Shown one piece after another: positions 1 to 64,000 of a DNA stretch of 64,000 bases. The position numbers and the translations under genes are program-made. The DNA is taken from assembly GCA_963744145.1 (NCBI GenBank), contig CAVUSO010000001.1, forward strand, positions 4,256,001-4,320,000, in the 5' to 3' direction. Each line of letters opens with the position of its first letter. Position 1 is the first letter of the stretch. Source of the DNA: an uncultured cyanobacterium (GTDB taxonomy: Bacteria; Cyanobacteriota; Cyanobacteriia; Cyanobacteriales; CAWUOF01). Under the pieces are notes generated by a model. The model had not been told where the DNA came from, made no database searches, and saw only the letters and a list, made by a program, of their open reading frames with translations.

Positions 1-453
1 TTCAATAATCCCAGCTTGACTGTAGCGGACTGACTTCACATTGCGGTCATTGTCGATGGTCGTATGTACGGGCGTATTGCAATACGCCCCTTCGATTAAT
101 AAATATATATCTTGGGGTTGTGGATGTGGGTCTAGGTATGAAAGACGACGTTTCACGATTGATAGATCAGGTTGGGGTTCTAATCCCCCGTTTAGTCTTA
201 CTGGAGTTTGGGACAAGATTGAAATACTTTTACCCAAAGCATCATAGAACAGTTCATACAAACGACCCATACAATTTGCATGACGATTACCCATCGCTGC
301 CATATAAATAATATCCCCATCAATTAATTCTGTCTTACCATCCCCAAGCATCCCCAACTCACCCAGCTTGTAATATTCCTCTACTGTGAACTTCTTTCTT
401 GTTGGTGTTGTTGCTATTGCTACTGCGATCATCTTTCTCACCATCCTATCCAC
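1..453 (-). CDS. Uma2 family (DUF820) endonuclease-like protein, runs off the window start
   Basis: Manual translation MVRKMIAVAIATTPTRKKFTVEEYYKLGELGMLGDGKTELIDGDIIYMAAMG...EPQPDLSIVK...YSQAGIIE is open to base 1; paralogue of the next two genes. Confidence 0.85.
   Translation of the reverse strand, partial: MDRMVRKMIAVAIATTPTRKKFTVEEYYKLGELGMLGDGKTELIDGDIIYMAAMGNRHANCMGRLYELFYDALGKSISILSQTPVRLNGGLEPQPDLSIVKRRLSYLDPHPQPQDIYLLIEGAYCNTPVHTTIDNDRNVKSVRYSQAGIIE
70..89. repeat. 20-bp perfect palindrome GGGCGTATTGCAATACGCCC lying in-frame within a Uma2 gene
   Basis: Identical copy at 2607-2626; absent from the paralogues at the equivalent positions. Confidence 0.8.
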
Positions 454-501
454 TAATTCTTATTCTAAATTGCTTGTGATCACAATCCCATCCCCAGCGA
501 T

Positions 502-752
502 CCAATGTCTGTCTATTCTCTCTTCTTGAGAATGAAGCACATTTTTATAGAATCGGATTTTTAGGCATCATCGTTGCGATCGGGCGGCAATTCTGGCCAG
601 GCTTTCTGTTATTATTGTCCCCTCGTACTACGGATCACCCGTTCTTATGGTAATAATTAAAATTTATTGAATTTCCAAATACTTACTACATAAGCTTTTC
701 TCCTACTCGCTCTGTCTGTTCATTTTCTGGCTAAAGAATAGACAGACATTGG
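502..752. repeat. Segment bounded by a perfect 18-bp inverted repeat (MITE-like)
   Basis: CCAATGTCTGTCTATTCT at 502-519 and AGAATAGACAGACATTGG at 735-752; short collapsed version at 1592-1636. Confidence 0.6.
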
Positions 753-773
753 GTAGTTTAGCGATCGCTAACA

Positions 774-853
774 ATTACTAATCAAACGGATCTGAAGCTT
801 GAAACGATTGCTAATAAAACGGTAAGCGCAATTGAATCCGGGTGATTAGTAAT
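774..853. repeat. ~80-bp element with terminal inverted repeats downstream of Uma2 genes
   Basis: ATTACTAATCA...TGATTAGTAAT; further copies at 1646-1725 and 2779-2852, partial copy near 3429-3463. Confidence 0.7.
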
Positions 854-864
854 CGAATATTGGT

Positions 865-1446
865 CTACAAAATATCGTCAACGCTAATTACTATGTCTGG
901 AAACGCCAGGGGTGAGATAGTTTCCCCGCATCTAAATTGTTGGATACTTTCATAGCCATTAGCACTTGGTTGGCGATAAACCTCAATTATTTTGACTTCT
1001 ATGTCTACGATCCAAAGTTCAATAATTCCTGCTTTACTGTAGCTAACTGACTTCACATTACGGTCGTGGTCAATAGTGGTGTCTGCTACTTCAATTAATA
1101 AATATACGTCTTGGGGCTGTGGGAGTAGATCCCCGTAATCATCATCACGTAGTTTCAAAACCAATAGATCCGGTTCTGGCACTAATTTTCCGTTCAATCT
1201 GACTGGGATTCGTGCGGCGATTAAAGCGCGATCATCTAAAAGTTTGGGGAAAATTTTAATCAATCTAATTAGACCCCTTATATGACGACTACCCATCGCT
1301 GCCATATAGATAATATCCCCATCAATTAGTTCTGTCCTGCCATCTCCAAGCATCCCCAACTCACTCAGCTTGTAATATTCCTCTACCGTGAATTGCTTTC
1401 TTGTTGGTGTTATTGCTGTTGCTACTGCGATCATCTTTTTCACCAT
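865..1446 (-). CDS. Uma2 family endonuclease-like protein
   Basis: FTVEEYY..ELIDG..PEPD..LLIEVADTT..YSKAGIIELWIVD motifs. Confidence 0.9.
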   Translation of the reverse strand: MVKKMIAVATAITPTRKQFTVEEYYKLSELGMLGDGRTELIDGDIIYMAAMGSRHIRGLIRLIKIFPKLLDDRALIAARIPVRLNGKLVPEPDLLVLKLRDDDYGDLLPQPQDVYLLIEVADTTIDHDRNVKSVSYSKAGIIELWIVDIEVKIIEVYRQPSANGYESIQQFRCGETISPLAFPDIVISVDDIL

Positions 1447-1738
1447 CCCATTTACTGACTAGCTCCGATTATTCCCATTCTAATTGCGTTCACTAGCTTG
1501 TACCGTAGGTAATCACGATCGCGTACCGTAGGTAATCGCGTGGTCGTTGTCCAGTATCTAGATTTTTTGGCGATCGCGATCGTGGTCTAGTTCCAATGTG
1601 GTCTATTATCTGGCTAGAGAATTAACAGACATTGGATAGGTTTTGATAACTAATCAAACGGATATAAAGCTTGAAACGATTGCTAGTTAAACGGTAAGCG
1701 TGATTGAATCCGGTTGATTAGTAATCGGATCTATTGGC

Positions 1739-2332
1739 CTACAAAATATCGTCAACGCTGATCTCTATGTCTGGGAATGACAGGGGTGAGATACTTTCAC
1801 CACGTCTAAATTGTTGGATACTTTCATAACCGTTCGGACCAGGATTGCGGTAGACCTCTATCAATTCGGCTTTTACATCTACGATCCAAAGTTCAATAAT
1901 TCCTGCTTGACTGTAGAGGACTGATTTTTCATTACGGTCATATCCCGCCGTGGTGACCGATACTTCAATTAATAGATATACGTCTTGGGGTTGTGGGAGT
2001 TGATACCTGTAACGATCACCACGCCGTTTCAAAATTGATATATCCGGTTCTGGTTCTAATCTGCCGTTTAGCCTGACTGGGGTCTGGGCTACGACTGATG
2101 CACGATCATTTAAAAGTTTGGGAAAAATTTCAATCAGCCCAATTAAACAACTTACATGACCACTACCCATCGGTGCCATAAGCATAATATCCCCATCAAT
2201 TAGTTCTGTCCGTTCATCCGGTCCGATTATCCCTAATTCACCCAGTTGGTGATATTCCTCGACCGTGAACTTCTTTCTTGTTGGTGTTGTTGCTGTTGCT
2301 ACTGCGATCATCTTTCTCACCATCCTATCCAC
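1739..2332 (-). CDS. Uma2 family endonuclease-like protein
   Basis: Same motifs (EPEPD, LLIEVS, YSQAGIIELWIVD). Confidence 0.9.
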   Translation of the reverse strand: MDRMVRKMIAVATATTPTRKKFTVEEYHQLGELGIIGPDERTELIDGDIMLMAPMGSGHVSCLIGLIEIFPKLLNDRASVVAQTPVRLNGRLEPEPDISILKRRGDRYRYQLPQPQDVYLLIEVSVTTAGYDRNEKSVLYSQAGIIELWIVDVKAELIEVYRNPGPNGYESIQQFRRGESISPLSFPDIEISVDDIL

Positions 2333-2495
2333 TAATTCTTATTCTAAATTGTTTAGATAGGCTTTGTTATATTTAGAATATCACTTTAAATTCTGCCAAG
2401 CCATCAGTAAAGCTTCAACTCAAAATTACTGCTCACAATTAAGCTGTGTTTAAGGGTACAATTAATTGTTAGGTAGACCCCATTCAAGCAATAGG

Positions 2496-2752
2496 ATGGT
2501 AAGAAAGATGGTGGAAGTGACAGCAGCAACGAATATGACCGTAATGAAAAATCAATCCTCTACAGTCAAGCAGGAATTATTGAACTTTGGATTGTAGATG
2601 TAGAAGGGGCGTATTGCAATACGCCCATACTCGATGTTTATCGTAATCCTGGTCCGAACGGTTATGAAAGTATCCAACAATTCAGACGCGGAGAAACTAT
2701 CTCACCCCTGTCATTCCCAGACATAGTGATCAGTGTTGGCGATATTTTGTAG
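2496..2752 (+). pseudogene. Inverted, internally deleted Uma2 copy
   Basis: MVRKMVEVTAAT is joined out of frame to EYDRNEKSILYSQAGIIELWIVDVE...FPDIVISVGDIL*. Confidence 0.8.
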
Positions 2753-2858
2753 ACCAACCGATCCTAAAATCCACTTCGATTACTAATCAAACGGATATGA
2801 AGCTTGAAACGGTTAGCTATAAATATTTACAGCGATTGAATCTGGGTGATTAATTCTG

Positions 2859-3233
2859 TTAACCTTGTCCGTTGCCTTGGTTTCTCTGTTGCAGTTGTAA
2901 ATATTCCCAGATGCGTCTAATCTCGGCTCGATCTTCTTCACGTTGTCGGGATGCTGACCTATCGTGTCGTACCAATTCCGTAACTAATCCCGACAAGTCT
3001 GTAATTATTCCCGACAAGTCTGTAACGGTATTTTGTAGTTGCAACTGACCGTATGCCATTAAATCTACCTTTTCAGTTAATCGCTCTATCTTCTCTGTAA
3101 TAGATGAAAGATTTTGCTGAACTACGAGCATTTCATCAAGCATAATATTTGTTCTTTTCCCAAACTCTGTCTCGTTCTGACTAACTCGTTCCCTTAAATT
3201 AGTTATTTGTTCTTGTAGTGAATTAGTTTCCAT
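2859..3233 (-). CDS. Hypothetical coiled-coil protein (tandem copy 1, one extra heptad)
   Basis: Heptad-rich sequence nearly identical to 3470-3823; carries an extra 7-aa TDLSG-type unit. Confidence 0.75.
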   Translation of the reverse strand: METNSLQEQITNLRERVSQNETEFGKRTNIMLDEMLVVQQNLSSITEKIERLTEKVDLMAYGQLQLQNTVTDLSGIITDLSGLVTELVRHDRSASRQREEDRAEIRRIWEYLQLQQRNQGNGQG

Positions 3234-3469
3234 TTTGCTTTAGTTGATTTGGCTCAATTTTATTGTCACTATCCGTTAGCGTTACATTCACGTAGTGTAC
3301 CATAGGTAATCGCTTGTTCCAGTTCTGCTTTGGAATTGCCGATTCAAGCAAGTATCTTAACAAATCTTTGCATCCTGTCCTATTTTGCACGTATCCTGGT
3401 AGGACTCGGTAAGGTAAGAGTAAAAAACTATAAATATTTACAGCGATTGAATCCGGGTGATTAATTCTG

Positions 3470-3823
3470 TTAACCTTGTCCGTTGCCTTGGTTTCTCTGT
3501 TGCAGTTGTAAATATTCCCAGATGCGTCTGATCTCTGCTCGATCTTCTTCACGTTGTCGGGATGCTTCCATATCGCGTCGTACTAATTCCATAATTAATC
3601 CGGACAAGTCTGTAATCGTATTTTGTAGTTGCAACTGACCATATGCCATTAAATCTACCCTTTCAGTTAATCGCTCTATCTTCTCTGTAATAGATGAAAG
3701 ATTTTGCTGAACTACGAGCATTTCATCAAGCATAATATTTGTTCTTTTCCCAAACTCTGTCTCGTTCTGACTAACTCGTTCCCTTAAATTAGTTATTTGT
3801 TCTTGTAGTGAATTAGTTTCCAT
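3470..3823 (-). CDS. Hypothetical coiled-coil protein (tandem copy 2)
   Basis: Part of a ~600-bp tandem duplication that also copies the 3' tip of the kinase gene (3378-3425 vs 3969-4016). Confidence 0.75.
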   Translation of the reverse strand: METNSLQEQITNLRERVSQNETEFGKRTNIMLDEMLVVQQNLSSITEKIERLTERVDLMAYGQLQLQNTITDLSGLIMELVRRDMEASRQREEDRAEIRRIWEYLQLQQRNQGNGQG

Positions 3824-3969
3824 TTTGCTTTAGTTGATTTGGCTCAATTTTATTGTCACTATCCGTTAGCGTTACATTCACTTAGTGTACCATAGGTAAT
3901 CGCTTGTTCCAGTTCGGCTTTGGAATTGCCGATTCAAGCAAGTATCTTAACAAATCTTTGCATCTTGTC

Positions 3970-6298
3970 CTATTTTGCACGTATTCCGGTAGGACTCGGT
4001 AAGGTGAGAGTAAAAGCAGTCTGACCTGGTGGGGTGCGATCAATCTTTAAATCACCACCATGTGCCCGGGCAATTTCTCGTGATAAACTAAGTCCTAAAC
4101 CAGTACCCTCAATTTGACGGTTACGTGCTGATCCACCTCGATGAAAACGTTCAAAAATTTGTTTGTGTTCACTAATTGGAATAGTCTCAGAACTATTACT
4201 GACTGTAACACAGACCGTAAAACCATAAAGTTTGGCTTCAATCCGGACCCAACCAGAGGGTAAGTTATATTTAATCGCATTAGTCAAAAGATTCTGTAAG
4301 ACCTGGACTATTAAATCGCGATCGCCCCAAATTTTTAAATTTTGCCCAATCTCACTTTGCAATTCTAGTTCAGGAGCAAGAATTTCTAGATCATCAGTTA
4401 AATCGACTAACATCTTAGATAAATCCATTTCAATTGCGTGTAAACGCATTTGTCCAGCATCAGCTAAGGAGAGGAGTAAGAGCTTACGAACAATGGTACT
4501 TAAGCGACATACTTCATCGAGGAGATGACTAAATTTTTGCTGAAGTTCGGAACCGGAATCAACTTGTTGGAGAGCGCATTCCAATTCTCCCTGTAAAATT
4601 GCTAAGGGGGTTTTTAGTTCATGAGCTGCATCAGCACTAAAACGTAAAGCTTGTTTAAAACTACGTTCTAATCGTCCCATCATCTGATTAAATACTTTCA
4701 GTAATTCCACAAATTCCAGAATCTGCTGTACCGATCGCAATCCTTTGATCTAATCCTTTAGCGGTTACTCTTTTAATCTTACCCGTAACTTCATGTAAGG
4801 GTTTAAGCGCACGTCCCGATAACCACCAAGCTCCCAATGCTACCAAAATTAGAGCGACGGGAATGGAAATCAAAAAAATATTACCAATCGTATTCATTTC
4901 CCGATCGATCAAGATTAAATTAATCGCGATCGCAATGCGTATTCCGGGAGTTGTCACTGCTCCAACTCGCCAATAACCGCTCAGAGTCTTTTTGGTAAAA
5001 AAATTAATATGATGGGGAATATTTTCTGGTGGTGGTAATTCTTCCGGAAGTGGGTTTACTGGTAACTGGGATGGGTGCCGAAAACTATCTCCTGGTGTGG
5101 GTGAGGAAGATGGTTTTTTCGGTGTTGAATTTAAAGTTGGATCTCGTTTTTCCGGAATCTCAGCAGATGGTAATTGTTTATTTGTTTCTAAATTTGAAGT
5201 TGGATAGGATTTTTCTTCAATTCCGTGAGAAGAAGATGGATTTTTCTCCACTGAGTTTGGTGCTGATTCCCTTCTTTCTTGAATTTCAATAACAGAAGAT
5301 TGTTTATTATGGATGGGGGTTGGTACTGGCTTTGGTTTTTCCGAGATACTAGGAGAGGGAGACGGTTTTTTCTCAACTGGACTCGGTACTGGCTTTGGGT
5401 TTTCCGGGATACTAGGAGAGGGAGACGGTTTTTTCTCAACTGGACTCGGTACTGGCTTTGGGTTTTCCGGGATACTAGGAGAGGGAGACGGTTTTTTCTC
5501 AACTGGACTCGGTACTGGCTCTGGTTTTTCCGGGATACTAGGAGGGGAAATCGGTTCTGGTTTTTCTGAATTTGGTGCTGGGGTTTGTTCTCCAGGGATT
5601 TCTGGTGGAGGAAATTGTCTTTCTCCTGGGGGATTAGATGGGGAAATGGGTTGACTGGGAATTCCTGGTGGAGGAAATTGTCTTTCTCCTGGGGGATTAG
5701 AGGGAGAAAAAGGTTGATCGGGAATTCCTGATGGAGGAAATTGTCTTTCTCCTGGAGGATTAGAGGGAGGAAAAGGTTGACCAGGAATTCCTGGTGGAGG
5801 AAATTGTCTTTCTCCTGGGGGATTAGAGGGAGAAAAAGGTTGATCGGGAATTCCTGGTGGAGGAAATTGTCTTTCTCCTGGAGGGTTTTGGGGTGGATGT
5901 GGTTGGATTTGAGGGAAGAAAATTTTTAAGGGATCGGCAAATAAAGATAATTCGAGACTAGATAATAGGGGAAATAATTTAGTTTGATCCAGATCAACGG
6001 GCCAACTCTGGGATTGATATAATACTTGTTCAGCATTATCAACCACGAGCAAAGCTACCCCACGTTCAGAACTAACATTAAAAAAAGACGGTAAATCGGC
6101 TTTGTATAATGACCAATGACTGATGGGACGAGGAGGATGGGACTCTCGTAACAACTGACTGGTAATTTCACTGTCAAGACGAGCAACTTTACTTTTATAA
6201 ATAAGTAACCAGGACGCAATTCCAAAACCGATTAGGGTACTACCTGCTAATAAGACGGAGAGGAAAGCAATCCGGAAACGGAAAGAACGTAACTTCAC
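3970..6298 (-). CDS. HAMP-domain sensor histidine kinase with long Pro-rich extracytoplasmic repeats; +1 frameshift near 4720
   Basis: Two TM segments, HAMP, H-box FSADAAHELKTPL, NLLTNAIKY, GTGLGL; removing one T in GAT-T-CTG-GAA joins the two ORFs. Confidence 0.85.
5316..5545 (-). repeat. 63-bp coding tandem repeat (PSPVEKKPSPSPSIPENPKPV), about 3.5 copies
   Basis: Visible in both DNA and protein. Confidence 0.9.
5600..5885 (-). repeat. 63-bp coding tandem repeat (PPGERQFPPPGIPDQPFSPSN), about 5 copies
   Basis: GGAGGAAATTGTCTTTCTCC recurs every 63 bp. Confidence 0.9.
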
Positions 6299-6301
6299 GG
6301 T

Positions 6302-6982
6302 TTAATCTCCTCCGATTTTCCGAAACCGATAACCTACTCCACGGACACTTTCTAGATAGTCAACTCCACCCACTTGCTCCAGCTTTTTTCTGATGCGTTG
6401 AATACAAACATCAACTAGATTAGTATTTGGGTTAAAATCATATCCCCACACATGTTCAAGGATTTGGGTGCGAGTAAAGACCCGACCCGAGGAACGCATC
6501 AGGTATTCTAAGAGGTTAAACTCACGGGTAGTTAATTCGACGGACTGTTGATTATAGGTAACTTCACGAGTAATCCGATCGAGTTTTAGTGGTCCAGCAC
6601 TTAAGATATTTTGCCGATCGCCCGTCACTCTTCGGATTACTGCATGAATCCGAGCAATTAGTTCTTCGACAAAAAAAGGTTTAGATAAATAGTCATCAGC
6701 ACCAAAATTTAGTCCTTCTAGTCGATCGTTTAATTCATTGCGAGCTGTCAGTAAAATTACTGGTACATTCCGACCACTACGACGTAAGCTTTTGAGGATG
6801 AATAATCCATCCTTACCGGGAAGCATGATATCAAGCACAATTACATCATACTGATTCTCCATCGCCCGATTATATCCTTCATCACCATTATCCGTATAAT
6901 CAACGAGGAATCCCTGTTCTTTTAGTCCAGCACAGACAAAGCTGGCAATTTTCGCTTCATCTTCACAATAGAGAACATTCAT
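6302..6982 (-). CDS. OmpR/PhoB-family response regulator
   Basis: Receiver (EDE, LDIMLP, GADDYLSKPF) plus winged helix (SVRGVGY). Confidence 0.95.
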   Translation of the reverse strand: MNVLYCEDEAKIASFVCAGLKEQGFLVDYTDNGDEGYNRAMENQYDVIVLDIMLPGKDGLFILKSLRRSGRNVPVILLTARNELNDRLEGLNFGADDYLSKPFFVEELIARIHAVIRRVTGDRQNILSAGPLKLDRITREVTYNQQSVELTTREFNLLEYLMRSSGRVFTRTQILEHVWGYDFNPNTNLVDVCIQRIRKKLEQVGGVDYLESVRGVGYRFRKIGGD

Positions 6983-7039
6983 TTGCAGAATTAATGATTG
7001 CGATTATACCCTATTCTAGCTCAATTTGACACCAACTTA

Positions 7040-7057
7040 AATTACAAAAATGTAATT
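7040..7057. promoter_or_regulatory. Palindromic operator candidate AATTACA-N4-TGTAATT in the divergent promoter
   Basis: Perfect 7-bp arms between the regulator and spy-like gene; further TGTA half-sites follow. Binding by the regulator is inferred. Confidence 0.5.
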
Positions 7058-7207
7058 CAGCCATGTATAGAGATGTAATTTTTAGGTTGCTTAATGAAAT
7101 TATCGGGAAGAGGAAAGCCAAAAACGCAAATAAAGGTCATCTTCTTCTGCTTCAGTAAAATCACTTTCTTTCCCTCTATAAACTGCAACTATTTCAGGAG
7201 AATACTG

Positions 7208-7720
7208 ATGAAATTACGGAACTTAGTTTGTGTAGGAATTGTCTCACTGTTTATTCCTGTTAGTAGTCATCTTGCTTTTGCTCAATCCGAATTAAGTCAG
7301 ACTCAATCAAATTCAACTCCTGTTGATTCTAGTAATCAGAATTCCCCTTGTCCTCCTCCACCAACTATGGGTGGAAAGGGACCTGAAGGTAATGCTTTAC
7401 CACCTTGGTCTAAAGATATTAATCTGAGTAATCAACAAATAGAACAGATTAAAACACTCCACGAACAATCTCAAAAAGATACGGAAAGTTTACGACAACA
7501 ACTCCATCAAGCTGAAGACCAAATGCGATCGCTGTTAGAAAGTGATGCTCCGATGGATAAGTTACAGCAACAACATCAACAAATTCAAACCCTACGTCAA
7601 CAACTTGATGATAAACATTTCCAAATGATGGTAGCTGAAAATAAGCTTTTAACTCCCGCTCAACGTAGTCAAATTAGCAAATTTATGCAGCAACATCGTC
7701 CTCCTCAACCACCAATGTAA
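7208..7720 (+). CDS. Spy/CpxP family periplasmic protein
   Basis: Signal peptide (..HLAFAQ), INLSNQQ and LLTPAQR LTXXQ-type motifs, Gln-rich helices. Confidence 0.85.
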   Translation: MKLRNLVCVGIVSLFIPVSSHLAFAQSELSQTQSNSTPVDSSNQNSPCPPPPTMGGKGPEGNALPPWSKDINLSNQQIEQIKTLHEQSQKDTESLRQQLHQAEDQMRSLLESDAPMDKLQQQHQQIQTLRQQLDDKHFQMMVAENKLLTPAQRSQISKFMQQHRPPQPPM

Positions 7721-7785
7721 TTTATCTTTTATCACCTTATCTTGCTCAAAAACAACTTTGTCATTACCTAAATCGGAGAAAAAAG

Positions 7786-8028
7786 ATGTCAGCTTTTACT
7801 ACTTTATCAATCACGGAAGATGGATTTGCTTTCGACTCAAAAACTGGCGAAAGCTATATTTTAAACAGTTGCGCTCAATTGGTGATTAAAGGTTTACAAA
7901 AAGGCGAAAATCGTCAAGATATCATTCACAATCTGGCACGGGAATTTGGGGTCACTCAAAATACAATTGAACGAGATATTGCCGACTTTTTTGGACAACT
8001 CAATAGTTTAGGAATGTTCACTAACTAA
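7786..8028 (+). CDS. Stand-alone PqqD family / RiPP-recognition-element protein
   Basis: 80 aa; FDSKTGESYILN..I..L..G...I...LAREF.V....IERDIADF pattern; GGAG RBS. Confidence 0.85.
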   Translation: MSAFTTLSITEDGFAFDSKTGESYILNSCAQLVIKGLQKGENRQDIIHNLAREFGVTQNTIERDIADFFGQLNSLGMFTN

Positions 8029-8087
8029 GCTGAGGAAAAGTTGGTTGGAAATAATAAATAAACAGAATAATTCAGAGGAGGAAATCA

Positions 8088-9128
8088 ATGAGACATCCAA
8101 CCATAGCTGTTACGGGGATTAATGCGGTAGATAATCCTGGTCCTGGGACAGGAGTTGCCCGAAGTTTACGCGAAGATCAAGAATTATCAATGCAAATTGT
8201 TGGTCTAGCTTATGACGCAATGGAACCAGGGTTATATATGGATTGGCTATTCGATCGCCGTTATATTATGCCATATCCTGCGGCTGAACCGGAAGTTTCT
8301 TTAGAACGATTAGAACAAATTCAGTCACAATTTGGACTTGATTGCATTATCCCTAATTTCGATCTCGAATTACCCCTTTACATTCGTTATGCTCAGGAGC
8401 TAAAAGCACTCGGAATTCACACTTATCTACCTACTAAAGCTCAATTTGCGCTCCGTAATAAAGCGAATTTGACTGAAGCTGCGAAAAATTTTGGAGTAGA
8501 GACACCCAAGACTATTGTAGTAAGTTCAGTACAGGAATTGCAGGAAGCGACCAAAGAATTAGGGTTTCCCTTAATGATTAAAGGACCCTATTACAAAGCT
8601 TACAAAGTTTCTAGCAATCAAGAAGCATTACATCGCTTTTATCACTTAGCTAATGAATGGGGATATCCCATCATTGTGCAACAGATAGTGAGTGGAATTG
8701 AATTGAATTTAGTCTCAGTTGGGGATGGTAAAGGGAGTCACCTCGGTTTAGTCGCAATTAAAAAGATGGGGGTGACAGATTTAGGGAAAATCTGGAGTGG
8801 TTTAACGATTCATCATCCTGGGTTATTAAAAGTTGCGGAAAACTTTCTTCAACATACCCAATGGAAAGGTCCGTTTGAACTCGAATGTATCGCGGATGTG
8901 GATGGAACTATCTATCTGATTGAAATTAACCCTCGATTTCCAGCATGGACTTATTTTGCTACAGGAGTGGGAGTTAATTTACCTGCTCGATTAGTCCGAG
9001 CTGCTCTAGGATTACCTTTACCTCCCTTAGAACCCTATCCCGTCGGTAAATTATTGATGCGTTATACCTACGAAATGGTCATGGACGCAACCCCTCTACA
9101 AACCTTAGTAACCATCGGAGAAAGATAA
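8088..9128 (+). CDS. ATP-grasp ligase (carboxylate-amine ligase-like)
   Basis: GFPLMIKG, IIVQQ, GPFELE, LIEINPRF motifs; GAGGAGG RBS. Confidence 0.9.
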   Translation: MRHPTIAVTGINAVDNPGPGTGVARSLREDQELSMQIVGLAYDAMEPGLYMDWLFDRRYIMPYPAAEPEVSLERLEQIQSQFGLDCIIPNFDLELPLYIRYAQELKALGIHTYLPTKAQFALRNKANLTEAAKNFGVETPKTIVVSSVQELQEATKELGFPLMIKGPYYKAYKVSSNQEALHRFYHLANEWGYPIIVQQIVSGIELNLVSVGDGKGSHLGLVAIKKMGVTDLGKIWSGLTIHHPGLLKVAENFLQHTQWKGPFELECIADVDGTIYLIEINPRFPAWTYFATGVGVNLPARLVRAALGLPLPPLEPYPVGKLLMRYTYEMVMDATPLQTLVTIGER

Positions 9129-9129
9129 A

Positions 9130-10506
9130 ATGTTAGCTCAATACGAAAAACCCGCAATCAAAAAGTTACAAAGTGGATTGATGAATAAGTTTGCTGGAGC
9201 AAGTTCACCACGTCGTAATGTGAAAACGGAAATAGCTGGAATTACGATCGATGATTTAGTTGCTGAGTTTGGTTCACCTCTATTTGTTTATTCTGAGCGA
9301 TCGCTCCGTCGGAAATTCCGGACAATTAAAAGTGCTTTCACTACCCGTTATCCTGATGTGACTTTTGGTTGGTCTTACAAAACTAATTACTTAAAAGCGA
9401 TTTGCGCTATTATGCACCAAGAAGGTGCGATCGCTGAATTGGTTTCCAAAATGGAATATGACAAAGCTAAAGCATTAGGTATTCCGGGAAATCAAATCAT
9501 TCTCAACGGTCCCCACAAACCCTTAGCTACCCTAGAAGCAGCAGTTTTAGATGGAGTGACAATCAATATTGATCATTTAGATGAAATTGACGACTTAGAA
9601 ACGATCGCTACTAAACTAGGACGCACAATTACCGTCGGATTAAGACTAAATCTGGATGTAGGAATTCAACCAAAATGGTCACGATTTGGATTTAATTTAG
9701 AGTCAGGTCAAGCATTAGAAGCAGTGCGACGAATTGCTAAGGGTGGAAAGCTACGTTTGAATGGATTACATAGCCATATTGGCACATTTATCCTTGAACC
9801 TAGTGCTTACGGTCGTCAAGTTGAGAAAATGGTGAAATTTGGTTATGAAATCGAAAATCTGTTTAATTGGAGAATGGATTATATCGATATCGGTGGTGGT
9901 TTTCCCTCTCGGAGTCGTTTAAAAGGTATCTATCATTCTGCTGAAGTAATGTTACCATCAATTGATGAATTTGCTGATGCGATTTGTGACGCTTTATGGG
10001 CAAATCTCAAACCCGGACATACCCCCAAACTGATTATTGAATCCGGACGAGCAATGGTGGATGAAGCAGGTACACTAATCTCAACAGTTTGGGCAAATAA
10101 AACTTTACCTGATGGTACTCCTGCGTATGTAATTGATGCGGGAATTAACCTACTCTTTACTAGCTTTTGGTATCGGTTTGATATCGCACTCGATCGCCAT
10201 GTTTCTGGTTCTGCTCAAAACTCAGTCATTTACGGACCGATGTGCATGAATATTGATGCGATCGATGAAGGAATCTCTTTACCACCTTTACCAAGAGGTA
10301 CAAGACTGGTAATTTCCACAGTTGGAGCTTATAACAATACTCAATGGATGCAATTTATTGAATACCGTCCTAACATTGTTCTCATCAGTGAAAGCGGTAA
10401 TGTTGAATTAATTCGTGAAGCAGAAGACCTCAGTGATTTAGAACGACGGGAACATTTACCAGCTCGATTAAGTCCGATCGCGAATTTATCTACTCGGACT
10501 CATTAA
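9130..10506 (+). CDS. PLP-dependent Orn/DAP/Arg decarboxylase family protein (LysA-like)
   Basis: SYKTN (PLP Lys), SRFG, HSHIG, DIGGGF, ESGR, GPMC, GAY motifs. Confidence 0.9.
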   Translation: MLAQYEKPAIKKLQSGLMNKFAGASSPRRNVKTEIAGITIDDLVAEFGSPLFVYSERSLRRKFRTIKSAFTTRYPDVTFGWSYKTNYLKAICAIMHQEGAIAELVSKMEYDKAKALGIPGNQIILNGPHKPLATLEAAVLDGVTINIDHLDEIDDLETIATKLGRTITVGLRLNLDVGIQPKWSRFGFNLESGQALEAVRRIAKGGKLRLNGLHSHIGTFILEPSAYGRQVEKMVKFGYEIENLFNWRMDYIDIGGGFPSRSRLKGIYHSAEVMLPSIDEFADAICDALWANLKPGHTPKLIIESGRAMVDEAGTLISTVWANKTLPDGTPAYVIDAGINLLFTSFWYRFDIALDRHVSGSAQNSVIYGPMCMNIDAIDEGISLPPLPRGTRLVISTVGAYNNTQWMQFIEYRPNIVLISESGNVELIREAEDLSDLERREHLPARLSPIANLSTRTH

Positions 10507-10521
10507 TTTCTTCTATCTGGT

Positions 10522-10548
10522 GTAGTAAGCGTTCAAAACGCTTACTAC
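10522..10548. repeat. Intergenic hairpin GTAGTAAGCGTT-caa-AACGCTTACTAC
   Basis: 12-bp perfect stem within the operon; could be a REP-like element or an mRNA stabiliser. Confidence 0.5.
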
Positions 10549-10595
10549 CAAGTACATCTACTTTCATCACCTCAATCATTAGCGGAGTTAAAAAT

Positions 10596-12824
10596 ATGCT
10601 AGGTTTGCGCTACGAATCAATCCTAGACCTGGTTACCTTCACCACCGAAAAAAGTAAAAATTCTACTTTTCTACCCATCAAAATTTTTACCAAATTAGTC
10701 CAATTCTGTCAACCTTTAATTCTAGCATTATGTGCTGCAACTGCGGAAATTCTTTTTTTGCGTGGTGTCGGGACAGGGGCACTTTTACTAACAGCGATGC
10801 TCCTCCAACCAGCAGTTTTATTAATGGGAATAACCGGAGTAATCGCAGCAGTTACCTTTGCTAAAATTGCTCAACTTGGACAGAACTATCTCGATCGAGG
10901 TCCATTTCTCTTTAACCCACTTCTAGCAGGTTTAAGTGTCGGTTACCTATTTCAACCAGGAGCAGCTTCTTTATTTCTCGCTGGAGTAGCAGGAATATTA
11001 GCTTTTATTCTCACCTGGACTCTATCCCATATCTTCCGAACTTTCTTATTTTTACCTGTCTTAAGTTTACCCTTTATCATCGTCAGTTGGGTAGTACATC
11101 TAGCTGCATTTCGTTATGCTGGATTACAACCAGCAATTATTCCTGCTCATGTTTATTCCATTGGTTTACCAATCTGGATGGAAGGATTCTTGAGAACTTT
11201 AGGGTTGATTTTTTTCCTCCCTAATATCTGGGTAGGAATTGTCGTCGCAGGATTACTATTAGTCAACTCACGCATCCAATTTTTATTAGCAATAGGTGGT
11301 TATGCGTTAGGAACTTCCATTCGCGGTATTCTCACAGGAACATTTATTTATGTCTATTATGATCCAGCAGCATTAAATTTTGTATTAGTTGCATTAGCGA
11401 TCGGTGGTTTTTATCTCCTTCCCTCCATCCGAAGTTATGCGATCGCAGGTTTAGCAATTGGATTAGTTGCAGTATTAAGCGAAGCAGTGAGTGTATTTTG
11501 GGCAGCTTCTGGGTTACCAGTTCATGCGTTACCTTATAATTTAGTCACCTTATTATTGTTGTATGTATTGGGATTAGTAGGATATCGTTGGTTAACTAGA
11601 TATCCTCAACCAACTCCAGAACAAACTCTCGATTATGAATTAACTGCTCGATTAAGATATCAAGGTACGGGAAAAACAATTTCCTTACCTTTTTCTGGTC
11701 GTTGGTTAGTTTGGCAAGGTTTTCATGGTCAATGGACTCATCAAGGTTTGTGGTGTTATGCTTATGATTTTGTGATTCAAGATGAGTCTGGTTCTACTTA
11801 TCGTGATGATGGATTTAATCTGAAAGATTATTATGCTTATGGTAAACCAATCCTCTCTCCAGTTCGAGGTTGGATCGTTCGAGTCATTAGTGATTTACCA
11901 GATTGTGCGATCGGTAATATTGATCAGGAACATAATTGGGGTAATCATATAATTATTTACGATGAACGAGGTTTTTATGTCGAAATATCCCATTTTGCTC
12001 AACATAGCATTACCGTAAAATCAGGCGATCGCGTAGAAATTGGCACTTTATTAGGTCGTTGTGGTAATTCTGGTTATTCTTCCCAACCACATATTCATAT
12101 TCAAGTCCAACTTAGCGCCGAATTAGGTGCAGCAACAGCACTATTTAGTTTTGCTAATCTGATGGTAGATGGTGAATTTAGAGCCGAAGCTACCCCATCA
12201 GAAAATACTATATTAGAACCAGTAGCAAGCGATCGCGCTCTCGCTAAAGCTTTAACTTTCCCCCTTGATTCTAGTTTCGATTTTACTGTTACTCAAAAAG
12301 AAAAAATCGTTGATCATCTCTCTTTAACTACCCGGATCACAGGAGATGGTTGGTTTTATCTAGATTCGGGTAAAGCCAAATTATACTTTAGTCGAGATGA
12401 GTACGGATTTATCTTTCATCGATTAGATGGTAATGATCCTAACTTAGCCTTATTATTAACAGCAATTCCTCGATTACCCCTAGCTAGACGTGAACCCGGA
12501 AATACATGGTCTGATTATCTTCCCGTCGGGATGATGATTACTGGAATTCGACAAATGGTTTACTTATTTGCTAGTTCCTTTGTACCAGAGTTAGCTTCAG
12601 CTCGCTATACTGGTGAATGGATTTCAAATGAAACTTTAGTAGGAGCAGTCACCATCCCAGGAATCAAGAATAAAGTATTGACATCTGCTACTTTTGCTCA
12701 AAATGGAGAAATTCTCAGAGTCGGTGTCGGTCAGCGATCGCTAGTACGTCAAGATTTACAGGTTGTCACCCAGAAATCCCACCGTTGTTTAGGAGTCGGG
12801 ATGAATGGAAGTACCGTTGGTTAG
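10596..12824 (+). CDS. Urea transporter (UT) family membrane domain fused to an M23 peptidase domain
   Basis: About 10 hydrophobic segments with duplicated FNPLL/LNFVL and LPVLSLPF/LPVHALPY UT-type motifs; C-terminal H..YAYD, WGNHII, GNSGYSSQPHIH M23 motifs. Confidence 0.8.
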   Translation: MLGLRYESILDLVTFTTEKSKNSTFLPIKIFTKLVQFCQPLILALCAATAEILFLRGVGTGALLLTAMLLQPAVLLMGITGVIAAVTFAKIAQLGQNYLDRGPFLFNPLLAGLSVGYLFQPGAASLFLAGVAGILAFILTWTLSHIFRTFLFLPVLSLPFIIVSWVVHLAAFRYAGLQPAIIPAHVYSIGLPIWMEGFLRTLGLIFFLPNIWVGIVVAGLLLVNSRIQFLLAIGGYALGTSIRGILTGTFIYVYYDPAALNFVLVALAIGGFYLLPSIRSYAIAGLAIGLVAVLSEAVSVFWAASGLPVHALPYNLVTLLLLYVLGLVGYRWLTRYPQPTPEQTLDYELTARLRYQGTGKTISLPFSGRWLVWQGFHGQWTHQGLWCYAYDFVIQDESGSTYRDDGFNLKDYYAYGKPILSPVRGWIVRVISDLPDCAIGNIDQEHNWGNHIIIYDERGFYVEISHFAQHSITVKSGDRVEIGTLLGRCGNSGYSSQPHIHIQVQLSAELGAATALFSFANLMVDGEFRAEATPSENTILEPVASDRALAKALTFPLDSSFDFTVTQKEKIVDHLSLTTRITGDGWFYLDSGKAKLYFSRDEYGFIFHRLDGNDPNLALLLTAIPRLPLARREPGNTWSDYLPVGMMITGIRQMVYLFASSFVPELASARYTGEWISNETLVGAVTIPGIKNKVLTSATFAQNGEILRVGVGQRSLVRQDLQVVTQKSHRCLGVGMNGSTVG

Positions 12825-12983
12825 GGACAACAAGCGGACAAATAATTTGACACTCGACAATTGCCATATTATTTTTGTTCGCAGCGTAGGTTGTATATGT
12901 GGTTAAATGTAATGAGAGAGTCGGTGCCAAGAAAATTTGCGGAAATGACTTTCCTTCCAGATAAAATATAAACCTCTGTATTT

Positions 12984-13100
12984 GAGGAGCGACGAGAGCA
13001 AATTATTACTGCGATCGAGAATTGGTGGAATAAATATCGAGTGACGTTGCGTGAGATTGAAACTGAACGGGATACAGCAGCAAAGCGATTAGATGCTTAA
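12984..13100 (+). pseudogene. C-terminal remnant resembling a type I R-M methyltransferase (HsdM) tail
   Basis: REQIITAIENWWNKYRVTLREIETERDTAAKRLDA*; recognised from memory. Confidence 0.5.
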
Positions 13101-13123
13101 AGTAAGTGAATTGAGGAAAGCTG

Positions 13124-13339
13124 ATGAAAGTTAAAGTAACAGAACAAGGTGTAGTCATTCCCAAAGATTTTCTAGAGGGAGTTGAAGAGGTAGAAATCCG
13201 TAAGGAAAATAATATTATCTTTGTGATAGTAACTAATAAAACAGATCCAATTTTTGAGATGGGAATAAATCCTGTAAACTGCGGAGTTTCTGATGCGTCT
13301 GAAAATTTAGATAACTATATTTACGGTTCTATTGAATGA
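13124..13339 (+). CDS. AbrB/MazE-like putative antitoxin
   Basis: KVTEQGVVIPK motif; stop overlaps the start of a PIN toxin gene. Confidence 0.65.
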   Translation: MKVKVTEQGVVIPKDFLEGVEEVEIRKENNIIFVIVTNKTDPIFEMGINPVNCGVSDASENLDNYIYGSIE

Positions 13340-13533
13340 ATAGAGTTTTTTTAGATACGAGTTATATTATCGCTTTATAAACAGCCGATGATAATTATTA
13401 TCGGACATTAAAACATTGGCAGGATTTGATTAAAGAACCACCAAAATTAGTAACTACATCTTATATTTTTGACGAAATGGCGCCATTTTTTAATAGTCGA
13501 AATCGTCATCATAAAGCTGTGCTAATCGGTTAA
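13336..13533 (+). pseudogene. VapC/PIN toxin, in-frame stop and 3' truncation
   Basis: MNRVFLDTSYIIAL*TADD...TTSYIFDE. Confidence 0.75.
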
Positions 13534-13624
13534 TGTCGCGATCGCTCGCATATACGGTATAATTCAATATGGTTCAGTTAAGGGTTGGTCAAGATGCAGG
13601 GATTTTGGGGCGATCGTCTCTGTA

Positions 13625-13740
13625 GATGCCTTGCACATCGCCAGCGCAGAAGCATCTAACAGCGATTACTTTCTCACTTGTGATCAGCGTCTGATTAATC
13701 GTTGCCAAGAGCTAGCCTTAAACGTTATGAACCCCGCATC
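13625..13740 (+). pseudogene. C-terminal fragment of a second PIN-domain protein
   Basis: DALHIASAEASNSDYFLTCDQRLINR...VMNP. Confidence 0.7.
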
Positions 13741-14104
13741 CTTTACAGCGGATTCGGTGGTTGATGAAGTACAGTAAGATTTAGCATGAATGGCGATCTG
13801 TTAAAGTCGCTTGTGAGTTATCTGTGTTGGTTGGGCAGGTTTATGATCGTTATCTGTTTGGAGCAGAATTGATTGGTGAACCTGCCCCTACAAATCCCGG
13901 TTGATTGTGATCATAAATTCATTCACCAGACATTTTTATGAGCTAATTTGATCTTAAATGTTATATTTTTTGGTGAATCTCTGTAGGGGCGGGTTCACCG
14001 ATGAACTTGCTACACACAAATAACCTTAATGAACCCGCCCTGCCCCACAGATCAACTTGATGAACTTCATAAACCTGGAATAGGCTGTATCACGGAGATC
14101 GACT

Positions 14105-14314
14105 ATGAAAGTTAATCTACCCAAGGAACAACAAGTGATCCAAGAAGCCCTGCAAATTCTCTATGCTCACATGACCCCACTCAAAGTCGCCCGCTTTATC
14201 ACCGCTTGTCAGCTAGGCGAAGGAGACTATCTCCAAACCAAAGACGAACTGTTTGTCGATGAAACCGTAGATAGTTTGTGTGACAAGATTAAAGCCTTTA
14301 AGCAAGGTAAATAG
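14105..14314 (+). CDS. Small hypothetical protein, probable antitoxin partner of the PIN fragment
   Basis: 69 aa; ALQIL...ARFI...GEGDY pattern; RBS present. Confidence 0.55.
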   Translation: MKVNLPKEQQVIQEALQILYAHMTPLKVARFITACQLGEGDYLQTKDELFVDETVDSLCDKIKAFKQGK

Positions 14315-14424
14315 ACAGCGATCGCCATCTCAATATTTCGCCCAGTTCTCCGCTGATGTCCTCCAAAATATTCTTAACTGAACCGTATTGCGGTATGATT
14401 AACTGTCAGAACGCTATTCCCAGA

Positions 14425-14694
14425 GCGAGGCGATCGCAGTGAAACAATAATAAAGATGCAACAATCGCGTGAGCTGATTCGCAGTTATGCCGCTTATGCT
14501 CTGAGTGCCTTTAAGAATTTTAGTGCAGCAGACATAGAAGAAATTACCCTGAAATTTGGGTTAAATATTGGTGGTAAAGCCGGAATTCCTTTTATCACAG
14601 AAGGAACTGCCGAAAGCAATTTAGAAATCGAAGTTAAATATAAATTTTCTAAGGCGACTTAAAAAAAATTAAATAAAAAACGATTAACTGTTAA
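14425..14694 (+). pseudogene. 5'-truncated duplicate of the CU044_2847/Trypco1 gene and its downstream flank
   Basis: Near-identical to 20938-21207; begins at a HIP1-containing junction. Confidence 0.8.
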
Positions 14695-14738
14695 GTGCTT
14701 TTTTATTGGTATTCGAGGAAGGCGATCGCTCCAAATGT

Positions 14739-15659
14739 ATGACCAATGATTTTCCCATCTTGTTTGTTACGGAAAAAGCTTATGAAGAATCCTCGAATGA
14801 AATTTTAGGGAGCAAGTATAAGTTTTGGTTCTATCACGAAGAATTTGGTCGTTGTCTTTACAAACAAAACCGAGTCAACTTGGGAGAAGATTGGGCAGAG
14901 AAAGTCGCATCAGAATTGTGTGAATTAATCGGACTTCCTCACGCTGTTTATGAATTGGCTTCAACTTGGAAAGGCGATCGCGGTGTAATTTCACCCAACT
15001 TTTTACCACAAGGGGGGACGCTTGTACATGGTAACGAACTGCTTACTTCAATTGTGCCAAATTACCTAACATTTAGCACCTACGGCGCATCACAACATAC
15101 AATTGATGTAGTTTTAAGAGTTATTGCAGGCAGTTCTGTAAATTTACCCATTAATTGGACACCGCCCTCTGGTATCCAAAAAGCAGTGGATGTATTTGTT
15201 GGCTATCTTTTGTTAGATGCGTGGATTGGTAACGGAGATCGTCACCATGAAAACTGGGGGATTGTCCGAATAAAACCGTCATCTACTTCAGAAGAAATGG
15301 AACACTTAGCACCTACTTACGATCATGCCTCAAGTTTAGGACGTGAACTCTCTGATGAAAAAAGGCAGAAACGATCTATACTGGATTATACCGACAAATG
15401 TTTTTCAGCGTTTTATGGTAGTGTTGATGATAAAAAGAGCCTGAAAGTTTTTGATACATTCTCCCAAGTTGTTCATCGTTATCCCCAAGCAGCTAGTGTG
15501 TGGTTGACGCGACTTGAAAATATATCAGAAGCCAATATATTAGATATTTTTAATCGCATTAATTGCTCACGGATCTCTCCCAATGCCAGTAATTTTGCTC
15601 AAAAAATTCTGGAAATTAACAAACACAGGATACTAACCTTATGGGAAACACTACCTTAA
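14739..15659 (+). CDS. HipA-like Ser/Thr kinase
   Basis: LGSKYKFW loop, LYK, EDWAEK, DAWIGNGDRHHENW, LAPTYDHASSLG. Confidence 0.85.
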   Translation: MTNDFPILFVTEKAYEESSNEILGSKYKFWFYHEEFGRCLYKQNRVNLGEDWAEKVASELCELIGLPHAVYELASTWKGDRGVISPNFLPQGGTLVHGNELLTSIVPNYLTFSTYGASQHTIDVVLRVIAGSSVNLPINWTPPSGIQKAVDVFVGYLLLDAWIGNGDRHHENWGIVRIKPSSTSEEMEHLAPTYDHASSLGRELSDEKRQKRSILDYTDKCFSAFYGSVDDKKSLKVFDTFSQVVHRYPQAASVWLTRLENISEANILDIFNRINCSRISPNASNFAQKILEINKHRILTLWETLP

Positions 15660-15670
15660 AAACACTAAAA

Positions 15671-16435
15671 ATGAAGACATCAAAAACACTATTTTTAGCT
15701 TGGCAAGACTATTTTAGTCGCGCTTGGTTTACCATAGGTCGGTTAACATTTGACGGAGATATTTATAAATTTGTCTATACGCAAGGTGTAAAAGAAGCTC
15801 AAGAAAAATGTGCTTTTAATCCTTTATCTTCCTTTCCATATTTAGATCAAGTCTATACATCAACTCACCTATTTCCAGTCTTTGCTAATCGGTTAATGTC
15901 GCGATCGCGTCCTGATTATTCCAGTTTTATTGAATCGTTAAATCTTTTACCTGATAATAACGAACCAATGGAAGTTTTAGCCCGCAGTGGTGGAGAACGA
16001 GAAACAGATACACTTGCGGTTTTTCCTTGTCCAGAAGTTGATGAAAAGGGACAATACAATCTCTATTTTTTCTCGCATGGGTTGCGACACTTACCAACCA
16101 GTGCAATTGAGCGGATTAATCAGTTTGAACCTAGAGAAGAATTATGGTTAGCTCACGAATTTCAAAATTCTTACGATTATCAGGCTTTAACTTTAAATAC
16201 TAAAGACCATTACATTGTCGGTTATTGTCCGCGATATTTGCTGGCAGAAATTTTTGAATTGCTTCGGCAAAATTCCAGTCTAAAAGTGCGAGTAGAGCAA
16301 GTAAATAAATCTCCAACCCCACTTCAGTTTCGTCTGTTATGTAAAATGAGTGTCAATTGTAGAGATAATTTTTGTCCTTTCTCAAGTAGTCAATATCAAT
16401 CGCTGATTGTAGAAATTGCGATGAAATCTGCATAA
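15671..16435 (+). CDS. HIRAN-domain protein with HipA-N/HipS-like N-terminus (putative antitoxin)
   Basis: IGRL..YKFVY..FPVFANRLMSRSRPDY..LARSGGERETD; C-terminal NSYDYQA..VGYCPRY. Confidence 0.75.
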   Translation: MKTSKTLFLAWQDYFSRAWFTIGRLTFDGDIYKFVYTQGVKEAQEKCAFNPLSSFPYLDQVYTSTHLFPVFANRLMSRSRPDYSSFIESLNLLPDNNEPMEVLARSGGERETDTLAVFPCPEVDEKGQYNLYFFSHGLRHLPTSAIERINQFEPREELWLAHEFQNSYDYQALTLNTKDHYIVGYCPRYLLAEIFELLRQNSSLKVRVEQVNKSPTPLQFRLLCKMSVNCRDNFCPFSSSQYQSLIVEIAMKSA

Positions 16436-16650
16436 CGCTTGGTATTATAATAACAAGATTTACGCAAAATATCAACGCGATCGCATATACGGTATAATTA
16501 ACTGTCAGAACGCTATTCCTAGAACGAGGCTCGCTAACATAAAATGCGTAAGTCTTGTATATATTAAGTGCTGCTGAATATCTCATTAACTAGGAATATG
16601 CTGTAAATTGCACCAGTCTATAAATCGTGGCAGTTTATAAATCTTTGTGA

Positions 16651-19600
16651 TCATTTCCATTGATTACAAACTTCTTTTATAGAATCAACTACACCTCGCA
16701 TAGCTGTTTCTTCACCTAATGAAATAATAGCAGGATAAAGAGTTACTAAGTTTTTTATAAAGTCTTGTCTATTAGTAGATGCTAGGATGTGAAGATATAA
16801 CTTCCAATCAGAGAATGATAAATTAGATAAATCAAGACTATGGAGAAAACCATTGATTGCTTTTGCTTGATTTGGTTTAGAATTTATCTTAAAAATCTCA
16901 TTTTTCACTTGAGATAATAATTGTTCAGGTACGAATTTACTTAGACCATTCAATACCTCTGCCCGACTGGATTCATCCTGAATAGTGCGTGCCGCATCCA
17001 AGGCTTCGGCAAAATAGGCCCTATCAATCTGAGCAAGGGAACTCAATACCTCTGCCCGACTGGATTCATCCTGAATAGTGCGTGCTGCATCCAAGGCTTC
17101 GGCAAAATAGGCCCTATCAATCTGAGCAAGGGAACTCAATACCTCTGCCCGACTGTATTTATCCTGAATAGTACGTGCCGCATCCAATAAAACTGAGAAA
17201 TCTGCACCATCAATCTGAGCAAGAGATCTCAATACCAATGCCCGAAGGGATTCAGACTGAATAGCGCGTGCCGTATCCAATAAAACTGAGAAATCTGCAC
17301 TATCAATCTGAGCAAGAGATCTCAATACTAATGCTCGAAGGGGTTCAGACTGAATAGTGCGTGCTGCATCTAATGCTTCTCCAAAATAAGCACTATCAAT
17401 TTGAGCAAGGAATCTCAATACCTCTGCCCGACTGTATTTATCCTGAATAGCGCGTGCCGCATTCAATAAAACTGAGAAATCCGCACTATCAATCTGAGCA
17501 AGGGATCTTAATACCCATGCCCGCAAGAATTTATCCTGAATAGTGTGTGCCGCATCCAATAAAACTGAGAAATCCGCACTATCAATCTGAGCAAGGGAAC
17601 TCAATACCTCCGCCCGAATAGATTCAGACTGAATAGCGCGTACTGCATCCAATGCTTCGGCAAAATAGGCCCTATCAATCTGAGCAAGGGAACTTAATAC
17701 CTTTGCCCGAATAGATTCATCCTGAATAGCGCGTGCCGCATCCAATGCTTCTGTAAAACAGGCACTATCAATCTGAGCAAGGGAACTCAATACCTTTGCC
17801 CGAAGTGCCCGACGGGATTCATCCTGAATAGCGCGTGCCGCATCCAATGCTTCTGTAAAACAGGCACTATCAATCTGAGCAAGAGAACTCAATACCCATG
17901 CCCGAAAGGATTCATCCTGAAGAGCGCGTGTCGCATCCAATGCTTCGGCAAAATAGGCCCTATCAATCTGAGCAAGAGAACTCAATACTAATGCCCAAAT
18001 GAATTGATCCTGACTAGCTTGTGCTGCATCCAATGCTTCTGTAAAATAGGCATTATCAATCTGAGCAAGAGAACTCAATACTAATGCCCGATTTTTTTCA
18101 TCCTGAATAGCGCGTGCTGCATCTAATGCTTCGGTAAAATAGGCCCTATCAATCTGAGCCAGGGCACTCAATGCCTCTGCCCGATTTTTTTTATCCTGAA
18201 TAGCGCGTGCTGCATCCAATGCTTCGGTAAAATAGGCCCTATCAATCTGAGCCAGGGCACTCAATACTTCTGCCCGATTGGATTCATTCTGAATAGCGCG
18301 TGTCGCATCCAATGCTTCGGCAAAATAGGCCCTATCAATCTGAGCCAGGGCACTCAATGCCTCTGCCCGATGGTATTCATCCTGAATAGCGCTTATTTTT
18401 GTTAAAGCCTTCTTAAATAATGGTTTGGAAAAATAACAACATAATCCCTTAATCCATTCGGCTATTTTATGTTCATCTTGCATTTGCTCTACATAAGCCC
18501 AAGCTTGCTCTATTGTCCAAAATTTACCTTTGACAAATTCTTTGATCATGTCAATCGGTAGGTTTTCCAATAAACTGTTTAATGTTGCTGTAATTAAGGC
18601 ATACCGATATTGCAGAACAATAGAGCGGGTTTTGTCTTGCTCATATTGTTGTTCGGCGATCGCCCAAGCTCTAGCCACATCTTCCACAAAAATTGCTGGT
18701 TGACCAAGGCGATCGCAAGTTTCAAACCAAGCATTATGTCCTAAGCGATCGCTACTACCTAGAAGAGTATGAATTTCATCAATCCAACCAGCTTGCTCTA
18801 AGTGCCAAGTCAACTGACGATGAATATATCCATCATTCGGTAAATTATACCAAGATTTTTCCTCAGTTTTTTCTCGGTAACGTTCTAGAAATTGTTGATG
18901 AGCCAAAGATAAGCAAGAACAATTTTTATCCCTAGAGCCTAGAGAATTAAGCTTACCTTCTTCAATCAGACTCCGAGCCATATCGTGCATAAGGTCGTGG
19001 ATACGATAGGTTGGCTCATCCTCTAATGTAGTAACACCATCAGTCAGAAAAGAACGGTGTCGCAATAATGACAATCTTTGTTTAACTTGCACATTAGACG
19101 ACAAATTCCACAGAACCGAAGCAACCTCTAGGGTAAGATTAACATCTTCTGGCAAAATACCTAACCAGGCAAACTGTTCTAACTGTTCCTGATTCAGCCG
19201 CTTTAAACTTAAGTTGAAACAAACTTCCAAACTATGTTTACGCTGTTCTTGCTCATCTAAATCTTCCCATCTTTCCGATGACTGTAAAAGTTTAAATACT
19301 CTAGAAAACTCAGCCTTAAATTCAGCTCGTAATTCCGCCCAAGTTGAACCATCTTTGATTAAGTTAATCGCTAAATCCAGAGCTAATGGCAAATATCCCA
19401 ATACCTGAGCAAAGGCTTTTGCTTCTATTTGATCAGCATCTTTCCAATCTTTGCCTAACTTTCCTTTAATCAGTTCTAACGCTTCATCTTCGCTCATCAA
19501 ATCTAAAGAATAGTAATCAGCCTGAGCAATTCTTGCTTCCCTAGTTGTCACCAATACCCGACAACCTTCACCACCCACCTGAAACCATTTAGCATGATCT

Positions 19601-20754
19601 GCATTCCACACATCATCTACTACCAGCAACATTTGTTTTTCTGCTAACAAAGTTTGTAAATACTGAGTAGCTGATTCCTTAGTATTTGCACTAAATGCTT
19701 CCCGCGATCGATCAAGCTCTCGAATCCAATCCCCTAATAACTTCTGTAAATCCGGTTTTTGTCCTAAAGTTACCCAGAGAATTCCATCTTCAAACCGAGC
19801 ATTTACTTCTGGATCTCGCACTAGAGCCGCAGCTAAAACTGACTTTCCTAAACCTCCTAATCCAGCGATCGCGGTTACTACCAGAGTTTGTCCATTTCTG
19901 CCCAGAAGTTTTTCTTTTACTGCTTTGAGAGCATCTAACCGTTCCACGTAATTTTCTGGTAAGGGAATATGGGGAAACGACTTAGATTTCTGAGGTTTTC
20001 TTTGAGTAGAATAATTGAGAATGGGAATAGGTCGTCCACTGAGCAGGTGAACGGGTTCTTGACCACTTCCCTTTAATTGAATACAAATAAAAACGGTTAG
20101 TATACCAGCATAAATATTGCCATCATCAGCAGCTTGTTCCGGTTGGAGTCCTTGCAGCAACGCTTTAGTAAAAAGACCATGCTCTTGATCTTCATAAGCC
20201 TTTTCTTCGGCTCTACAAGCTGTAATTAAACAATAGTCAGGCTGACGATTAAAGCTTTTTAAAGTTGACTGTACTAAATCTTTGCTGAAGGTCTCAAGTA
20301 AAGCTCCTGCATGACAGCAATCTAAGAGAATTACTAAACTGCTGAGATCAGAATCGCTCACCAACTTATTCAAATCTTCTAATCGAATCAGCGTTTCCAT
20401 ATCTTTTTTAGCAGAATTGGAAGCAGCGAGAAAACCTTGTTTTTCTCCAGAAAGAGTAGTTATTTGAAAACCATGTCCTGCATAATAAACTAGAGCATCT
20501 TTCCGAGCAGCTTTTTCGAGCAGAAAAGTTTTTAGAGTTTGATAGAGATCGGCAGCTAGAACTTTTTGTGAGATAATCTCATAACGACTTTTCTCATTAA
20601 CCCATTTACAAGGAAACCGGACAACCTCTTGAAAAGCTCCAGACCGTTCTAGCAATTGAGCCATTTCCTCCGCATCAGTAACCGCTTTCTTTAAGGAAGG
20701 GAAACTAGGAGAGTCATATTGAGAAATACCGATTACCAGTGCATATCGCGTCAT
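16651..20754 (-). CDS. Caspase (peptidase C14) - NB-ARC (STAND) NTPase - helical repeat protein, NLR-like
   Basis: ALVIGISQY, YAGHG and LDCCHAG dyad; Walker A GLGGLGKS; Walker B LLVVDDVW; VLVTTR; GYLPLAL; IHDLMHD; C-terminal 31-aa repeats. Confidence 0.9.
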   Translation of the reverse strand: MTRYALVIGISQYDSPSFPSLKKAVTDAEEMAQLLERSGAFQEVVRFPCKWVNEKSRYEIISQKVLAADLYQTLKTFLLEKAARKDALVYYAGHGFQITTLSGEKQGFLAASNSAKKDMETLIRLEDLNKLVSDSDLSSLVILLDCCHAGALLETFSKDLVQSTLKSFNRQPDYCLITACRAEEKAYEDQEHGLFTKALLQGLQPEQAADDGNIYAGILTVFICIQLKGSGQEPVHLLSGRPIPILNYSTQRKPQKSKSFPHIPLPENYVERLDALKAVKEKLLGRNGQTLVVTAIAGLGGLGKSVLAAALVRDPEVNARFEDGILWVTLGQKPDLQKLLGDWIRELDRSREAFSANTKESATQYLQTLLAEKQMLLVVDDVWNADHAKWFQVGGEGCRVLVTTREARIAQADYYSLDLMSEDEALELIKGKLGKDWKDADQIEAKAFAQVLGYLPLALDLAINLIKDGSTWAELRAEFKAEFSRVFKLLQSSERWEDLDEQEQRKHSLEVCFNLSLKRLNQEQLEQFAWLGILPEDVNLTLEVASVLWNLSSNVQVKQRLSLLRHRSFLTDGVTTLEDEPTYRIHDLMHDMARSLIEEGKLNSLGSRDKNCSCLSLAHQQFLERYREKTEEKSWYNLPNDGYIHRQLTWHLEQAGWIDEIHTLLGSSDRLGHNAWFETCDRLGQPAIFVEDVARAWAIAEQQYEQDKTRSIVLQYRYALITATLNSLLENLPIDMIKEFVKGKFWTIEQAWAYVEQMQDEHKIAEWIKGLCCYFSKPLFKKALTKISAIQDEYHRAEALSALAQIDRAYFAEALDATRAIQNESNRAEVLSALAQIDRAYFTEALDAARAIQDKKNRAEALSALAQIDRAYFTEALDAARAIQDEKNRALVLSSLAQIDNAYFTEALDAAQASQDQFIWALVLSSLAQIDRAYFAEALDATRALQDESFRAWVLSSLAQIDSACFTEALDAARAIQDESRRALRAKVLSSLAQIDSACFTEALDAARAIQDESIRAKVLSSLAQIDRAYFAEALDAVRAIQSESIRAEVLSSLAQIDSADFSVLLDAAHTIQDKFLRAWVLRSLAQIDSADFSVLLNAARAIQDKYSRAEVLRFLAQIDSAYFGEALDAARTIQSEPLRALVLRSLAQIDSADFSVLLDTARAIQSESLRALVLRSLAQIDGADFSVLLDAARTIQDKYSRAEVLSSLAQIDRAYFAEALDAARTIQDESSRAEVLSSLAQIDRAYFAEALDAARTIQDESSRAEVLNGLSKFVPEQLLSQVKNEIFKINSKPNQAKAINGFLHSLDLSNLSFSDWKLYLHILASTNRQDFIKNLVTLYPAIISLGEETAMRGVVDSIKEVCNQWK
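16950..18390 (-). repeat. About 15-16 coding repeats of 93 bp (31 aa) with high internal identity
   Basis: Consensus AYFAEALDAARAIQDxxxRAxVLSSLAQIDR; AQID occurs 15 times. Confidence 0.9.
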
Positions 20755-20818
20755 TCTGATAATTGACCTAAAATCATTTTGCTGTTAACCTATGATAAAC
20801 CATTCTCTTGAGGGTACT

Positions 20819-21175
20819 ATGTCCGAGATTCAAAAAATGCTATATACCGATGAAGATGGTAAAGAGTACGAAATCCTGATAGAAAATAAATCAGCAGTCA
20901 ATCTTCCTGATGCTGATGTTGATGAAGGACGTGGTTCGCGAGGCGATCGCAGTGAAACAATAATAAAGATGCAGCAAGCTCGTGAAATGATTCGCGGTTA
21001 TGCAGCTTATGCTCTGAGTGCCTTTAAGGATTTTGGGGTAGCAGAAATAGAAGAAATTACCCTGAAATTTGGGTTAAAGATTGGTGGTAAAGCCGGAATT
21101 CCTTTTATCACAGAAGGAACTGCTGAAAGCAACTTGGAAATCGAAGTTAAATGTAAATTTCCTAAGGGGACTTAA
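20819..21175 (+). CDS. CU044_2847 / Trypco1-like small protein, divergent from the caspase-NLR gene
   Basis: EEITLKFGLKIGGKAGIPFITEGTAESNLEIEVKC signature. Confidence 0.75.
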   Translation: MSEIQKMLYTDEDGKEYEILIENKSAVNLPDADVDEGRGSRGDRSETIIKMQQAREMIRGYAAYALSAFKDFGVAEIEEITLKFGLKIGGKAGIPFITEGTAESNLEIEVKCKFPKGT

Positions 21176-21340
21176 ACAAAATTAAATAAAAAACGATTAA
21201 CTGTTAACTGTAATTACAAGCTAAAATAATTAAACCCTTTGGAAGAAGTGGTTTTAAAGCAATTAAGCTTCGCGGTCAATAATGTGACACTTGATGGTAT
21301 GGGTTCGATCCAACTAGGATTTTAGTGGAAAGTTGTTAAG

Positions 21341-21919
21341 ATGAACAGTTTAACTCTCAACCTACCGCCTGTTCTCAAATTAACAGATGAGCAGTTTGAA
21401 CAATTGGCGGCTGTTAATGGCGATTTAGGTTTAGAATTGACACCGAAGGGAGAACTAATTGTTATGCCACCGACGGGAGGAGAAACCGGAAACCGAAATT
21501 TTGAGGCTTACATTGACTTGGGAATTTGGAACCGTCAAACTCTTTTGGGAAAAGCTTTTGATTCTTCTACAGGATTTCGATTACCTCAAGGTGGTACTCG
21601 TTCCCCTGATATTTCTTGGGTGACGATAGGACGTTGGAATAATCTTACTGAAGAGCAACGCAAGAAATTTTTGCCTTTATGTCCTGATTTTGCGATCGAA
21701 CTAGTTTCAGAAACAGATGATGTGGAAGAAACACGGGCAAAAATGCAGGAATATTTACAAAATGGGTTACGTTTGGGATGGTTGATTAATCCTAAACTCA
21801 GACAAGTGGAAATTTATCGCCCGAATCAAGAGGTAGAGGTTTTGGCATCTCCTACGACTTTATCGGGTGAGGATGTTTTACCAGGGTTTGTTTTAGATTT
21901 AGAGTTCATTTTTTCCTAA
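21341..21919 (+). CDS. Uma2 family endonuclease-like protein
   Basis: LELTPKGELIVMPPTGGETG, FDSSTGF, RSPD, CPDFAIEL, LGWLINP. Confidence 0.92.
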   Translation: MNSLTLNLPPVLKLTDEQFEQLAAVNGDLGLELTPKGELIVMPPTGGETGNRNFEAYIDLGIWNRQTLLGKAFDSSTGFRLPQGGTRSPDISWVTIGRWNNLTEEQRKKFLPLCPDFAIELVSETDDVEETRAKMQEYLQNGLRLGWLINPKLRQVEIYRPNQEVEVLASPTTLSGEDVLPGFVLDLEFIFS

Positions 21920-22044
21920 TGGACTCCGATGACTTAATGACACAACTGCAACAACTGGCGAGCCAAAATAATCAAACCATCAACGAACTCAGATTCCTGA
22001 TCTGCGAAAGCACAACAACTATTCGCCCATCTTGCTAATTCAGG

Positions 22045-22332
22045 TCATCGTCAGTTGGGTAGTACATCTAGCTGCTTTTCGTTATGCTGGATTACAACCT
22101 CGCAGGTTTAGCAATTGGATTAGTTGCAGTATTAAGTGAAGCAGTGAGTGTATTTTGGGCAGCTTCTGGGTTACCAGTTCATGCGTTACCCTATAATTTA
22201 GTCACCTTATTATTGTTGTATGTATTAGAATTAGTAGGATATCGTTGGTTAACTAGATATCCTCAACCAACTCCAGTGTCGGTCAGCGATCGCTAGTACG
22301 TCAAGATTTACAGTTTGTCACCCAGAAATCCC
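22045..22332 (+). pseudogene. Three-piece deleted copy of the UT-M23 gene
   Basis: Matches 11077-11131, 11443-11619 and 12724-12780 joined in order. Confidence 0.85.
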
Positions 22333-22370
22333 GAGTTGGGTTATCTTTAGTTTAATTAGGATAAATATTG

Positions 22371-22655
22371 ATGTCTAATCCGACAATTGAAGCAAAAATT
22401 AGTCTTCCGGTAAGTTTATTAGAAGCGACTAATAAAGCAGTGCAACAAGGAAAAGCAAATAGCCGCGATGAATTTATTATGCGGGCAATTCGCAAGGAAT
22501 TAGCGGCGCTGAAGCGAGCAGAAATTGATGCTTCATTTGCTAAAATGGCGAATGATGCAGAGTATCAAGCCGAAGCATTGCAAATTGCCGAGGAATTTGC
22601 TATTTCGGACTGGGAAGCTTGGCAAATGGGAGAATCTGAATATGAACAGGGGTGA
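22371..22655 (+). CDS. Ribbon-helix-helix (CopG-like) antitoxin
   Basis: ISLPVSLL..SRDEFIMRAIR; overlaps a MazF-like gene. Confidence 0.75.
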   Translation: MSNPTIEAKISLPVSLLEATNKAVQQGKANSRDEFIMRAIRKELAALKRAEIDASFAKMANDAEYQAEALQIAEEFAISDWEAWQMGESEYEQG

Positions 22656-22827
22656 TGTTTACAATGCTCGTCTCGATCCAATTGAGGGATCTGAACAAGG
22701 GGGAAATCGTCCAGTGATTATTGTCAGTCGTAATGCTATTAATGTGAGTAGTTCTTTCGTGATAGCAGTTCCTTGGTCATTGTATAAACCTTCGTATAAA
22801 GTTGCGGGGTTTTATACGCTCATTTGA
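22642..22827 (+). pseudogene. Truncated MazF/PemK toxin
   Basis: MNRGDVYNARLDPIEGSEQGGNRPVIIVS...VIAVP, then unrelated sequence after about 22775. Confidence 0.8.
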
Positions 22828-22920
22828 TGCTTGTCAATAGGTTTTGTAAAAATATTTTATAAAGCATCTAAACGCTATAACAACGTAATACCAATGTTTT
22901 CACGCCACACCGTGTAATGT

Positions 22921-23014
22921 TTCTACGCTCACCTGTAGAAATTTCTATGCTCACCTATAAAATTTTCTACGCTCACAAGATATAATTTCTACGCGGGACT
23001 ATATAATTTTCTAT
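22921..23014 (-). repeat. Degenerate inverted copy (about 4 units) of the 22-bp tandem repeat at 37111
   Basis: TTCTACGCTCACCTGTAGAA is the reverse complement of the array unit. Confidence 0.75.
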
Positions 23015-23347
23015 ATTATTTTTACTGGTAGTATAGAAATTATATGAGGCTTAAAGCATTTTATATGTTTTCTTTAGAGAAGAAAAAATCAGGGTCATGG
23101 TTCTCTGGGACTGATTTTGGTGATTAGTCCTGGTTGTGATCGCTAATAAATTAAATATAAAAAAAGCCACAATGGTGCATTACATTGTAGCTAATAATAT
23201 TTTTCATTCTAGGGAAAATTTGGTGCGAGATTTCGGTGATCGTCTAGTATAGACAAGGACTCTTCTCGGCGATCGCCTGTCCGAACTGAACAATGAAGGC
23301 GCGATCGCATCGCCAACTCCCCTACACCCTAAAAAGCGATTAATATA

Positions 23348-25168
23348 TTACCAAGGTAAATCTTGAGGTATTCCATAAGCTTGTTCTAATTGTTTCATAT
23401 ATGTATTTAATTTTCTCAAAACATAATCAGCAAGATTTCCGGGTGTAGTATCAATTGTGTAACAAAATTCTAAACAAATAATTTTATTGCTTGTTTCAAC
23501 TGTTATATCTGGTTTAATTCTTAAATGTGGATGATACTGTTCACATCTAAAGTGAAAGTTTAATCCAGATAATACTTCTTCAAGTGCTAAACAGATAGCT
23601 TTATTAAATGGTTGATCTCCTATTTTTCCTGGTTTAGATGCAGATGTAGCTTCATTAATTTTTTTAAAGGCTTCTCTTGAACTATTTAATGCTTGTCCAA
23701 CTGTGCCACTTTTACGTTTACCAGTAGGATTTTGACTACCAGATAATTGCAAATATAAAGGAGTTCTTTTCAATGTTTCATTTGCTAATTTTTTACCAAA
23801 CCAATGCTTAGGTACATTATATTTTTTTGGATCTTTAAAATCTTCTCTTGAAATTTTAATTTTTGCATCATCAGCGTAAGCAACAATACAACTGATTAAT
23901 GCGTTTGTTGGTAAATACATAATTTTTGTGGTTAACATACGGCTATTTAGAGCTAATGTTAAACGGTGAGGAGGTCAATCAGCTTTTCTTTGTGTATGTT
24001 CAATATAAGGCTGTAAAGGGTTATATTCAGCATTCCACATTTCATTGATATTTTCAGGAATTTGTTTAGCAAAACGTGCTACAACTCCTTCCGCTTCTGG
24101 ATAAGAAAATATAAACCAAACTTCTGTAGATTTTGGAATCGAGTTTTCAATTTGCTTAATATAATTAGTTCTTTGTTCCCAAAGAGTTCTAACATTTTTT
24201 AAATAATCTCTAATCAAATGTTTTTCTTGAGGTTTTTGCTGATAGTCATCTTTCAATTGTTCAAAATCATTATCATTTAATTGAAACTCATGACAACTTT
24301 TTCCACTATTAAAAAATTCAATGGTTTTTCGGGCAATATTAGGATATTCTTCCAGAGGTGGACCCGTAAATTCTATATAAGGAAGTCTACTATGAAACAT
24401 GGTACTAGAGTAATTTTTTGCAAAACTTTGCATTTTTTCTAAATCTTTACGAACTGTTACAGGCCAAATAATCAAAATTGCATATTTACGAAGGAAACTA
24501 TTTAAATCTCTAAAAAAACCTTTCACTTCCTCTTCTTGCTCATCTCCTAAGTTTTCTAAATACTCAATTACGATACATAATTTATTATGATTTTTTTTAT
24601 TCTCTGAAAAAAATTTGATAGCCTCTTGTTTAATTGTTTTGATTAATTCTTTAAGTTTTAATCCAGAATTATCTTCTTTTATTAACTCACTAGCATCAAT
24701 TGATACTATTTCTTGTATCATCATATATTGTTGAAATTTTAATGAACTAATGAATGTAGATTTTCCAACACCGGAAACACCATATAAAAACAATAGATAA
24801 CCATTATTTCTCATGTCTTTTAAAACAGGTATAATTAGTTCTTCAAATTTAGTAACTCGAACAATTAAATCAGGAAGCCTAGATTTCTTTTCTCCAATTT
24901 CTTCTAAAATTTCTTCATAAGTTAATGGCAAGAATAAATCTAAGTTTTCTCTATTATTTGTTTTAGAGTTTGAAATTATTATTTGGGGGGAAACTAATTT
25001 TTCTTCAACAACAATTTGTTCGGCTGATAAATTACCATTTTCATTTACTGAATCTGATTTGAAAATATCAATTTTTGACTGATCTTCTTGAGATTTAGAA
25101 GAACCGTCAAAGTCAGGAAATAATAAAGGTAATTGATCTGGATTGTCTGATCTTTTTCTTCTGGACAT
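23348..25168 (-). pseudogene. P-loop ATPase with C-terminal PD-(D/E)xK-like domain; single in-frame TGA at 23975-23977
   Basis: GVSGVGKS Walker A; reading continues in frame RKAD*PPHRLTLALNSRMLTTK; C-terminal IKPDITV...ICLEFCY; AT-rich. Confidence 0.7.
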
Positions 25169-25454
25169 ATTTAGATACTTAGATTAAAAATTAGGCGAAA
25201 ACTAAAATTAAGGTGAGTCCGTTAAGACCCACACTAAAAATTATACTATACCAAAACCTCTACTGTGTCAAGCTTAGGCATCTTATCCACAGGAATCACC
25301 CGACCGAAATTCTCAAAACACTAAATCTCATGCTCTAATATTTTACTATAAACCTAATTTTCTTTTCAAGATATCTAACTAACTTAATTATTAAGTTACC
25401 TTATTAGTCAAAGTCAATGCTATAATTCCTAGGCTTGTTTATTTCCCACTATCA

Positions 25455-25856
25455 ATGAGTATATTTGCAATTCAGTTTAAGAAAGAGGAACAAGTTAGAT
25501 ATGCGATCGCCACTCAAGGAGATCCAGAATATAACGGGATAGACTCAGGGAATTTAGAGGATGCAAAAACATGGAAAACATCAAAGGGTGCTAAGAAATA
25601 TTTAGAAACTCATGTATTGGTGAACCGCCAAGGCGATAGAATTCGGACAAGATAGGATTCTATAGAAGTAGTAGAAATATCATTAGAGCTTAATAATGAA
25701 CTGGCAAATAATACAGAACTTCAATCTAAGTCTAAGGAAGTTTCTATGATTAATTTTTATCCAACTCCTGAAATTTTGGAATGGTTGGAGAATGAATGGG
25801 ATAATGAGAATAGAGAAACTGATTCAGAATACTTAATCGGAAACTGGAGAAGTTGA
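25455..25856 (+). pseudogene. Hypothetical protein with an in-frame TAG at 25653-25655
   Basis: Frame stays open for about 66 codons after the stop. Confidence 0.4.
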
Positions 25857-25910
25857 TTAGATTGGAACGTGAAGGTTTTTAGGTTGATTTTTTTGAAAGA
25901 GGTATTGATT

Positions 25911-26258
25911 ATGAGCCAAACAGCTTGGAATATTCTCGGTATCCTTACCATTTTGGCAGGGATTTTATTGTTCTTGACAGAACGAGAAAGATTTGTCACA
26001 GTACCTCCAGATCAGTATTTTCAATTTTTCGCAATAGGTTTTTTAATTTTTGGGTTTCTAGGTATAATTGCAAGCACCTGTTTTTTTCCTAAAGTACGTC
26101 CTTTTACTTTGCGAGTTTTGGGAACATACGGGATATTTTGCTGTGTTTTTAATCTAATTACTGGTTTTAAAAAAGGTGACTTTTCTCAATTTCCTATGAC
26201 AATTTGTTTCTGGCTACCGGGCTCAGTTTATCTAGTAGTTAAAGGAAAAATGGATTAA
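25911..26258 (+). CDS. Hypothetical membrane protein
   Basis: About 4 hydrophobic segments; GAGG RBS. Confidence 0.65.
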   Translation: MSQTAWNILGILTILAGILLFLTERERFVTVPPDQYFQFFAIGFLIFGFLGIIASTCFFPKVRPFTLRVLGTYGIFCCVFNLITGFKKGDFSQFPMTICFWLPGSVYLVVKGKMD

Positions 26259-26470
26259 TTTTATTTGCGATCGCCCAAAAAGCAACCCCCTCACCAGAAA
26301 GACAGAATCCTTGTCTGCTAAAGGGTTGAGTGTTATGGACAAATTGGGATTAATTAGCGCTAACTAAGTCAAAAATTTATACTGCTGATGAACATCTGGA
26401 GTTTGAGGTTAAGATACCGGACATGATATAATTCCTCAAACATACCTGTTAACCCTAATTACCAGCTAAA

Positions 26471-27049
26471 ATGAACAGTTTAACTCTCAACCTACCGCCT
26501 GTTTTCAAATTAACAGATGAGCAGTTTGAACAATTGGCGGCTGTTAATGGCGATTTAGGTTTAGAATTGACAGCGCAGGGAGAACTAATTATTATGCCAC
26601 CGACGGGAGGAGAAACAGGCGATCGCAATTTTGAAATTGATGGACAGCTTTGGTTGTGGAATCGTCAAAATTTTCTGGGGAAAGCCTTTGATTCTTCTAC
26701 AGGGTTTCGATTACCAAATGGCGCAACTCGTTCTCCCGATGTGGCTTGGATCAAAATTGAAAGATGGGAAGCTTTAACCCCGACACAAAGAAAGAAATTT
26801 TTACCGCTATGTCCTGATTTTGCGATCGAACTGGTTTCAGAAACAGATGATGTGGAAGAAACGCGAGCAAAAATGCAGGAATATTTACAAAATGGATTGC
26901 GGTTGGGATGGTTGATTAATCCTAAACTCAGAGAAGTGGAAATTTATCGCCCGAATCAAGAGGTAGAGGTTTTGGTATCTCCTACGACTTTATCGGGTGA
27001 AGATGTTTTACCAGGGTTTGTTTTAGATTTAGAGTTCATTTTTTCCTAA
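26471..27049 (+). CDS. Uma2 family endonuclease-like protein
   Basis: Close paralogue of 21341-21919. Confidence 0.92.
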   Translation: MNSLTLNLPPVFKLTDEQFEQLAAVNGDLGLELTAQGELIIMPPTGGETGDRNFEIDGQLWLWNRQNFLGKAFDSSTGFRLPNGATRSPDVAWIKIERWEALTPTQRKKFLPLCPDFAIELVSETDDVEETRAKMQEYLQNGLRLGWLINPKLREVEIYRPNQEVEVLVSPTTLSGEDVLPGFVLDLEFIFS

Positions 27050-27293
27050 TGGATGATTGAATCTGATTCAACCTACGAACTTTCTTCCTCTGTTGGAGAA
27101 AACCACAGTTTCCTTACCTATCGATGGGTCAGCTCCTCACCTACCTCAATATCCCCAATTTTTCTCTTGAGATGTTAATATTTATGTAACGATATATCAC
27201 GATCGGAGCTTTTCTAACTTGATATAATAACATCGCTCACTTAAAAAGCTGTTTTTGTGGTAAGACAAACTTGCAAGTTTTGTCTGAAATTGA

Positions 27294-29255
27294 ATGAAAT
27301 CATCTAGCGACTTCTTAATTATTGGCGGTGGTATTATTGGTCTATCACTAGCAGTTGAACTGAAATTGCGAGGGGGATCAGTAAGAGTCCTCAGTCGGAA
27401 TGCTCCCGAAGGTGCTACTTATGCTGCTGCTGGAATGCTAGCACCTCAAGCAGAAAGAATTCCTGCCGGACCAATGTTAGATTTATGTATCCGATCGCGA
27501 TCGCTCTATCCAGAATGGGTTCGCAAACTGGAGGATATTTCTGGTTTATCGACCGGATATTGGCCTTCTGGCATTTTAGCACCAGTTTATGCAGAAGATC
27601 AGCTCGAAAAAATTCCGACTGATTCATCTTTTTGGTTAGATCATCGGGCAATTCATCAATGTCAATCGGGATTAGGTCCAGATGTTATTGGTGGTTGGTG
27701 GTTTCCAGAAGATGGACAAGTTGATAATCGTGCTTTAGCGGTGGTCTTATGGACATCAGCTCGGGAATTAGGAGTGAATCTGGATGAAGGTGTTACGGTA
27801 GAAGCGATCGAACAACAACATGGTCAGGTTAGTGGTGTCAGAACTACCACAGGTTTATTCACAGCAGGACATTATATTTTAGCTACTGGAGCTTGGTCAA
27901 ATCAGTTATTACCACTCCCAGTCTCTCCAAAAAAAGGACAAATGTTATCAGTCCGAATCCCTGGAGAGGGAAATCATTTAGCCAGAGTTTTATTTGGTTC
28001 GGAAACCTATATTGTCCCTAGACGTGATGGACAAATTATCATTGGTGCTACCACTGAAGAGGTGGGATTTACTCCCCATAATACTCCAGTCGGAATTCAA
28101 GCTTTATTAAACAGGGCAATTCGGCTTTATCCAGAATTGCAACATTATCCTATTCAAGAATTCTGGTGGGGATTTCGGCCCAATACTCCTGACGAGATGC
28201 CGATCTTAGGACCAAGTTTATGTCAAAATTTAAGTTTAGCGATCGGTCATTATCGGAATGGAATTTTGTTAGCACCAGTGACAGCTGTTTTGTTAGCAGA
28301 ATCTATTCAGGGACAAAAATCTGATCCTTTATTAGCAAATTTTCAGTTAGAACGGTTTTTCTTGACTAATTCAGCTTTGTGTGCATCCAAACCAGATCAA
28401 TATTCCCCATCTATGCTAACTTATCCCAACCCAACCCCAGTCATTCCATCGGTTCTAGCTCTTGATCCTCCCTTAATTATTGCCGGTCGTAAGTTTAAGT
28501 CTCGGTTAATGACAGGTACAGGTAAATATCGCAGTATTGCCGATATGCAGCAAAGTATCCTGAAAAGTGAATGTGAAATTGTCACTGTCGCAGTCAGAAG
28601 AGTGCAAACTCAAGCACCAGGACATGAAGGATTAGCAGAAGCATTAGATTGGACTAAGATTTGGATGTTACCGAATACCGCGGGTTGTCAAACGTCTGAA
28701 GAAGCAATTCGAGTAGCGAGGTTAGGACGGGAAATGGCGAAATTATTAGGGCAAGAGGACAATAATTTTGTCAAATTAGAGGTGATTCCTGATCCAAAAT
28801 ATTTACTACCCGATCCGATCGGCACCCTGGAAGCTGCGGAAAAATTAGTGCAAGAAGGGTTTGCGGTATTACCTTATATTAATGCTGATCCGATCCTGGC
28901 TAAACGTTTAGAAGAAGTGGGCTGTGCTACAGTTATGCCATTGGGTTCACCAATTGGTTCCGGTCAAGGGATTAAAAATGCAGCCAATATTCAGATTATT
29001 ATTGAAAATGCTAGGATTCCCGTCGTAGTTGATGCAGGGATTGGGACTCCGAGTGAAGCAGCTCAAGCAATGGAAATGGGAGCTGATGCTGTTCTGATTA
29101 ATACAGCGATCGCTAACGCTCAAAATCCGGCATTAATGGCCCAAGCTATGGGAATGGCTACAATTGCTGGTCGTCTCGCTTATTTAGCAGGGAGAATTCC
29201 AGTTAAATCTTATGCTAGCGCCAGTTCGCCTCTGACTGGGACAATTAACAGTTAA
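27294..29255 (+). CDS. thiO/thiG: Fused glycine oxidase ThiO - thiazole synthase ThiG
   Basis: [25 protein letters not shown]; then [28 protein letters not shown]. Confidence 0.95.
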
Positions 29256-29350
29256 GTTTTTTTGATTAATTTTGAAGATTTGTTGCAAAATATGTAGATT
29301 TAATACATAATTTTTGATAAAGTAATCTTAATTAATCAAGAGGTTTTTTC

Positions 29351-29530
29351 ATGCGCTATACCCAAGAAAGTGGTGGACGTTTAAATAATTTTGCCGTTGA
29401 GCCAAAAATTTACCAAGCTGAATATCCCAGCAAAGCCCAGCAAATCAGATATATTTTCATGGGAATTGCCTCATTAGCTTTGGTAAGCGGTTTAATCGCT
29501 GTTGCTTTTGCCGTTTCCAAAGTCGGTTAA
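29351..29530 (+). CDS. psb34: Ssl1498/Psb34 family photosystem II assembly factor (missed by the ORF track)
   Basis: MRYTQESGGRLNNFAVEPKIYQAEYP plus one TM helix, 59 aa. Confidence 0.85.
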   Translation: MRYTQESGGRLNNFAVEPKIYQAEYPSKAQQIRYIFMGIASLALVSGLIAVAFAVSKVG

Positions 29531-29647
29531 TCGAAAAATTAATAATCTTGATCCTCCAGGTGCCTAATTTTCGAGGTGCCTGGTGAGAAATTTCCCAAAA
29601 AATTAGACCTAGGGACTTGCAAATCAAGATTAGAATTTGTTATAATC

Positions 29648-29803
29648 TAGTACAGTTCAGTTAATTGTAGGGGCGTTCGCGTAGCGTGCCGGAGGCATAG
29701 CATTCGGGCGATAACTTATCACTTAAACAAGTTAATATTATATCCGAATGCTTCGCCCTTCTTCGCCGATATCTCCCAAAATATTCTTAACTGAACCATA
29801 TTG
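29648..29803. mobile_element. 156-bp MITE with 18-bp TIRs and a perfect 10-bp TSD
   Basis: TAGTACAGTTCAGTTAAT / CTTAACTGAACCATATTG; TGTTATAATC on both sides; internal REP-like hairpin. Confidence 0.85.
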
Positions 29804-29822
29804 TGTTATAATCAAGGTTATT

Positions 29823-29895
29823 GCTGGTGTAGCTCAGTTGGTAGAGCATTCGATTTGTAATCGAACGGTCGTGGGTTCAAGTCCCTTCACCAGCT
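29823..29895 (+). tRNA. trnT: tRNA-Thr (UGU)
   Basis: GCTGGTG/CACCAGC acceptor stem, AGCTCAGTTGGTAGAGC D-arm, TTCGA-TT-TGT-AA-TCGAA anticodon arm, GGTTCAAGT T-loop. Confidence 0.95.
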
Positions 29896-30014
29896 TTTAG
29901 GATTGGCTCGATATTGCATCTAGCCGATTTGTGAAAATATGTTTGCAACTTAACCAACAGTTATAGTGCTAGCCAATTAGAAAATGGCTATATTTATAAC
30001 TATGATTAATCGAA

Positions 30015-31049
30015 ATGTCATCAAAATATATGTTTCCCTTTCAATATCCAGTTCCCCAAAAAGATCCTCCGGCTCACCCGCGAGAAACTCTCCCCACCAT
30101 GTATGATCTACCCAGTGAAAACCCGGAGGAACCTGGTTTGCCCGATGAATTTCATGATTGGCAACCTCAATTTTTGAGTGCAACTTTTCGTCCCCGAAAA
30201 TATCCGATCGCGCGAGTATTTAGTGCCAGTGACATGAATCTTTACTATGATGTGCGTCATCCTTTGTGGTACAAACGACCAGATTGGTTTGGAGTCGTGG
30301 GGGTATCGAGATTGTATGATGAAGTTGATTTACGTCTTTCCTATGTGATTTGGCAAGAAGGTGTCAATCCAGTGGTCGTAGTAGAATTGCTCTCACAAGG
30401 AACGGAAAAGGAAGATTTAGGTACTAGAAATATAAAAACTTGGTCTGGAGAAGATGCTTCAGGAACAGGGAATGGAAAAGAAGGGAAACCCCCAAGCAAA
30501 TGGGAAGTATATGAGCAAGTGTTAAGAATTCCCTATTATTTTGTCTTCAGTCGTTATACTAATCAACTGCAAGCATTTCAGTTAGTCGGAGGAAAGTATC
30601 AAGCATGGGAACTAGAATCGCAAGGGAGATGGATTGAAGAATTAGGTTTAGGATTGGGTTTATGGCAAGGCGAATATCAAGGAGTAGAGCGATTATGGTT
30701 ACGTTGGTATGATCAAGAAGGTAATTGGATTCTAACAGAAGCTGAACAGGAACGTCAACGCGCTGAACAACAGGCTCAATTAGCCCAACAAGAGCATCTG
30801 AGAGCTGAACAACAGGCTCAATTAGCTCAACAAGAGCGTCTGAGAGCTGAACAACAGGCTCAATTAGCTCAACAAGAGCGTCTGAGAGCTGAACAACAGG
30901 CTCAATTAGCCCAACAAGAGCATCTGAGAGCTGAACAACAGGCTCAATTAGCCCAACAAGAGCGTCTGAGGGCTGAACAACAAGACCAACAATATCAAGA
31001 TTTGTTGCGAAAATTGCAAGAAAAAGGCATTAATATAGAAGACCTATAA
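30015..31049 (+). CDS. Uma2 family protein with a C-terminal 14-aa coiled-coil repeat
   Basis: LPTMYDLPSENPEEPGLPDEFH, RPDWFGV, VVVELLS; AEQQAQLAQQERLR about 5 times (42-bp repeat, 30762-30980). Confidence 0.9.
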   Translation: MSSKYMFPFQYPVPQKDPPAHPRETLPTMYDLPSENPEEPGLPDEFHDWQPQFLSATFRPRKYPIARVFSASDMNLYYDVRHPLWYKRPDWFGVVGVSRLYDEVDLRLSYVIWQEGVNPVVVVELLSQGTEKEDLGTRNIKTWSGEDASGTGNGKEGKPPSKWEVYEQVLRIPYYFVFSRYTNQLQAFQLVGGKYQAWELESQGRWIEELGLGLGLWQGEYQGVERLWLRWYDQEGNWILTEAEQERQRAEQQAQLAQQEHLRAEQQAQLAQQERLRAEQQAQLAQQERLRAEQQAQLAQQEHLRAEQQAQLAQQERLRAEQQDQQYQDLLRKLQEKGINIEDL

Positions 31050-31113
31050 AATTCAGCAAGCTAGGCAAATTGCGATCGCGATCAATTTCGAGATTAGCGA
31101 TCGCGAATAATTA

Positions 31114-33312
31114 TTAGCTATCTTCGTCTTCTTCTCCAGTATTAATGGATGGTGAGCGTTGGAAGGTAAAGGTAAAAGTATCTCCACTCGCAATTACTCG
31201 TCGGATTTCATCATAGAAAGGATAATTACCAATCCCGCTTAAATAAGCCCAACCGCGCGATCGCGTCAATCCGATAAATAACTGATTACGTAAACTGGGA
31301 TTACCTTCATCTTTAGCTACATGATCGCACCCAATTACATAAACTATATTGGCTTCATTTCCTTTAGCGCGGGGAGGACGGGATATAGTTACTCCTCCCT
31401 GATACCAAAAACGATCAGGATCATTTTCCGGATATTTAGGGTTAAGTTGATTCAAACGTATGGCACTAGGAATATAGATTTTAATTCCTGACTCCATTAA
31501 AAACTTACCCACTTCATTTTCTAAGTTGAGTGCATCTAATCGAGTTCCTAAAACCACTACCAAAATATCTTGACTTGGTTTTAATTCATCATATTGAAGA
31601 TTATATTTAATCTTCTCAACCACCGCAGCTAATTCCTCAGCTCGAGAGTTATAAGTGGTAAACTCTAATAAAGGTTCATCCCAATATTTGGGAATTGGAT
31701 TAGGAGAATTTTCTGGGGGTCGTTGCAAAATAATTTGTTGTCCAGGAGGAGAAAAACTACCTTTAATCACTTTATAACCAATTGCATCCCAACTTTTTTG
31801 ATTGGTTAATCCAGCTACCATTCCATTTGGACGTAATAATCCCATCCCGATCGCATGAGCCGCAGTTAAGATTGTCCCAGGAGTACGATAACAGCGTTGG
31901 ATGATCTCACTTTTTTTAATGTTCCCTTTATGTCTCCCTGTCACTAATTTAGTTAAGCGATCGCCAAACAATTCTTTAGCCATCGGAATTTTGGTACTAT
32001 CTAAGGATTGGGCTTCATCATAAGCCCAAATTAAACGTCTTTGTTCAGGATTTTCTGGATCGATCGGACGTAAAGATTCATACATCATCCAATAGATTGC
32101 TTGCTTATATTCCCCATTATCTTCATACTTAAACTCATCGTCGGTGACTAAATCTTGTCCCTCATCAACGAGAATAGCATCAAAAATCGGTTGCAGGTAA
32201 TTTTCCGACAATAACTGATTGCAGATTTGGGCTAATTCTTCACTTGGTTTTCTCCGGGACACACTGTTAATACCCAGAGGAGCAATTCCATTAACTTGAC
32301 AAATAGTTTGATAAAAACCAGGTCGCGCTTTTCCACCCCAAGCGTGTAATATTTTGAGGTGGTTTTTTACTTGCTGATCATAGGAAACATCCCCATTACT
32401 AAAACGTCTTAACCAGCGATCAATTAATGTTTCAATTTGAGGATAAAGCGATCGACTAAAAAAGATAAAAGCGATCTCCCAATCAGGATGCTTTAAATAC
32501 ATCATTGCGGCTTTTTGACATAGCAAGATGGTTTTTCCTGAACCAGCAATACCGCGAATTCGTTGGGCACCGGGAGGAATTTGTTTAGCAATTTCTTCTT
32601 GCTGTAAATCTACCTCATATAGCCATTCTTGTAAATTACTAATAATGCTACCACGAGTCTTTCTTTGACTAGTGGTAGTGGTGTGAGTAAATTTACGCAG
32701 AGCTGGAGTCCCACTGATTACTGCTTGCAATATTTTCCATTGTTCCTCATCTAAGTCTTCTCCGCTCACCGCAGGAACTGATTGTTGAATTTGCTGTAAT
32801 AAAGTGCTAGGATGAAGCTGGTTTTGGAAGATGATCGGTAACAAATTGGGAATTTGATCAAAACCTCTTTGTTGCCATTGTTCTGTGGTGATCAAAGGAA
32901 GTACAATCAGAGCGCGTCCCGTAATTTTACGGAAAATATTTTTTTCGCGATCGCAATATCCTAACAATGCTTGTAGTTGAGATTTACCACTTTCTCCCGG
33001 ATGAGCAAAGATGAGTTGATCATGATCTAATTGCCATTGTCCATCATTAATTGCGATAATTTGGTCGATCGTCAGCTGCGATATTTCGAGAATAACTAAA
33101 CCTAATTCTTGATCAGCTATTACCACATCCGGTTCTCTGCGGACTTCTCCCAGTTTAAAAAAAAGCGGGTAACGCCAATAACCGATACACTCGCGATCGC
33201 TAAAAGCATTTTTGACCAGATCCCAAACCTTCTGTTCACAATTTTTACCACTCTCCGGAATTGGTTCAGTGATGATAAATTTGCGAATTTTATCTTTAAT
33301 CGAAACAGACAT
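31114..33312 (-). CDS. Superfamily I DNA/RNA helicase with N-terminal nuclease-like (NERD-type) domain
   Basis: EPDVVI..LVILE; GIAGSGKT; ILVDEGQD; YDEAQS; YRTP; AKGNE; LFIGLTRSR. Confidence 0.85.
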   Translation of the reverse strand: MSVSIKDKIRKFIITEPIPESGKNCEQKVWDLVKNAFSDRECIGYWRYPLFFKLGEVRREPDVVIADQELGLVILEISQLTIDQIIAINDGQWQLDHDQLIFAHPGESGKSQLQALLGYCDREKNIFRKITGRALIVLPLITTEQWQQRGFDQIPNLLPIIFQNQLHPSTLLQQIQQSVPAVSGEDLDEEQWKILQAVISGTPALRKFTHTTTTSQRKTRGSIISNLQEWLYEVDLQQEEIAKQIPPGAQRIRGIAGSGKTILLCQKAAMMYLKHPDWEIAFIFFSRSLYPQIETLIDRWLRRFSNGDVSYDQQVKNHLKILHAWGGKARPGFYQTICQVNGIAPLGINSVSRRKPSEELAQICNQLLSENYLQPIFDAILVDEGQDLVTDDEFKYEDNGEYKQAIYWMMYESLRPIDPENPEQRRLIWAYDEAQSLDSTKIPMAKELFGDRLTKLVTGRHKGNIKKSEIIQRCYRTPGTILTAAHAIGMGLLRPNGMVAGLTNQKSWDAIGYKVIKGSFSPPGQQIILQRPPENSPNPIPKYWDEPLLEFTTYNSRAEELAAVVEKIKYNLQYDELKPSQDILVVVLGTRLDALNLENEVGKFLMESGIKIYIPSAIRLNQLNPKYPENDPDRFWYQGGVTISRPPRAKGNEANIVYVIGCDHVAKDEGNPSLRNQLFIGLTRSRGWAYLSGIGNYPFYDEIRRVIASGDTFTFTFQRSPSINTGEEDEDS

Positions 33313-33484
33313 AATCACTACCCTAAAAAACAGTGGGGTGAATTTAAAAGAATAATTTTTTTTTGTCAATCCCCTATTGATTAATTTTCCAGATACAATT
33401 AATTTAAAATATTAACAAAAGTTATCATAGAAACCGGATTTCCCTGATCTTGAATTTTAGATAAATGGAGCGCGATCGCTGCAA

Positions 33485-33521
33485 GTTTCAATCCCTGAAA
33501 GGGATTCAGTGTCATTGCGAC
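33485..33521 (-). CRISPR. Single orphan 37-bp CRISPR-type repeat with probable leader; no spacers
   Basis: GTCGCAATGACACTGAATCCCTTTCAGGGATTGAAAC with AATCCCT/AGGGATT hairpin and 3' ATTGAAAC; leader-like sequence at 33522-33660. Confidence 0.65.
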
Positions 33522-33992
33522 TGCGGTAGTTTGGAGGTCTTGATATATATGACCATGAGACTTCTATTCGAGTGGTCCAAGCAGCGAGAGATTTTCCAAA
33601 TTCTTAATAGCTGTTTTCGGGAGGGATATTTTTCAGGGACTATTTTCTGTAATCATACCAGATCTGGTTAATGTTGTTTAGCCGTTTGATTGATTTAGGT
33701 GAGGAAAACCGTCTCTGTTCGTCATTGGCAGAAAAAATAAATTGAGGTTAATTATGATTAGACCTAGAAACACACCTGACTACCTTAGAAAAGACTGATA
33801 TCTTAGGGGGCAGATTGATCCTTAACCTAGTTTTGTCAAAAAAAAACCAAATTTCCCGAACATTTTGTTAATTTTTATGAAAGGATATGCGATCGGGTGC
33901 AAATTCTTCAAAAATTTTTGAGGAAAAATAGCATCATAATGCCAAGATTCTTCTAGCCTTATGGTAATTTTCAGACAGTTCGAGGCTGATCA

Positions 33993-35474
33993 ATGACTGC
34001 TGTGCCCTTGTCCAGACCAACCCCACAACCTGCTGATTCTAACAGTAGAAATCCCACTGCTGATGCCACACCTGTTTTTGCCCTCAAAGAACTGGTGGCT
34101 CGATTACAGCGGGAACAACACAAAATTCAAGATTTACTTAGTTCCTTGGGATTTGCTCTCCGGAGCTTTAACAATTTGAATCAGTTTTTAGAACTGATTC
34201 CTTTAATTGCCAGTCGCGTTACGGATGCTGATGGTGGTGCTTTGGTGTCTTTGAAAAATGGTCAAGTCAAACTTGAACAAGTTCATTGCCAAAATGGTCA
34301 TTCCTGTCAAGATATTCGTCAAGTGTTAGAAAAGGCTACCAGTGAAATTAAACTGTCCTTACTAAAGTCATCTGTTCGTTCTCAGCCTATCACTAAACTA
34401 AATCCTAAAAGTGCTAGTATTTCAGCCCAAAAACTTGGCTCAGTTGAGGAGACCTGTCTAGGAGCTTTAGATCAACAAATATCCTGGAATTTGGGCTCAG
34501 ATATTCAGGTTTTTGGGACTCCGATTCTGATTAAAAATATCGAAAGAGGTCGGTTGTATGTATTTAGTCGCGCTCCAGAATATAACTGGACAGAAACTCG
34601 TCAGAAATTAATTCGCTTAATCGCTGACCAAACTGCTGTCGCGATCGAAAATGATGAATTGACCGTAGAACTTCGGAAAAAAGAACGTTTAGATCGGGAG
34701 TTAGAAATTGGGGCAGAAATTCAATTACGCTTGTTCCCTCGTCAATGTCCGCAAATTAAAGGGATTGAATTAGCAGCTTTGTGTCAACCTGCTAATCGAG
34801 TCGGTGGTGATTATTACGATTTTATTCCTACTAATCATCAATCGATCCGTCACAAACATTCTGAAGAAAGTCAGGTCGATCGCTGGGGAGTTGTGATTGG
34901 AGATGTGATGGGTAAAGGTGTTCCTGCTGGTTTAATTATGACCATGACTAGGGGAATGCTGCGAGCGGAAGTATTAAATGGTCACCCACCAGCTCGCATT
35001 TTGCAACATTTGAATCGGGCAATGTATGCTGATTTGGAGAATTCCCATCGGTTTGTAACTTTGTTTTATTCAGAATATGATCCGGTTAGTCGGATTTTGT
35101 CCTATAGTAATGCAGCTCATAATCCACCTTTATTATGGCAAGCTCATTCCCAGTCAATTAAACGTTTAGATACTTTAGGAATGTTGATTGGCTTAGACTC
35201 AGATACCCGCTACCAAGATGCTCAAATTCAACTTGAACCAGGAGATACAATTATTTATTATACCGATGGATTTACTGAAGCGGCTAGTCAAACTGGCGAT
35301 CGCTTTGATGAGGAAAATTTGACCAAAGCCTTTTTATGGGCTTGTCATCATTGTCGCGACTCTCAAGAGATTTTAGAATATTTGTTTGACCAAGTTCAAC
35401 AGTTTATTGGTCTGGGGAACCGTAATGGGGATGATATGACCCTAATTGTCATGAAAATTAACAATAGCGATTAG
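33993..35474 (+). CDS. GAF + PP2C (SpoIIE/RsbU-type) protein phosphatase
   Basis: VGGDYYD, IGDVMGKG, YTDGFTEA, GDDMT. Confidence 0.92.
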   Translation: MTAVPLSRPTPQPADSNSRNPTADATPVFALKELVARLQREQHKIQDLLSSLGFALRSFNNLNQFLELIPLIASRVTDADGGALVSLKNGQVKLEQVHCQNGHSCQDIRQVLEKATSEIKLSLLKSSVRSQPITKLNPKSASISAQKLGSVEETCLGALDQQISWNLGSDIQVFGTPILIKNIERGRLYVFSRAPEYNWTETRQKLIRLIADQTAVAIENDELTVELRKKERLDRELEIGAEIQLRLFPRQCPQIKGIELAALCQPANRVGGDYYDFIPTNHQSIRHKHSEESQVDRWGVVIGDVMGKGVPAGLIMTMTRGMLRAEVLNGHPPARILQHLNRAMYADLENSHRFVTLFYSEYDPVSRILSYSNAAHNPPLLWQAHSQSIKRLDTLGMLIGLDSDTRYQDAQIQLEPGDTIIYYTDGFTEAASQTGDRFDEENLTKAFLWACHHCRDSQEILEYLFDQVQQFIGLGNRNGDDMTLIVMKINNSD

Positions 35475-35512
35475 AAATGTTGCAGACCAAAGACCGCTGG
35501 CAAAAATAACTA

Positions 35513-35533
35513 GGACAGTCATTTTGACTGTCC
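35513..35533. terminator. Hairpin between convergent genes
   Basis: GGACAGTCA-ttt-TGACTGTCC. Confidence 0.55.
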
Positions 35534-35550
35534 CATCAAATGACAAAAAA

Positions 35551-36882
35551 CTATTGGGCATAGATAAAGGTATTATCCCAAACGTAATCTATAATCTTTT
35601 TCGCTTCATCGAGTGATGGAACTAGGCAATGCCCATCACGATCGTAAGTTAGCATAGATACTTCTTCCGGACTAGCTTCATCTGTACCATCCTTGATGAT
35701 TTTACCAGTTATACTTTGTAAATTGCCCAAAGGACCATTAATATCAAAGTCAATTTTTGTGCCTAACTTGCTTTCCATCCATGTTTCAATTTGGTTATCT
35801 AATTGTTCTGGAGTCAAGGGTGTTTTGCTAGTCATTAGGTGATAATAAACCAGGATAATTTCTTTACATTCTTCCTCTTCTGCGGCATCAATTAAGGAAC
35901 CAAAAACACTAGCATTATTAGCTAAATTTCGGAAGAAAAGAGTATCGGACACTTTTTTTTGAAATTTGATTTTCTTGTAATTGTAGTTGGTGTATTGTCT
36001 GACACCTACTCCACCCAATGTGACTACCAAGGACAATGCTGCTACCAATATGGGCATAATATTCTGGACATTTTCTTCGCTGATATTTGTGTTGAGGAAA
36101 TTAAGATTTCCGAAAAATATAAACAAGATCACTCCGAGAATGAGTAAAAGTTGTGGTAAAATTTTCACCACTACTGAAATACCTGCCCCCACAGCAGGAA
36201 TGAACAGAAAAAGACGATCTTTCCATGTCATGCTGATTTTGATATTGGGAAACAAGAATTCCAAGTCAAATTTGGGAATATTTTTGTAGAAGTAGATATA
36301 TATTTTCCCTGGCACAAAATTGAGCTTCTCGATTTTTGCCTTTTTTGACTCAAAATAAGTAGCATCTTTGAACTTAAGTAACAATACTACTCTTTCAAAA
36401 GTGTCAATCGTCTTTTCTACTTGTTTCAAAAGTTTCTTGATAGCAGCTTTCTTCTGACTATCTCCTTGATAGTAGCAAATAATCCGGTCATAGTCATTAA
36501 AATCAATGTTTGTCTTGAGTTCAAGTAACGAGTTTTCTTCCAAGGCCCGTTGTAACATTTCTTCAGGTAAGCGGATATAATTTGCTCTTTCCATTAGGGT
36601 TTCAAAAGTGGAAACTACTTTTGCTTCCATCTGAGCTTGCTGTTCTGGGGTAGGTAAAACTCTTAACTTGGTATCAGAATCTGGATTAAAGGGAAAAAAG
36701 TTGTCCTTTAAAATTTCTAGAGTCTGATGTAACTGAAAATGGTAATAAGCGGCTAATATTTCGCAGAAATCCCGAAACTTTTGGACATCTGCGTCAGCTA
36801 ATTGGTTATCTTGAACACAGATTTCGATCAGATCGGAGCGACGATAGGGGATAAAAGCTTCGCGGTCTTGATAAACTGCCAT
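35551..36882 (-). CDS. TMEM143/DUF3754 family membrane protein
   Basis: REAFIPY, YKNIPKFDLEFLFPN, two TM segments, AEEEECKEIILVYY. Confidence 0.85.
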   Translation of the reverse strand: MAVYQDREAFIPYRRSDLIEICVQDNQLADADVQKFRDFCEILAAYYHFQLHQTLEILKDNFFPFNPDSDTKLRVLPTPEQQAQMEAKVVSTFETLMERANYIRLPEEMLQRALEENSLLELKTNIDFNDYDRIICYYQGDSQKKAAIKKLLKQVEKTIDTFERVVLLLKFKDATYFESKKAKIEKLNFVPGKIYIYFYKNIPKFDLEFLFPNIKISMTWKDRLFLFIPAVGAGISVVVKILPQLLLILGVILFIFFGNLNFLNTNISEENVQNIMPILVAALSLVVTLGGVGVRQYTNYNYKKIKFQKKVSDTLFFRNLANNASVFGSLIDAAEEEECKEIILVYYHLMTSKTPLTPEQLDNQIETWMESKLGTKIDFDINGPLGNLQSITGKIIKDGTDEASPEEVSMLTYDRDGHCLVPSLDEAKKIIDYVWDNTFIYAQ

Positions 36883-37110
36883 AATACTTAATCTGTGAAT
36901 AGGAAGAATTGAAAAATTGTTGTAGTTGTTAGCATAAACAATTATGGATACCAAAAATAGTGATTTTTTGGCCCAGAATGGCGATCGCTACCTAAAACCT
37001 GTCCCAAAAACTTGCACCTCAGATTCGTGACGGCGATTTTACTTCCTTAGAAGTAATTGTAGAATTTTCAATTTCCCTAGGTATAATCTATGATTTTTTT
37101 AGAGAAAATA

Positions 37111-37333
37111 TAGAATTTTCTATAGGTGAGCATAGAATTTTCTATAGGTGAGCATAGAATTTTCTATAGGTGAGCATAGAATTTTCTATAGGTGAGCATA
37201 GAATTTTCTACAGGTGGACATGCAATTCCTTATAGATGAGCGTAGAATTTTCTATAGGTGACCGTAGAATTTTCTACAGGTGAGCGTAGAATTTTCTATA
37301 GGTGAGCGTAGAATTTTCTACAGGTGAGCGTAG
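37111..37333 (+). repeat. Ten tandem 22-bp units TAGAATTTTCTA(T/C)AGGTGAGC(A/G)
   Basis: Counted directly; unit 6 is degenerate; no spacers. Confidence 0.95.
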
Positions 37334-37413
37334 TTCCAAACAAGGTCTCCTGGAAGGTTAGATGATTTTATCTATGCTGTGGCCGAACCAATATTTTATT
37401 TGAGGAAAAAATA

Positions 37414-37665
37414 ATGGTAATCAGTAACTTAATTGGGAACATAATAGCTGGGGGCACCAGCATAATTCATCTGAGCGACTCTGTCCCAATGTTAGTCTGG
37501 AAGATATTCCTGAATGGTTCGTTGTTAGCCCAACATGTTGATGTCGATTTGTGGGCAGATGTCCAAAATTCCTTTAATAATTTTGTCCAAAGTGGCCAAA
37601 TCTGGGCGATGCTAGTTGGTTTCTTTTTAGGATATTTTATCCGAGGTATGTATACCATCGGTTAA
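37414..37665 (+). CDS. Small conserved-looking membrane protein
   Basis: FNNFVQSGQIWAMLVGFFLGY; GAGG RBS. Confidence 0.7.
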   Translation: MVISNLIGNIIAGGTSIIHLSDSVPMLVWKIFLNGSLLAQHVDVDLWADVQNSFNNFVQSGQIWAMLVGFFLGYFIRGMYTIG

Positions 37666-37726
37666 TTAGGTAATGAGAACCATTACCATTGAGGATGGGA
37701 TCAGGTAATCTTAAAACATAGCAACT

Positions 37727-39115
37727 GTGACTGAAAAAAAAACTTGGAGTCAAAGGTTTGAAACGGTGCTACATCCCGCGATCGCCCGTTTCAATGCGAG
37801 TATTAGTTTTGATCTAGAATTAATTGAGTATGATCTGACTGGCTCAATCGCCCATGCTCAGATGTTAGCCAAAACAGGGATTATTTCCCCGGAAGAAGGA
37901 AATCAGTTAGTTGCAGGATTAGAACAAATTCGTCAAGAATATCGGTCTGGACAGTTTCAGCCAGGAGTAGATGCGGAAGATGTCCATTTTGCGGTAGAAA
38001 AGAGATTAACCGAAATAGTCGGTGATGCTGGAAAAAAACTCCATACTGCTCGATCGCGCAATGATCAAGTTGGAACAGATACCCGGTTGTATTTGCGTGA
38101 TCAAATTGAACAAATTCGGGCTGGGTTGCGAGAATTTCAACGTGTTTTATTGCAACTCGCTGAACAAAATGTGGAGACTTTAATTCCTGGATATACTCAC
38201 TTACAACGGGCACAACCAGTAAGTCTAGCACATCATTTATTAGCTTATTGGGAAATGGCTAATCGGGATTGGGAAAGATTAGCAGATGTTTCTCGTCGCG
38301 TGAATATTTCTCCTCTAGGTTGTGGTGCTTTAGCAGGAACTACTTTCCCGATCGATAGACATTTTACAGCAGAAAAGTTAGGTTTTGCCGCTCCCTATCC
38401 TAATAGTTTAGATGGGGTCAGCGATCGGGATTTTGCCATTGAATTTCTCGGTGCTGCTAGTTTAATTATGGTTCATTTGAGCCGCTTGTCAGAGGAAATT
38501 ATTCTGTGGAGTTCTCACGAATTTGGTTTTGTGACTCTCACGGATAGTTGTGCGACTGGTTCAAGTATTATGCCGCAAAAGAAAAATCCTGACGTACCGG
38601 AGTTAGTGAGAGGAAAAACTGGTCGTGTGTTTGGTCATTTGCAAGGGATGTTAGTGTTAATGAAAGGTCTACCATTAGCTTATAACAAAGACTTGCAAGA
38701 AGACAAAGAAGCTTTGTTTGATAGTGTAAAAACAGTCAAAGCTTGTTTGGAAGCAATGACAATTTTAATGGAAGAAGGGATAGAATTTCGCAGCGATCGC
38801 TTGCTCAACGCGGTGAATGAAGACTTTTCTAATGCTACCGATGTGGCTGATTATTTAGCAACTAAAGGAGTTCCGTTTCGGGAAGCTTATAATTTGGTTG
38901 GTAAAGTAGTTAAGACCAGTTTAGCACAAGGGAAGTTACTCAAAGACCTTACTTTAGCAGAATGGCAAGCATTACATCCAGCTTTTGCTGAAGATATCTA
39001 TGCAGCGATCGCACCTCGTCAAGTAGTTTCTGCTCGAAATAGCTATGGTGGAACTGGGTTTGACCAAGTCCGAATTGCTTTACAATTTGCTAAAGAGCGA
39101 ATGCAATTGTCCTAG
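37727..39115 (+). CDS. argH: Argininosuccinate lyase
   Basis: [33 protein letters not shown]. Confidence 0.98.
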
Positions 39116-39377
39116 TTAAGCCCGATACTTAAATTAATTAGATTAGCGATCGCTATCCTAGACAAAACCAAGACCGCGGGCATTTTGGCATCGCGATCGC
39201 TCTTTCTACTGATGTCCCTATATTATTCTCTGATGAAGGTTTGAAATATTTCTAACTTTTTGCCGGCTATGCTGGTTTTATTGGAAATTGGGAGGGATCG
39301 CTTGCTCAAGCGTAGACTTTTGATATTGGGACTCTGGTTATTCTAAAGGCGATCGCCACCTCACCCCGTTTAAATTT

Positions 39378-39620
39378 ATGCTGAAACAAATCTTGACCTT
39401 AATTTTGGTACTGGTAGCAATTACGGCAACTCTATTGTTTTTTGATATTGGCCAATTACAAGCCGCCCAAGATTGCAATAAGTCTTACCCAGATGTCTGT
39501 ATTCCTTCACCTCCTCCTGATTTGGATTGTAAGGACATAAGTTATCGCAATTTTAAGGTTTTACCTCCTGACCCACACAAGTTCGATCGGGATAAAGATG
39601 GTGTTGGTTGTGAGCGGTAG
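39378..39620 (+). CDS. Secreted Excalibur-like Ca-binding protein
   Basis: Signal peptide; CIPSPPPDLDC...DPHKFDRDKDGVGCE. Confidence 0.8.
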   Translation: MLKQILTLILVLVAITATLLFFDIGQLQAAQDCNKSYPDVCIPSPPPDLDCKDISYRNFKVLPPDPHKFDRDKDGVGCER

Positions 39621-39768
39621 TTTTGAGATGGGGCGATCGCTATTGTCCCACACACATTAACCCTAATTTTGGTATTAAAAAGCATACATATAGGATAAGA
39701 CATGAGCTAGAATAAATCAGAATGTCTGAAGTGTAAAGAATTAATCTATTACCAATAGCATCTTCACT

Positions 39769-41175
39769 CTAGTTTATACTCAAGGAAGGAAAACGAGGCA
39801 TCATGCAGTAGGGACAATCTAACCATTCTAGTTGCAATCCTGCATCACAACCTTGACAGGTAAGATAGTTTTTTCGTTTAGCTTTGAGTTCTGCTTCTAA
39901 TCCAGAATCCATAAATGCAACTCGTTCTAATTCTTCAAAGGTAGTATAACCTTGGCGGACTAGGTTTAAACTGTAAGCCAGTAAGGAAACCATCCCTTCT
40001 TCTACTGCCGCTTCTTTAATCCGCTCTGTATTTGCGCCTTGGACAATTAAGGCTTTTATTCTTTCTGTTACTTTGAGGAATTCATAGACTCCCACGCGAC
40101 CATCGTACCCGCTCCCATGACATTTTTCACAAAGTTTATCTCCCATTTCCTGGCGCTGATTACCATGGATAGTATTAGCCTTATAGAAAACTATATCTAC
40201 TTCCTGAGAAGCAGATAGACCATAACGGGCTAATTCTTCTAGAGTGGGATTATAAGCAATTCGACAGCGATCGCAAACTCGACGAACTAGACGTTGGGCT
40301 AATATACCCAGCAAAGTCCCAGACACCATGAAGGGTTCACACCCCATTTCGTCTAAACGTGCGATCACACCGACAGCATGATTATTATAGAAAGCAGTTA
40401 AAACTAAGTTTCCCCTTAATGCTGCTTCTAATGCAGTTTTAGCTGTTTCCCGATCTCGTGTTTCTCCCACTAGGATGATATCTGGTCTTTGTCCTAAAAC
40501 AGCCCGGAGAAGAACATAGGAGGTTAAGTGTTTATCACGTATCACTTGACATTGATTAATCCCTGGTAAAGCCAATTCTATTGGGTCTTCAATAGTAATG
40601 ATATTAATTCCTGGCTCATTGCGTTCGGCTAGGATCGAATACAAAGTGCTTGATTTTCCTGATCCGCTTGGTCCTGTTACTATAATTAATCCGGAGGGAT
40701 GACTAGCTGCTTCTCTTACCAGGGCTAAAGTATCAGGATCTGTAATTAAATTATCTAAACCTATTGGGGGAATCGATTTATCGAGAATTTTTAGACAAAT
40801 TCTTTCCCCATAAAGACTAGGTAAACTATCAACCAGAAAGTCTACTATACGTCCTTGAAAAGTACGACGAATCCGACTAAATTGCGGTTGTCGTTGTTCC
40901 GCAATATCCATGTCGGAGATAAATTTAAACCGGGCGGTAATAGCTGGGACTACTTTTTTAGGTAATTGAAAATATTCTTGCAGTACCCCATCTTTCCGCA
41001 TCCGAATCCGCATAAATTCTTCTTGTGGTTCCACATGAATTTCCGAAACTTTTTCTACTAAAGCTTTAGCTAATATTTTGTTAACTGCATCAATAATTAA
41101 TGTGGAAGAAGCTTCTGACTTCGATAGGAGGGCGTCATTATCATCGCCAAAATCATTGCCTAAAGTAGATATCAT
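39769..41175 (-). CDS. GspE/PilB family ATPase paralogue, N-terminally short
   Basis: TGPSGSGKS, TIEDPIE, PDIILVGETRD, AQRLVRRVC, GYDGRVGVYE, C-terminal CxxC...CPYC. Confidence 0.88.
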   Translation of the reverse strand: MISTLGNDFGDDNDALLSKSEASSTLIIDAVNKILAKALVEKVSEIHVEPQEEFMRIRMRKDGVLQEYFQLPKKVVPAITARFKFISDMDIAEQRQPQFSRIRRTFQGRIVDFLVDSLPSLYGERICLKILDKSIPPIGLDNLITDPDTLALVREAASHPSGLIIVTGPSGSGKSSTLYSILAERNEPGINIITIEDPIELALPGINQCQVIRDKHLTSYVLLRAVLGQRPDIILVGETRDRETAKTALEAALRGNLVLTAFYNNHAVGVIARLDEMGCEPFMVSGTLLGILAQRLVRRVCDRCRIAYNPTLEELARYGLSASQEVDIVFYKANTIHGNQRQEMGDKLCEKCHGSGYDGRVGVYEFLKVTERIKALIVQGANTERIKEAAVEEGMVSLLAYSLNLVRQGYTTFEELERVAFMDSGLEAELKAKRKNYLTCQGCDAGLQLEWLDCPYCMMPRFPSLSIN

Positions 41176-41360
41176 AGAATATTTTTGATGGATAAATTTT
41201 GGTTAATGTCCTGTTTACTCTATTATATCTTGAGGGGTATGATCGCTATTCTCCTGATTGGGTTTTGGATAGGTGGGGGCGATAGCCAAGAAACCCGGTT
41301 TCTTTGCGTAAGTCCTAAAACATTGAAAAAAGCAATTACAAAGAAGGATGTCTGATTCAA

Positions 41361-41858
41361 TTATTCAATATTTTCAGGATTTTCAGGCAGATCGCTGTCA
41401 GTCGGTAAAAAATCAGGATTAAGAACTTCTTCTCCAGTAAAGGGAGACTCTGGGGGAAATATCACAATAGATAAACCTGTTTCACCTGCGGCGAGTTCCC
41501 TAGCATCTTGATAAGATTCATTAAAAATCTCTTCAAAAAAACGATATAAACTCGGACTGGTTTTGAAGGTATCTCGGATGCGTTTACGATGTTCTATAAT
41601 GGTGTAATGCCAACTATTTGTTCGTTTTCCCGGCTGATATTTATACTTGAGTAAGTGCATGAGAAGTACCCTCAAATTACTCTTTAAAGTATTTTTATCG
41701 CTTCTCCCCATACTTTCCAGTTCCTCTAGTAAGTTTTCTAAATCTATTTCGGCAAATTTTCCCTCTTTTAATAAGTTGATAGTTGTCTTTAACCACAGAT
41801 AAAAATCCTGTTCATAAAGGGATGTTATTGCAGTTGGTATTGATTTGATAGTTGTCAT
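41361..41858 (-). CDS. DUF29 family protein
   Basis: LYEQDFYLW, DLENLLEELESMGRS, LLMHLLKYKYQP. Confidence 0.92.
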   Translation of the reverse strand: MTTIKSIPTAITSLYEQDFYLWLKTTINLLKEGKFAEIDLENLLEELESMGRSDKNTLKSNLRVLLMHLLKYKYQPGKRTNSWHYTIIEHRKRIRDTFKTSPSLYRFFEEIFNESYQDARELAAGETGLSIVIFPPESPFTGEEVLNPDFLPTDSDLPENPENIE

Positions 41859-41978
41859 TTTGTTTGACCCCCTTTCTCTTCTCTACACATAAGTGTAACA
41901 TATTCTATAATTTATCGCGATATGGTTCAATAAACCTTGACGATATGCTGTGGCTGGAGACCAGGAGAGTACCCAAAT

Positions 41979-42206
41979 CTAAACATGATAAGCAGTAATA
42001 GCAACAGTTCCATCAGGACTGTAAATAGCTTCAATGCGTCTAAAAGTAGAATGATTCCACCACACTTTCAGGCGATTTCCCTGAGCGGGAGCCGTACCAA
42101 TTTTAGCGTAACCGGCTCCTACTAGAAGTAACTCAAATTCTGTAGATGGCAAAGTTTTTACAGTAATTTGAGGGATACCATCAAGCTGATGCGTATCAAG
42201 GGTCAT
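41979..42206 (-). CDS. Small hypothetical protein
   Basis: 75 aa; start overlaps the upstream ORF. Confidence 0.55.
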   Translation of the reverse strand: MTLDTHQLDGIPQITVKTLPSTEFELLLVGAGYAKIGTAPAQGNRLKVWWNHSTFRRIEAIYSPDGTVAITAYHV

Positions 42207-42453
42207 AACTACCTTGATACGTGCTATAAATCCGGTATCCAGGGAATACTAAAGCAATGCCAATTGGACTATGAATTCTCCCCGGATAGCTTTCTTCGGG
42301 TTCACTACCTCCAATCCGAATTTTGATAGCACCTAGCCAAATGTAGAGCCCTGGAATTAAAGTATCTAAACTATAGGCGATCGCTCGCATTTGCAGATCG
42401 GCGGAATTAATCGGTTTTAAAGACTGTGGCTTTTCAGGTTTAGAAATAGACAT
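42196..42453 (-). CDS. Small hypothetical protein
   Basis: 85 aa; overlaps 41979-42206. Confidence 0.55.
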   Translation of the reverse strand: MSISKPEKPQSLKPINSADLQMRAIAYSLDTLIPGLYIWLGAIKIRIGGSEPEESYPGRIHSPIGIALVFPGYRIYSTYQGSYDP

Positions 42454-42699
42454 GGAACTGATTCCTGTGCGTTACGGTGCAAAAGCGGTCTTGTTAATTA
42501 CACTTGAACGTAACCTAATCTTCATTTTTCAAGTGTTAAGCTTATGTTACTATTTTGTCGCGATGCCTGCGACTGATCTCGACTTATACCACGAAATTGT
42601 AAATCTACAGATCCCTTTTTTTGTCCATCCTCAATCAAGTCACAAACCTTTGATTTTTCCAGAGACCAGGCGATTTTAATCTCGCAACAAAAGTAATGC

Positions 42700-43191
42700 C
42701 TACGGCACGCTACGCGAACAGAATGCTGATGCTAAGGTCTTGGATGTTATTAACAAATCAAGCTGGTTATTAAGATTATCTAAATCTGCTTCAATCTCAA
42801 TTATTTTTTGATTAGCTTCAGCATTATTTTTACTCAAACCTACATCTAAAGAAACTAAAACATAATTTAATAATTCTATTATTTTATTAAGAATCTCTAA
42901 AATCTGTAACTCTATATTTTTATCTATTGGCAGTGGTACTATTCTGAATAACAAAAAACAGTTATATAGACTAGAGGCAGATTTTAAAATACTTTCAAAA
43001 CCAAATATCATAGCTCCACCCTTTATCGGTGAAGATAAAATACGCATAGGTTCGTTGATGATCTCTGGCTCTTCATCTCTTTTATGTAGATTTCGTAAAC
43101 TATTTTCAACAATTGCTAAACATTCTTTTGCATCCTCAAGAAAATATTCAATTCCTGCTCTTTTGGTCTTATTCTGGTTTTCTTTAATCAT
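42700..43191 (-). CDS. Hpt-like (CheA P1-like) protein lacking the phospho-His
   Basis: YFLEDAKECLAIVE...MRILSSPIKGGAMIFG versus the usual RAAHSIKGGA. Confidence 0.7.
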   Translation of the reverse strand: MIKENQNKTKRAGIEYFLEDAKECLAIVENSLRNLHKRDEEPEIINEPMRILSSPIKGGAMIFGFESILKSASSLYNCFLLFRIVPLPIDKNIELQILEILNKIIELLNYVLVSLDVGLSKNNAEANQKIIEIEADLDNLNNQLDLLITSKTLASAFCSRSVP

Positions 43192-43474
43192 AAAAAGCTG
43201 GCCGATCTAATATTTAAAATATAACTGTCTAATAGCCCATAAGACTACTGATTTGAACGCAAATACTCTTACAGTAATATTATTTCATAACTTTAATACG
43301 ATCGCACCTAATCAAATATTGAAATGCGATCGCTATTCCTAAATCCCACTAGACGGTTGATTTTAGTTGATGCGATCGCCATCTCCCCAACCAACTCCCA
43401 AACATCACTAACCACAACATCATTCACAACGCGATCGTTCTCCCAAAAATAATAATGCGATCGCCATAAATAAT

Positions 43475-45108
43475 TCAAGTTTCCGTAGCAAAATCTTCTG
43501 GGTCAATATCCCAGTTTACCCAGCGAATTGCTGCTCTAGCAGAATCAAGATCGGGTGGAACACGCAAAACGTGAATGTGAGCTGTACTTGGACAAGTCAT
43601 TTTTAGTAAATGTATGGGTTCTATATCAATATTTGCATCAATCTTGAGAAGGGTATATTCTCGATAGCGATCAATTTCGATTGCTCCTAGCTCTTGGATA
43701 ATGCGATCATACCCTAGCTGCCGAATCAATATTCTCCGAATTTCAACATTTTCTTCTGTAAGTAACCATTCGGCTTTCCACTGGTTTAAATGCGTCCAGT
43801 AGCGACGTGGAAGATTGACAGCCAAAACAGTAAACCTCCAAATATTGATTGGGATGGTTAGCTAAAATAGATAAATCTTCAATGGGGTTACCATTGAGAT
43901 CAAGCAATCCTAAAGACTTGAGCTGTCCTACCTCAATTGGTAAGCTGGTTAGTTGATTATTAGACAAATTAAATCTGTATAAAGACTGGAGTTGTCCTAT
44001 CTCAATCGGTAAGCTGGTTAGTTGATTATTAGACAAATTAAGTCTCTTTAAAGACTGGAGTTGTCCTATCTCTGCTGGTATGCTTGTTAGTCGGTTATCC
44101 CCCAGATAGAGCTTGGTCAAAGAATGGAGTTGTCCTATCTCTGCTGGTATACTTGTTAGTTGGTTATACCCCAAACAGAGCTGGCTCAAAGAATGAAGTC
44201 CCCCTATCTCGGTTGGTAAGCTTGTTAATTGGTTACCACACAGATAGAGTTCGTTCAATGACTGGAGTTGTCCTATTTCTGTTGGCAAGTGTGTTAGTTT
44301 ATTCCCATCTAGAAGTAGCGTTTGCAAAGAACAAAGTTTCCCTATCTCTGCTGGTAGACTTGTTAATTGGTTGCTATTTAAGCTGAGATGGGTCAAAGAA
44401 TGGAGTCGCCCTATTTCTGTTGGTAGGTGTGTTAGTTGGTTCTTGTCTAGGGATAGCGATTTTAAAGAATGCAGTTTTTCTATTACAACTGGTATATTAG
44501 CTAAATAGTTTCCAGCTAACGAAAGTGTGGTTAAATAAGGGAGTTGGCTGATTTCGTCTGGTAGGTGTGTTAGTTGGTTATTGTCTAGGGATAGCGATTT
44601 TAAAGAATGCAGTTTTTCTATTACAACTGGTATATTAGTTAAATAGTTTCCAGCTAACGAAAGTCCGGTTAAATAAGGTAGTTGGCTGATTTCATCTGGT
44701 AGATTTGTTAGTTGATTATTGTCTAGAAAAAGCCATTCTAAAGAATGTAATTGCCCTGTCTCTATGGATAAGCTTTTTATTTGGTTATCTTCTAAATGAA
44801 GAATCTCTTAAGTTGTGAATTTGCCATATTTCAGCTGGTAGGTGTGTTAGTTCATTTTTACTCAGGTCTAATTCTTTTAAAGAATCAAGTTGCCCGATCT
44901 CAGCTGGTAGACTTTTTATTTGGTTATCAGACAGACAAAGTTCGCTCAAATTTAATAGCAGTCCTATCTCTTTTGGTAAAGTAATCAACCCTTTACACCT
45001 GAAATTAAGTTCTGTTATATCTAAGTAATAATAACTAAGAATTATTGCTTGTACATCTTGCTCTGCCATAACCGAGCAACCATCAATTATTCCTTGTACA
45101 ACTTCCAT
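43475..45108 (-). pseudogene. Leucine-rich repeat protein with DUF6745-like C-terminus; two frameshifts (about 44810 and 43828)
   Basis: 23-aa LRRs (L..L.L..NQLTSLP.EIGQL) are continuous across 44396-44810; C-terminal EENVEIRR..MTCPSTAHIHVLRVPP. Confidence 0.8.
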
Positions 45109-45334
45109 ATCCGATATCTTTTTCCTTTACTTTATGACTCATTGGTAATCCTAAAAAATGCGATCGCTGCTGATCTTTATAATTTTTTCTAATTCTGCGA
45201 CTAACTGGGTTGCCTTAGTGATACTTGCGATTGCTCTCTCTGCAACTTTCACCCAAGCAGCACTAAGCATAGACTAACTCACTGGGAGAAATTTGTCTAC
45301 TACTTGGCGATCGCCCACCCAAACTCAAATCTAT

Positions 45335-45558
45335 CTAGCCCTTAATTATTTGACCTAATGGTTTAAATGTTTCTGTACTGCGATCTCCTTTTTACCCAAG
45401 CAATAATCCCGACGATGGCCCTAGTTACGACTGTCCACAGCCAAACTTGTTTTTTTTTCCTACTGAATGGGCGCAAGAACTCTGGCCCCCGTATATGTAA
45501 TTCATCGATCTGGGCGATGTCCCGAATTTCCTCATGATCGGGTGAGGGTATGCTTAGG
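45335..45558 (-). mobile_element. Degraded IS1-family transposase fragment
   Basis: PDHEEI.DIAQIDEL...KKKQVWLWTVV...IIAWVKGDRSTETFKPL, interrupted by a short palindromic insert. Confidence 0.65.
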
Positions 45559-45740
45559 TATATTGTTGGTTAGGGATCTTGTCGGTTATATTTATCTTGG
45601 TAAGAGGATATTTTCCCAAGTCCCTTCTTTATAAAATCCTCATCGAAACTTTACCCAATGCTTGCAATTACCTATTGACCTACAAGTAGAAAAAAATAGA
45701 TGATTAAGTCAATGAGATATTTACTGCAAGGGAAAAATCG

Positions 45741-45971
45741 ATGACACCAATATTTCTAAATGACTTAATTGACTTAATGCCAGAAATTGCTCAAGCAGAG
45801 ATTAATATGGAATATGGCAGGATGGATGAGCATGAGAATATCTGGGCATCTACAATTGCTCAAAACAGTTCTAATCATCCTCACTTTGATGAAAAAGATC
45901 AGCTAAAAGTTATTTTAGATCATCTTGATCGTTCCTGGTGGATAGATCCCTTGTTAGAGTCAGATGTCTAA
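45741..45971 (+). CDS. Hypothetical protein
   Basis: 76-aa ORF followed by a hairpin at 46047-46070. Confidence 0.5.
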   Translation: MTPIFLNDLIDLMPEIAQAEINMEYGRMDEHENIWASTIAQNSSNHPHFDEKDQLKVILDHLDRSWWIDPLLESDV

Positions 45972-46337
45972 ATTCCTAGACTTGAACATTTTAATTTTTA
46001 TTTTGTCTGACCGCAAAATCAGAATTTTTCACTATAAATATTTCGGTAGCCCCTTAGACATGAGGGGCTATTTATTTTTTGTGAGTGGCTACACAATTGT
46101 TGATATATTTAGTTAGAGCCGTTAGATTAGAGTGTCAAATTTCACCAATATTTTTATGAATATGTTTGACATTTGGTTAAATATATGGTATAACAGCCAA
46201 AAATAGCCGTCAAAAGGAAAAATAACCAAATAAGTGGTTGTGCTAAATCTATTCTTATCAAAAAAAAAATCCAAGATAAAATTGATTAAGTGTTTTAGTG
46301 TAAATTCGGCTTGGTCTGGTGGAGCGAAAGTTTAAAA

Positions 46338-47861
46338 ATGTTGAATGTATCTGAAAATATGGCCACAATTGCCATTGTACTGGTTGCATTGGGGATCTTG
46401 GGTTGGGGATATTATCGGGCCAAACCTTTCGGGAAATTAGGAATTTTAGCTTGGTTACAGTCAGTCGTACTGATGCTACCTTGGTTAGTCTTCTTTAGTT
46501 TGTTCTCTGCTGGGATTTATATCGAGTTAGTGGGTGTAATATTGTTGCTAGTGGTTTCGACCGGAATATACATATTTTTGGGGTACAAACTCCGGTCCGC
46601 TAGTAACGATGCTCAGGTCCGATCGCGTTTAGAAACCATATTAAAATCAAACTCAGATCAGACTGATCCGGAACAGGTCAGTGATCCGGTCGCGATCGAA
46701 AACACGACTAAATCTGTAGCAGTCGGATTACCCGTACCAGCACAAATGCGTCCTCTACCTGATGAAGACTTAAAAATCATTCAAGGGATATTTGGAATTG
46801 ATACGTTTTTTGTCACAGAAACTATTCCCTATCAAGATGGAGCGATTTTTAAAGGTAATTTGCGAGGGGAAGTAGAATCCGTATATTCCCGACTATCTGC
46901 TAGTTTACAAGAACGTTTGGGCGATCGCTATCGGTTATTTTTGGTGCCGAGCCAAAATGACAAACCGATCGTCATTATCTTACCAAGTAGCAATGATCCG
47001 CAACCAGCAACTAAAAGTCAAAATCTCCTGTCTTTAGTGTTATTAATAGTCACCGTGATTAGTTGTTATGAAACTAGCGGACTATTAAAAGGGTTTGATT
47101 TATTCTCTACTCCAGAAAGATGGGTGGAAGCTTTACCTATTGGTACAGGAATTTTAGCGGTTTTTGCTGTGCATGAAATCGGACATCAGGTATTAGCTAA
47201 ACGTCATCAAGTGCGGTTTAGTTGGCCATTTTTTATTCCCACATTACAAATTGGCTCGTTTGGAGCAATTAATCGTTTTGAATCCTTAATCCCCACTCGA
47301 ACTGCTTTATTTGATGTCGCTTTAGCTGGTCCAGCAGCAGGGGGAATTCTCTCTCTAGTCATGTTAATCACTGGTTTACTTCTATCCCATCCTGGTAGTT
47401 TGTTCCAAGTACCATCAGAATTTTTCAAAGGCTCAATTTTAGTGGGAACTTTGGCGAAAATTGTCCTGGGTACAGATTTGCAAAAAACCATCGTTGATAT
47501 TCATCCACTCACAATCATTGGTTGGTTAGGATTAGTAATTACAGCGATTAATTTACTACCTGCGGGTCAATTAGATGGGGGAAGAATTGTGCAAGCTATT
47601 TATGGACGCAAAATTGCTGGTCGAACTACAGTTGCTAGTTTAATTATTTTAGCGATCGCGTCTCTAGCTAATCCTCTGGCTTTATATTGGGCGATTGTTA
47701 TTATCTTTTTACAAAGAAACTTAGAACGTCCTAGTCTTAATGAAATCACTGAACCTGATGATGCTAGAGCTGCTTTAGGTTTATTAGCATTATTTTTGAT
47801 GATTGCTACTCTTTTACCTTTAAGTCCAGGTTTAGCAGGTCGTTTAGGAATTGGTGGGTAA
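46338..47861 (+). CDS. Site-2 protease (M50) family metalloprotease
   Basis: HEIGH, ALAGP, NLLPAGQLDGG. Confidence 0.93.
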   Translation: MLNVSENMATIAIVLVALGILGWGYYRAKPFGKLGILAWLQSVVLMLPWLVFFSLFSAGIYIELVGVILLLVVSTGIYIFLGYKLRSASNDAQVRSRLETILKSNSDQTDPEQVSDPVAIENTTKSVAVGLPVPAQMRPLPDEDLKIIQGIFGIDTFFVTETIPYQDGAIFKGNLRGEVESVYSRLSASLQERLGDRYRLFLVPSQNDKPIVIILPSSNDPQPATKSQNLLSLVLLIVTVISCYETSGLLKGFDLFSTPERWVEALPIGTGILAVFAVHEIGHQVLAKRHQVRFSWPFFIPTLQIGSFGAINRFESLIPTRTALFDVALAGPAAGGILSLVMLITGLLLSHPGSLFQVPSEFFKGSILVGTLAKIVLGTDLQKTIVDIHPLTIIGWLGLVITAINLLPAGQLDGGRIVQAIYGRKIAGRTTVASLIILAIASLANPLALYWAIVIIFLQRNLERPSLNEITEPDDARAALGLLALFLMIATLLPLSPGLAGRLGIGG

Positions 47862-47984
47862 AAAATAATTAGCTCAAACAATAGAATATTGGAGATTTTT
47901 TTTCTGGTGATTTTAGTTGCGATGAGAGTGTTCTCATCGCTAATAACTACTTAGATATATAACATTATTGCACAATGATGCTCC

Positions 47985-48851
47985 ATGACCAATCATCACA
48001 ATGATCTGATCTCTGTTAATGCTATTCCTGGAGTGATTTTAGTATTTGATTTTAGTGCTTTAGTGATCGGTAAAACCCAGGAATGGCAGCATTACACAAA
48101 TACTGGTTTATGTTATTTACCTGGGTGTGTTTATCAGGAACTTAAATTACTAACTATCAATAAAAATCAAGCTGCTCCAACCAAATTAGCACAGGAGTTT
48201 ATGCTTTTTTGGTCAACCAGTGGTTGGAAGTTAACTAATACTCTAGCTGATCATCCTTTGCTCCAACCAGCTCTAGCGAATCAAAGCAAAGAAGCTCGAT
48301 TAATAGTTGCTGTAGCTCAGTCTGCCTATAGTTTATCCCAAAAGCACCAGAATAAGTTAATTATTTTAATTACTAATCATCAACTTTTATTAGAACGTAT
48401 CGAAGCTTTAAATGTGACTAATTTGAGCGGAATTAACCTAACTGCTTTGCGAGAATGGTGTCGCACTAAATTTCGCCCCCTATTAATTACTCAAAAACTT
48501 CAGAACATGATGCAGTTATCAACATCACTGACCATCTCATCCACGCTGTCTTCGCAAATTGTGCAGAAGGGTAATATTCAGAAAAACCCGAAAACTGTTT
48601 GGCAAACAACCCAGTTACAAGGGACAAAACCTAGAAAAACTCCACTAAAAAAACCTGTTTCTAGTTTATCATCGAAATCGCCAGTTACCTCTGGGCAACC
48701 TAGTCTATTAGCGTTGTTGATTTCTGGAATTTTAGCTTTCATGGGATTGACGATCATCACGGGATTTACTTGGCGATCGCTGGATCTCAGAACTTTTAAT
48801 CAAGTTTGGGATCATTTAGGTTTACCCGATTTACCAGCCGAGCTTTTTTAA
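47985..48851 (+). CDS. PIN-like domain protein with C-terminal membrane anchor
   Basis: LVFDFSAL N-terminus, AQEF, VAQSAY, ILITN; one TM segment. Confidence 0.6.
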   Translation: MTNHHNDLISVNAIPGVILVFDFSALVIGKTQEWQHYTNTGLCYLPGCVYQELKLLTINKNQAAPTKLAQEFMLFWSTSGWKLTNTLADHPLLQPALANQSKEARLIVAVAQSAYSLSQKHQNKLIILITNHQLLLERIEALNVTNLSGINLTALREWCRTKFRPLLITQKLQNMMQLSTSLTISSTLSSQIVQKGNIQKNPKTVWQTTQLQGTKPRKTPLKKPVSSLSSKSPVTSGQPSLLALLISGILAFMGLTIITGFTWRSLDLRTFNQVWDHLGLPDLPAELF

Positions 48852-48918
48852 GTTATCCCTACTATTTTTTTTTGCCAAAATATGCCAATATTTTAGCATT
48901 GAGATTAAATTCAAAATC

Positions 48919-50498
48919 ATGAATAGTGAAGTATCAACCGTCAATAATCATCCAGGTTACGATATTATTGCCTTTGGAGACGAAGTCCCAGGAGTATTAG
49001 GGATCGTATCTGCAGCAAGAGAGTATTTTCGTCAGACTAAAAAGTATCCCCGGACCTGCTGATCTCAAAAGGAAATTTCGCGATCGGAATTGGTGGAGTT
49101 TTAGTGAGAGGAGGTTTGGCTTATTTAGATAGAAGTCAAATTGATGGCAATATGCGTCAATCATTAGGTTTAGAGAACTTTGGCGCTCCCGCATCAATAT
49201 ATAAAGAATTTTTACAAAGAACGGGAGTAGTGAGTGTAGCACTTGATCCCCATCGAGCTAATCAAGTGCTGCGGGAAATGCTGTTAGAGTCTGGAGTTAG
49301 TCTGCTGGGTAACGCTCAGATTACAGATGTGATCAAAGAAGATCAAGTGATCAAAAGCATTGTGACATCTAATGGTCAGAGTTATGGAGCTAAACAATTT
49401 ATTGATTGTACTATTCATGCTGAATTGGCACAAGCAGCTGGGGTGAAAAAGTTGAAGGGATTTGAAACCTTTGGTTTACCAGAATCAGAATTAGCAGTTA
49501 CCTTTATTTTTGAAACTCAAGGGATTAGTCCGCAAACCCTCAAAGACATCGAACTTAATTATCTCAAACGTTTCACAGATCTAAATGATGCTCAAGCCCA
49601 AAAGTCCTTGCTCAACGCCGCTGGTTCAGATGCCAAGTTAGCAGAAAGACTAAGACAAAATATGGTTGATCAGAACGGGAAACTCAAAAATTTCTGGATT
49701 GGTCCTGATTATATCGATATTCGTTCTCCAGCTTTTTCCGTAGCTTATCATGCTTTTCGCGGCAAAAAAATCTCTCTCCCAGAAAAAGGTTTTATTTTTG
49801 ACTTAGCTAATATTGCGATTCTGCCTGATCAAAGGTTATCTTGGAATAACTTACTCTTTACTGTGACCGGTACTCAAGCAGAGGAACTAGCTCGAAATGG
49901 TGCCAAACCAAATGCGGCTATGTGCGAAGAAATGTCTTTTGTCGAAAAATGGTTTAAGAGTATTGGTGCTACTGGGGTAACTGCGGCTTCAGAAATTTAT
50001 ATTAGACACGCTGGTAATGTTACCGGAGTAGTAAAACCATTGACTGGAACTCAAATGTTAGCAGGAGGAGTACCAGCAGAGGAAGCTTTAGGAACTTTTA
50101 GTTATCATTTTGATGTTCGCGGTGGAATTCCCGGAATTGGTAATAAAGCTAGTGCTAAGGGAGTTTCTGGTTTGAGTTTTGGGAATCCGATTTTTAATTA
50201 TGGGATTCAACACTGTTTAATTCAAGATATTCCTAATCTCGCTGTTGTTAGTCCTAGTTCAGGATTTGAAGGTTTAGCTCCAGCCGCAGGTAGAATTGTT
50301 GAATTTAATAGTGGTGTTGCCCAAGGAGTTGGAATTGCTGCAACTTTAGCAATTCTGGGCAAAAAAAATTTAGCGGATATATCGAATCAGGAAGTAAAGC
50401 AAGTTTTAATTAATAATGGTCAATATCCGAAAATTTTTGGGATTGATCAAACCGCAGAAGCATCTAGATTAGGACAGTTAGAAACTTTGTTAGCTTAA
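48919..50498 (+). CDS. FAD-dependent oxidoreductase; -1 frameshift near 49056
   Basis: YDIIAFGDEVPG N-terminus in one frame, then GIGGVLVRGGLAYLD..FIDCT..AGRIVEFN. Confidence 0.8.
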
Positions 50499-50629
50499 CT
50501 GGTTTTTGATCTTAAGGTAGTCTCTGCAAGATGGTGCAGGTACGAAAAATCAATAGACAAGAAAGCAAAAGTCAAAAATATTTGTTTGTAGTAACGGCTG
50601 TCTTCCCTCAAATATTGAGCATGATTGGG

Positions 50630-52081
50630 ACTGAACCATTCTTTGCCGAGCTCTCCCAAAATATTCTTAACTGAACCCTACAAAAATTGTCTCCTCTAGT
50701 TTGAATGCTGATTTATGATAGTCAATCTGTGTGATTCATGAACCCAGGGCAAAGCATTTCGGTCATAGATTTCGGTCGAGGCGATAATTTCTGAGCCGAA
50801 ATGCTTTGCCCCTACAAATATTACAAATATGGACAAGATTTGGTTCTTGTTTCCTGAGCGCGATCGCGAAGAGCCACAAAATCTGCATTATCATACAGTT
50901 TGGTTAATTGTAGGGGCGAAGCATTCGGGCGATAATTAATCACTCAAGCCTTTACCCTGAGCGTAGTCGAAGGGCATAATTTTAGATCCGAATGCTTCGC
51001 CCATTCTTTGCCGAGAGCTCCCAAAACATTCTTAACTGAACCATTCTTTGCCGAGCTCTCCCAAAATATTCTTAACTGAACCCTACAAAAATTGTCTCCT
51101 CTAGTTTGAATGCTGATTTATGATAGTCAATCTGTGTGATTCATGAACCCAGGGCAAAGCATTTCGGTCATAGATTTCGGTCAAGGCGATAATTTCTGAG
51201 CCGAAATGCTTTGCCCCTACAAATATTACAAATATGGACAAGATTTGGTTCTTGTTTCCTGAGCGCGATCGCGAAGAGCCACAAAATCTGCATTATCATA
51301 CAGTTTGGTTAATTGTAGGGGCGAAGCATTCGGGCGATAATTAATCACTCAAGCCTTTACCCTGAGCGTAGTCGAAGGGCATAATTTTAGATCCGAATGC
51401 TTCGCCCATTCTTTGCCGAGAGTTCCCAAAACATTCTTAACTGAACCATTCTTTGCCGAGCTCTCCCAAAATATTCTTAACTGAACCCTACAAAAATTGT
51501 CTCCTCTAGTTTGAATGCTGATTTATGATAGTCAATCTGTGTGATTCATGAACCCAGGGCAAAGCATTTCGGTCATAGATTTCGGTCGAGGCGATAATTT
51601 CTGAGCCGAAATGCTTTGCCCCTACAAATATTACAAATATGGACAAGATTTGGTTCTTGTTTCCTGAGCGCGATCGCGAAGAGCCACAAAATCTGCATTA
51701 TCATACAGTTTGGTTAATTGTAGGGGCGAAGCATTCGGGCGATAATTAATCACTCAAGCCTTTACCCTGAGCGTAGTCGAAGGGCATAATTTTAGATCCG
51801 AATGCTTCGCCCATTCTTTGCCGAGAGCTCCCAAAACATTCTTAACTGAACCATTCTTTGCCGAGAGTTCCCAAAATATTCTTAACTGAACCCTACAAAA
51901 ATTGTCTCCTCTAGTTTGAATGCTGATTTATGATAGTCAATCTGTGTGATTCATGAACCCAGGGCAAAGCATTTCGGTCATAGATTTCGGTCAAGGCGAT
52001 AATTTCTGAGCCGAAATGCTTTGCCCCTACAAAGATTACAAATACGGACAAGATTTGGTTCTTGTTTCCTGAGCGCGATCG
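50630..52081. repeat. 405-bp non-coding tandem repeat, about 3.6 copies, built from REP-like hairpins and MITE ends
   Basis: CTGAACCCTAC at 50671, 51076, 51481 and 51886. Confidence 0.95.
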
Positions 52082-52319
52082 TTGTTATTCTCCTACTTTT
52101 TCCGGAGGTTTTAGCTTAATTCCTCGCAAACGATAAGCCGTACTGACACTAGCTTCTATAGCATTGTCCAGCTTATTGCTTAACCCATTTACAAAAGTTA
52201 ATACATTACCTATTACTTTTGTCCGACTACTTATATGATTATAACATTTTTAGGTTTTCACGCCACAGTCACGCCATTAGGGTGCGACGCGAAAGCTTGA
52301 TTGTTCAGTCAGAATTAGG

Positions 52320-54404
52320 TTAGGTCTGTGTAAGTTCTGCAATTGGCACAGACCGATACTTGACCGCAGCGATCGCTAAATCCCGCACTAGCTGTAATAA
52401 AGTTTCCTGACTATAAGCTCCTTTTTGGAGAATTTGCTGCACATAACCATTGAGAGACTCTTTTTCCGCATGAGATAGATCGATCGCTGTAATCACAATA
52501 ATTGGTAGCGATCGCCCGATTGGCATTTGTCGTAATTGTCTAATAAATTCAAACCCATCTACTTCTGGTAACATTAAATCTAACAAAATCAAATCTGGGG
52601 GATGAGCGACTACTTGCTCAAGTCCAATCCGACCATTTTCCGCCATGATTACTGTCCAACCAGCTTTTTCTAAAATTTTTCCTAACATCTGGCGAGTCAT
52701 AATATCATCTTCAACTACCAGAATTTGACTAGATTTTTCTTGTTCATATTTTTGCAATAAATTAGCTAATTGCTGATGATCAATTGGTTTGACCAAATAA
52801 TCGGTAGTCCCAATCGTAAAACCCGTATTTTTATCATCAACAAATGTCAACAAAATCACTGGTACATCAGCCAATTTTGGATCAGCTTTCAAAGCTAATA
52901 AAACTTCCCAACTATTCATCTCCGGAATCAACACATCTAAAATAATTACATCCGGATGACAAGTTTGCGCTAACTCTAATCCAGTCTGAGCAGTTGTCGC
53001 ACTTTCAATTTTAAATCCTTCCTGCTGTAAATGCTGGGAAATTAAAGCGTGAACTGCTGGATCATCATCGATGAGTAATAGCACTTTTTGATCAATAATC
53101 TGCTCAGATAGATGATCATTTTTGCTAGTTAATGGCTGATCTGGAAATTGATGATTTTCTGGTTCTTGCATATTTTTCTGATTGACGATCGCGGGGAGAC
53201 GAATAATAAAAGTAGATCCTACTCCTACTTCGCTATTAACCGTAATATCCCCACCCATCATCTGACAAAATTTCTTGGTGATCGTTAAACCCAAACCAGT
53301 ACCACCATATTTGCGAGTGGTGCTAGCATCTGCTTGGGTAAAAGCTTCAAATACAGATTTGATCTGTTCTGAATTCATCCCAATCCCCGAATCAGTAACT
53401 CGAAAAGTTAAGATCGAACTATCCAGAGTTTTACTTGCATCTTCCTCTTGTTCAGGTTTGACTTCTAAAATAATTATTCCCGCTTGGGTAAATTTAGCAG
53501 CATTACTGAGCAGATTAAATAGAGATTGTCTAATCTTAGTCGGATCAGAATACATTGGGCCAATATTTTCCGCACAAATAACCTGCAATTCATTACCTTT
53601 ATTTTCAATTAATGGCTGGATCGTCGATACGACTTCCGCAATTAAACTCGGTACATCAAAAGTTGTTAAGTCTAATTCCATCCGACCAGCTTCAATTTTA
53701 GAAAAATCCAGAATATCATTAATTAAAGACAGCAGATGCTTACCAGCTACATAGATGTTTTTCAGATCACCAACCAAGTCTTCTGCACCAGTTGCTTGGG
53801 CATCTTCTTGGAGTAATTCACTATAACCAATAATCGCATTTAATGGTGTCCTTAATTCATGGCTAATATTTGCCAAAAATTGACTTTTAGCCCGATTTGC
53901 TGTTTCTGCTGCTTCTTTTTGCTCTTGGACTAAATTATTCGCGATCGCTAACAGTTGAGCTTGACCTAACTGGAGCATATGAAAATCCAATAACTCAAAA
54001 TGCCCATCCTCAAATTCAATAATAATCGGCTCATAAACCAATTCGAGCGGACGATTTAACGCGATTTGCGCCGCAGTATGGATGGGACAAGATGCGGATA
54101 ATACCAGATGTTCTATTGGTAAAGAAGCGTTATTTTTAATGACATTTAATAAAACTTGGATCGGGCGTTTTAAATAAAGTTCTAAACTATAGGGTCTACT
54201 CATCCATGTGAGGAATTTTGCCCGAGAAATCATGCCTAACATTTGGGAGCCCTCAGCAACAATTACTCCTGGTAAACCTAAATGACGTTCAAATTCAGTG
54301 ACAACAATTCGTCCTAAAGTTGCCGAACTAATTTGAAAATTATGAGAAGGGAAATCTCCTAATTTAGAATCAAGGTTTAAAGGTGGTAAGTTGACATCTA
54401 GCAC
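52320..54404 (-). CDS. Hybrid histidine kinase (CBS-like N-terminus, HisKA, HATPase, two receivers)
   Basis: [32 protein letters not shown], two receiver domains. Confidence 0.92.
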
Positions 54405-54550
54405 AATTATTCTCTGGTGCCTAAAATTAAAGTTAAACAGTTATGGCAATTTTCGAGTAGATGAAGAAAAACTTAGTCGTTCTGAGTGACAGCCCCTGAT
54501 TGGTGGTTTGCTCGTAAATGATAATTGAGCAGGTATTTTATACTTTTCCA

Positions 54551-55627
54551 CTAAAGTGTTAGAGTTTCCGTATTTTTTTTAGCAATTAGCAGATAAGTAG
54601 TCATTTCCCCCTTACCTTTAATGGGAATCGGTCCGCGTTGTTCTAACAAATAAGAATTACATAATCGGTCATAGGTGGTTTGGGTCACCTGAATAGCTCC
54701 AGCAATACCGTGAGATTCCATCCGACTAGCAATATTAACCGTGTCACCCCAGAGATCATAGATAAACTTATTCGTACCAATTACTCCTGCAACTACTGGT
54801 CCAGTATGAATTCCCATCCGCATTTTAAATAACTCTCCAGTTTTGGATTTAAATTGAGAAATTTCTTTTTGCATATCAATTGCCATATTTGCGACAGATT
54901 CTGCATGATCCTGACTTGGTGTGGGTAGACCACCGACTACCATATAAGCATCACCAATGGTTTTAATTTTTTCCAAACCATGTTTTTCCGCTAATCGATC
55001 AAAAGCCGAAAATATCTCATTGAGCCATTCTACTAATTCCGTTGGGGACATTCGCGTTGCCAACTTAGTAAAATCCACAATATCAGCAAACAAAACTGTC
55101 ACTTCCGCAAAGCTATCAGCAATTGTGGTTTGTTTTTGTTTAAGTCTTTCAGCAATTTGCTTAGGTAAGATACTCAGCAGCAAACGCTCAGAGTTTTCTT
55201 GTTCTATTTGCAATTTTTCTAAGTATGCTTGTTCCAAATCACGCAGCCTCTTTTTTTCTAAACTCGCTTCAATCCGAGCTTTGAGTAATATCGGATTAAA
55301 GGGTTTAGTTAAGTAGTCTTCTGCACCAAGTTCAATACATCTGACAATACTATCAATATCATCTAAGGCAGAAATTACAATCACCGGAATATGACGCAAA
55401 CTCGGATCAGCTTTCAACTGTTCAAGTACCTGATAGCCATTCATCCGTGGCATCATAATATCTAGAAAAACTAAATCAAAGGATGTAGCACGAATCATCT
55501 CCAGTGCTTCACAACCATCGACCGCCACAGCAACTGTATGACCTTGCCGTTGTAAACGTCGTCCGAGCAGGTCACGGTTAACCTCATTATCATCAACAAC
55601 CAGCACTGATGCCGGGGGGGGAGTCAT
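54551..55627 (-). CDS. Receiver - class III adenylate/guanylate cyclase
   Basis: Receiver; VLFADIVDFT, KIKTIGDAYM, YDLWGDTVNIASRMES. Confidence 0.95.
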   Translation of the reverse strand: MTPPPASVLVVDDNEVNRDLLGRRLQRQGHTVAVAVDGCEALEMIRATSFDLVFLDIMMPRMNGYQVLEQLKADPSLRHIPVIVISALDDIDSIVRCIELGAEDYLTKPFNPILLKARIEASLEKKRLRDLEQAYLEKLQIEQENSERLLLSILPKQIAERLKQKQTTIADSFAEVTVLFADIVDFTKLATRMSPTELVEWLNEIFSAFDRLAEKHGLEKIKTIGDAYMVVGGLPTPSQDHAESVANMAIDMQKEISQFKSKTGELFKMRMGIHTGPVVAGVIGTNKFIYDLWGDTVNIASRMESHGIAGAIQVTQTTYDRLCNSYLLEQRGPIPIKGKGEMTTYLLIAKKNTETLTL

Positions 55628-56001
55628 CGATTAACCTCTTTGTCCAGCAGAGCTTCGATTTTCGACAATAGTCGAGTAAATTCCACAGGTTTAGTATCGT
55701 AATCGTCACAACCAGCAGCCAAGCATTTTTCCCGATCGCCAGCGATCGCGTGAGCTGTCAGAGCAATAATCGGAATCAATTTGGTCGTCGGTGATGCTTT
55801 AATCTGCTCTGTAGCTTGCCACCCATCTAGGACTGGTAGTCCCATATCCATCAAAATTAAATCGGGGATTTCTGACAGGGCGATCGCCACTCCTTGGCTA
55901 CCATCTATGGCCATGATTACTTGGTATCCCTTGCGCTGAAGACGCCGTGACAGCATATCCCGATTCATTTCGTTATCTTCTACCAACAATATTTTAGGCA
56001 T
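55624..56001 (-). CDS. Single-domain response regulator (DivK-like)
   Basis: ILLVEDN, LILMD, ALTAHA, KP. Confidence 0.95.
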   Translation of the reverse strand: MPKILLVEDNEMNRDMLSRRLQRKGYQVIMAIDGSQGVAIALSEIPDLILMDMGLPVLDGWQATEQIKASPTTKLIPIIALTAHAIAGDREKCLAAGCDDYDTKPVEFTRLLSKIEALLDKEVNR

Positions 56002-56330
56002 AAATTTCCTTCGCTTAGTAACCGTGGATTACGCCTGCCCAGGGAGTTGGGCCAAGGTACTCTAAGCAAGATAAAGGATGAAAGATAAATAATAAAAAAT
56101 GAATCAAATTCATCATTAGTAATTGGTGACTGTTTAATTGGTGATAGCGACTGTTTAGATCATTCTGTGGTTTGCTAAACTTAGCACTCTTTAAATATAT
56201 CTTGTTGCCTTTGAGTTGACGGCTTTAATTCCTGCCCTGATCTATTCCTGTCTTGGCTTGACCAGGAATTCTGGTCAATACTAGATCATGAACTTCTGGC
56301 AACAAAATATCCTGACTTGTGGTTCCTTGG

Positions 56331-59327
56331 CTAAGATTTGGTTGACATCACCTCATCTTCGACCAGCAGAATTTGTCCAACCCGACCAATTCTATATTTA
56401 TTTAATAATGCTGTCAGCCGTTTAGTATCAATCGGTTTCACCAAGTAGTCAGAAGCACCAAGGGCAAAACCAGTATTCTTCTCATCCATAAAAGTTAGCA
56501 AGATTACAGGCACATCGGCTAGCTCGGGATCTCCTTTTAGTGCTGATAAAACTTCCCAACCGTTCATCCCTGGTAAGAGTACATCTAGCAAAATCACATC
56601 GGGACTTCTCTCTTTGGCCATTTGTAACCCACTCACCCCATTGTCCGCATGGGCAATTTCCAACCCGGTTTTCCCTAAACGACGCTTCAATAAATCGTGA
56701 ATTGCAGGATCGTCATCTATTACCAATATTAAACCTGGTTTCAAAATTCCAGTGCCCATATGGTCGGGTTCTTCTAAATCAAGCGGATTTTGGGTCAAAA
56801 TCTCTGGTGGTGGGGCCAAAGTGACTTGTCGTGGTAGACTGATGGTAAAAGTAGAGCCAATCCCGATCGCACTGGTGACGCTAATATCACCACCCATCAT
56901 CAGGCAAAATTTCTTGGTAATAGCTAGACCCAAACCAGTCCCACCATATTGGCGAGTTGTACTAGGATCGGCTTGAATAAAAGCATCAAATATGCCTTCT
57001 ATCTGTCCCGTGGTCATCCCAATCCCATTATCGGTAACCTCAAAAATGATCAAATCATCGATTTTTTGACTGAGTTGGCGATCGCTGTCAGTTTGATTTG
57101 CTTGATTTGGTAGTTTTTCGGATGCAACAGCCTTAACTACTAGACTAATTTTACCTTTTTCGGTAAATTTGGCAGCGTTGCTGAGTAAATTTAGTAAAGC
57201 TTGACGAATTTTAGTTTGATCTGCATACATTATGCCAATATCGTCAGGACAATTAATTTCTAAAATATTGTCTTTTTTTTCAATCATTGGCATGATTGTA
57301 CTCTGGACTTCAAAGATTAATTTTGATAGATCAATTTTTTCTAAATAAAGCTCCATCCGTCCAGCTTCAATTTTCGAGATATCTAAGATATCATTAATTA
57401 AAGTCAGTAAATGTTTTCCCGCGGCTTGAATTTTGCTTAAATCAGAGACAATATCATCATAGCCAAATTCTAATACTTCCTCTTGTAGCATTTCACTATA
57501 GCCAATAATCGCATTTAAAGGTGTTCTTAGTTCATGGCTCATATTTGCCAAAAATTGGCTTTTAGCGCGATTAGCAGATTCAGCCAGTTCTTTAGCTTGT
57601 TGTAATTCTTGCTGCGATCGCTTATTCAGCGTAATATCACGGAATGTGCCCGTATAAAAAGATTCTTTACCTAATTTCGCTTCTGCTATACTTACTTCCA
57701 TCGGGAAAGTTGAACCATCTGCACGTTTACCCACCAGTTCCGTTGTTTGATTGATTGCGGTGAAAAAATCCTTGGGAGATTCCTGATTTTTCTCATTTGC
57801 AGATTCCGCGATTAAACAGGTAATCGGTTGACCAATAATCTCCCAGTCTCCATAGCCAAAAATTCTCGTTGCGGCTGGATTAAACGTATCGATTAACAAT
57901 TCTGGTTTAGAAAAAGTAATAATGCCATCCATCACATTCTTAATGATAGCATCAGTTCTGGTGACAGTTTTTTCTAAAGAATCCATCACTTGATTATAAC
58001 GAGCCGCAATCAGCCCAACTTCGGTAAAAGATTCTACCGGAACTCGCAAACTCAGGTCTTCTTTTTCCGATTGCATTTCCATCGCGGTACAGAGATTAAA
58101 TAGATCATTAGTAGCACCATGTTCAGTAATATTTAAACCAATCAATTCGTCAGCCGCAGTCACTCGCAAAGGTGAGAAACTATCAGTAATTTTCAGAATT
58201 AAATAACTAACGCCAAAAGACCATAAAAAACAAACCAATATTCCTAGCAATTGTACTTGTAATTGTTGCCAGTGAGTTAAATTTGTACCAAGTTGTTCTG
58301 ATTGACCAAAAATAGCAACTGCTAAAGTTCCCCAAATCCCTCCACCTAAATGAACTGGAATTGCTCCTACAGCATCATCAATTTGGAATTTTTCTAGACA
58401 TTTTTCCACTAATAGCATTACTATACTCGCGATCGCACCGATACATATCGCCCCACTCGATGTTACTGCATGACAATTAGCCGTAATCGCTACTAAACTA
58501 GCTAAAACACCACAAATCAGCAAATGTATATGATCTTGTTTCTTTCGACCCCATCCCCAAACTAAGATAGTCACTAACCCAGCTACCCCAGCTAAGACAG
58601 TATTAGTAATTATTTGAGGAATAGTTGTATTAGCTGCTAAGGTACTACCTCCATTAAATCCAAACCAACCAAACCACAATAACATGGTGCCTAATATCGC
58701 TAAAGGTAAATTCCCACCAGCAATTTTTTGGGATAACCCATGAGCCAGAAAACGTCCAGTCCTTGGACCGATCACCAGCACTGCGGCTAAAGATACCCAT
58801 CCTCCCACACTGTGAACTACACTCGAACCAGCAAAATCGACAAATCCTTTTGACCCTAACCAACCTGTTAATAATCCTGTATCATGACCATGCCAAACCC
58901 AATGACCAAAAATCGGGTAAATCAAACCAGAAATTATCGCAGTAACAATAATATAACTGTGAAAACGCATTCGTTCGGCTACAGCACCGGACAGAATGGT
59001 GACTGTGGTGGAACAGAACATCGCTTCAAATAAAAAAAACACTGCTAACCAGTTATTCCCATTTTGATCGTGACTAAACCCAAGGTTGGGCATAAACCCA
59101 CTAGTCCCAATCCAACCACTAGCGGAATTACCAAACATTAAGGCAAATCCAAACATCCAAAATAAAATAATTGATACACCAAAATCAGTCAGGTTTTTAA
59201 TCGCGACATTGATATTATTTTTACTGCGAGTTAGCCCCGATTCTAGACAGACAAACCCAGCTTGCATCATAAATACAGCACAGGCGCTAATTGTAACCCA
59301 AAGTAGATCTAGCAGTGATTTTTCCAT
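56331..59327 (-). CDS. Ammonium transporter (Amt) - PAS - histidine kinase - receiver fusion
   Basis: MQAGF.CLESG, SGAVAER, DFAGSSVVH, WFGWFGFNGGS, DDAVGAIPVH; PAS (RADGSTFP..RDIT); SHELRTPLN; receiver. Confidence 0.92.
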   Translation of the reverse strand: MEKSLLDLLWVTISACAVFMMQAGFVCLESGLTRSKNNINVAIKNLTDFGVSIILFWMFGFALMFGNSASGWIGTSGFMPNLGFSHDQNGNNWLAVFFLFEAMFCSTTVTILSGAVAERMRFHSYIIVTAIISGLIYPIFGHWVWHGHDTGLLTGWLGSKGFVDFAGSSVVHSVGGWVSLAAVLVIGPRTGRFLAHGLSQKIAGGNLPLAILGTMLLWFGWFGFNGGSTLAANTTIPQIITNTVLAGVAGLVTILVWGWGRKKQDHIHLLICGVLASLVAITANCHAVTSSGAICIGAIASIVMLLVEKCLEKFQIDDAVGAIPVHLGGGIWGTLAVAIFGQSEQLGTNLTHWQQLQVQLLGILVCFLWSFGVSYLILKITDSFSPLRVTAADELIGLNITEHGATNDLFNLCTAMEMQSEKEDLSLRVPVESFTEVGLIAARYNQVMDSLEKTVTRTDAIIKNVMDGIITFSKPELLIDTFNPAATRIFGYGDWEIIGQPITCLIAESANEKNQESPKDFFTAINQTTELVGKRADGSTFPMEVSIAEAKLGKESFYTGTFRDITLNKRSQQELQQAKELAESANRAKSQFLANMSHELRTPLNAIIGYSEMLQEEVLEFGYDDIVSDLSKIQAAGKHLLTLINDILDISKIEAGRMELYLEKIDLSKLIFEVQSTIMPMIEKKDNILEINCPDDIGIMYADQTKIRQALLNLLSNAAKFTEKGKISLVVKAVASEKLPNQANQTDSDRQLSQKIDDLIIFEVTDNGIGMTTGQIEGIFDAFIQADPSTTRQYGGTGLGLAITKKFCLMMGGDISVTSAIGIGSTFTISLPRQVTLAPPPEILTQNPLDLEEPDHMGTGILKPGLILVIDDDPAIHDLLKRRLGKTGLEIAHADNGVSGLQMAKERSPDVILLDVLLPGMNGWEVLSALKGDPELADVPVILLTFMDEKNTGFALGASDYLVKPIDTKRLTALLNKYRIGRVGQILLVEDEVMSTKS

Positions 59328-59395
59328 GACTGATCACATCTAAATTGTCTAGCTGAATTTTTCTCTATGGGAGAAATTTTTTCCTGATTATGGTT

Positions 59396-59654
59396 CAATA
59401 AGGTTCAGTTAAGAATTTTTTTTTGGATATCCGGGCGAAAAACCGGGCGAAGCATTCGGATCTAAGATTAATGGATTTAAGTGATAAATTATCGCCCGAA
59501 TGCTTCGCCCCTACTGGGATTGTGCCCCATATTTATTCAGATATCCGGGCGAAAAATCGGGCGAAGCATTCGGATCTAAGATTAACGATTTAAGTGATAA
59601 ATTATCGCCCGAATGCTTCGCCCCTACTGGGATTGTGCCCCATATTCATTCAGA
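59396..59654. repeat. MITE end followed by two tandem 114-bp REP-like hairpin units
   Basis: CAATAAGGTTCAGTTAAG then two copies of GGGCGAAGCATTCGG...CCGAATGCTTCGCCCCTAC. Confidence 0.8.
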
Positions 59655-59840
59655 TCAATTAATCAATCTAGCAAATGCACACCTAGCTTACTGAGTATTA
59701 ATTTTAATTATCAAAAAATAAATGGCCCAAAGGTATTTCCCATTGTAGCCTGGTTTTTCGATTACATATTGCCTATATTACCTGATTTTTTTCCTAAATA
59801 TTGACAGAAAATTTCCGATCGGCTAGGTAATTTTCCCCAA

Positions 59841-60849
59841 CTAATTAAGTAAATCTAAGCGGGGATTAAAGGTTTCAATTTGACGAAGTTTTTCATACAG
59901 TTCTTTTTCCTCGGGACTAGGGTCAGGAGGAGCAACGATTTGGATTTCTACCAACTGATCACCCCGATCGCCAGTTCCGTTAGGATAACCTTTACCAGCT
60001 AAACGCAATTTTTGTCCAGAAGTAACTCCAGGAGGAACTTTCATATTGACTAACCCATCAAGGGTAGGTACGGAAATTTTCCCACCTAAAACTGCTTCAC
60101 TGGGAGTAATGGGTAATTCACAATAAATATCTGTACCTTCGACCCGAAAGAAGGGATGGGAAGCTACGGTAATTTTTAAATATAAATCTCCCCCATCAAT
60201 ACCTTGACCTTTCAACCGGATGCGCTGACCAGTTATCATTGCTGGGGGCATGGTTACTTCTAAAGTGCGTCCATCTTCTAGTCGAATCCGTTCGTATCCT
60301 CCTTGATAAGCTTTATCAAGAGGTAAAGTTAGTCTTGCTTCTATGTCTTTACGATTAGAACGAGAAGTAACAGTATAAGCTGTTTTTGTCGTACCCGGTC
60401 GAAACGGATCAGTGGAATTAGTTCTGGCACTTTTTGTGGTACTATTAGCAGTGCTAACATGGGCTTCTTCACAACGTTCCTAACAGGGTATCAACAAAAG
60501 CATTAAAGTCAGGATAATCATCAAACTTAATTTCTTCTGTACTAGTACGACTGTTGGCACTTCGATTATCCCAGGTTCTGGCACCTGATGTTTTCACCGT
60601 AGTTTTGCCTTGAAATCCTCTTTGCTTCCAAAATTTACTAAATTCGTCATATTGGGCTCTTTTATTTAGATCGGAAAGCACTTCATAAGCTTCACCAATA
60701 TCTTTAAATTTTTCTTCAGCAGATTTATTACCAGGATTTAAGTCAGGGTGATATTGTCGCGCTAGTCGGCGATAAACTTTTTTGATTTCTTCAATAGTTG
60801 CATCTTTAGATACTCCGAGAATATCGTAATAGTTCCGAAAATTCTGCAT
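59841..60849 (-). CDS. dnaJ: DnaJ-class chaperone (CbpA type, no Zn finger); +1 frameshift near 60477
   Basis: J-domain HPD; removing one A in GGA-A-CGT restores the frame through [17 protein letters not shown] to the C-terminal ORF. Confidence 0.88.
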
Positions 60850-60997
60850 AATTATTGGTAATAACTTATTCTGAATGGATGTTTTTTTTTCAAGTATATA
60901 AAAGTGAAGAGTGAGTCAGAAAAAAGAGCAGTTGCTACTTATGATTTGTTCACTCTGCACTATTGATCAGGGATAATCGGGGCAGATTGTTTAGAGT

Positions 60998-63025
60998 TTA
61001 AATCCAATCATCGTCATCTTCCTCATCCCAATTATCACTTTGATTCATTGATCTGCGTCCCTCAACTCGACGGGAACGACTAGCACTGATTCGGTCAGAA
61101 GAACGTCTTTCTCTGGGAGAACGATTTTCTTTATTAGTAGTCCCTTCTCGAATACTGCTAAAGGTCCGACGAAAAGACTCAAATAAGTCATCATCATCAT
61201 CATCTTCACGGGAATATTGGTAGATTTCACGATTGAGTTCATAAATTGCATCTTGCAGATCAGCTCCAGTGCGGTCAATGATGCGTTCATCATTGGTAGC
61301 TAGAGCATCTCGCAACTCACGAACCAAGTTTTCAATCCGCGATCGCAACCCTTGAGCAAAAGGCATACCATAATCTAGTACCACTTCGCGCAGTTGTCTT
61401 TCAGCTTGATATGCTAAAGCTTCAGCGCGATTGCGTTTTTCAATCTGTTCTCGTTGGAGCCGATCGGTTTGGGCAAATTTTTCTGCATCTTGGATCATCC
61501 GACTCACTTCTCCTTGAGAAAGAGTCGAAGCTCCTTGAATCGTAATCCCCTGTTCTCTTCCCGTGGTTCTTTCTAAAGCCGTCACCTGTAAAATCCCGTT
61601 AGCATCAATATCAAACGATACCTGAATTTGGGGTATACCGCGTGGAGCTGGGGGAATACCAGTCAGTTTAAACCGTCCGAGGGACTTATTATCAGTTGCC
61701 ATTTCCCGTTCACCTTGGAGAACGTGAATTTCGACCAAGGTTTGGTTATTTTCTGCGGTGGAAAAGGTATCGGAACGACGCACGGGAATTGTGGTATTGC
61801 GAGGGATGAGTTTTTTCAGGACACCACCGATGGTTTCTAAACCCAAGGATAGGGGAGTCACATCTAAGAGCAAAATATCCTTTACCTCACCCCCTAAAAT
61901 TCCCGCTTGAATGGCTGCACCAACCGCAACTACTTCATCAGGATTAACATTTTCGTTAGGTTCTTTATCAATTAAACTGCGGACTAGCTGTTTGACTAGG
62001 GGAATCCGAGTCGAACCACCCACTAAAACTACTTCGTCAATTTGGGATGAACGGAGATTGGCATCACTTAGGGCCCGTTTGACTGGCGATCGCAAACGAC
62101 TAATCAAATCACCACATAAACCTTCAAACTGCGCTCGAGTCAGACGAGTTTCGATATGTTTTGGCCCATCTTCTGTGGCCGTAATAAAGGGTAAATTAAT
62201 TTCCGTGACAGTTACCCCGGACAGTTCAATTTTCGCCTTTTCCGCAGCTTCCATGAGTCTTTGTAAAGCTTGGCGATCGCGACGTAAATCTACCCCTTCA
62301 GCTTCGAGAAAAGCATCTGCTAACCAATCAACGATTTTTTTATCAAAATCATTACCACCGAGTTGGGTATCACCACTGGTGGCTTTAACTTCAAATACAC
62401 CATCACCGACTTCTAGGATGGAAACATCAAACGTCCCACCACCTAAATCAAACACCAAAATTGTTTGATGATCTTGCCGATCTAGTCCATATGCTAATGC
62501 TGCTGCGGTTGGTTCATTGAGAATCCGCTTTACTTCCAGCCCAGCAATACTACCTGCATCTCTAGTCGCTTGTCGCTGTGAGTCATTAAAATAGGCAGGT
62601 ACGGTAATTACGGCACCAGTGATTGGTTGTCCCAGATAACGACTAGCTTCTTCAGCTAATTTTCGCAGCACCATCGCGGATATTTCTTCTGGGGCGAAAT
62701 CTTTTTTGAGCCGGGGACACTTGATTTTAATGTTGGCGTTTTCATCACGAGCGACGGTGTAGGGAATTCGTTTCGACTCCGGGTTGAGTTCAGCGTATTT
62801 ACGACCGATAAACCGTTTGACTGCATAAAAGGTATTTTGAGGATTGAGTACAGCTTGCCGTCTCGCCATTTGTCCGACTAGACGTTCCCCTTCTTTACTG
62901 AAGCCTACTACAGAGGGAGTTGTCCGCATTCCTTCTGCATTGGCGATCACAACTGGTTTCCCGCCTTCCATGACGGCTACTACTGAGTTAGTTGTACCCA
63001 GATCAATGCCGACTACTTTGCCCAT
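60998..63025 (-). CDS. dnaK: Molecular chaperone DnaK (paralogue with acidic DDDW tail)
   Basis: [35 protein letters not shown]. Confidence 0.98.
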
Positions 63026-63305
63026 GCTTTGCGGTTCTCCTCGCGTCTATTGTCACTTAATTTTGAGAACATTTTCTTTATTTATTGTATCTTGCTGCTA
63101 AAGATCCACAATTACCGATCGCCACAGGGTTGACTTAACAGGGGGGAAATCCGTACTTATACCAGAAATTATGGCTTTGTTTCCTATAATTGAGGATATT
63201 TTCTTTGTTTCCCTGGTTTAATTTGATCAATCTAGAAGTTGGATAGCAAAATTCCTTAATTTGGGATTTTTGGTAACTATAATCTTAATTTCTTTAATAA
63301 GATTT

Positions 63306-63430
63306 TAGACCTCTTGCAAAAATAAATAGGACAGGCAAGATGCCTGTCCCACCAGAATCAATAACTTTTGTGGGACAGGCATCTTGCCTGTCAATAACAT
63401 AGATCAATAAGGACTTTTGCAAGAGGTCTA
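63306..63430. mobile_element. 125-bp MITE-like element with 16-bp TIRs and internal REP-like palindromes
   Basis: TAGACCTCTTGCAAAA / TTTTGCAAGAGGTCTA; internal GGACAGGCAAGATGCCTGTCC and its inverse. Confidence 0.75.
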
Positions 63431-63739
63431 TTACATTAAAATTTTAAAAAAAAATAGGGCGGAGGGTATTGGGGTTCGCCTTTCCATTCCCACCGTCCCG
63501 AGAGCCTAGCTACTGCTGATAAGCATATTTGGTGTTAGCAGCGTATGTTCTTTTTGTACTCTCTCTTGCTCCGATCGCGCAATCTGGAGTGTTGTCGGGG
63601 GTGAATTGATGTAGATCCACTCTCACCAAATCCTTGTCTCAAATTATAAATTTCTCAATTTAGCTCATTCCCTGCGGTGATGTAACGGAATGTAACTTAT
63701 AATGAGAACGAAAAAAAACTGAATGCTTGGGAAAGGTAA

Positions 63740-64000
<261 letters not shown>

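Follow-up and report, generated by a model that had tools for sequence, protein, structure and literature searches.

A conserved cassette of PqqD, ATP-grasp ligase, FigC-like decarboxylase and channel-peptidase genes in an uncultured cyanobacterium

The window, a stretch of 64,000 nucleotides from an uncultured cyanobacterium, carries five co-directional open reading frames on the plus strand between positions 7208 and 12824. The sequence-only reading had described five tightly spaced genes with recognisable domains and catalytic motifs, and the ORF coordinates agree with it: the stop codon of the ATP-grasp gene ends at 9128 and the ATG of the decarboxylase gene lies at 9130, leaving a single nucleotide between them, and the remaining gaps in the run are 65, 59 and 89 nt. 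For the first gene the ATG at 7208, closely preceded by an AGGAG, was taken as the start in place of that of the longest ORF at 7094. Searches of the operon proteins with Pfam and NCBIfam upheld the domain assignments, the Pfam scores listed below all lying above the gathering cut-offs, and the catalytic motifs are present and invariant across the orthologues of the ATP-grasp, decarboxylase and M23 proteins. The gene set is a real, tightly packed operon. As all NCBIfam matches of the four core proteins fall under the curated cut-offs, none of these proteins can be named by equivalog. The features of the locus are:

3970..6298, minus strand: sensor histidine kinase with a Pro-rich repeat insertion, split in two ORFs by a frameshift near 4720
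6302..6982, minus strand: OmpR-family response regulator, divergent from the operon (Pfam Response_reg and Trans_reg_C)
7208..7720, plus strand: Spy/CpxP/ZraP-like periplasmic protein with a signal peptide, accessory (Pfam Metal_resist, 37.2 bits)
7786..8028, plus strand: stand-alone PqqD-like RiPP-recognition-element (RRE) protein, 80 aa (Pfam PqqD, 41.1 bits, over the cut-off)
8088..9128, plus strand: ATP-grasp carboxylate-amine ligase, 346 aa, CPSase-like subfamily (Pfam CPSase_L_D2)
9130..10506, plus strand: alanine-racemase-fold PLP decarboxylase, 458 aa, FigC/FslC-like (Orn_Arg_deC_N 105 bits, Orn_DAP_Arg_deC 40.6 bits)
9142..9192, plus strand: conserved N-terminal extension of the decarboxylase, residues 5-21 (from orthologue conservation)
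10596..12824, plus strand: inner-membrane fusion of a UT-fold channel, M23 and a C-terminal half-barrel, 742 aa (Pfam UT 159.1 bits, Peptidase_M23 40.6 bits)
10692..11567, plus strand: UT (urea-transporter-fold) membrane domain, residues 33-324 (from the 3k3f alignment)
11667..12221, plus strand: M23/LytM-fold metallopeptidase domain, residues ~358-542, probably cytoplasmic (AF2 model and fold matches)
12243..12758, plus strand: C-terminal open beta-barrel domain, residues ~550-721, family-specific (VIA fold matches)

The PqqD, ATP-grasp, decarboxylase and UT/M23 genes form a core cassette with one gene order across more than ten phyla, among them Cyanobacteriota, Verrucomicrobiota, Gemmatimonadota, Ignavibacteria/Melioribacter, Calditrichota, Planctomycetota, Aquificota and Cloacimonadota. 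The same order recurs in the 80 loci examined, which come from many phyla, so the arrangement is not due to chance and the neighbourhood conservation holds. The PqqD gene lies directly 5′ of the ATP-grasp gene in 76 of the 78 loci with enough upstream sequence, the decarboxylase is present in 70 of 73 testable loci, and the UT/M23 fusion in 58 of the 62 loci whose downstream sequence exceeds 4 kb. Start and stop codons frequently overlap across these loci, and the proteins are 52-58% identical between phyla. Within cyanobacteria the cassette is rare (4/301 sampled genomes, with the ligase as marker), and loci of the cyanobacterial type are closely related to one another (71-82% identity). In other phyla the loci also encode a periplasmic TPR protein together with a barrel of the outer membrane, both absent from this genome; the UT/M23 protein is fused to the TPR in some lineages, and the TPR to the barrel in Verrucomicrobia-type loci. 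Full-text literature searches returned no published account of the cassette or its product, in line with the earlier statement that no product had been characterised for the gene set. The window thus holds the cyanobacterial four-gene form of a widespread, patchily distributed cassette of which we found no description.

The first gene of the run had been taken as a member of the operon, and this part of the sequence-only reading did not stand. The Spy-like protein matched LTXXQ at 24.1 bits, just short of the 24.3 cut-off, and NCBIfam Spy at 36.9 bits (cut-off 174). At E<=1e-5 its gene was found in 14/20 cyanobacterial-type loci and in none of the 60 others, and it adjoins the same two-component system in two of four fetched genomes that lack the cassette; it belongs to the adjoining CopRS-like two-component module, outside the core. 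The top NCBIfam match of the response regulator is the heavy-metal CztR/SilR/CopR subfamily (230.6 bits vs a cut-off of 279.2), and that of the kinase is a heavy-metal sensor kinase subfamily, also below its cut-off. All 15 cyanobacterial-type loci with a PqqD gene and upstream sequence of 2.5 kb or more have an orthologue of the regulator (387 bits or higher) 5′ of the cassette, and the two-component system adjoins the cassette in L036, L084, L039, L055 and L065 as well. As the cyanobacterial-type loci are close kin, this link may be one historical event. The module also occurs without the cassette, the regulator being found in 18/301 cyanobacterial genomes versus 4/301 for the ligase. The position of the cassette behind a CopRS/CusRS-like system and a Spy/ZraP-like gene hints that in cyanobacteria envelope or metal stress may induce it. 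Against this idea counts the kinase of this genome, which is frameshifted: its ORFs (4688-6298 and 3970-4740) overlap, and the intact 543-aa orthologue from L024 aligns to frame -1 up to residue 297 and to frame -2 from residue 298.

Among the core proteins, PqqD scored best in NCBIfam with NF033530, the PqqD chaperone family of lasso peptides (42.1 bits, under the cut-off of 70). Its C-terminus is not conserved across loci, which rules out a role as a LysW-type C-terminal carrier. No fusion of PqqD to any of the cassette enzymes was found. The earlier remark that no obvious precursor peptide lies nearby was borne out: there was no conserved small ORF 5′ of PqqD in the 80 loci, none in the two intra-cassette gaps checked, and no precursor gene was found near the cassette. 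Given this lack of a precursor gene, the most likely ligand of PqqD would be the N-terminal tail of the decarboxylase, whose YEKPxI motif we regard as a candidate binding site, with PqqD serving as an adaptor. The tail has the consensus Y-E-K-P-x-I-x-x-L-x-x-G-x-x-N-K-F and is missing from alignments with LysA and FigC, which begin at residues 27-37. Among 44 orthologues P8, G16, N19 and K20 do not vary, and Y5, E6, K7, I10, L13 and F21 are retained in at least 90%; in a further, more divergent set of 14 (47-52% identity, with a single one at 87%) all have [YF]-x-[RK]-P and 12 have KFG. The AF2 model has no secondary structure ahead of residue 27, and the block means of pLDDT over residues 1-30 are 52, 41 and 49. 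The motif is short, and the low pLDDT could alternatively reflect a stretch that becomes ordered only upon dimerisation.

For the ligase, CPSase_L_D2 was the sole Pfam model that passed (25.4 bits over 19.8); ATPgrasp_Ter (26.2 bits) and ATP-grasp (22.7 bits) were both under their own cut-offs, and PRK12767-type NCBIfam matches far under theirs. The closest solved chain is 2pn1 (E 5.8e-18), and relatives number 3534 proteins at E<=1e-10; residues K165, E279, N281 and R283 and an N-terminal DNPGPG motif are invariant across orthologues. The decarboxylase scored about 208 bits (208.2-208.4) against TIGR01048, below the cut-off of 297.9, vs 478.8 bits for a true lysA found elsewhere in the genome, and a housekeeping LysA role was therefore rejected. 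All its PLP and catalytic residues are invariant in the 44 orthologues, the positions conserved across orthologues being K84, H216, G255-G257, E304, R307, C372 and Y401. Its nearest structure by sequence is 7kh2, an N-citrylornithine decarboxylase (E 1.5e-49, vs 7e-37 for the best DAP decarboxylase), and 7kh2 is also the best match by fold (Foldseek E 4e-36, TM 0.87-0.89). The sequence-only reading had an amine made first and then ligated. This order now appears less likely: as the decarboxylase is nearest to FigC/FslC and has the FigC-type C-M-(N/Q) loop, ligation followed by decarboxylation seems the more likely sequence of events.

The fourth core protein combines three domains, and clusters with UT and M23 together are found in the ESM Atlas (701, 56 and 60 members). 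Alignment of the UT domain with 3k3f, the UT of Desulfovibrio, spans the complete fold (residues 33-324 of the query on 13-310 of the chain, E 7e-15), and both LPxxxxP(F/Y) repeats are retained; NCBIfam urea_trans_yut matched at only 89.3 bits (cut-off 274.6). The tail was modelled by AF2 with a pLDDT of 92.2, and its M23 domain resembles DipM, EnpA, LytM, lysostaphin and others (VIA Z 12-15, Foldseek E ~1e-6), with H382, D391, H466, H499, H501 and C489 invariant in 59 sequences. The C-terminal domain, over model residues 216-387, weakly resembles vitellogenin (VIA Z 9.2), ApoB (8.3), the lipoprotein BDI_3050 (7.9), MucB (6.3) and LolA (6.1-6.2); since these values are middling, it may be termed a LolA-like half-barrel as a mere resemblance of fold. 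Searched with a profile of this domain, 1.84 billion representatives yielded 346 matches at E<=1e-3. Among the 150 matches listed, about half were proteins of roughly 650-810 aa that, like UT-M23 proteins, have the domain close to their C-terminus; the others were either shorter fragments or longer fusions. The flanks of the M23 domain are Arg/Lys-rich. In the natural fusions P0140 and P0153 (~1075 aa) the UT-M23-C-terminal unit is followed by an Arg-rich stretch, a TM segment and a TPR, and the stand-alone TPR proteins of cassette loci carry signal peptides. From the flanks and these fusions the M23/half-barrel tail is probably cytoplasmic. The channel-peptidase fusion noted earlier stands, and any processing would take place inside the cell.

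Taken together, these results suggest that the cassette probably makes a small amine-bearing compound that is released at the cell membrane. In the cytoplasm the ATP-grasp enzyme would join an amino acid, via its side chain, to the carboxylate or amine of a partner, a small acid or peptide arm, so that the amino acid keeps a free alpha-amino-acid end. The FigC-like PLP enzyme would then strip the alpha-carboxylate of the conjugate to give an amine-terminated amide. On the cytoplasmic side of the UT channel, the M23 and half-barrel domains would bind the conjugate and cut it at the mouth, and the small polar amine or amide would exit through the channel; in other diderm phyla the periplasmic TPR protein and the outer-membrane barrel, both lacking in cyanobacteria, would continue the route. 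We assign this whole mechanism, drawn by analogy at every step and including PqqD as adaptor, a probability of roughly 0.35. UT channels are passive, and a narrow pore of this kind sits oddly with a peptidase and a lipid-carrier-like barrel if the solute is very small. As for the overall interpretation offered by the sequence-only reading, its domains, synteny, separate lysA and missing precursor are supported, and its order of steps and the membership of the first gene are not; the peptidoglycan precursor that it listed among the possible targets gained no support but may still apply.

Several other readings fit part of these data. An unlikely one is a free small-molecule pathway like FigA/FigC, where the ATP-grasp enzyme would replace the NIS synthetase and join a small acid to ornithine, lysine or diaminopimelate, and the decarboxylase would give a diamine amide that serves as metallophore, polyamine conjugate or osmolyte; PqqD would be a mere structural subunit, and the M23/half-barrel tail would gate or regulate the channel without cutting. 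FigC as the nearest relative in sequence and fold, the missing precursor gene, and the heavy-metal-type two-component system and Metal_resist protein that adjoin the cassette in cyanobacteria and a Burkholderiales MAG all speak for it, as do fusions of UT to probable regulatory modules (EF-hand, ankyrin) reported elsewhere (PMC12998343). However, invariant M23 catalytic-type residues favour an enzyme over a degenerate regulatory LytM domain, and a stand-alone RRE strictly kept in 76/78 loci is left without an explained role. Such an RRE, typical and with lasso-type best matches, would suit a RiPP-type pathway whose precursor peptide gene lies elsewhere in the genome, which we hold to be quite unlikely: PqqD would bind the leader, the ATP-grasp enzyme add an amino acid or form a side-chain amide, the decarboxylase trim the appended residue, and M23 remove the leader before export. 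A membrane-exporter/peptidase fusion does resemble the peptidase-containing ABC exporters, and MccE, a decarboxylase of the same clade, uses a peptide conjugate (PMC7857480). Yet the lack of conserved small ORFs 5′ of PqqD and in the two gaps argues against it, and so, weakly, does the finding that no short protein shares words with the N-terminal motif of the decarboxylase. The 52-58% identity across phyla fits one fixed substrate better than precursors that vary, as those of RiPPs usually do, and a peptide would not fit through the narrow pore of a UT fold.

UT channels are bidirectional as well as passive, and the envelope chain revealed by the fusions has no inherent direction. The cassette might then serve uptake, a small amide, urea-like compound or short peptide derivative entering via barrel, TPR and UT channel. 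The M23 domain would cleave it in the cytoplasm, after which the ligase and decarboxylase would trap or convert it, and ligation at the expense of ATP could be a form of metabolic trapping. We consider this improbable, as the close relatives of the decarboxylase are biosynthetic (PMC7857480) and the cassette has no conserved neighbours among the catabolic or regulatory genes that typify uptake loci. Still more doubtful is the editing of lipid-linked cell-wall precursors, with a peptidoglycan intermediate bound by its lipid tail to the half-barrel on the inner membrane face, M23 recognising the stem peptide, the ATP-grasp enzyme adding a side-chain residue and the DAP-decarboxylase-like enzyme decarboxylating a free D-/L-amino-acid end. 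In its favour, M23 enzymes act as peptidoglycan peptidases, some ATP-grasp ligases attach side-chain residues to precursors of peptidoglycan, the fold of the C-terminal domain recalls half-barrels that bind lipid, and the module beside the cassette in cyanobacteria is of an envelope-stress type. But the resemblance to half-barrels is weak (Z 6-9), the loop of the decarboxylase follows FigC and not the DAP decarboxylases, a patchy distribution (4/301 cyanobacterial genomes) is unusual for wall chemistry, and PqqD, the UT pore and the outer-membrane barrel would all go unexplained.

The cassette matches no described pathway, and its parts can be compared with known systems one by one. The first-ligand motif of M23 enzymes is usually spaced H-x3-D, whereas here it is H-x8-D, with D391 as the putative zinc ligand. 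In its spacing, YxxPx[L/I], the N-terminal extension of the decarboxylase agrees with the lasso leader motif, and according to PMC6784204 ligands of lasso-type PqqD proteins bear YxxPxL. The closest known relative of the cluster decarboxylase, by sequence and fold, is the N-citrylornithine decarboxylase FigC/FslC, which acts on the already ligated N-citrylornithine. According to PMC7857480, its clade comprises FigC, SbnH, AcsE, MccE, BtrK, DAP decarboxylases and D-ornithine decarboxylase, of which the first five use conjugates, and the Cys loop is named as a specificity determinant. The cluster enzyme has WSRFGF and the C-M-(N/Q) catalytic loop in common with FigC, unlike the DAP decarboxylases, in which this loop is C-E-(S/T).

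Five co-directional ORFs on the + strand make up the locus, the last four being the core cassette. The stop codon of the ligase gene and the start codon of the decarboxylase gene lie 1 nt apart, and the other gaps measure 59-89 nt.

Genes of the locus (positions in the window)
7208-7720, + strand, Spy/CpxP-like gene, taken from the ATG at 7208 with AGGAG directly before it; the longest ORF begins at 7094
7786-8028, + strand, PqqD gene (Pfam/NCBIfam)
8088-9128, + strand, ATP-grasp ligase gene (Pfam/NCBIfam)
9130-10506, + strand, Orn/DAP/Arg decarboxylase gene (Pfam/NCBIfam)
10596-12824, + strand, UT + Peptidase_M23 fusion gene (Pfam/NCBIfam)

The 1-nt spacing and all the domains named in the sequence-only reading were recovered, the latter by Pfam and NCBIfam scans (Metal_resist/LTXXQ, PqqD, ATP-grasp, Orn/DAP/Arg decarboxylase and UT + Peptidase_M23). 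For the Spy-like protein the Pfam family Metal_resist scored over its cut-off (37.2 vs 29.2), LTXXQ just under (24.1 vs 24.3) and NCBIfam Spy under (36.9 vs 174). No core protein attained a curated NCBIfam cut-off, so none is a named equivalog. An Rfam scan of 6500-13500 for riboswitches and RNA elements gave two chance-level matches only (E 0.3 and 0.43), a promoter and terminator scan of 6900-13300 gave counts no higher than the shuffled expectation, and PADLOC anti-phage models matched the four core proteins with 0 families at E<=0.001.

The ligase belongs to a large family (3534 relatives at E<=1e-10). Scanning one genome per species yielded 380 confirmed loci, which carry L-numbers here, and the best 80 of the 380 were analysed. 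Among these best 80 the gene order is kept across phyla: PqqD lies 5′ of the ligase in 76 of the 78 loci that extend far enough upstream, the decarboxylase lies 3′ of it in 70/73 loci with more than 1.5 kb downstream, and the UT/M23 fusion follows in 58 of the 62 with more than 4 kb downstream. Exceptions were a truncated cyanobacterial locus (L017), a lone ligase amid housekeeping genes (L095), a locus with no decarboxylase match between ligase and UT/M23 (L064), and two whose downstream sequence, although longer than 4 kb, contains no UT/M23 (L033, L080). The loci span Cyanobacteriota, Verrucomicrobiota, Gemmatimonadota, Melioribacter/Ignavibacteria, Calditrichota, Planctomycetota, Aquificota, Desulfofervidaceae, Cloacimonadota, Lentisphaerae, Armatimonadota, Rhodothermales and Burkholderiales. 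Nevertheless, the distribution of the cassette is patchy. A true orthologue (81% identity) was found in one of 40 relatives, the remaining matches being weak paralogues; the ligase is present in 4/301 sampled genomes of the window's phylum (its own genome counted), and the decarboxylase in 14/201 genomes of the phylum of a Melioribacter MAG (that MAG counted). Bacteroides thetaiotaomicron was dropped as a model host, as UT family matches there were all under the cut-off.

The cassette decarboxylase is not the sole lysA of its genome. A true lysA resides at another locus (478.8 bits vs the TIGR01048 cut-off of 297.9), and the cassette enzyme scored 208.4 bits against this LysA model in the NCBIfam scan; in a TIGR01048 search of its own genome it ranked fourth of five family matches (208.2 bits). 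With a score under the equivalog cut-off and a separate lysA present, a housekeeping LysA role was ruled out. The nearest solved relative is the FigC/FslC N-citrylornithine decarboxylase 7kh2, both by sequence (E 1.5e-49; the best DAP decarboxylase has E 7.1e-37) and by fold (Foldseek E 4e-36, TM 0.87-0.89), with the FslC model NF041039 giving 204.5 bits, under its cut-off of 500. In the alignment, W-S-R-F-G-F is common to the cassette enzyme and FigC, where DAP decarboxylases have S-K-F-G or N-K-F-G. The catalytic Cys loop reads C372-M-N in the cassette enzyme and C-M-Q in FigC; it departs from the C-E-(S/T) of solved DAP decarboxylases (C-E-T in 2p3e, C-E-S in 1tuf). According to PMC7857480, substrate choice in FigC-type enzymes is set by the Cys loop together with a specificity helix, and the FigC clade also holds SbnH, AcsE, MccE, BtrK, DAP decarboxylases and D-ornithine decarboxylase. 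SbnH, AcsE, MccE and BtrK decarboxylate substrates in which the amino-acid moiety is already joined to something else. Because the nearest relative is FigC, the loop is shared and clade members act on conjugates, we infer by analogy that ligation would come before decarboxylation. The IucA/IucC NIS synthetase family had no match in the five window proteins (Pfam, NCBIfam) and was absent among eleven flank ORFs scanned in five other loci (L068, L077, L047, L055 and L079).

PqqD is an RRE of the typical kind. Among NCBIfam models the lasso-type chaperone NF033530 matches it best, at 42.1 bits, under the cut-off of 70; with this match under threshold and no lasso cyclase or B2 protease domain in the five window proteins, membership of a lasso cluster was rejected. 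So was a LysW-type carrier role, since the C-terminus is not conserved. No fusion of PqqD to a cassette enzyme was found, although this is weak evidence, as the profile search of longer proteins gave just 2 matches, neither of them such a fusion. In two loci (L053, L088) an incomplete extra copy of the N-terminal PqqD strands stands at the start of the long ORF that contains PqqD.

To look for a precursor, the 1.5 kb 5′ of PqqD was taken from all examined loci and its ORFs of 18-140 aa were clustered. No conserved small ORF was found in this interval, the clusters listed being out-of-frame shadows of cyanobacterial two-component genes, and no peptide gene lies in the intra-cassette gaps of L076 and L023, which hold inserted genes (GIY-YIG-like and SnoaL-like, read from the sequence by eye). 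These results agree with the earlier remark that no obvious precursor lies nearby, and a graspetide cluster, with its adjacent precursor gene, was set aside for these two search spaces. The best matches of the ATP-grasp ligase are CPSase-like PRK12767 models and 2pn1. The ORFs of ~95-320 aa directly 5′ of the cassette in non-cyanobacterial loci are mutually unrelated, except for a 114-aa protein of the Melioribacter group and TPR proteins (L061, L087).

A candidate ligand for PqqD is found within the cassette. About 28 N-terminal residues of the decarboxylase stay outside every alignment to LysA and FigC. Across 44 orthologues P8, G16, N19 and K20 of this tail are invariant, and Y5, E6, K7, I10, L13 and F21 are retained by 90% or more of them; in the phylum of the Melioribacter MAG (13 orthologues at 47-52% identity, one at 87%), [YF]-x-[RK]-P is present in 14/14 and K-F-G in 12/14. 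In an AF2 model with a confident core, block pLDDT values for the tail are 52, 41 and 49, and the first 26 residues lack secondary structure; this low-confidence region could also fold in a dimer. YxxPxL is the leader motif of actinobacterial lasso peptides, whose leader region contacts the B1 RRE through conserved hydrophobic residues (PMC6784204). As the Y-x-x-P-x-I spacing of the tail matches this motif, we propose the decarboxylase tail as the ligand that PqqD may bind. A search for short proteins sharing the tail motif returned no candidate, a weak result given that it needs three shared 5-residue words.

The membrane protein combines a complete channel fold with a peptidase. Its UT domain (residues 33-324) aligns with the entire UT fold of 3k3f and attains the Pfam UT cut-off (PF03253, 159.1 bits vs 25), while the urea-transporter equivalog TIGR03441 is not attained (89.3 bits vs 274.6); in the loci examined, urease genes never lie beside the cassette. 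UT-M23 fusions are listed, without explanation, in a 2026 survey (PMC12998343). The peptidase domain attains the Peptidase_M23 cut-off (PF01551, 40.6 bits vs 28.7). Residues 335-742 were modelled with AF2 on 51 orthologues (pLDDT 92.2), and model residues 24-208, counted from residue 335, match DipM, EnpA, LytM and lysostaphin (VIA Z 12-15, Foldseek probability 1.00). H382, D391, H466, H499 and H501 are invariant in 59 sequences; the last three histidines stand in canonical M23 context, whereas the first motif is H382-x8-D391 vs the H-x3-D of the family. For model residues 216-387, VIA returned vitellogenin (Z 9.2), ApoB (8.3), a Parabacteroides lipoprotein (7.9) and MucB/LolA/YmcC (about 6), a resemblance of the modelled domain to an open beta-barrel and only that. 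A profile of this C-terminal domain found 346 representatives in 1.84 billion proteins; among the 150 of 346 listed, about half are ~650-810 aa long with the domain near the C-terminus, and the others are shorter pieces or longer fusions.

Lys/Arg residues are abundant on either side of the UT domain. Natural fusions of ~1075 aa (P0140, P0153) continue beyond the tail with an Arg-rich stretch, a hydrophobic segment and TPR repeats, and stand-alone TPR proteins have signal peptides. By the positive-inside rule, and given these fusions and signal peptides, the M23 domain and half-barrel are probably cytoplasmic and the TPR part probably periplasmic. The fusions also link the inner-membrane protein to a TPR protein that is itself fused to a barrel in other lineages. 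A variant fusion from the profile search, P0162 (1029 aa), carries UT, M23 and part of the C-terminal domain and then more hydrophobic segments and TPR repeats, with two UT stretches according to Pfam. A 177-nt copy, 98% identical, of the UT/M23 segment 11443-11619 (UT end and linker) lies at 22100-22276, in a 70-aa ORF (22084-22296, + strand) 10.6 kb downstream of the gene, and looks like a gene fragment from rearrangement or insertion.

Outside the cyanobacteria, 37/60 loci carry one or two additional, related + strand genes, which lie 3′ of UT/M23 (34 loci) or 5′ of PqqD (3 loci). They encode a barrel-like protein (~290 aa, signal peptide, aromatic C-terminal residue) and a TPR protein of ~210 aa, also with a signal peptide. 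In Verrucomicrobia-type loci the gene directly 3′ of UT/M23 has the TPR part fused before the barrel-like part (~490 aa), with a separate TPR gene still following. For the barrel-like protein, Pfam offered no family and a PDB sequence search no solved relative, and weak OMP or porin matches occur in 3/15 members; the label 'barrel' is putative and draws on these matches, the signal peptide and the aromatic residue. Searches of the window's genome detected no barrel homologue and generic TPR matches only (at most 44 bits), and the cyanobacterial form is therefore the four-gene core.

In the cyanobacterial setting, a divergent pair upstream encodes an OmpR-type regulator and a histidine kinase, whose best family matches are the heavy-metal CztRS/SilRS/CopRS subfamilies. 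TIGR01386/TIGR01387 are the best matches of both, and both scores are under the cut-off (regulator, 230.6 vs 279.2; kinase, as the orthologue from L024, 247.4 vs 292.55). Orthologues of the pair lie upstream of the cassette in 15/15 cyanobacterial-type loci with PqqD and at least 2.5 kb upstream; a similar regulator and kinase occur in L036 (Burkholderiales), a similar kinase in L084 (Alcaligenaceae), and more distant OmpR-type pairs upstream in L039, L055 and L065. The Spy-like gene is present in 14/20 cyanobacterial-type loci and in none of the others. The regulator orthologue is more widespread than the ligase (18/301 vs 4/301 sampled genomes), and in four fetched genomes without the cassette the pair was found in 4/4 and the Spy-like gene in 2/4, with unrelated neighbours. 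Its presence in genomes that lack the cassette marks the two-component module as an independent unit beside it, and since the cyanobacterial-type loci are close kin, the link is a lead for regulation and not proof. In the window the kinase is split into two overlapping ORFs (3970-6298, - strand), an intact 543-aa orthologue aligning in frame -1 to residue 297 and in frame -2 from 298, near 4720, and ~590 nt of Pro-rich repeats (PPGERQFPPPGIP-like units) stand in place of ~18 sensor-region residues; the split would reflect either a pseudogene or a sequencing error.

Further observations concern the surroundings of these genes. In a Verrucomicrobia locus the gene directly 5′ of PqqD, across a 14-nt gap (L047:6986-7732), codes for a secreted protein whose EF-hands and LTxxQ-like helix recall the Spy-like gene of the cyanobacterial loci. 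In two cyanobacterial genomes without the cassette, a gene of the urea-forming arginase/agmatinase family lies a few kb from the two-component module (L107:3351-4391, L108:4890-5819), possibly only through shared synteny. Downstream of the cassette, a 273-nt direct repeat of 92% identity (14425-14697 and 20938-21210), each copy of which encodes a similar C-terminal peptide of ~68 aa, flanks a HipA-like gene, a 264-aa ORF and a 1367-aa gene, and possibly marks the edges of an inserted island. The HipA-like ORF (14706-15659, + strand, 317 aa, assigned by eye) is followed by the overlapping 264-aa ORF and preceded by small ORFs that may be antitoxin-like, at 13124-13339 (no Pfam match) and 14105-14314. 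The 1367-aa protein (16651-20754, - strand) has an N-terminal caspase-like region and P-loop-like motifs (read by eye) and then 14 overlapping register-shifted repeat copies with a 93-nt (31-aa) period spanning 16867-18477.

The reading we favor, at a probability of roughly 35%, is a pathway of ligation, decarboxylation and M23 cleavage at the UT channel, after which a small product crosses the membrane. The ligase would make a side-chain-linked conjugate whose free amino-acid end the decarboxylase would convert to an amine. The M23 domain would then cut the conjugate on the cytoplasmic side of the UT-fold channel, and the small product would pass the membrane. Other explanations share parts of this evidence. 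The kinship with FigC is consistent also with a free small-molecule, metallophore-like pathway, as are the heavy-metal-type best matches of the upstream pair; with invariant catalytic-type residues in the M23 domain and a stand-alone RRE kept in 76 of 78 loci, we regard it as doubtful. A RiPP pathway with a distant precursor has the typical RRE on its side, and set against it is the lack of a conserved small ORF upstream of PqqD; it seems rather unlikely. A passive, bidirectional UT channel would suit an uptake system, which the biosynthetic roles of the decarboxylase's close relatives make improbable, and editing of a lipid-linked wall precursor, to which the matches with LytM and lysostaphin might point, appears very improbable given the FigC-type loop of the decarboxylase and the patchy distribution of the cassette.

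The pathway of ligation, decarboxylation and cleavage at the channel can be extended, in a speculative form to which we give low credence, into an RRE system without a precursor. PqqD would no longer present a ribosomal peptide and would dock the leader-like tail of the decarboxylase (YEKPxI...G..NKF), ligase and decarboxylase would sit in one complex at the cytoplasmic mouth of the UT-fold channel, and the M23 peptidase would set free a small amine or amide there. In most diderm phyla the UT channel, TPR protein and outer-membrane barrel would form a dedicated trans-envelope conduit, and in cyanobacteria a two-component system for metal or envelope stress would be connected to it. If true, this would amount to a 'synthesis-at-the-pore' secretion system of a new kind for small molecules, and an RRE that binds an enzyme tail and not a precursor peptide would widen expectations for RRE-based genome mining.

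We know of no other system that combines an RRE without a precursor gene, a conjugate-type decarboxylase and a UT-fold channel with a probably cytoplasmic M23 domain. The sequence-only reading had known no characterised product for these genes; full-text searches of literature open without subscription found neither a product nor a published description or function of the cassette, and passage searches of PMC8939145, PMC12710340 and PMC9088363 gave no description of it. The scale is considerable, with a ligase family in the thousands and 380 confirmed loci in more than ten phyla. With the product identified, the UT-M23 fusions that the 2026 survey only lists (PMC12998343) would gain a function, and a new class of metabolites and a new path through the envelope could emerge. 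The cyanobacterial form, a minimal four-gene version without outer-membrane parts, should be easier to test, and its location behind a CopRS-like system suggests inducing conditions.

Among known systems, the TPR and beta-barrel modules of outer-membrane export (PgaA, BcsC, AlgK/AlgE, Slam) resemble only the six-gene form of other phyla, in which a signal-peptide TPR protein and a ~290-aa protein lie directly downstream, fused in Verrucomicrobia-type loci. That barrel-like protein differs in having no Pfam family or solved relative, and both genes are missing from the window's locus. Bacterial urea transporters (dvUT, Yut) share the whole UT fold, whereas the cassette protein is fused to M23 and a half-barrel. 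Lasso machinery (B1 RRE, B2 protease, C lactam synthetase, D exporter) likewise pairs a stand-alone PqqD-type RRE with an ATP-dependent amide former, a peptidase and a membrane export component. There, however, the cyclase is asparagine-synthetase-like, the peptidase transglutaminase-like and the exporter an ABC transporter, in place of ATP-grasp, M23 and a UT channel with no precursor gene, and the YxxPx[L/I] motif belongs to the leader peptide, whereas in the cassette it is on an enzyme.

The butirosin side-chain pathway (BtrI/BtrJ/BtrK) works on a tethered glutamate with the same trio as the cassette, namely a small protein (there a carrier), an ATP-grasp ligase and an AR-fold PLP decarboxylase. 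BtrK (7ru7) matches the cassette decarboxylase with E 8.8e-18 by sequence and Foldseek E 7e-29, more distantly than FigC or DAP decarboxylases do. The small protein of butirosin is an acyl carrier protein, that of the cassette a PqqD/RRE with a non-conserved C-terminus, and the butirosin pathway lacks the membrane channel and peptidase that the cassette has. Rhizoferrin biosynthesis in Francisella uses an IucA/IucC NIS synthetase where the cassette has an ATP-grasp ligase, and nothing in FigC corresponds to the conserved N-terminal motif of the cassette decarboxylase, their alignment starting at residue 27. Partly on the evidence of PMC7857480, the rhizoferrin locus is not known to include PqqD, a UT/M23 fusion, a TPR protein or a barrel. 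What FigA/FigC (FslA/FslC), SbnH and AcsE have in common with the proposed pathway is its logic, in which an acid is joined to an amino-acid side-chain amine and the conjugate is then decarboxylated.
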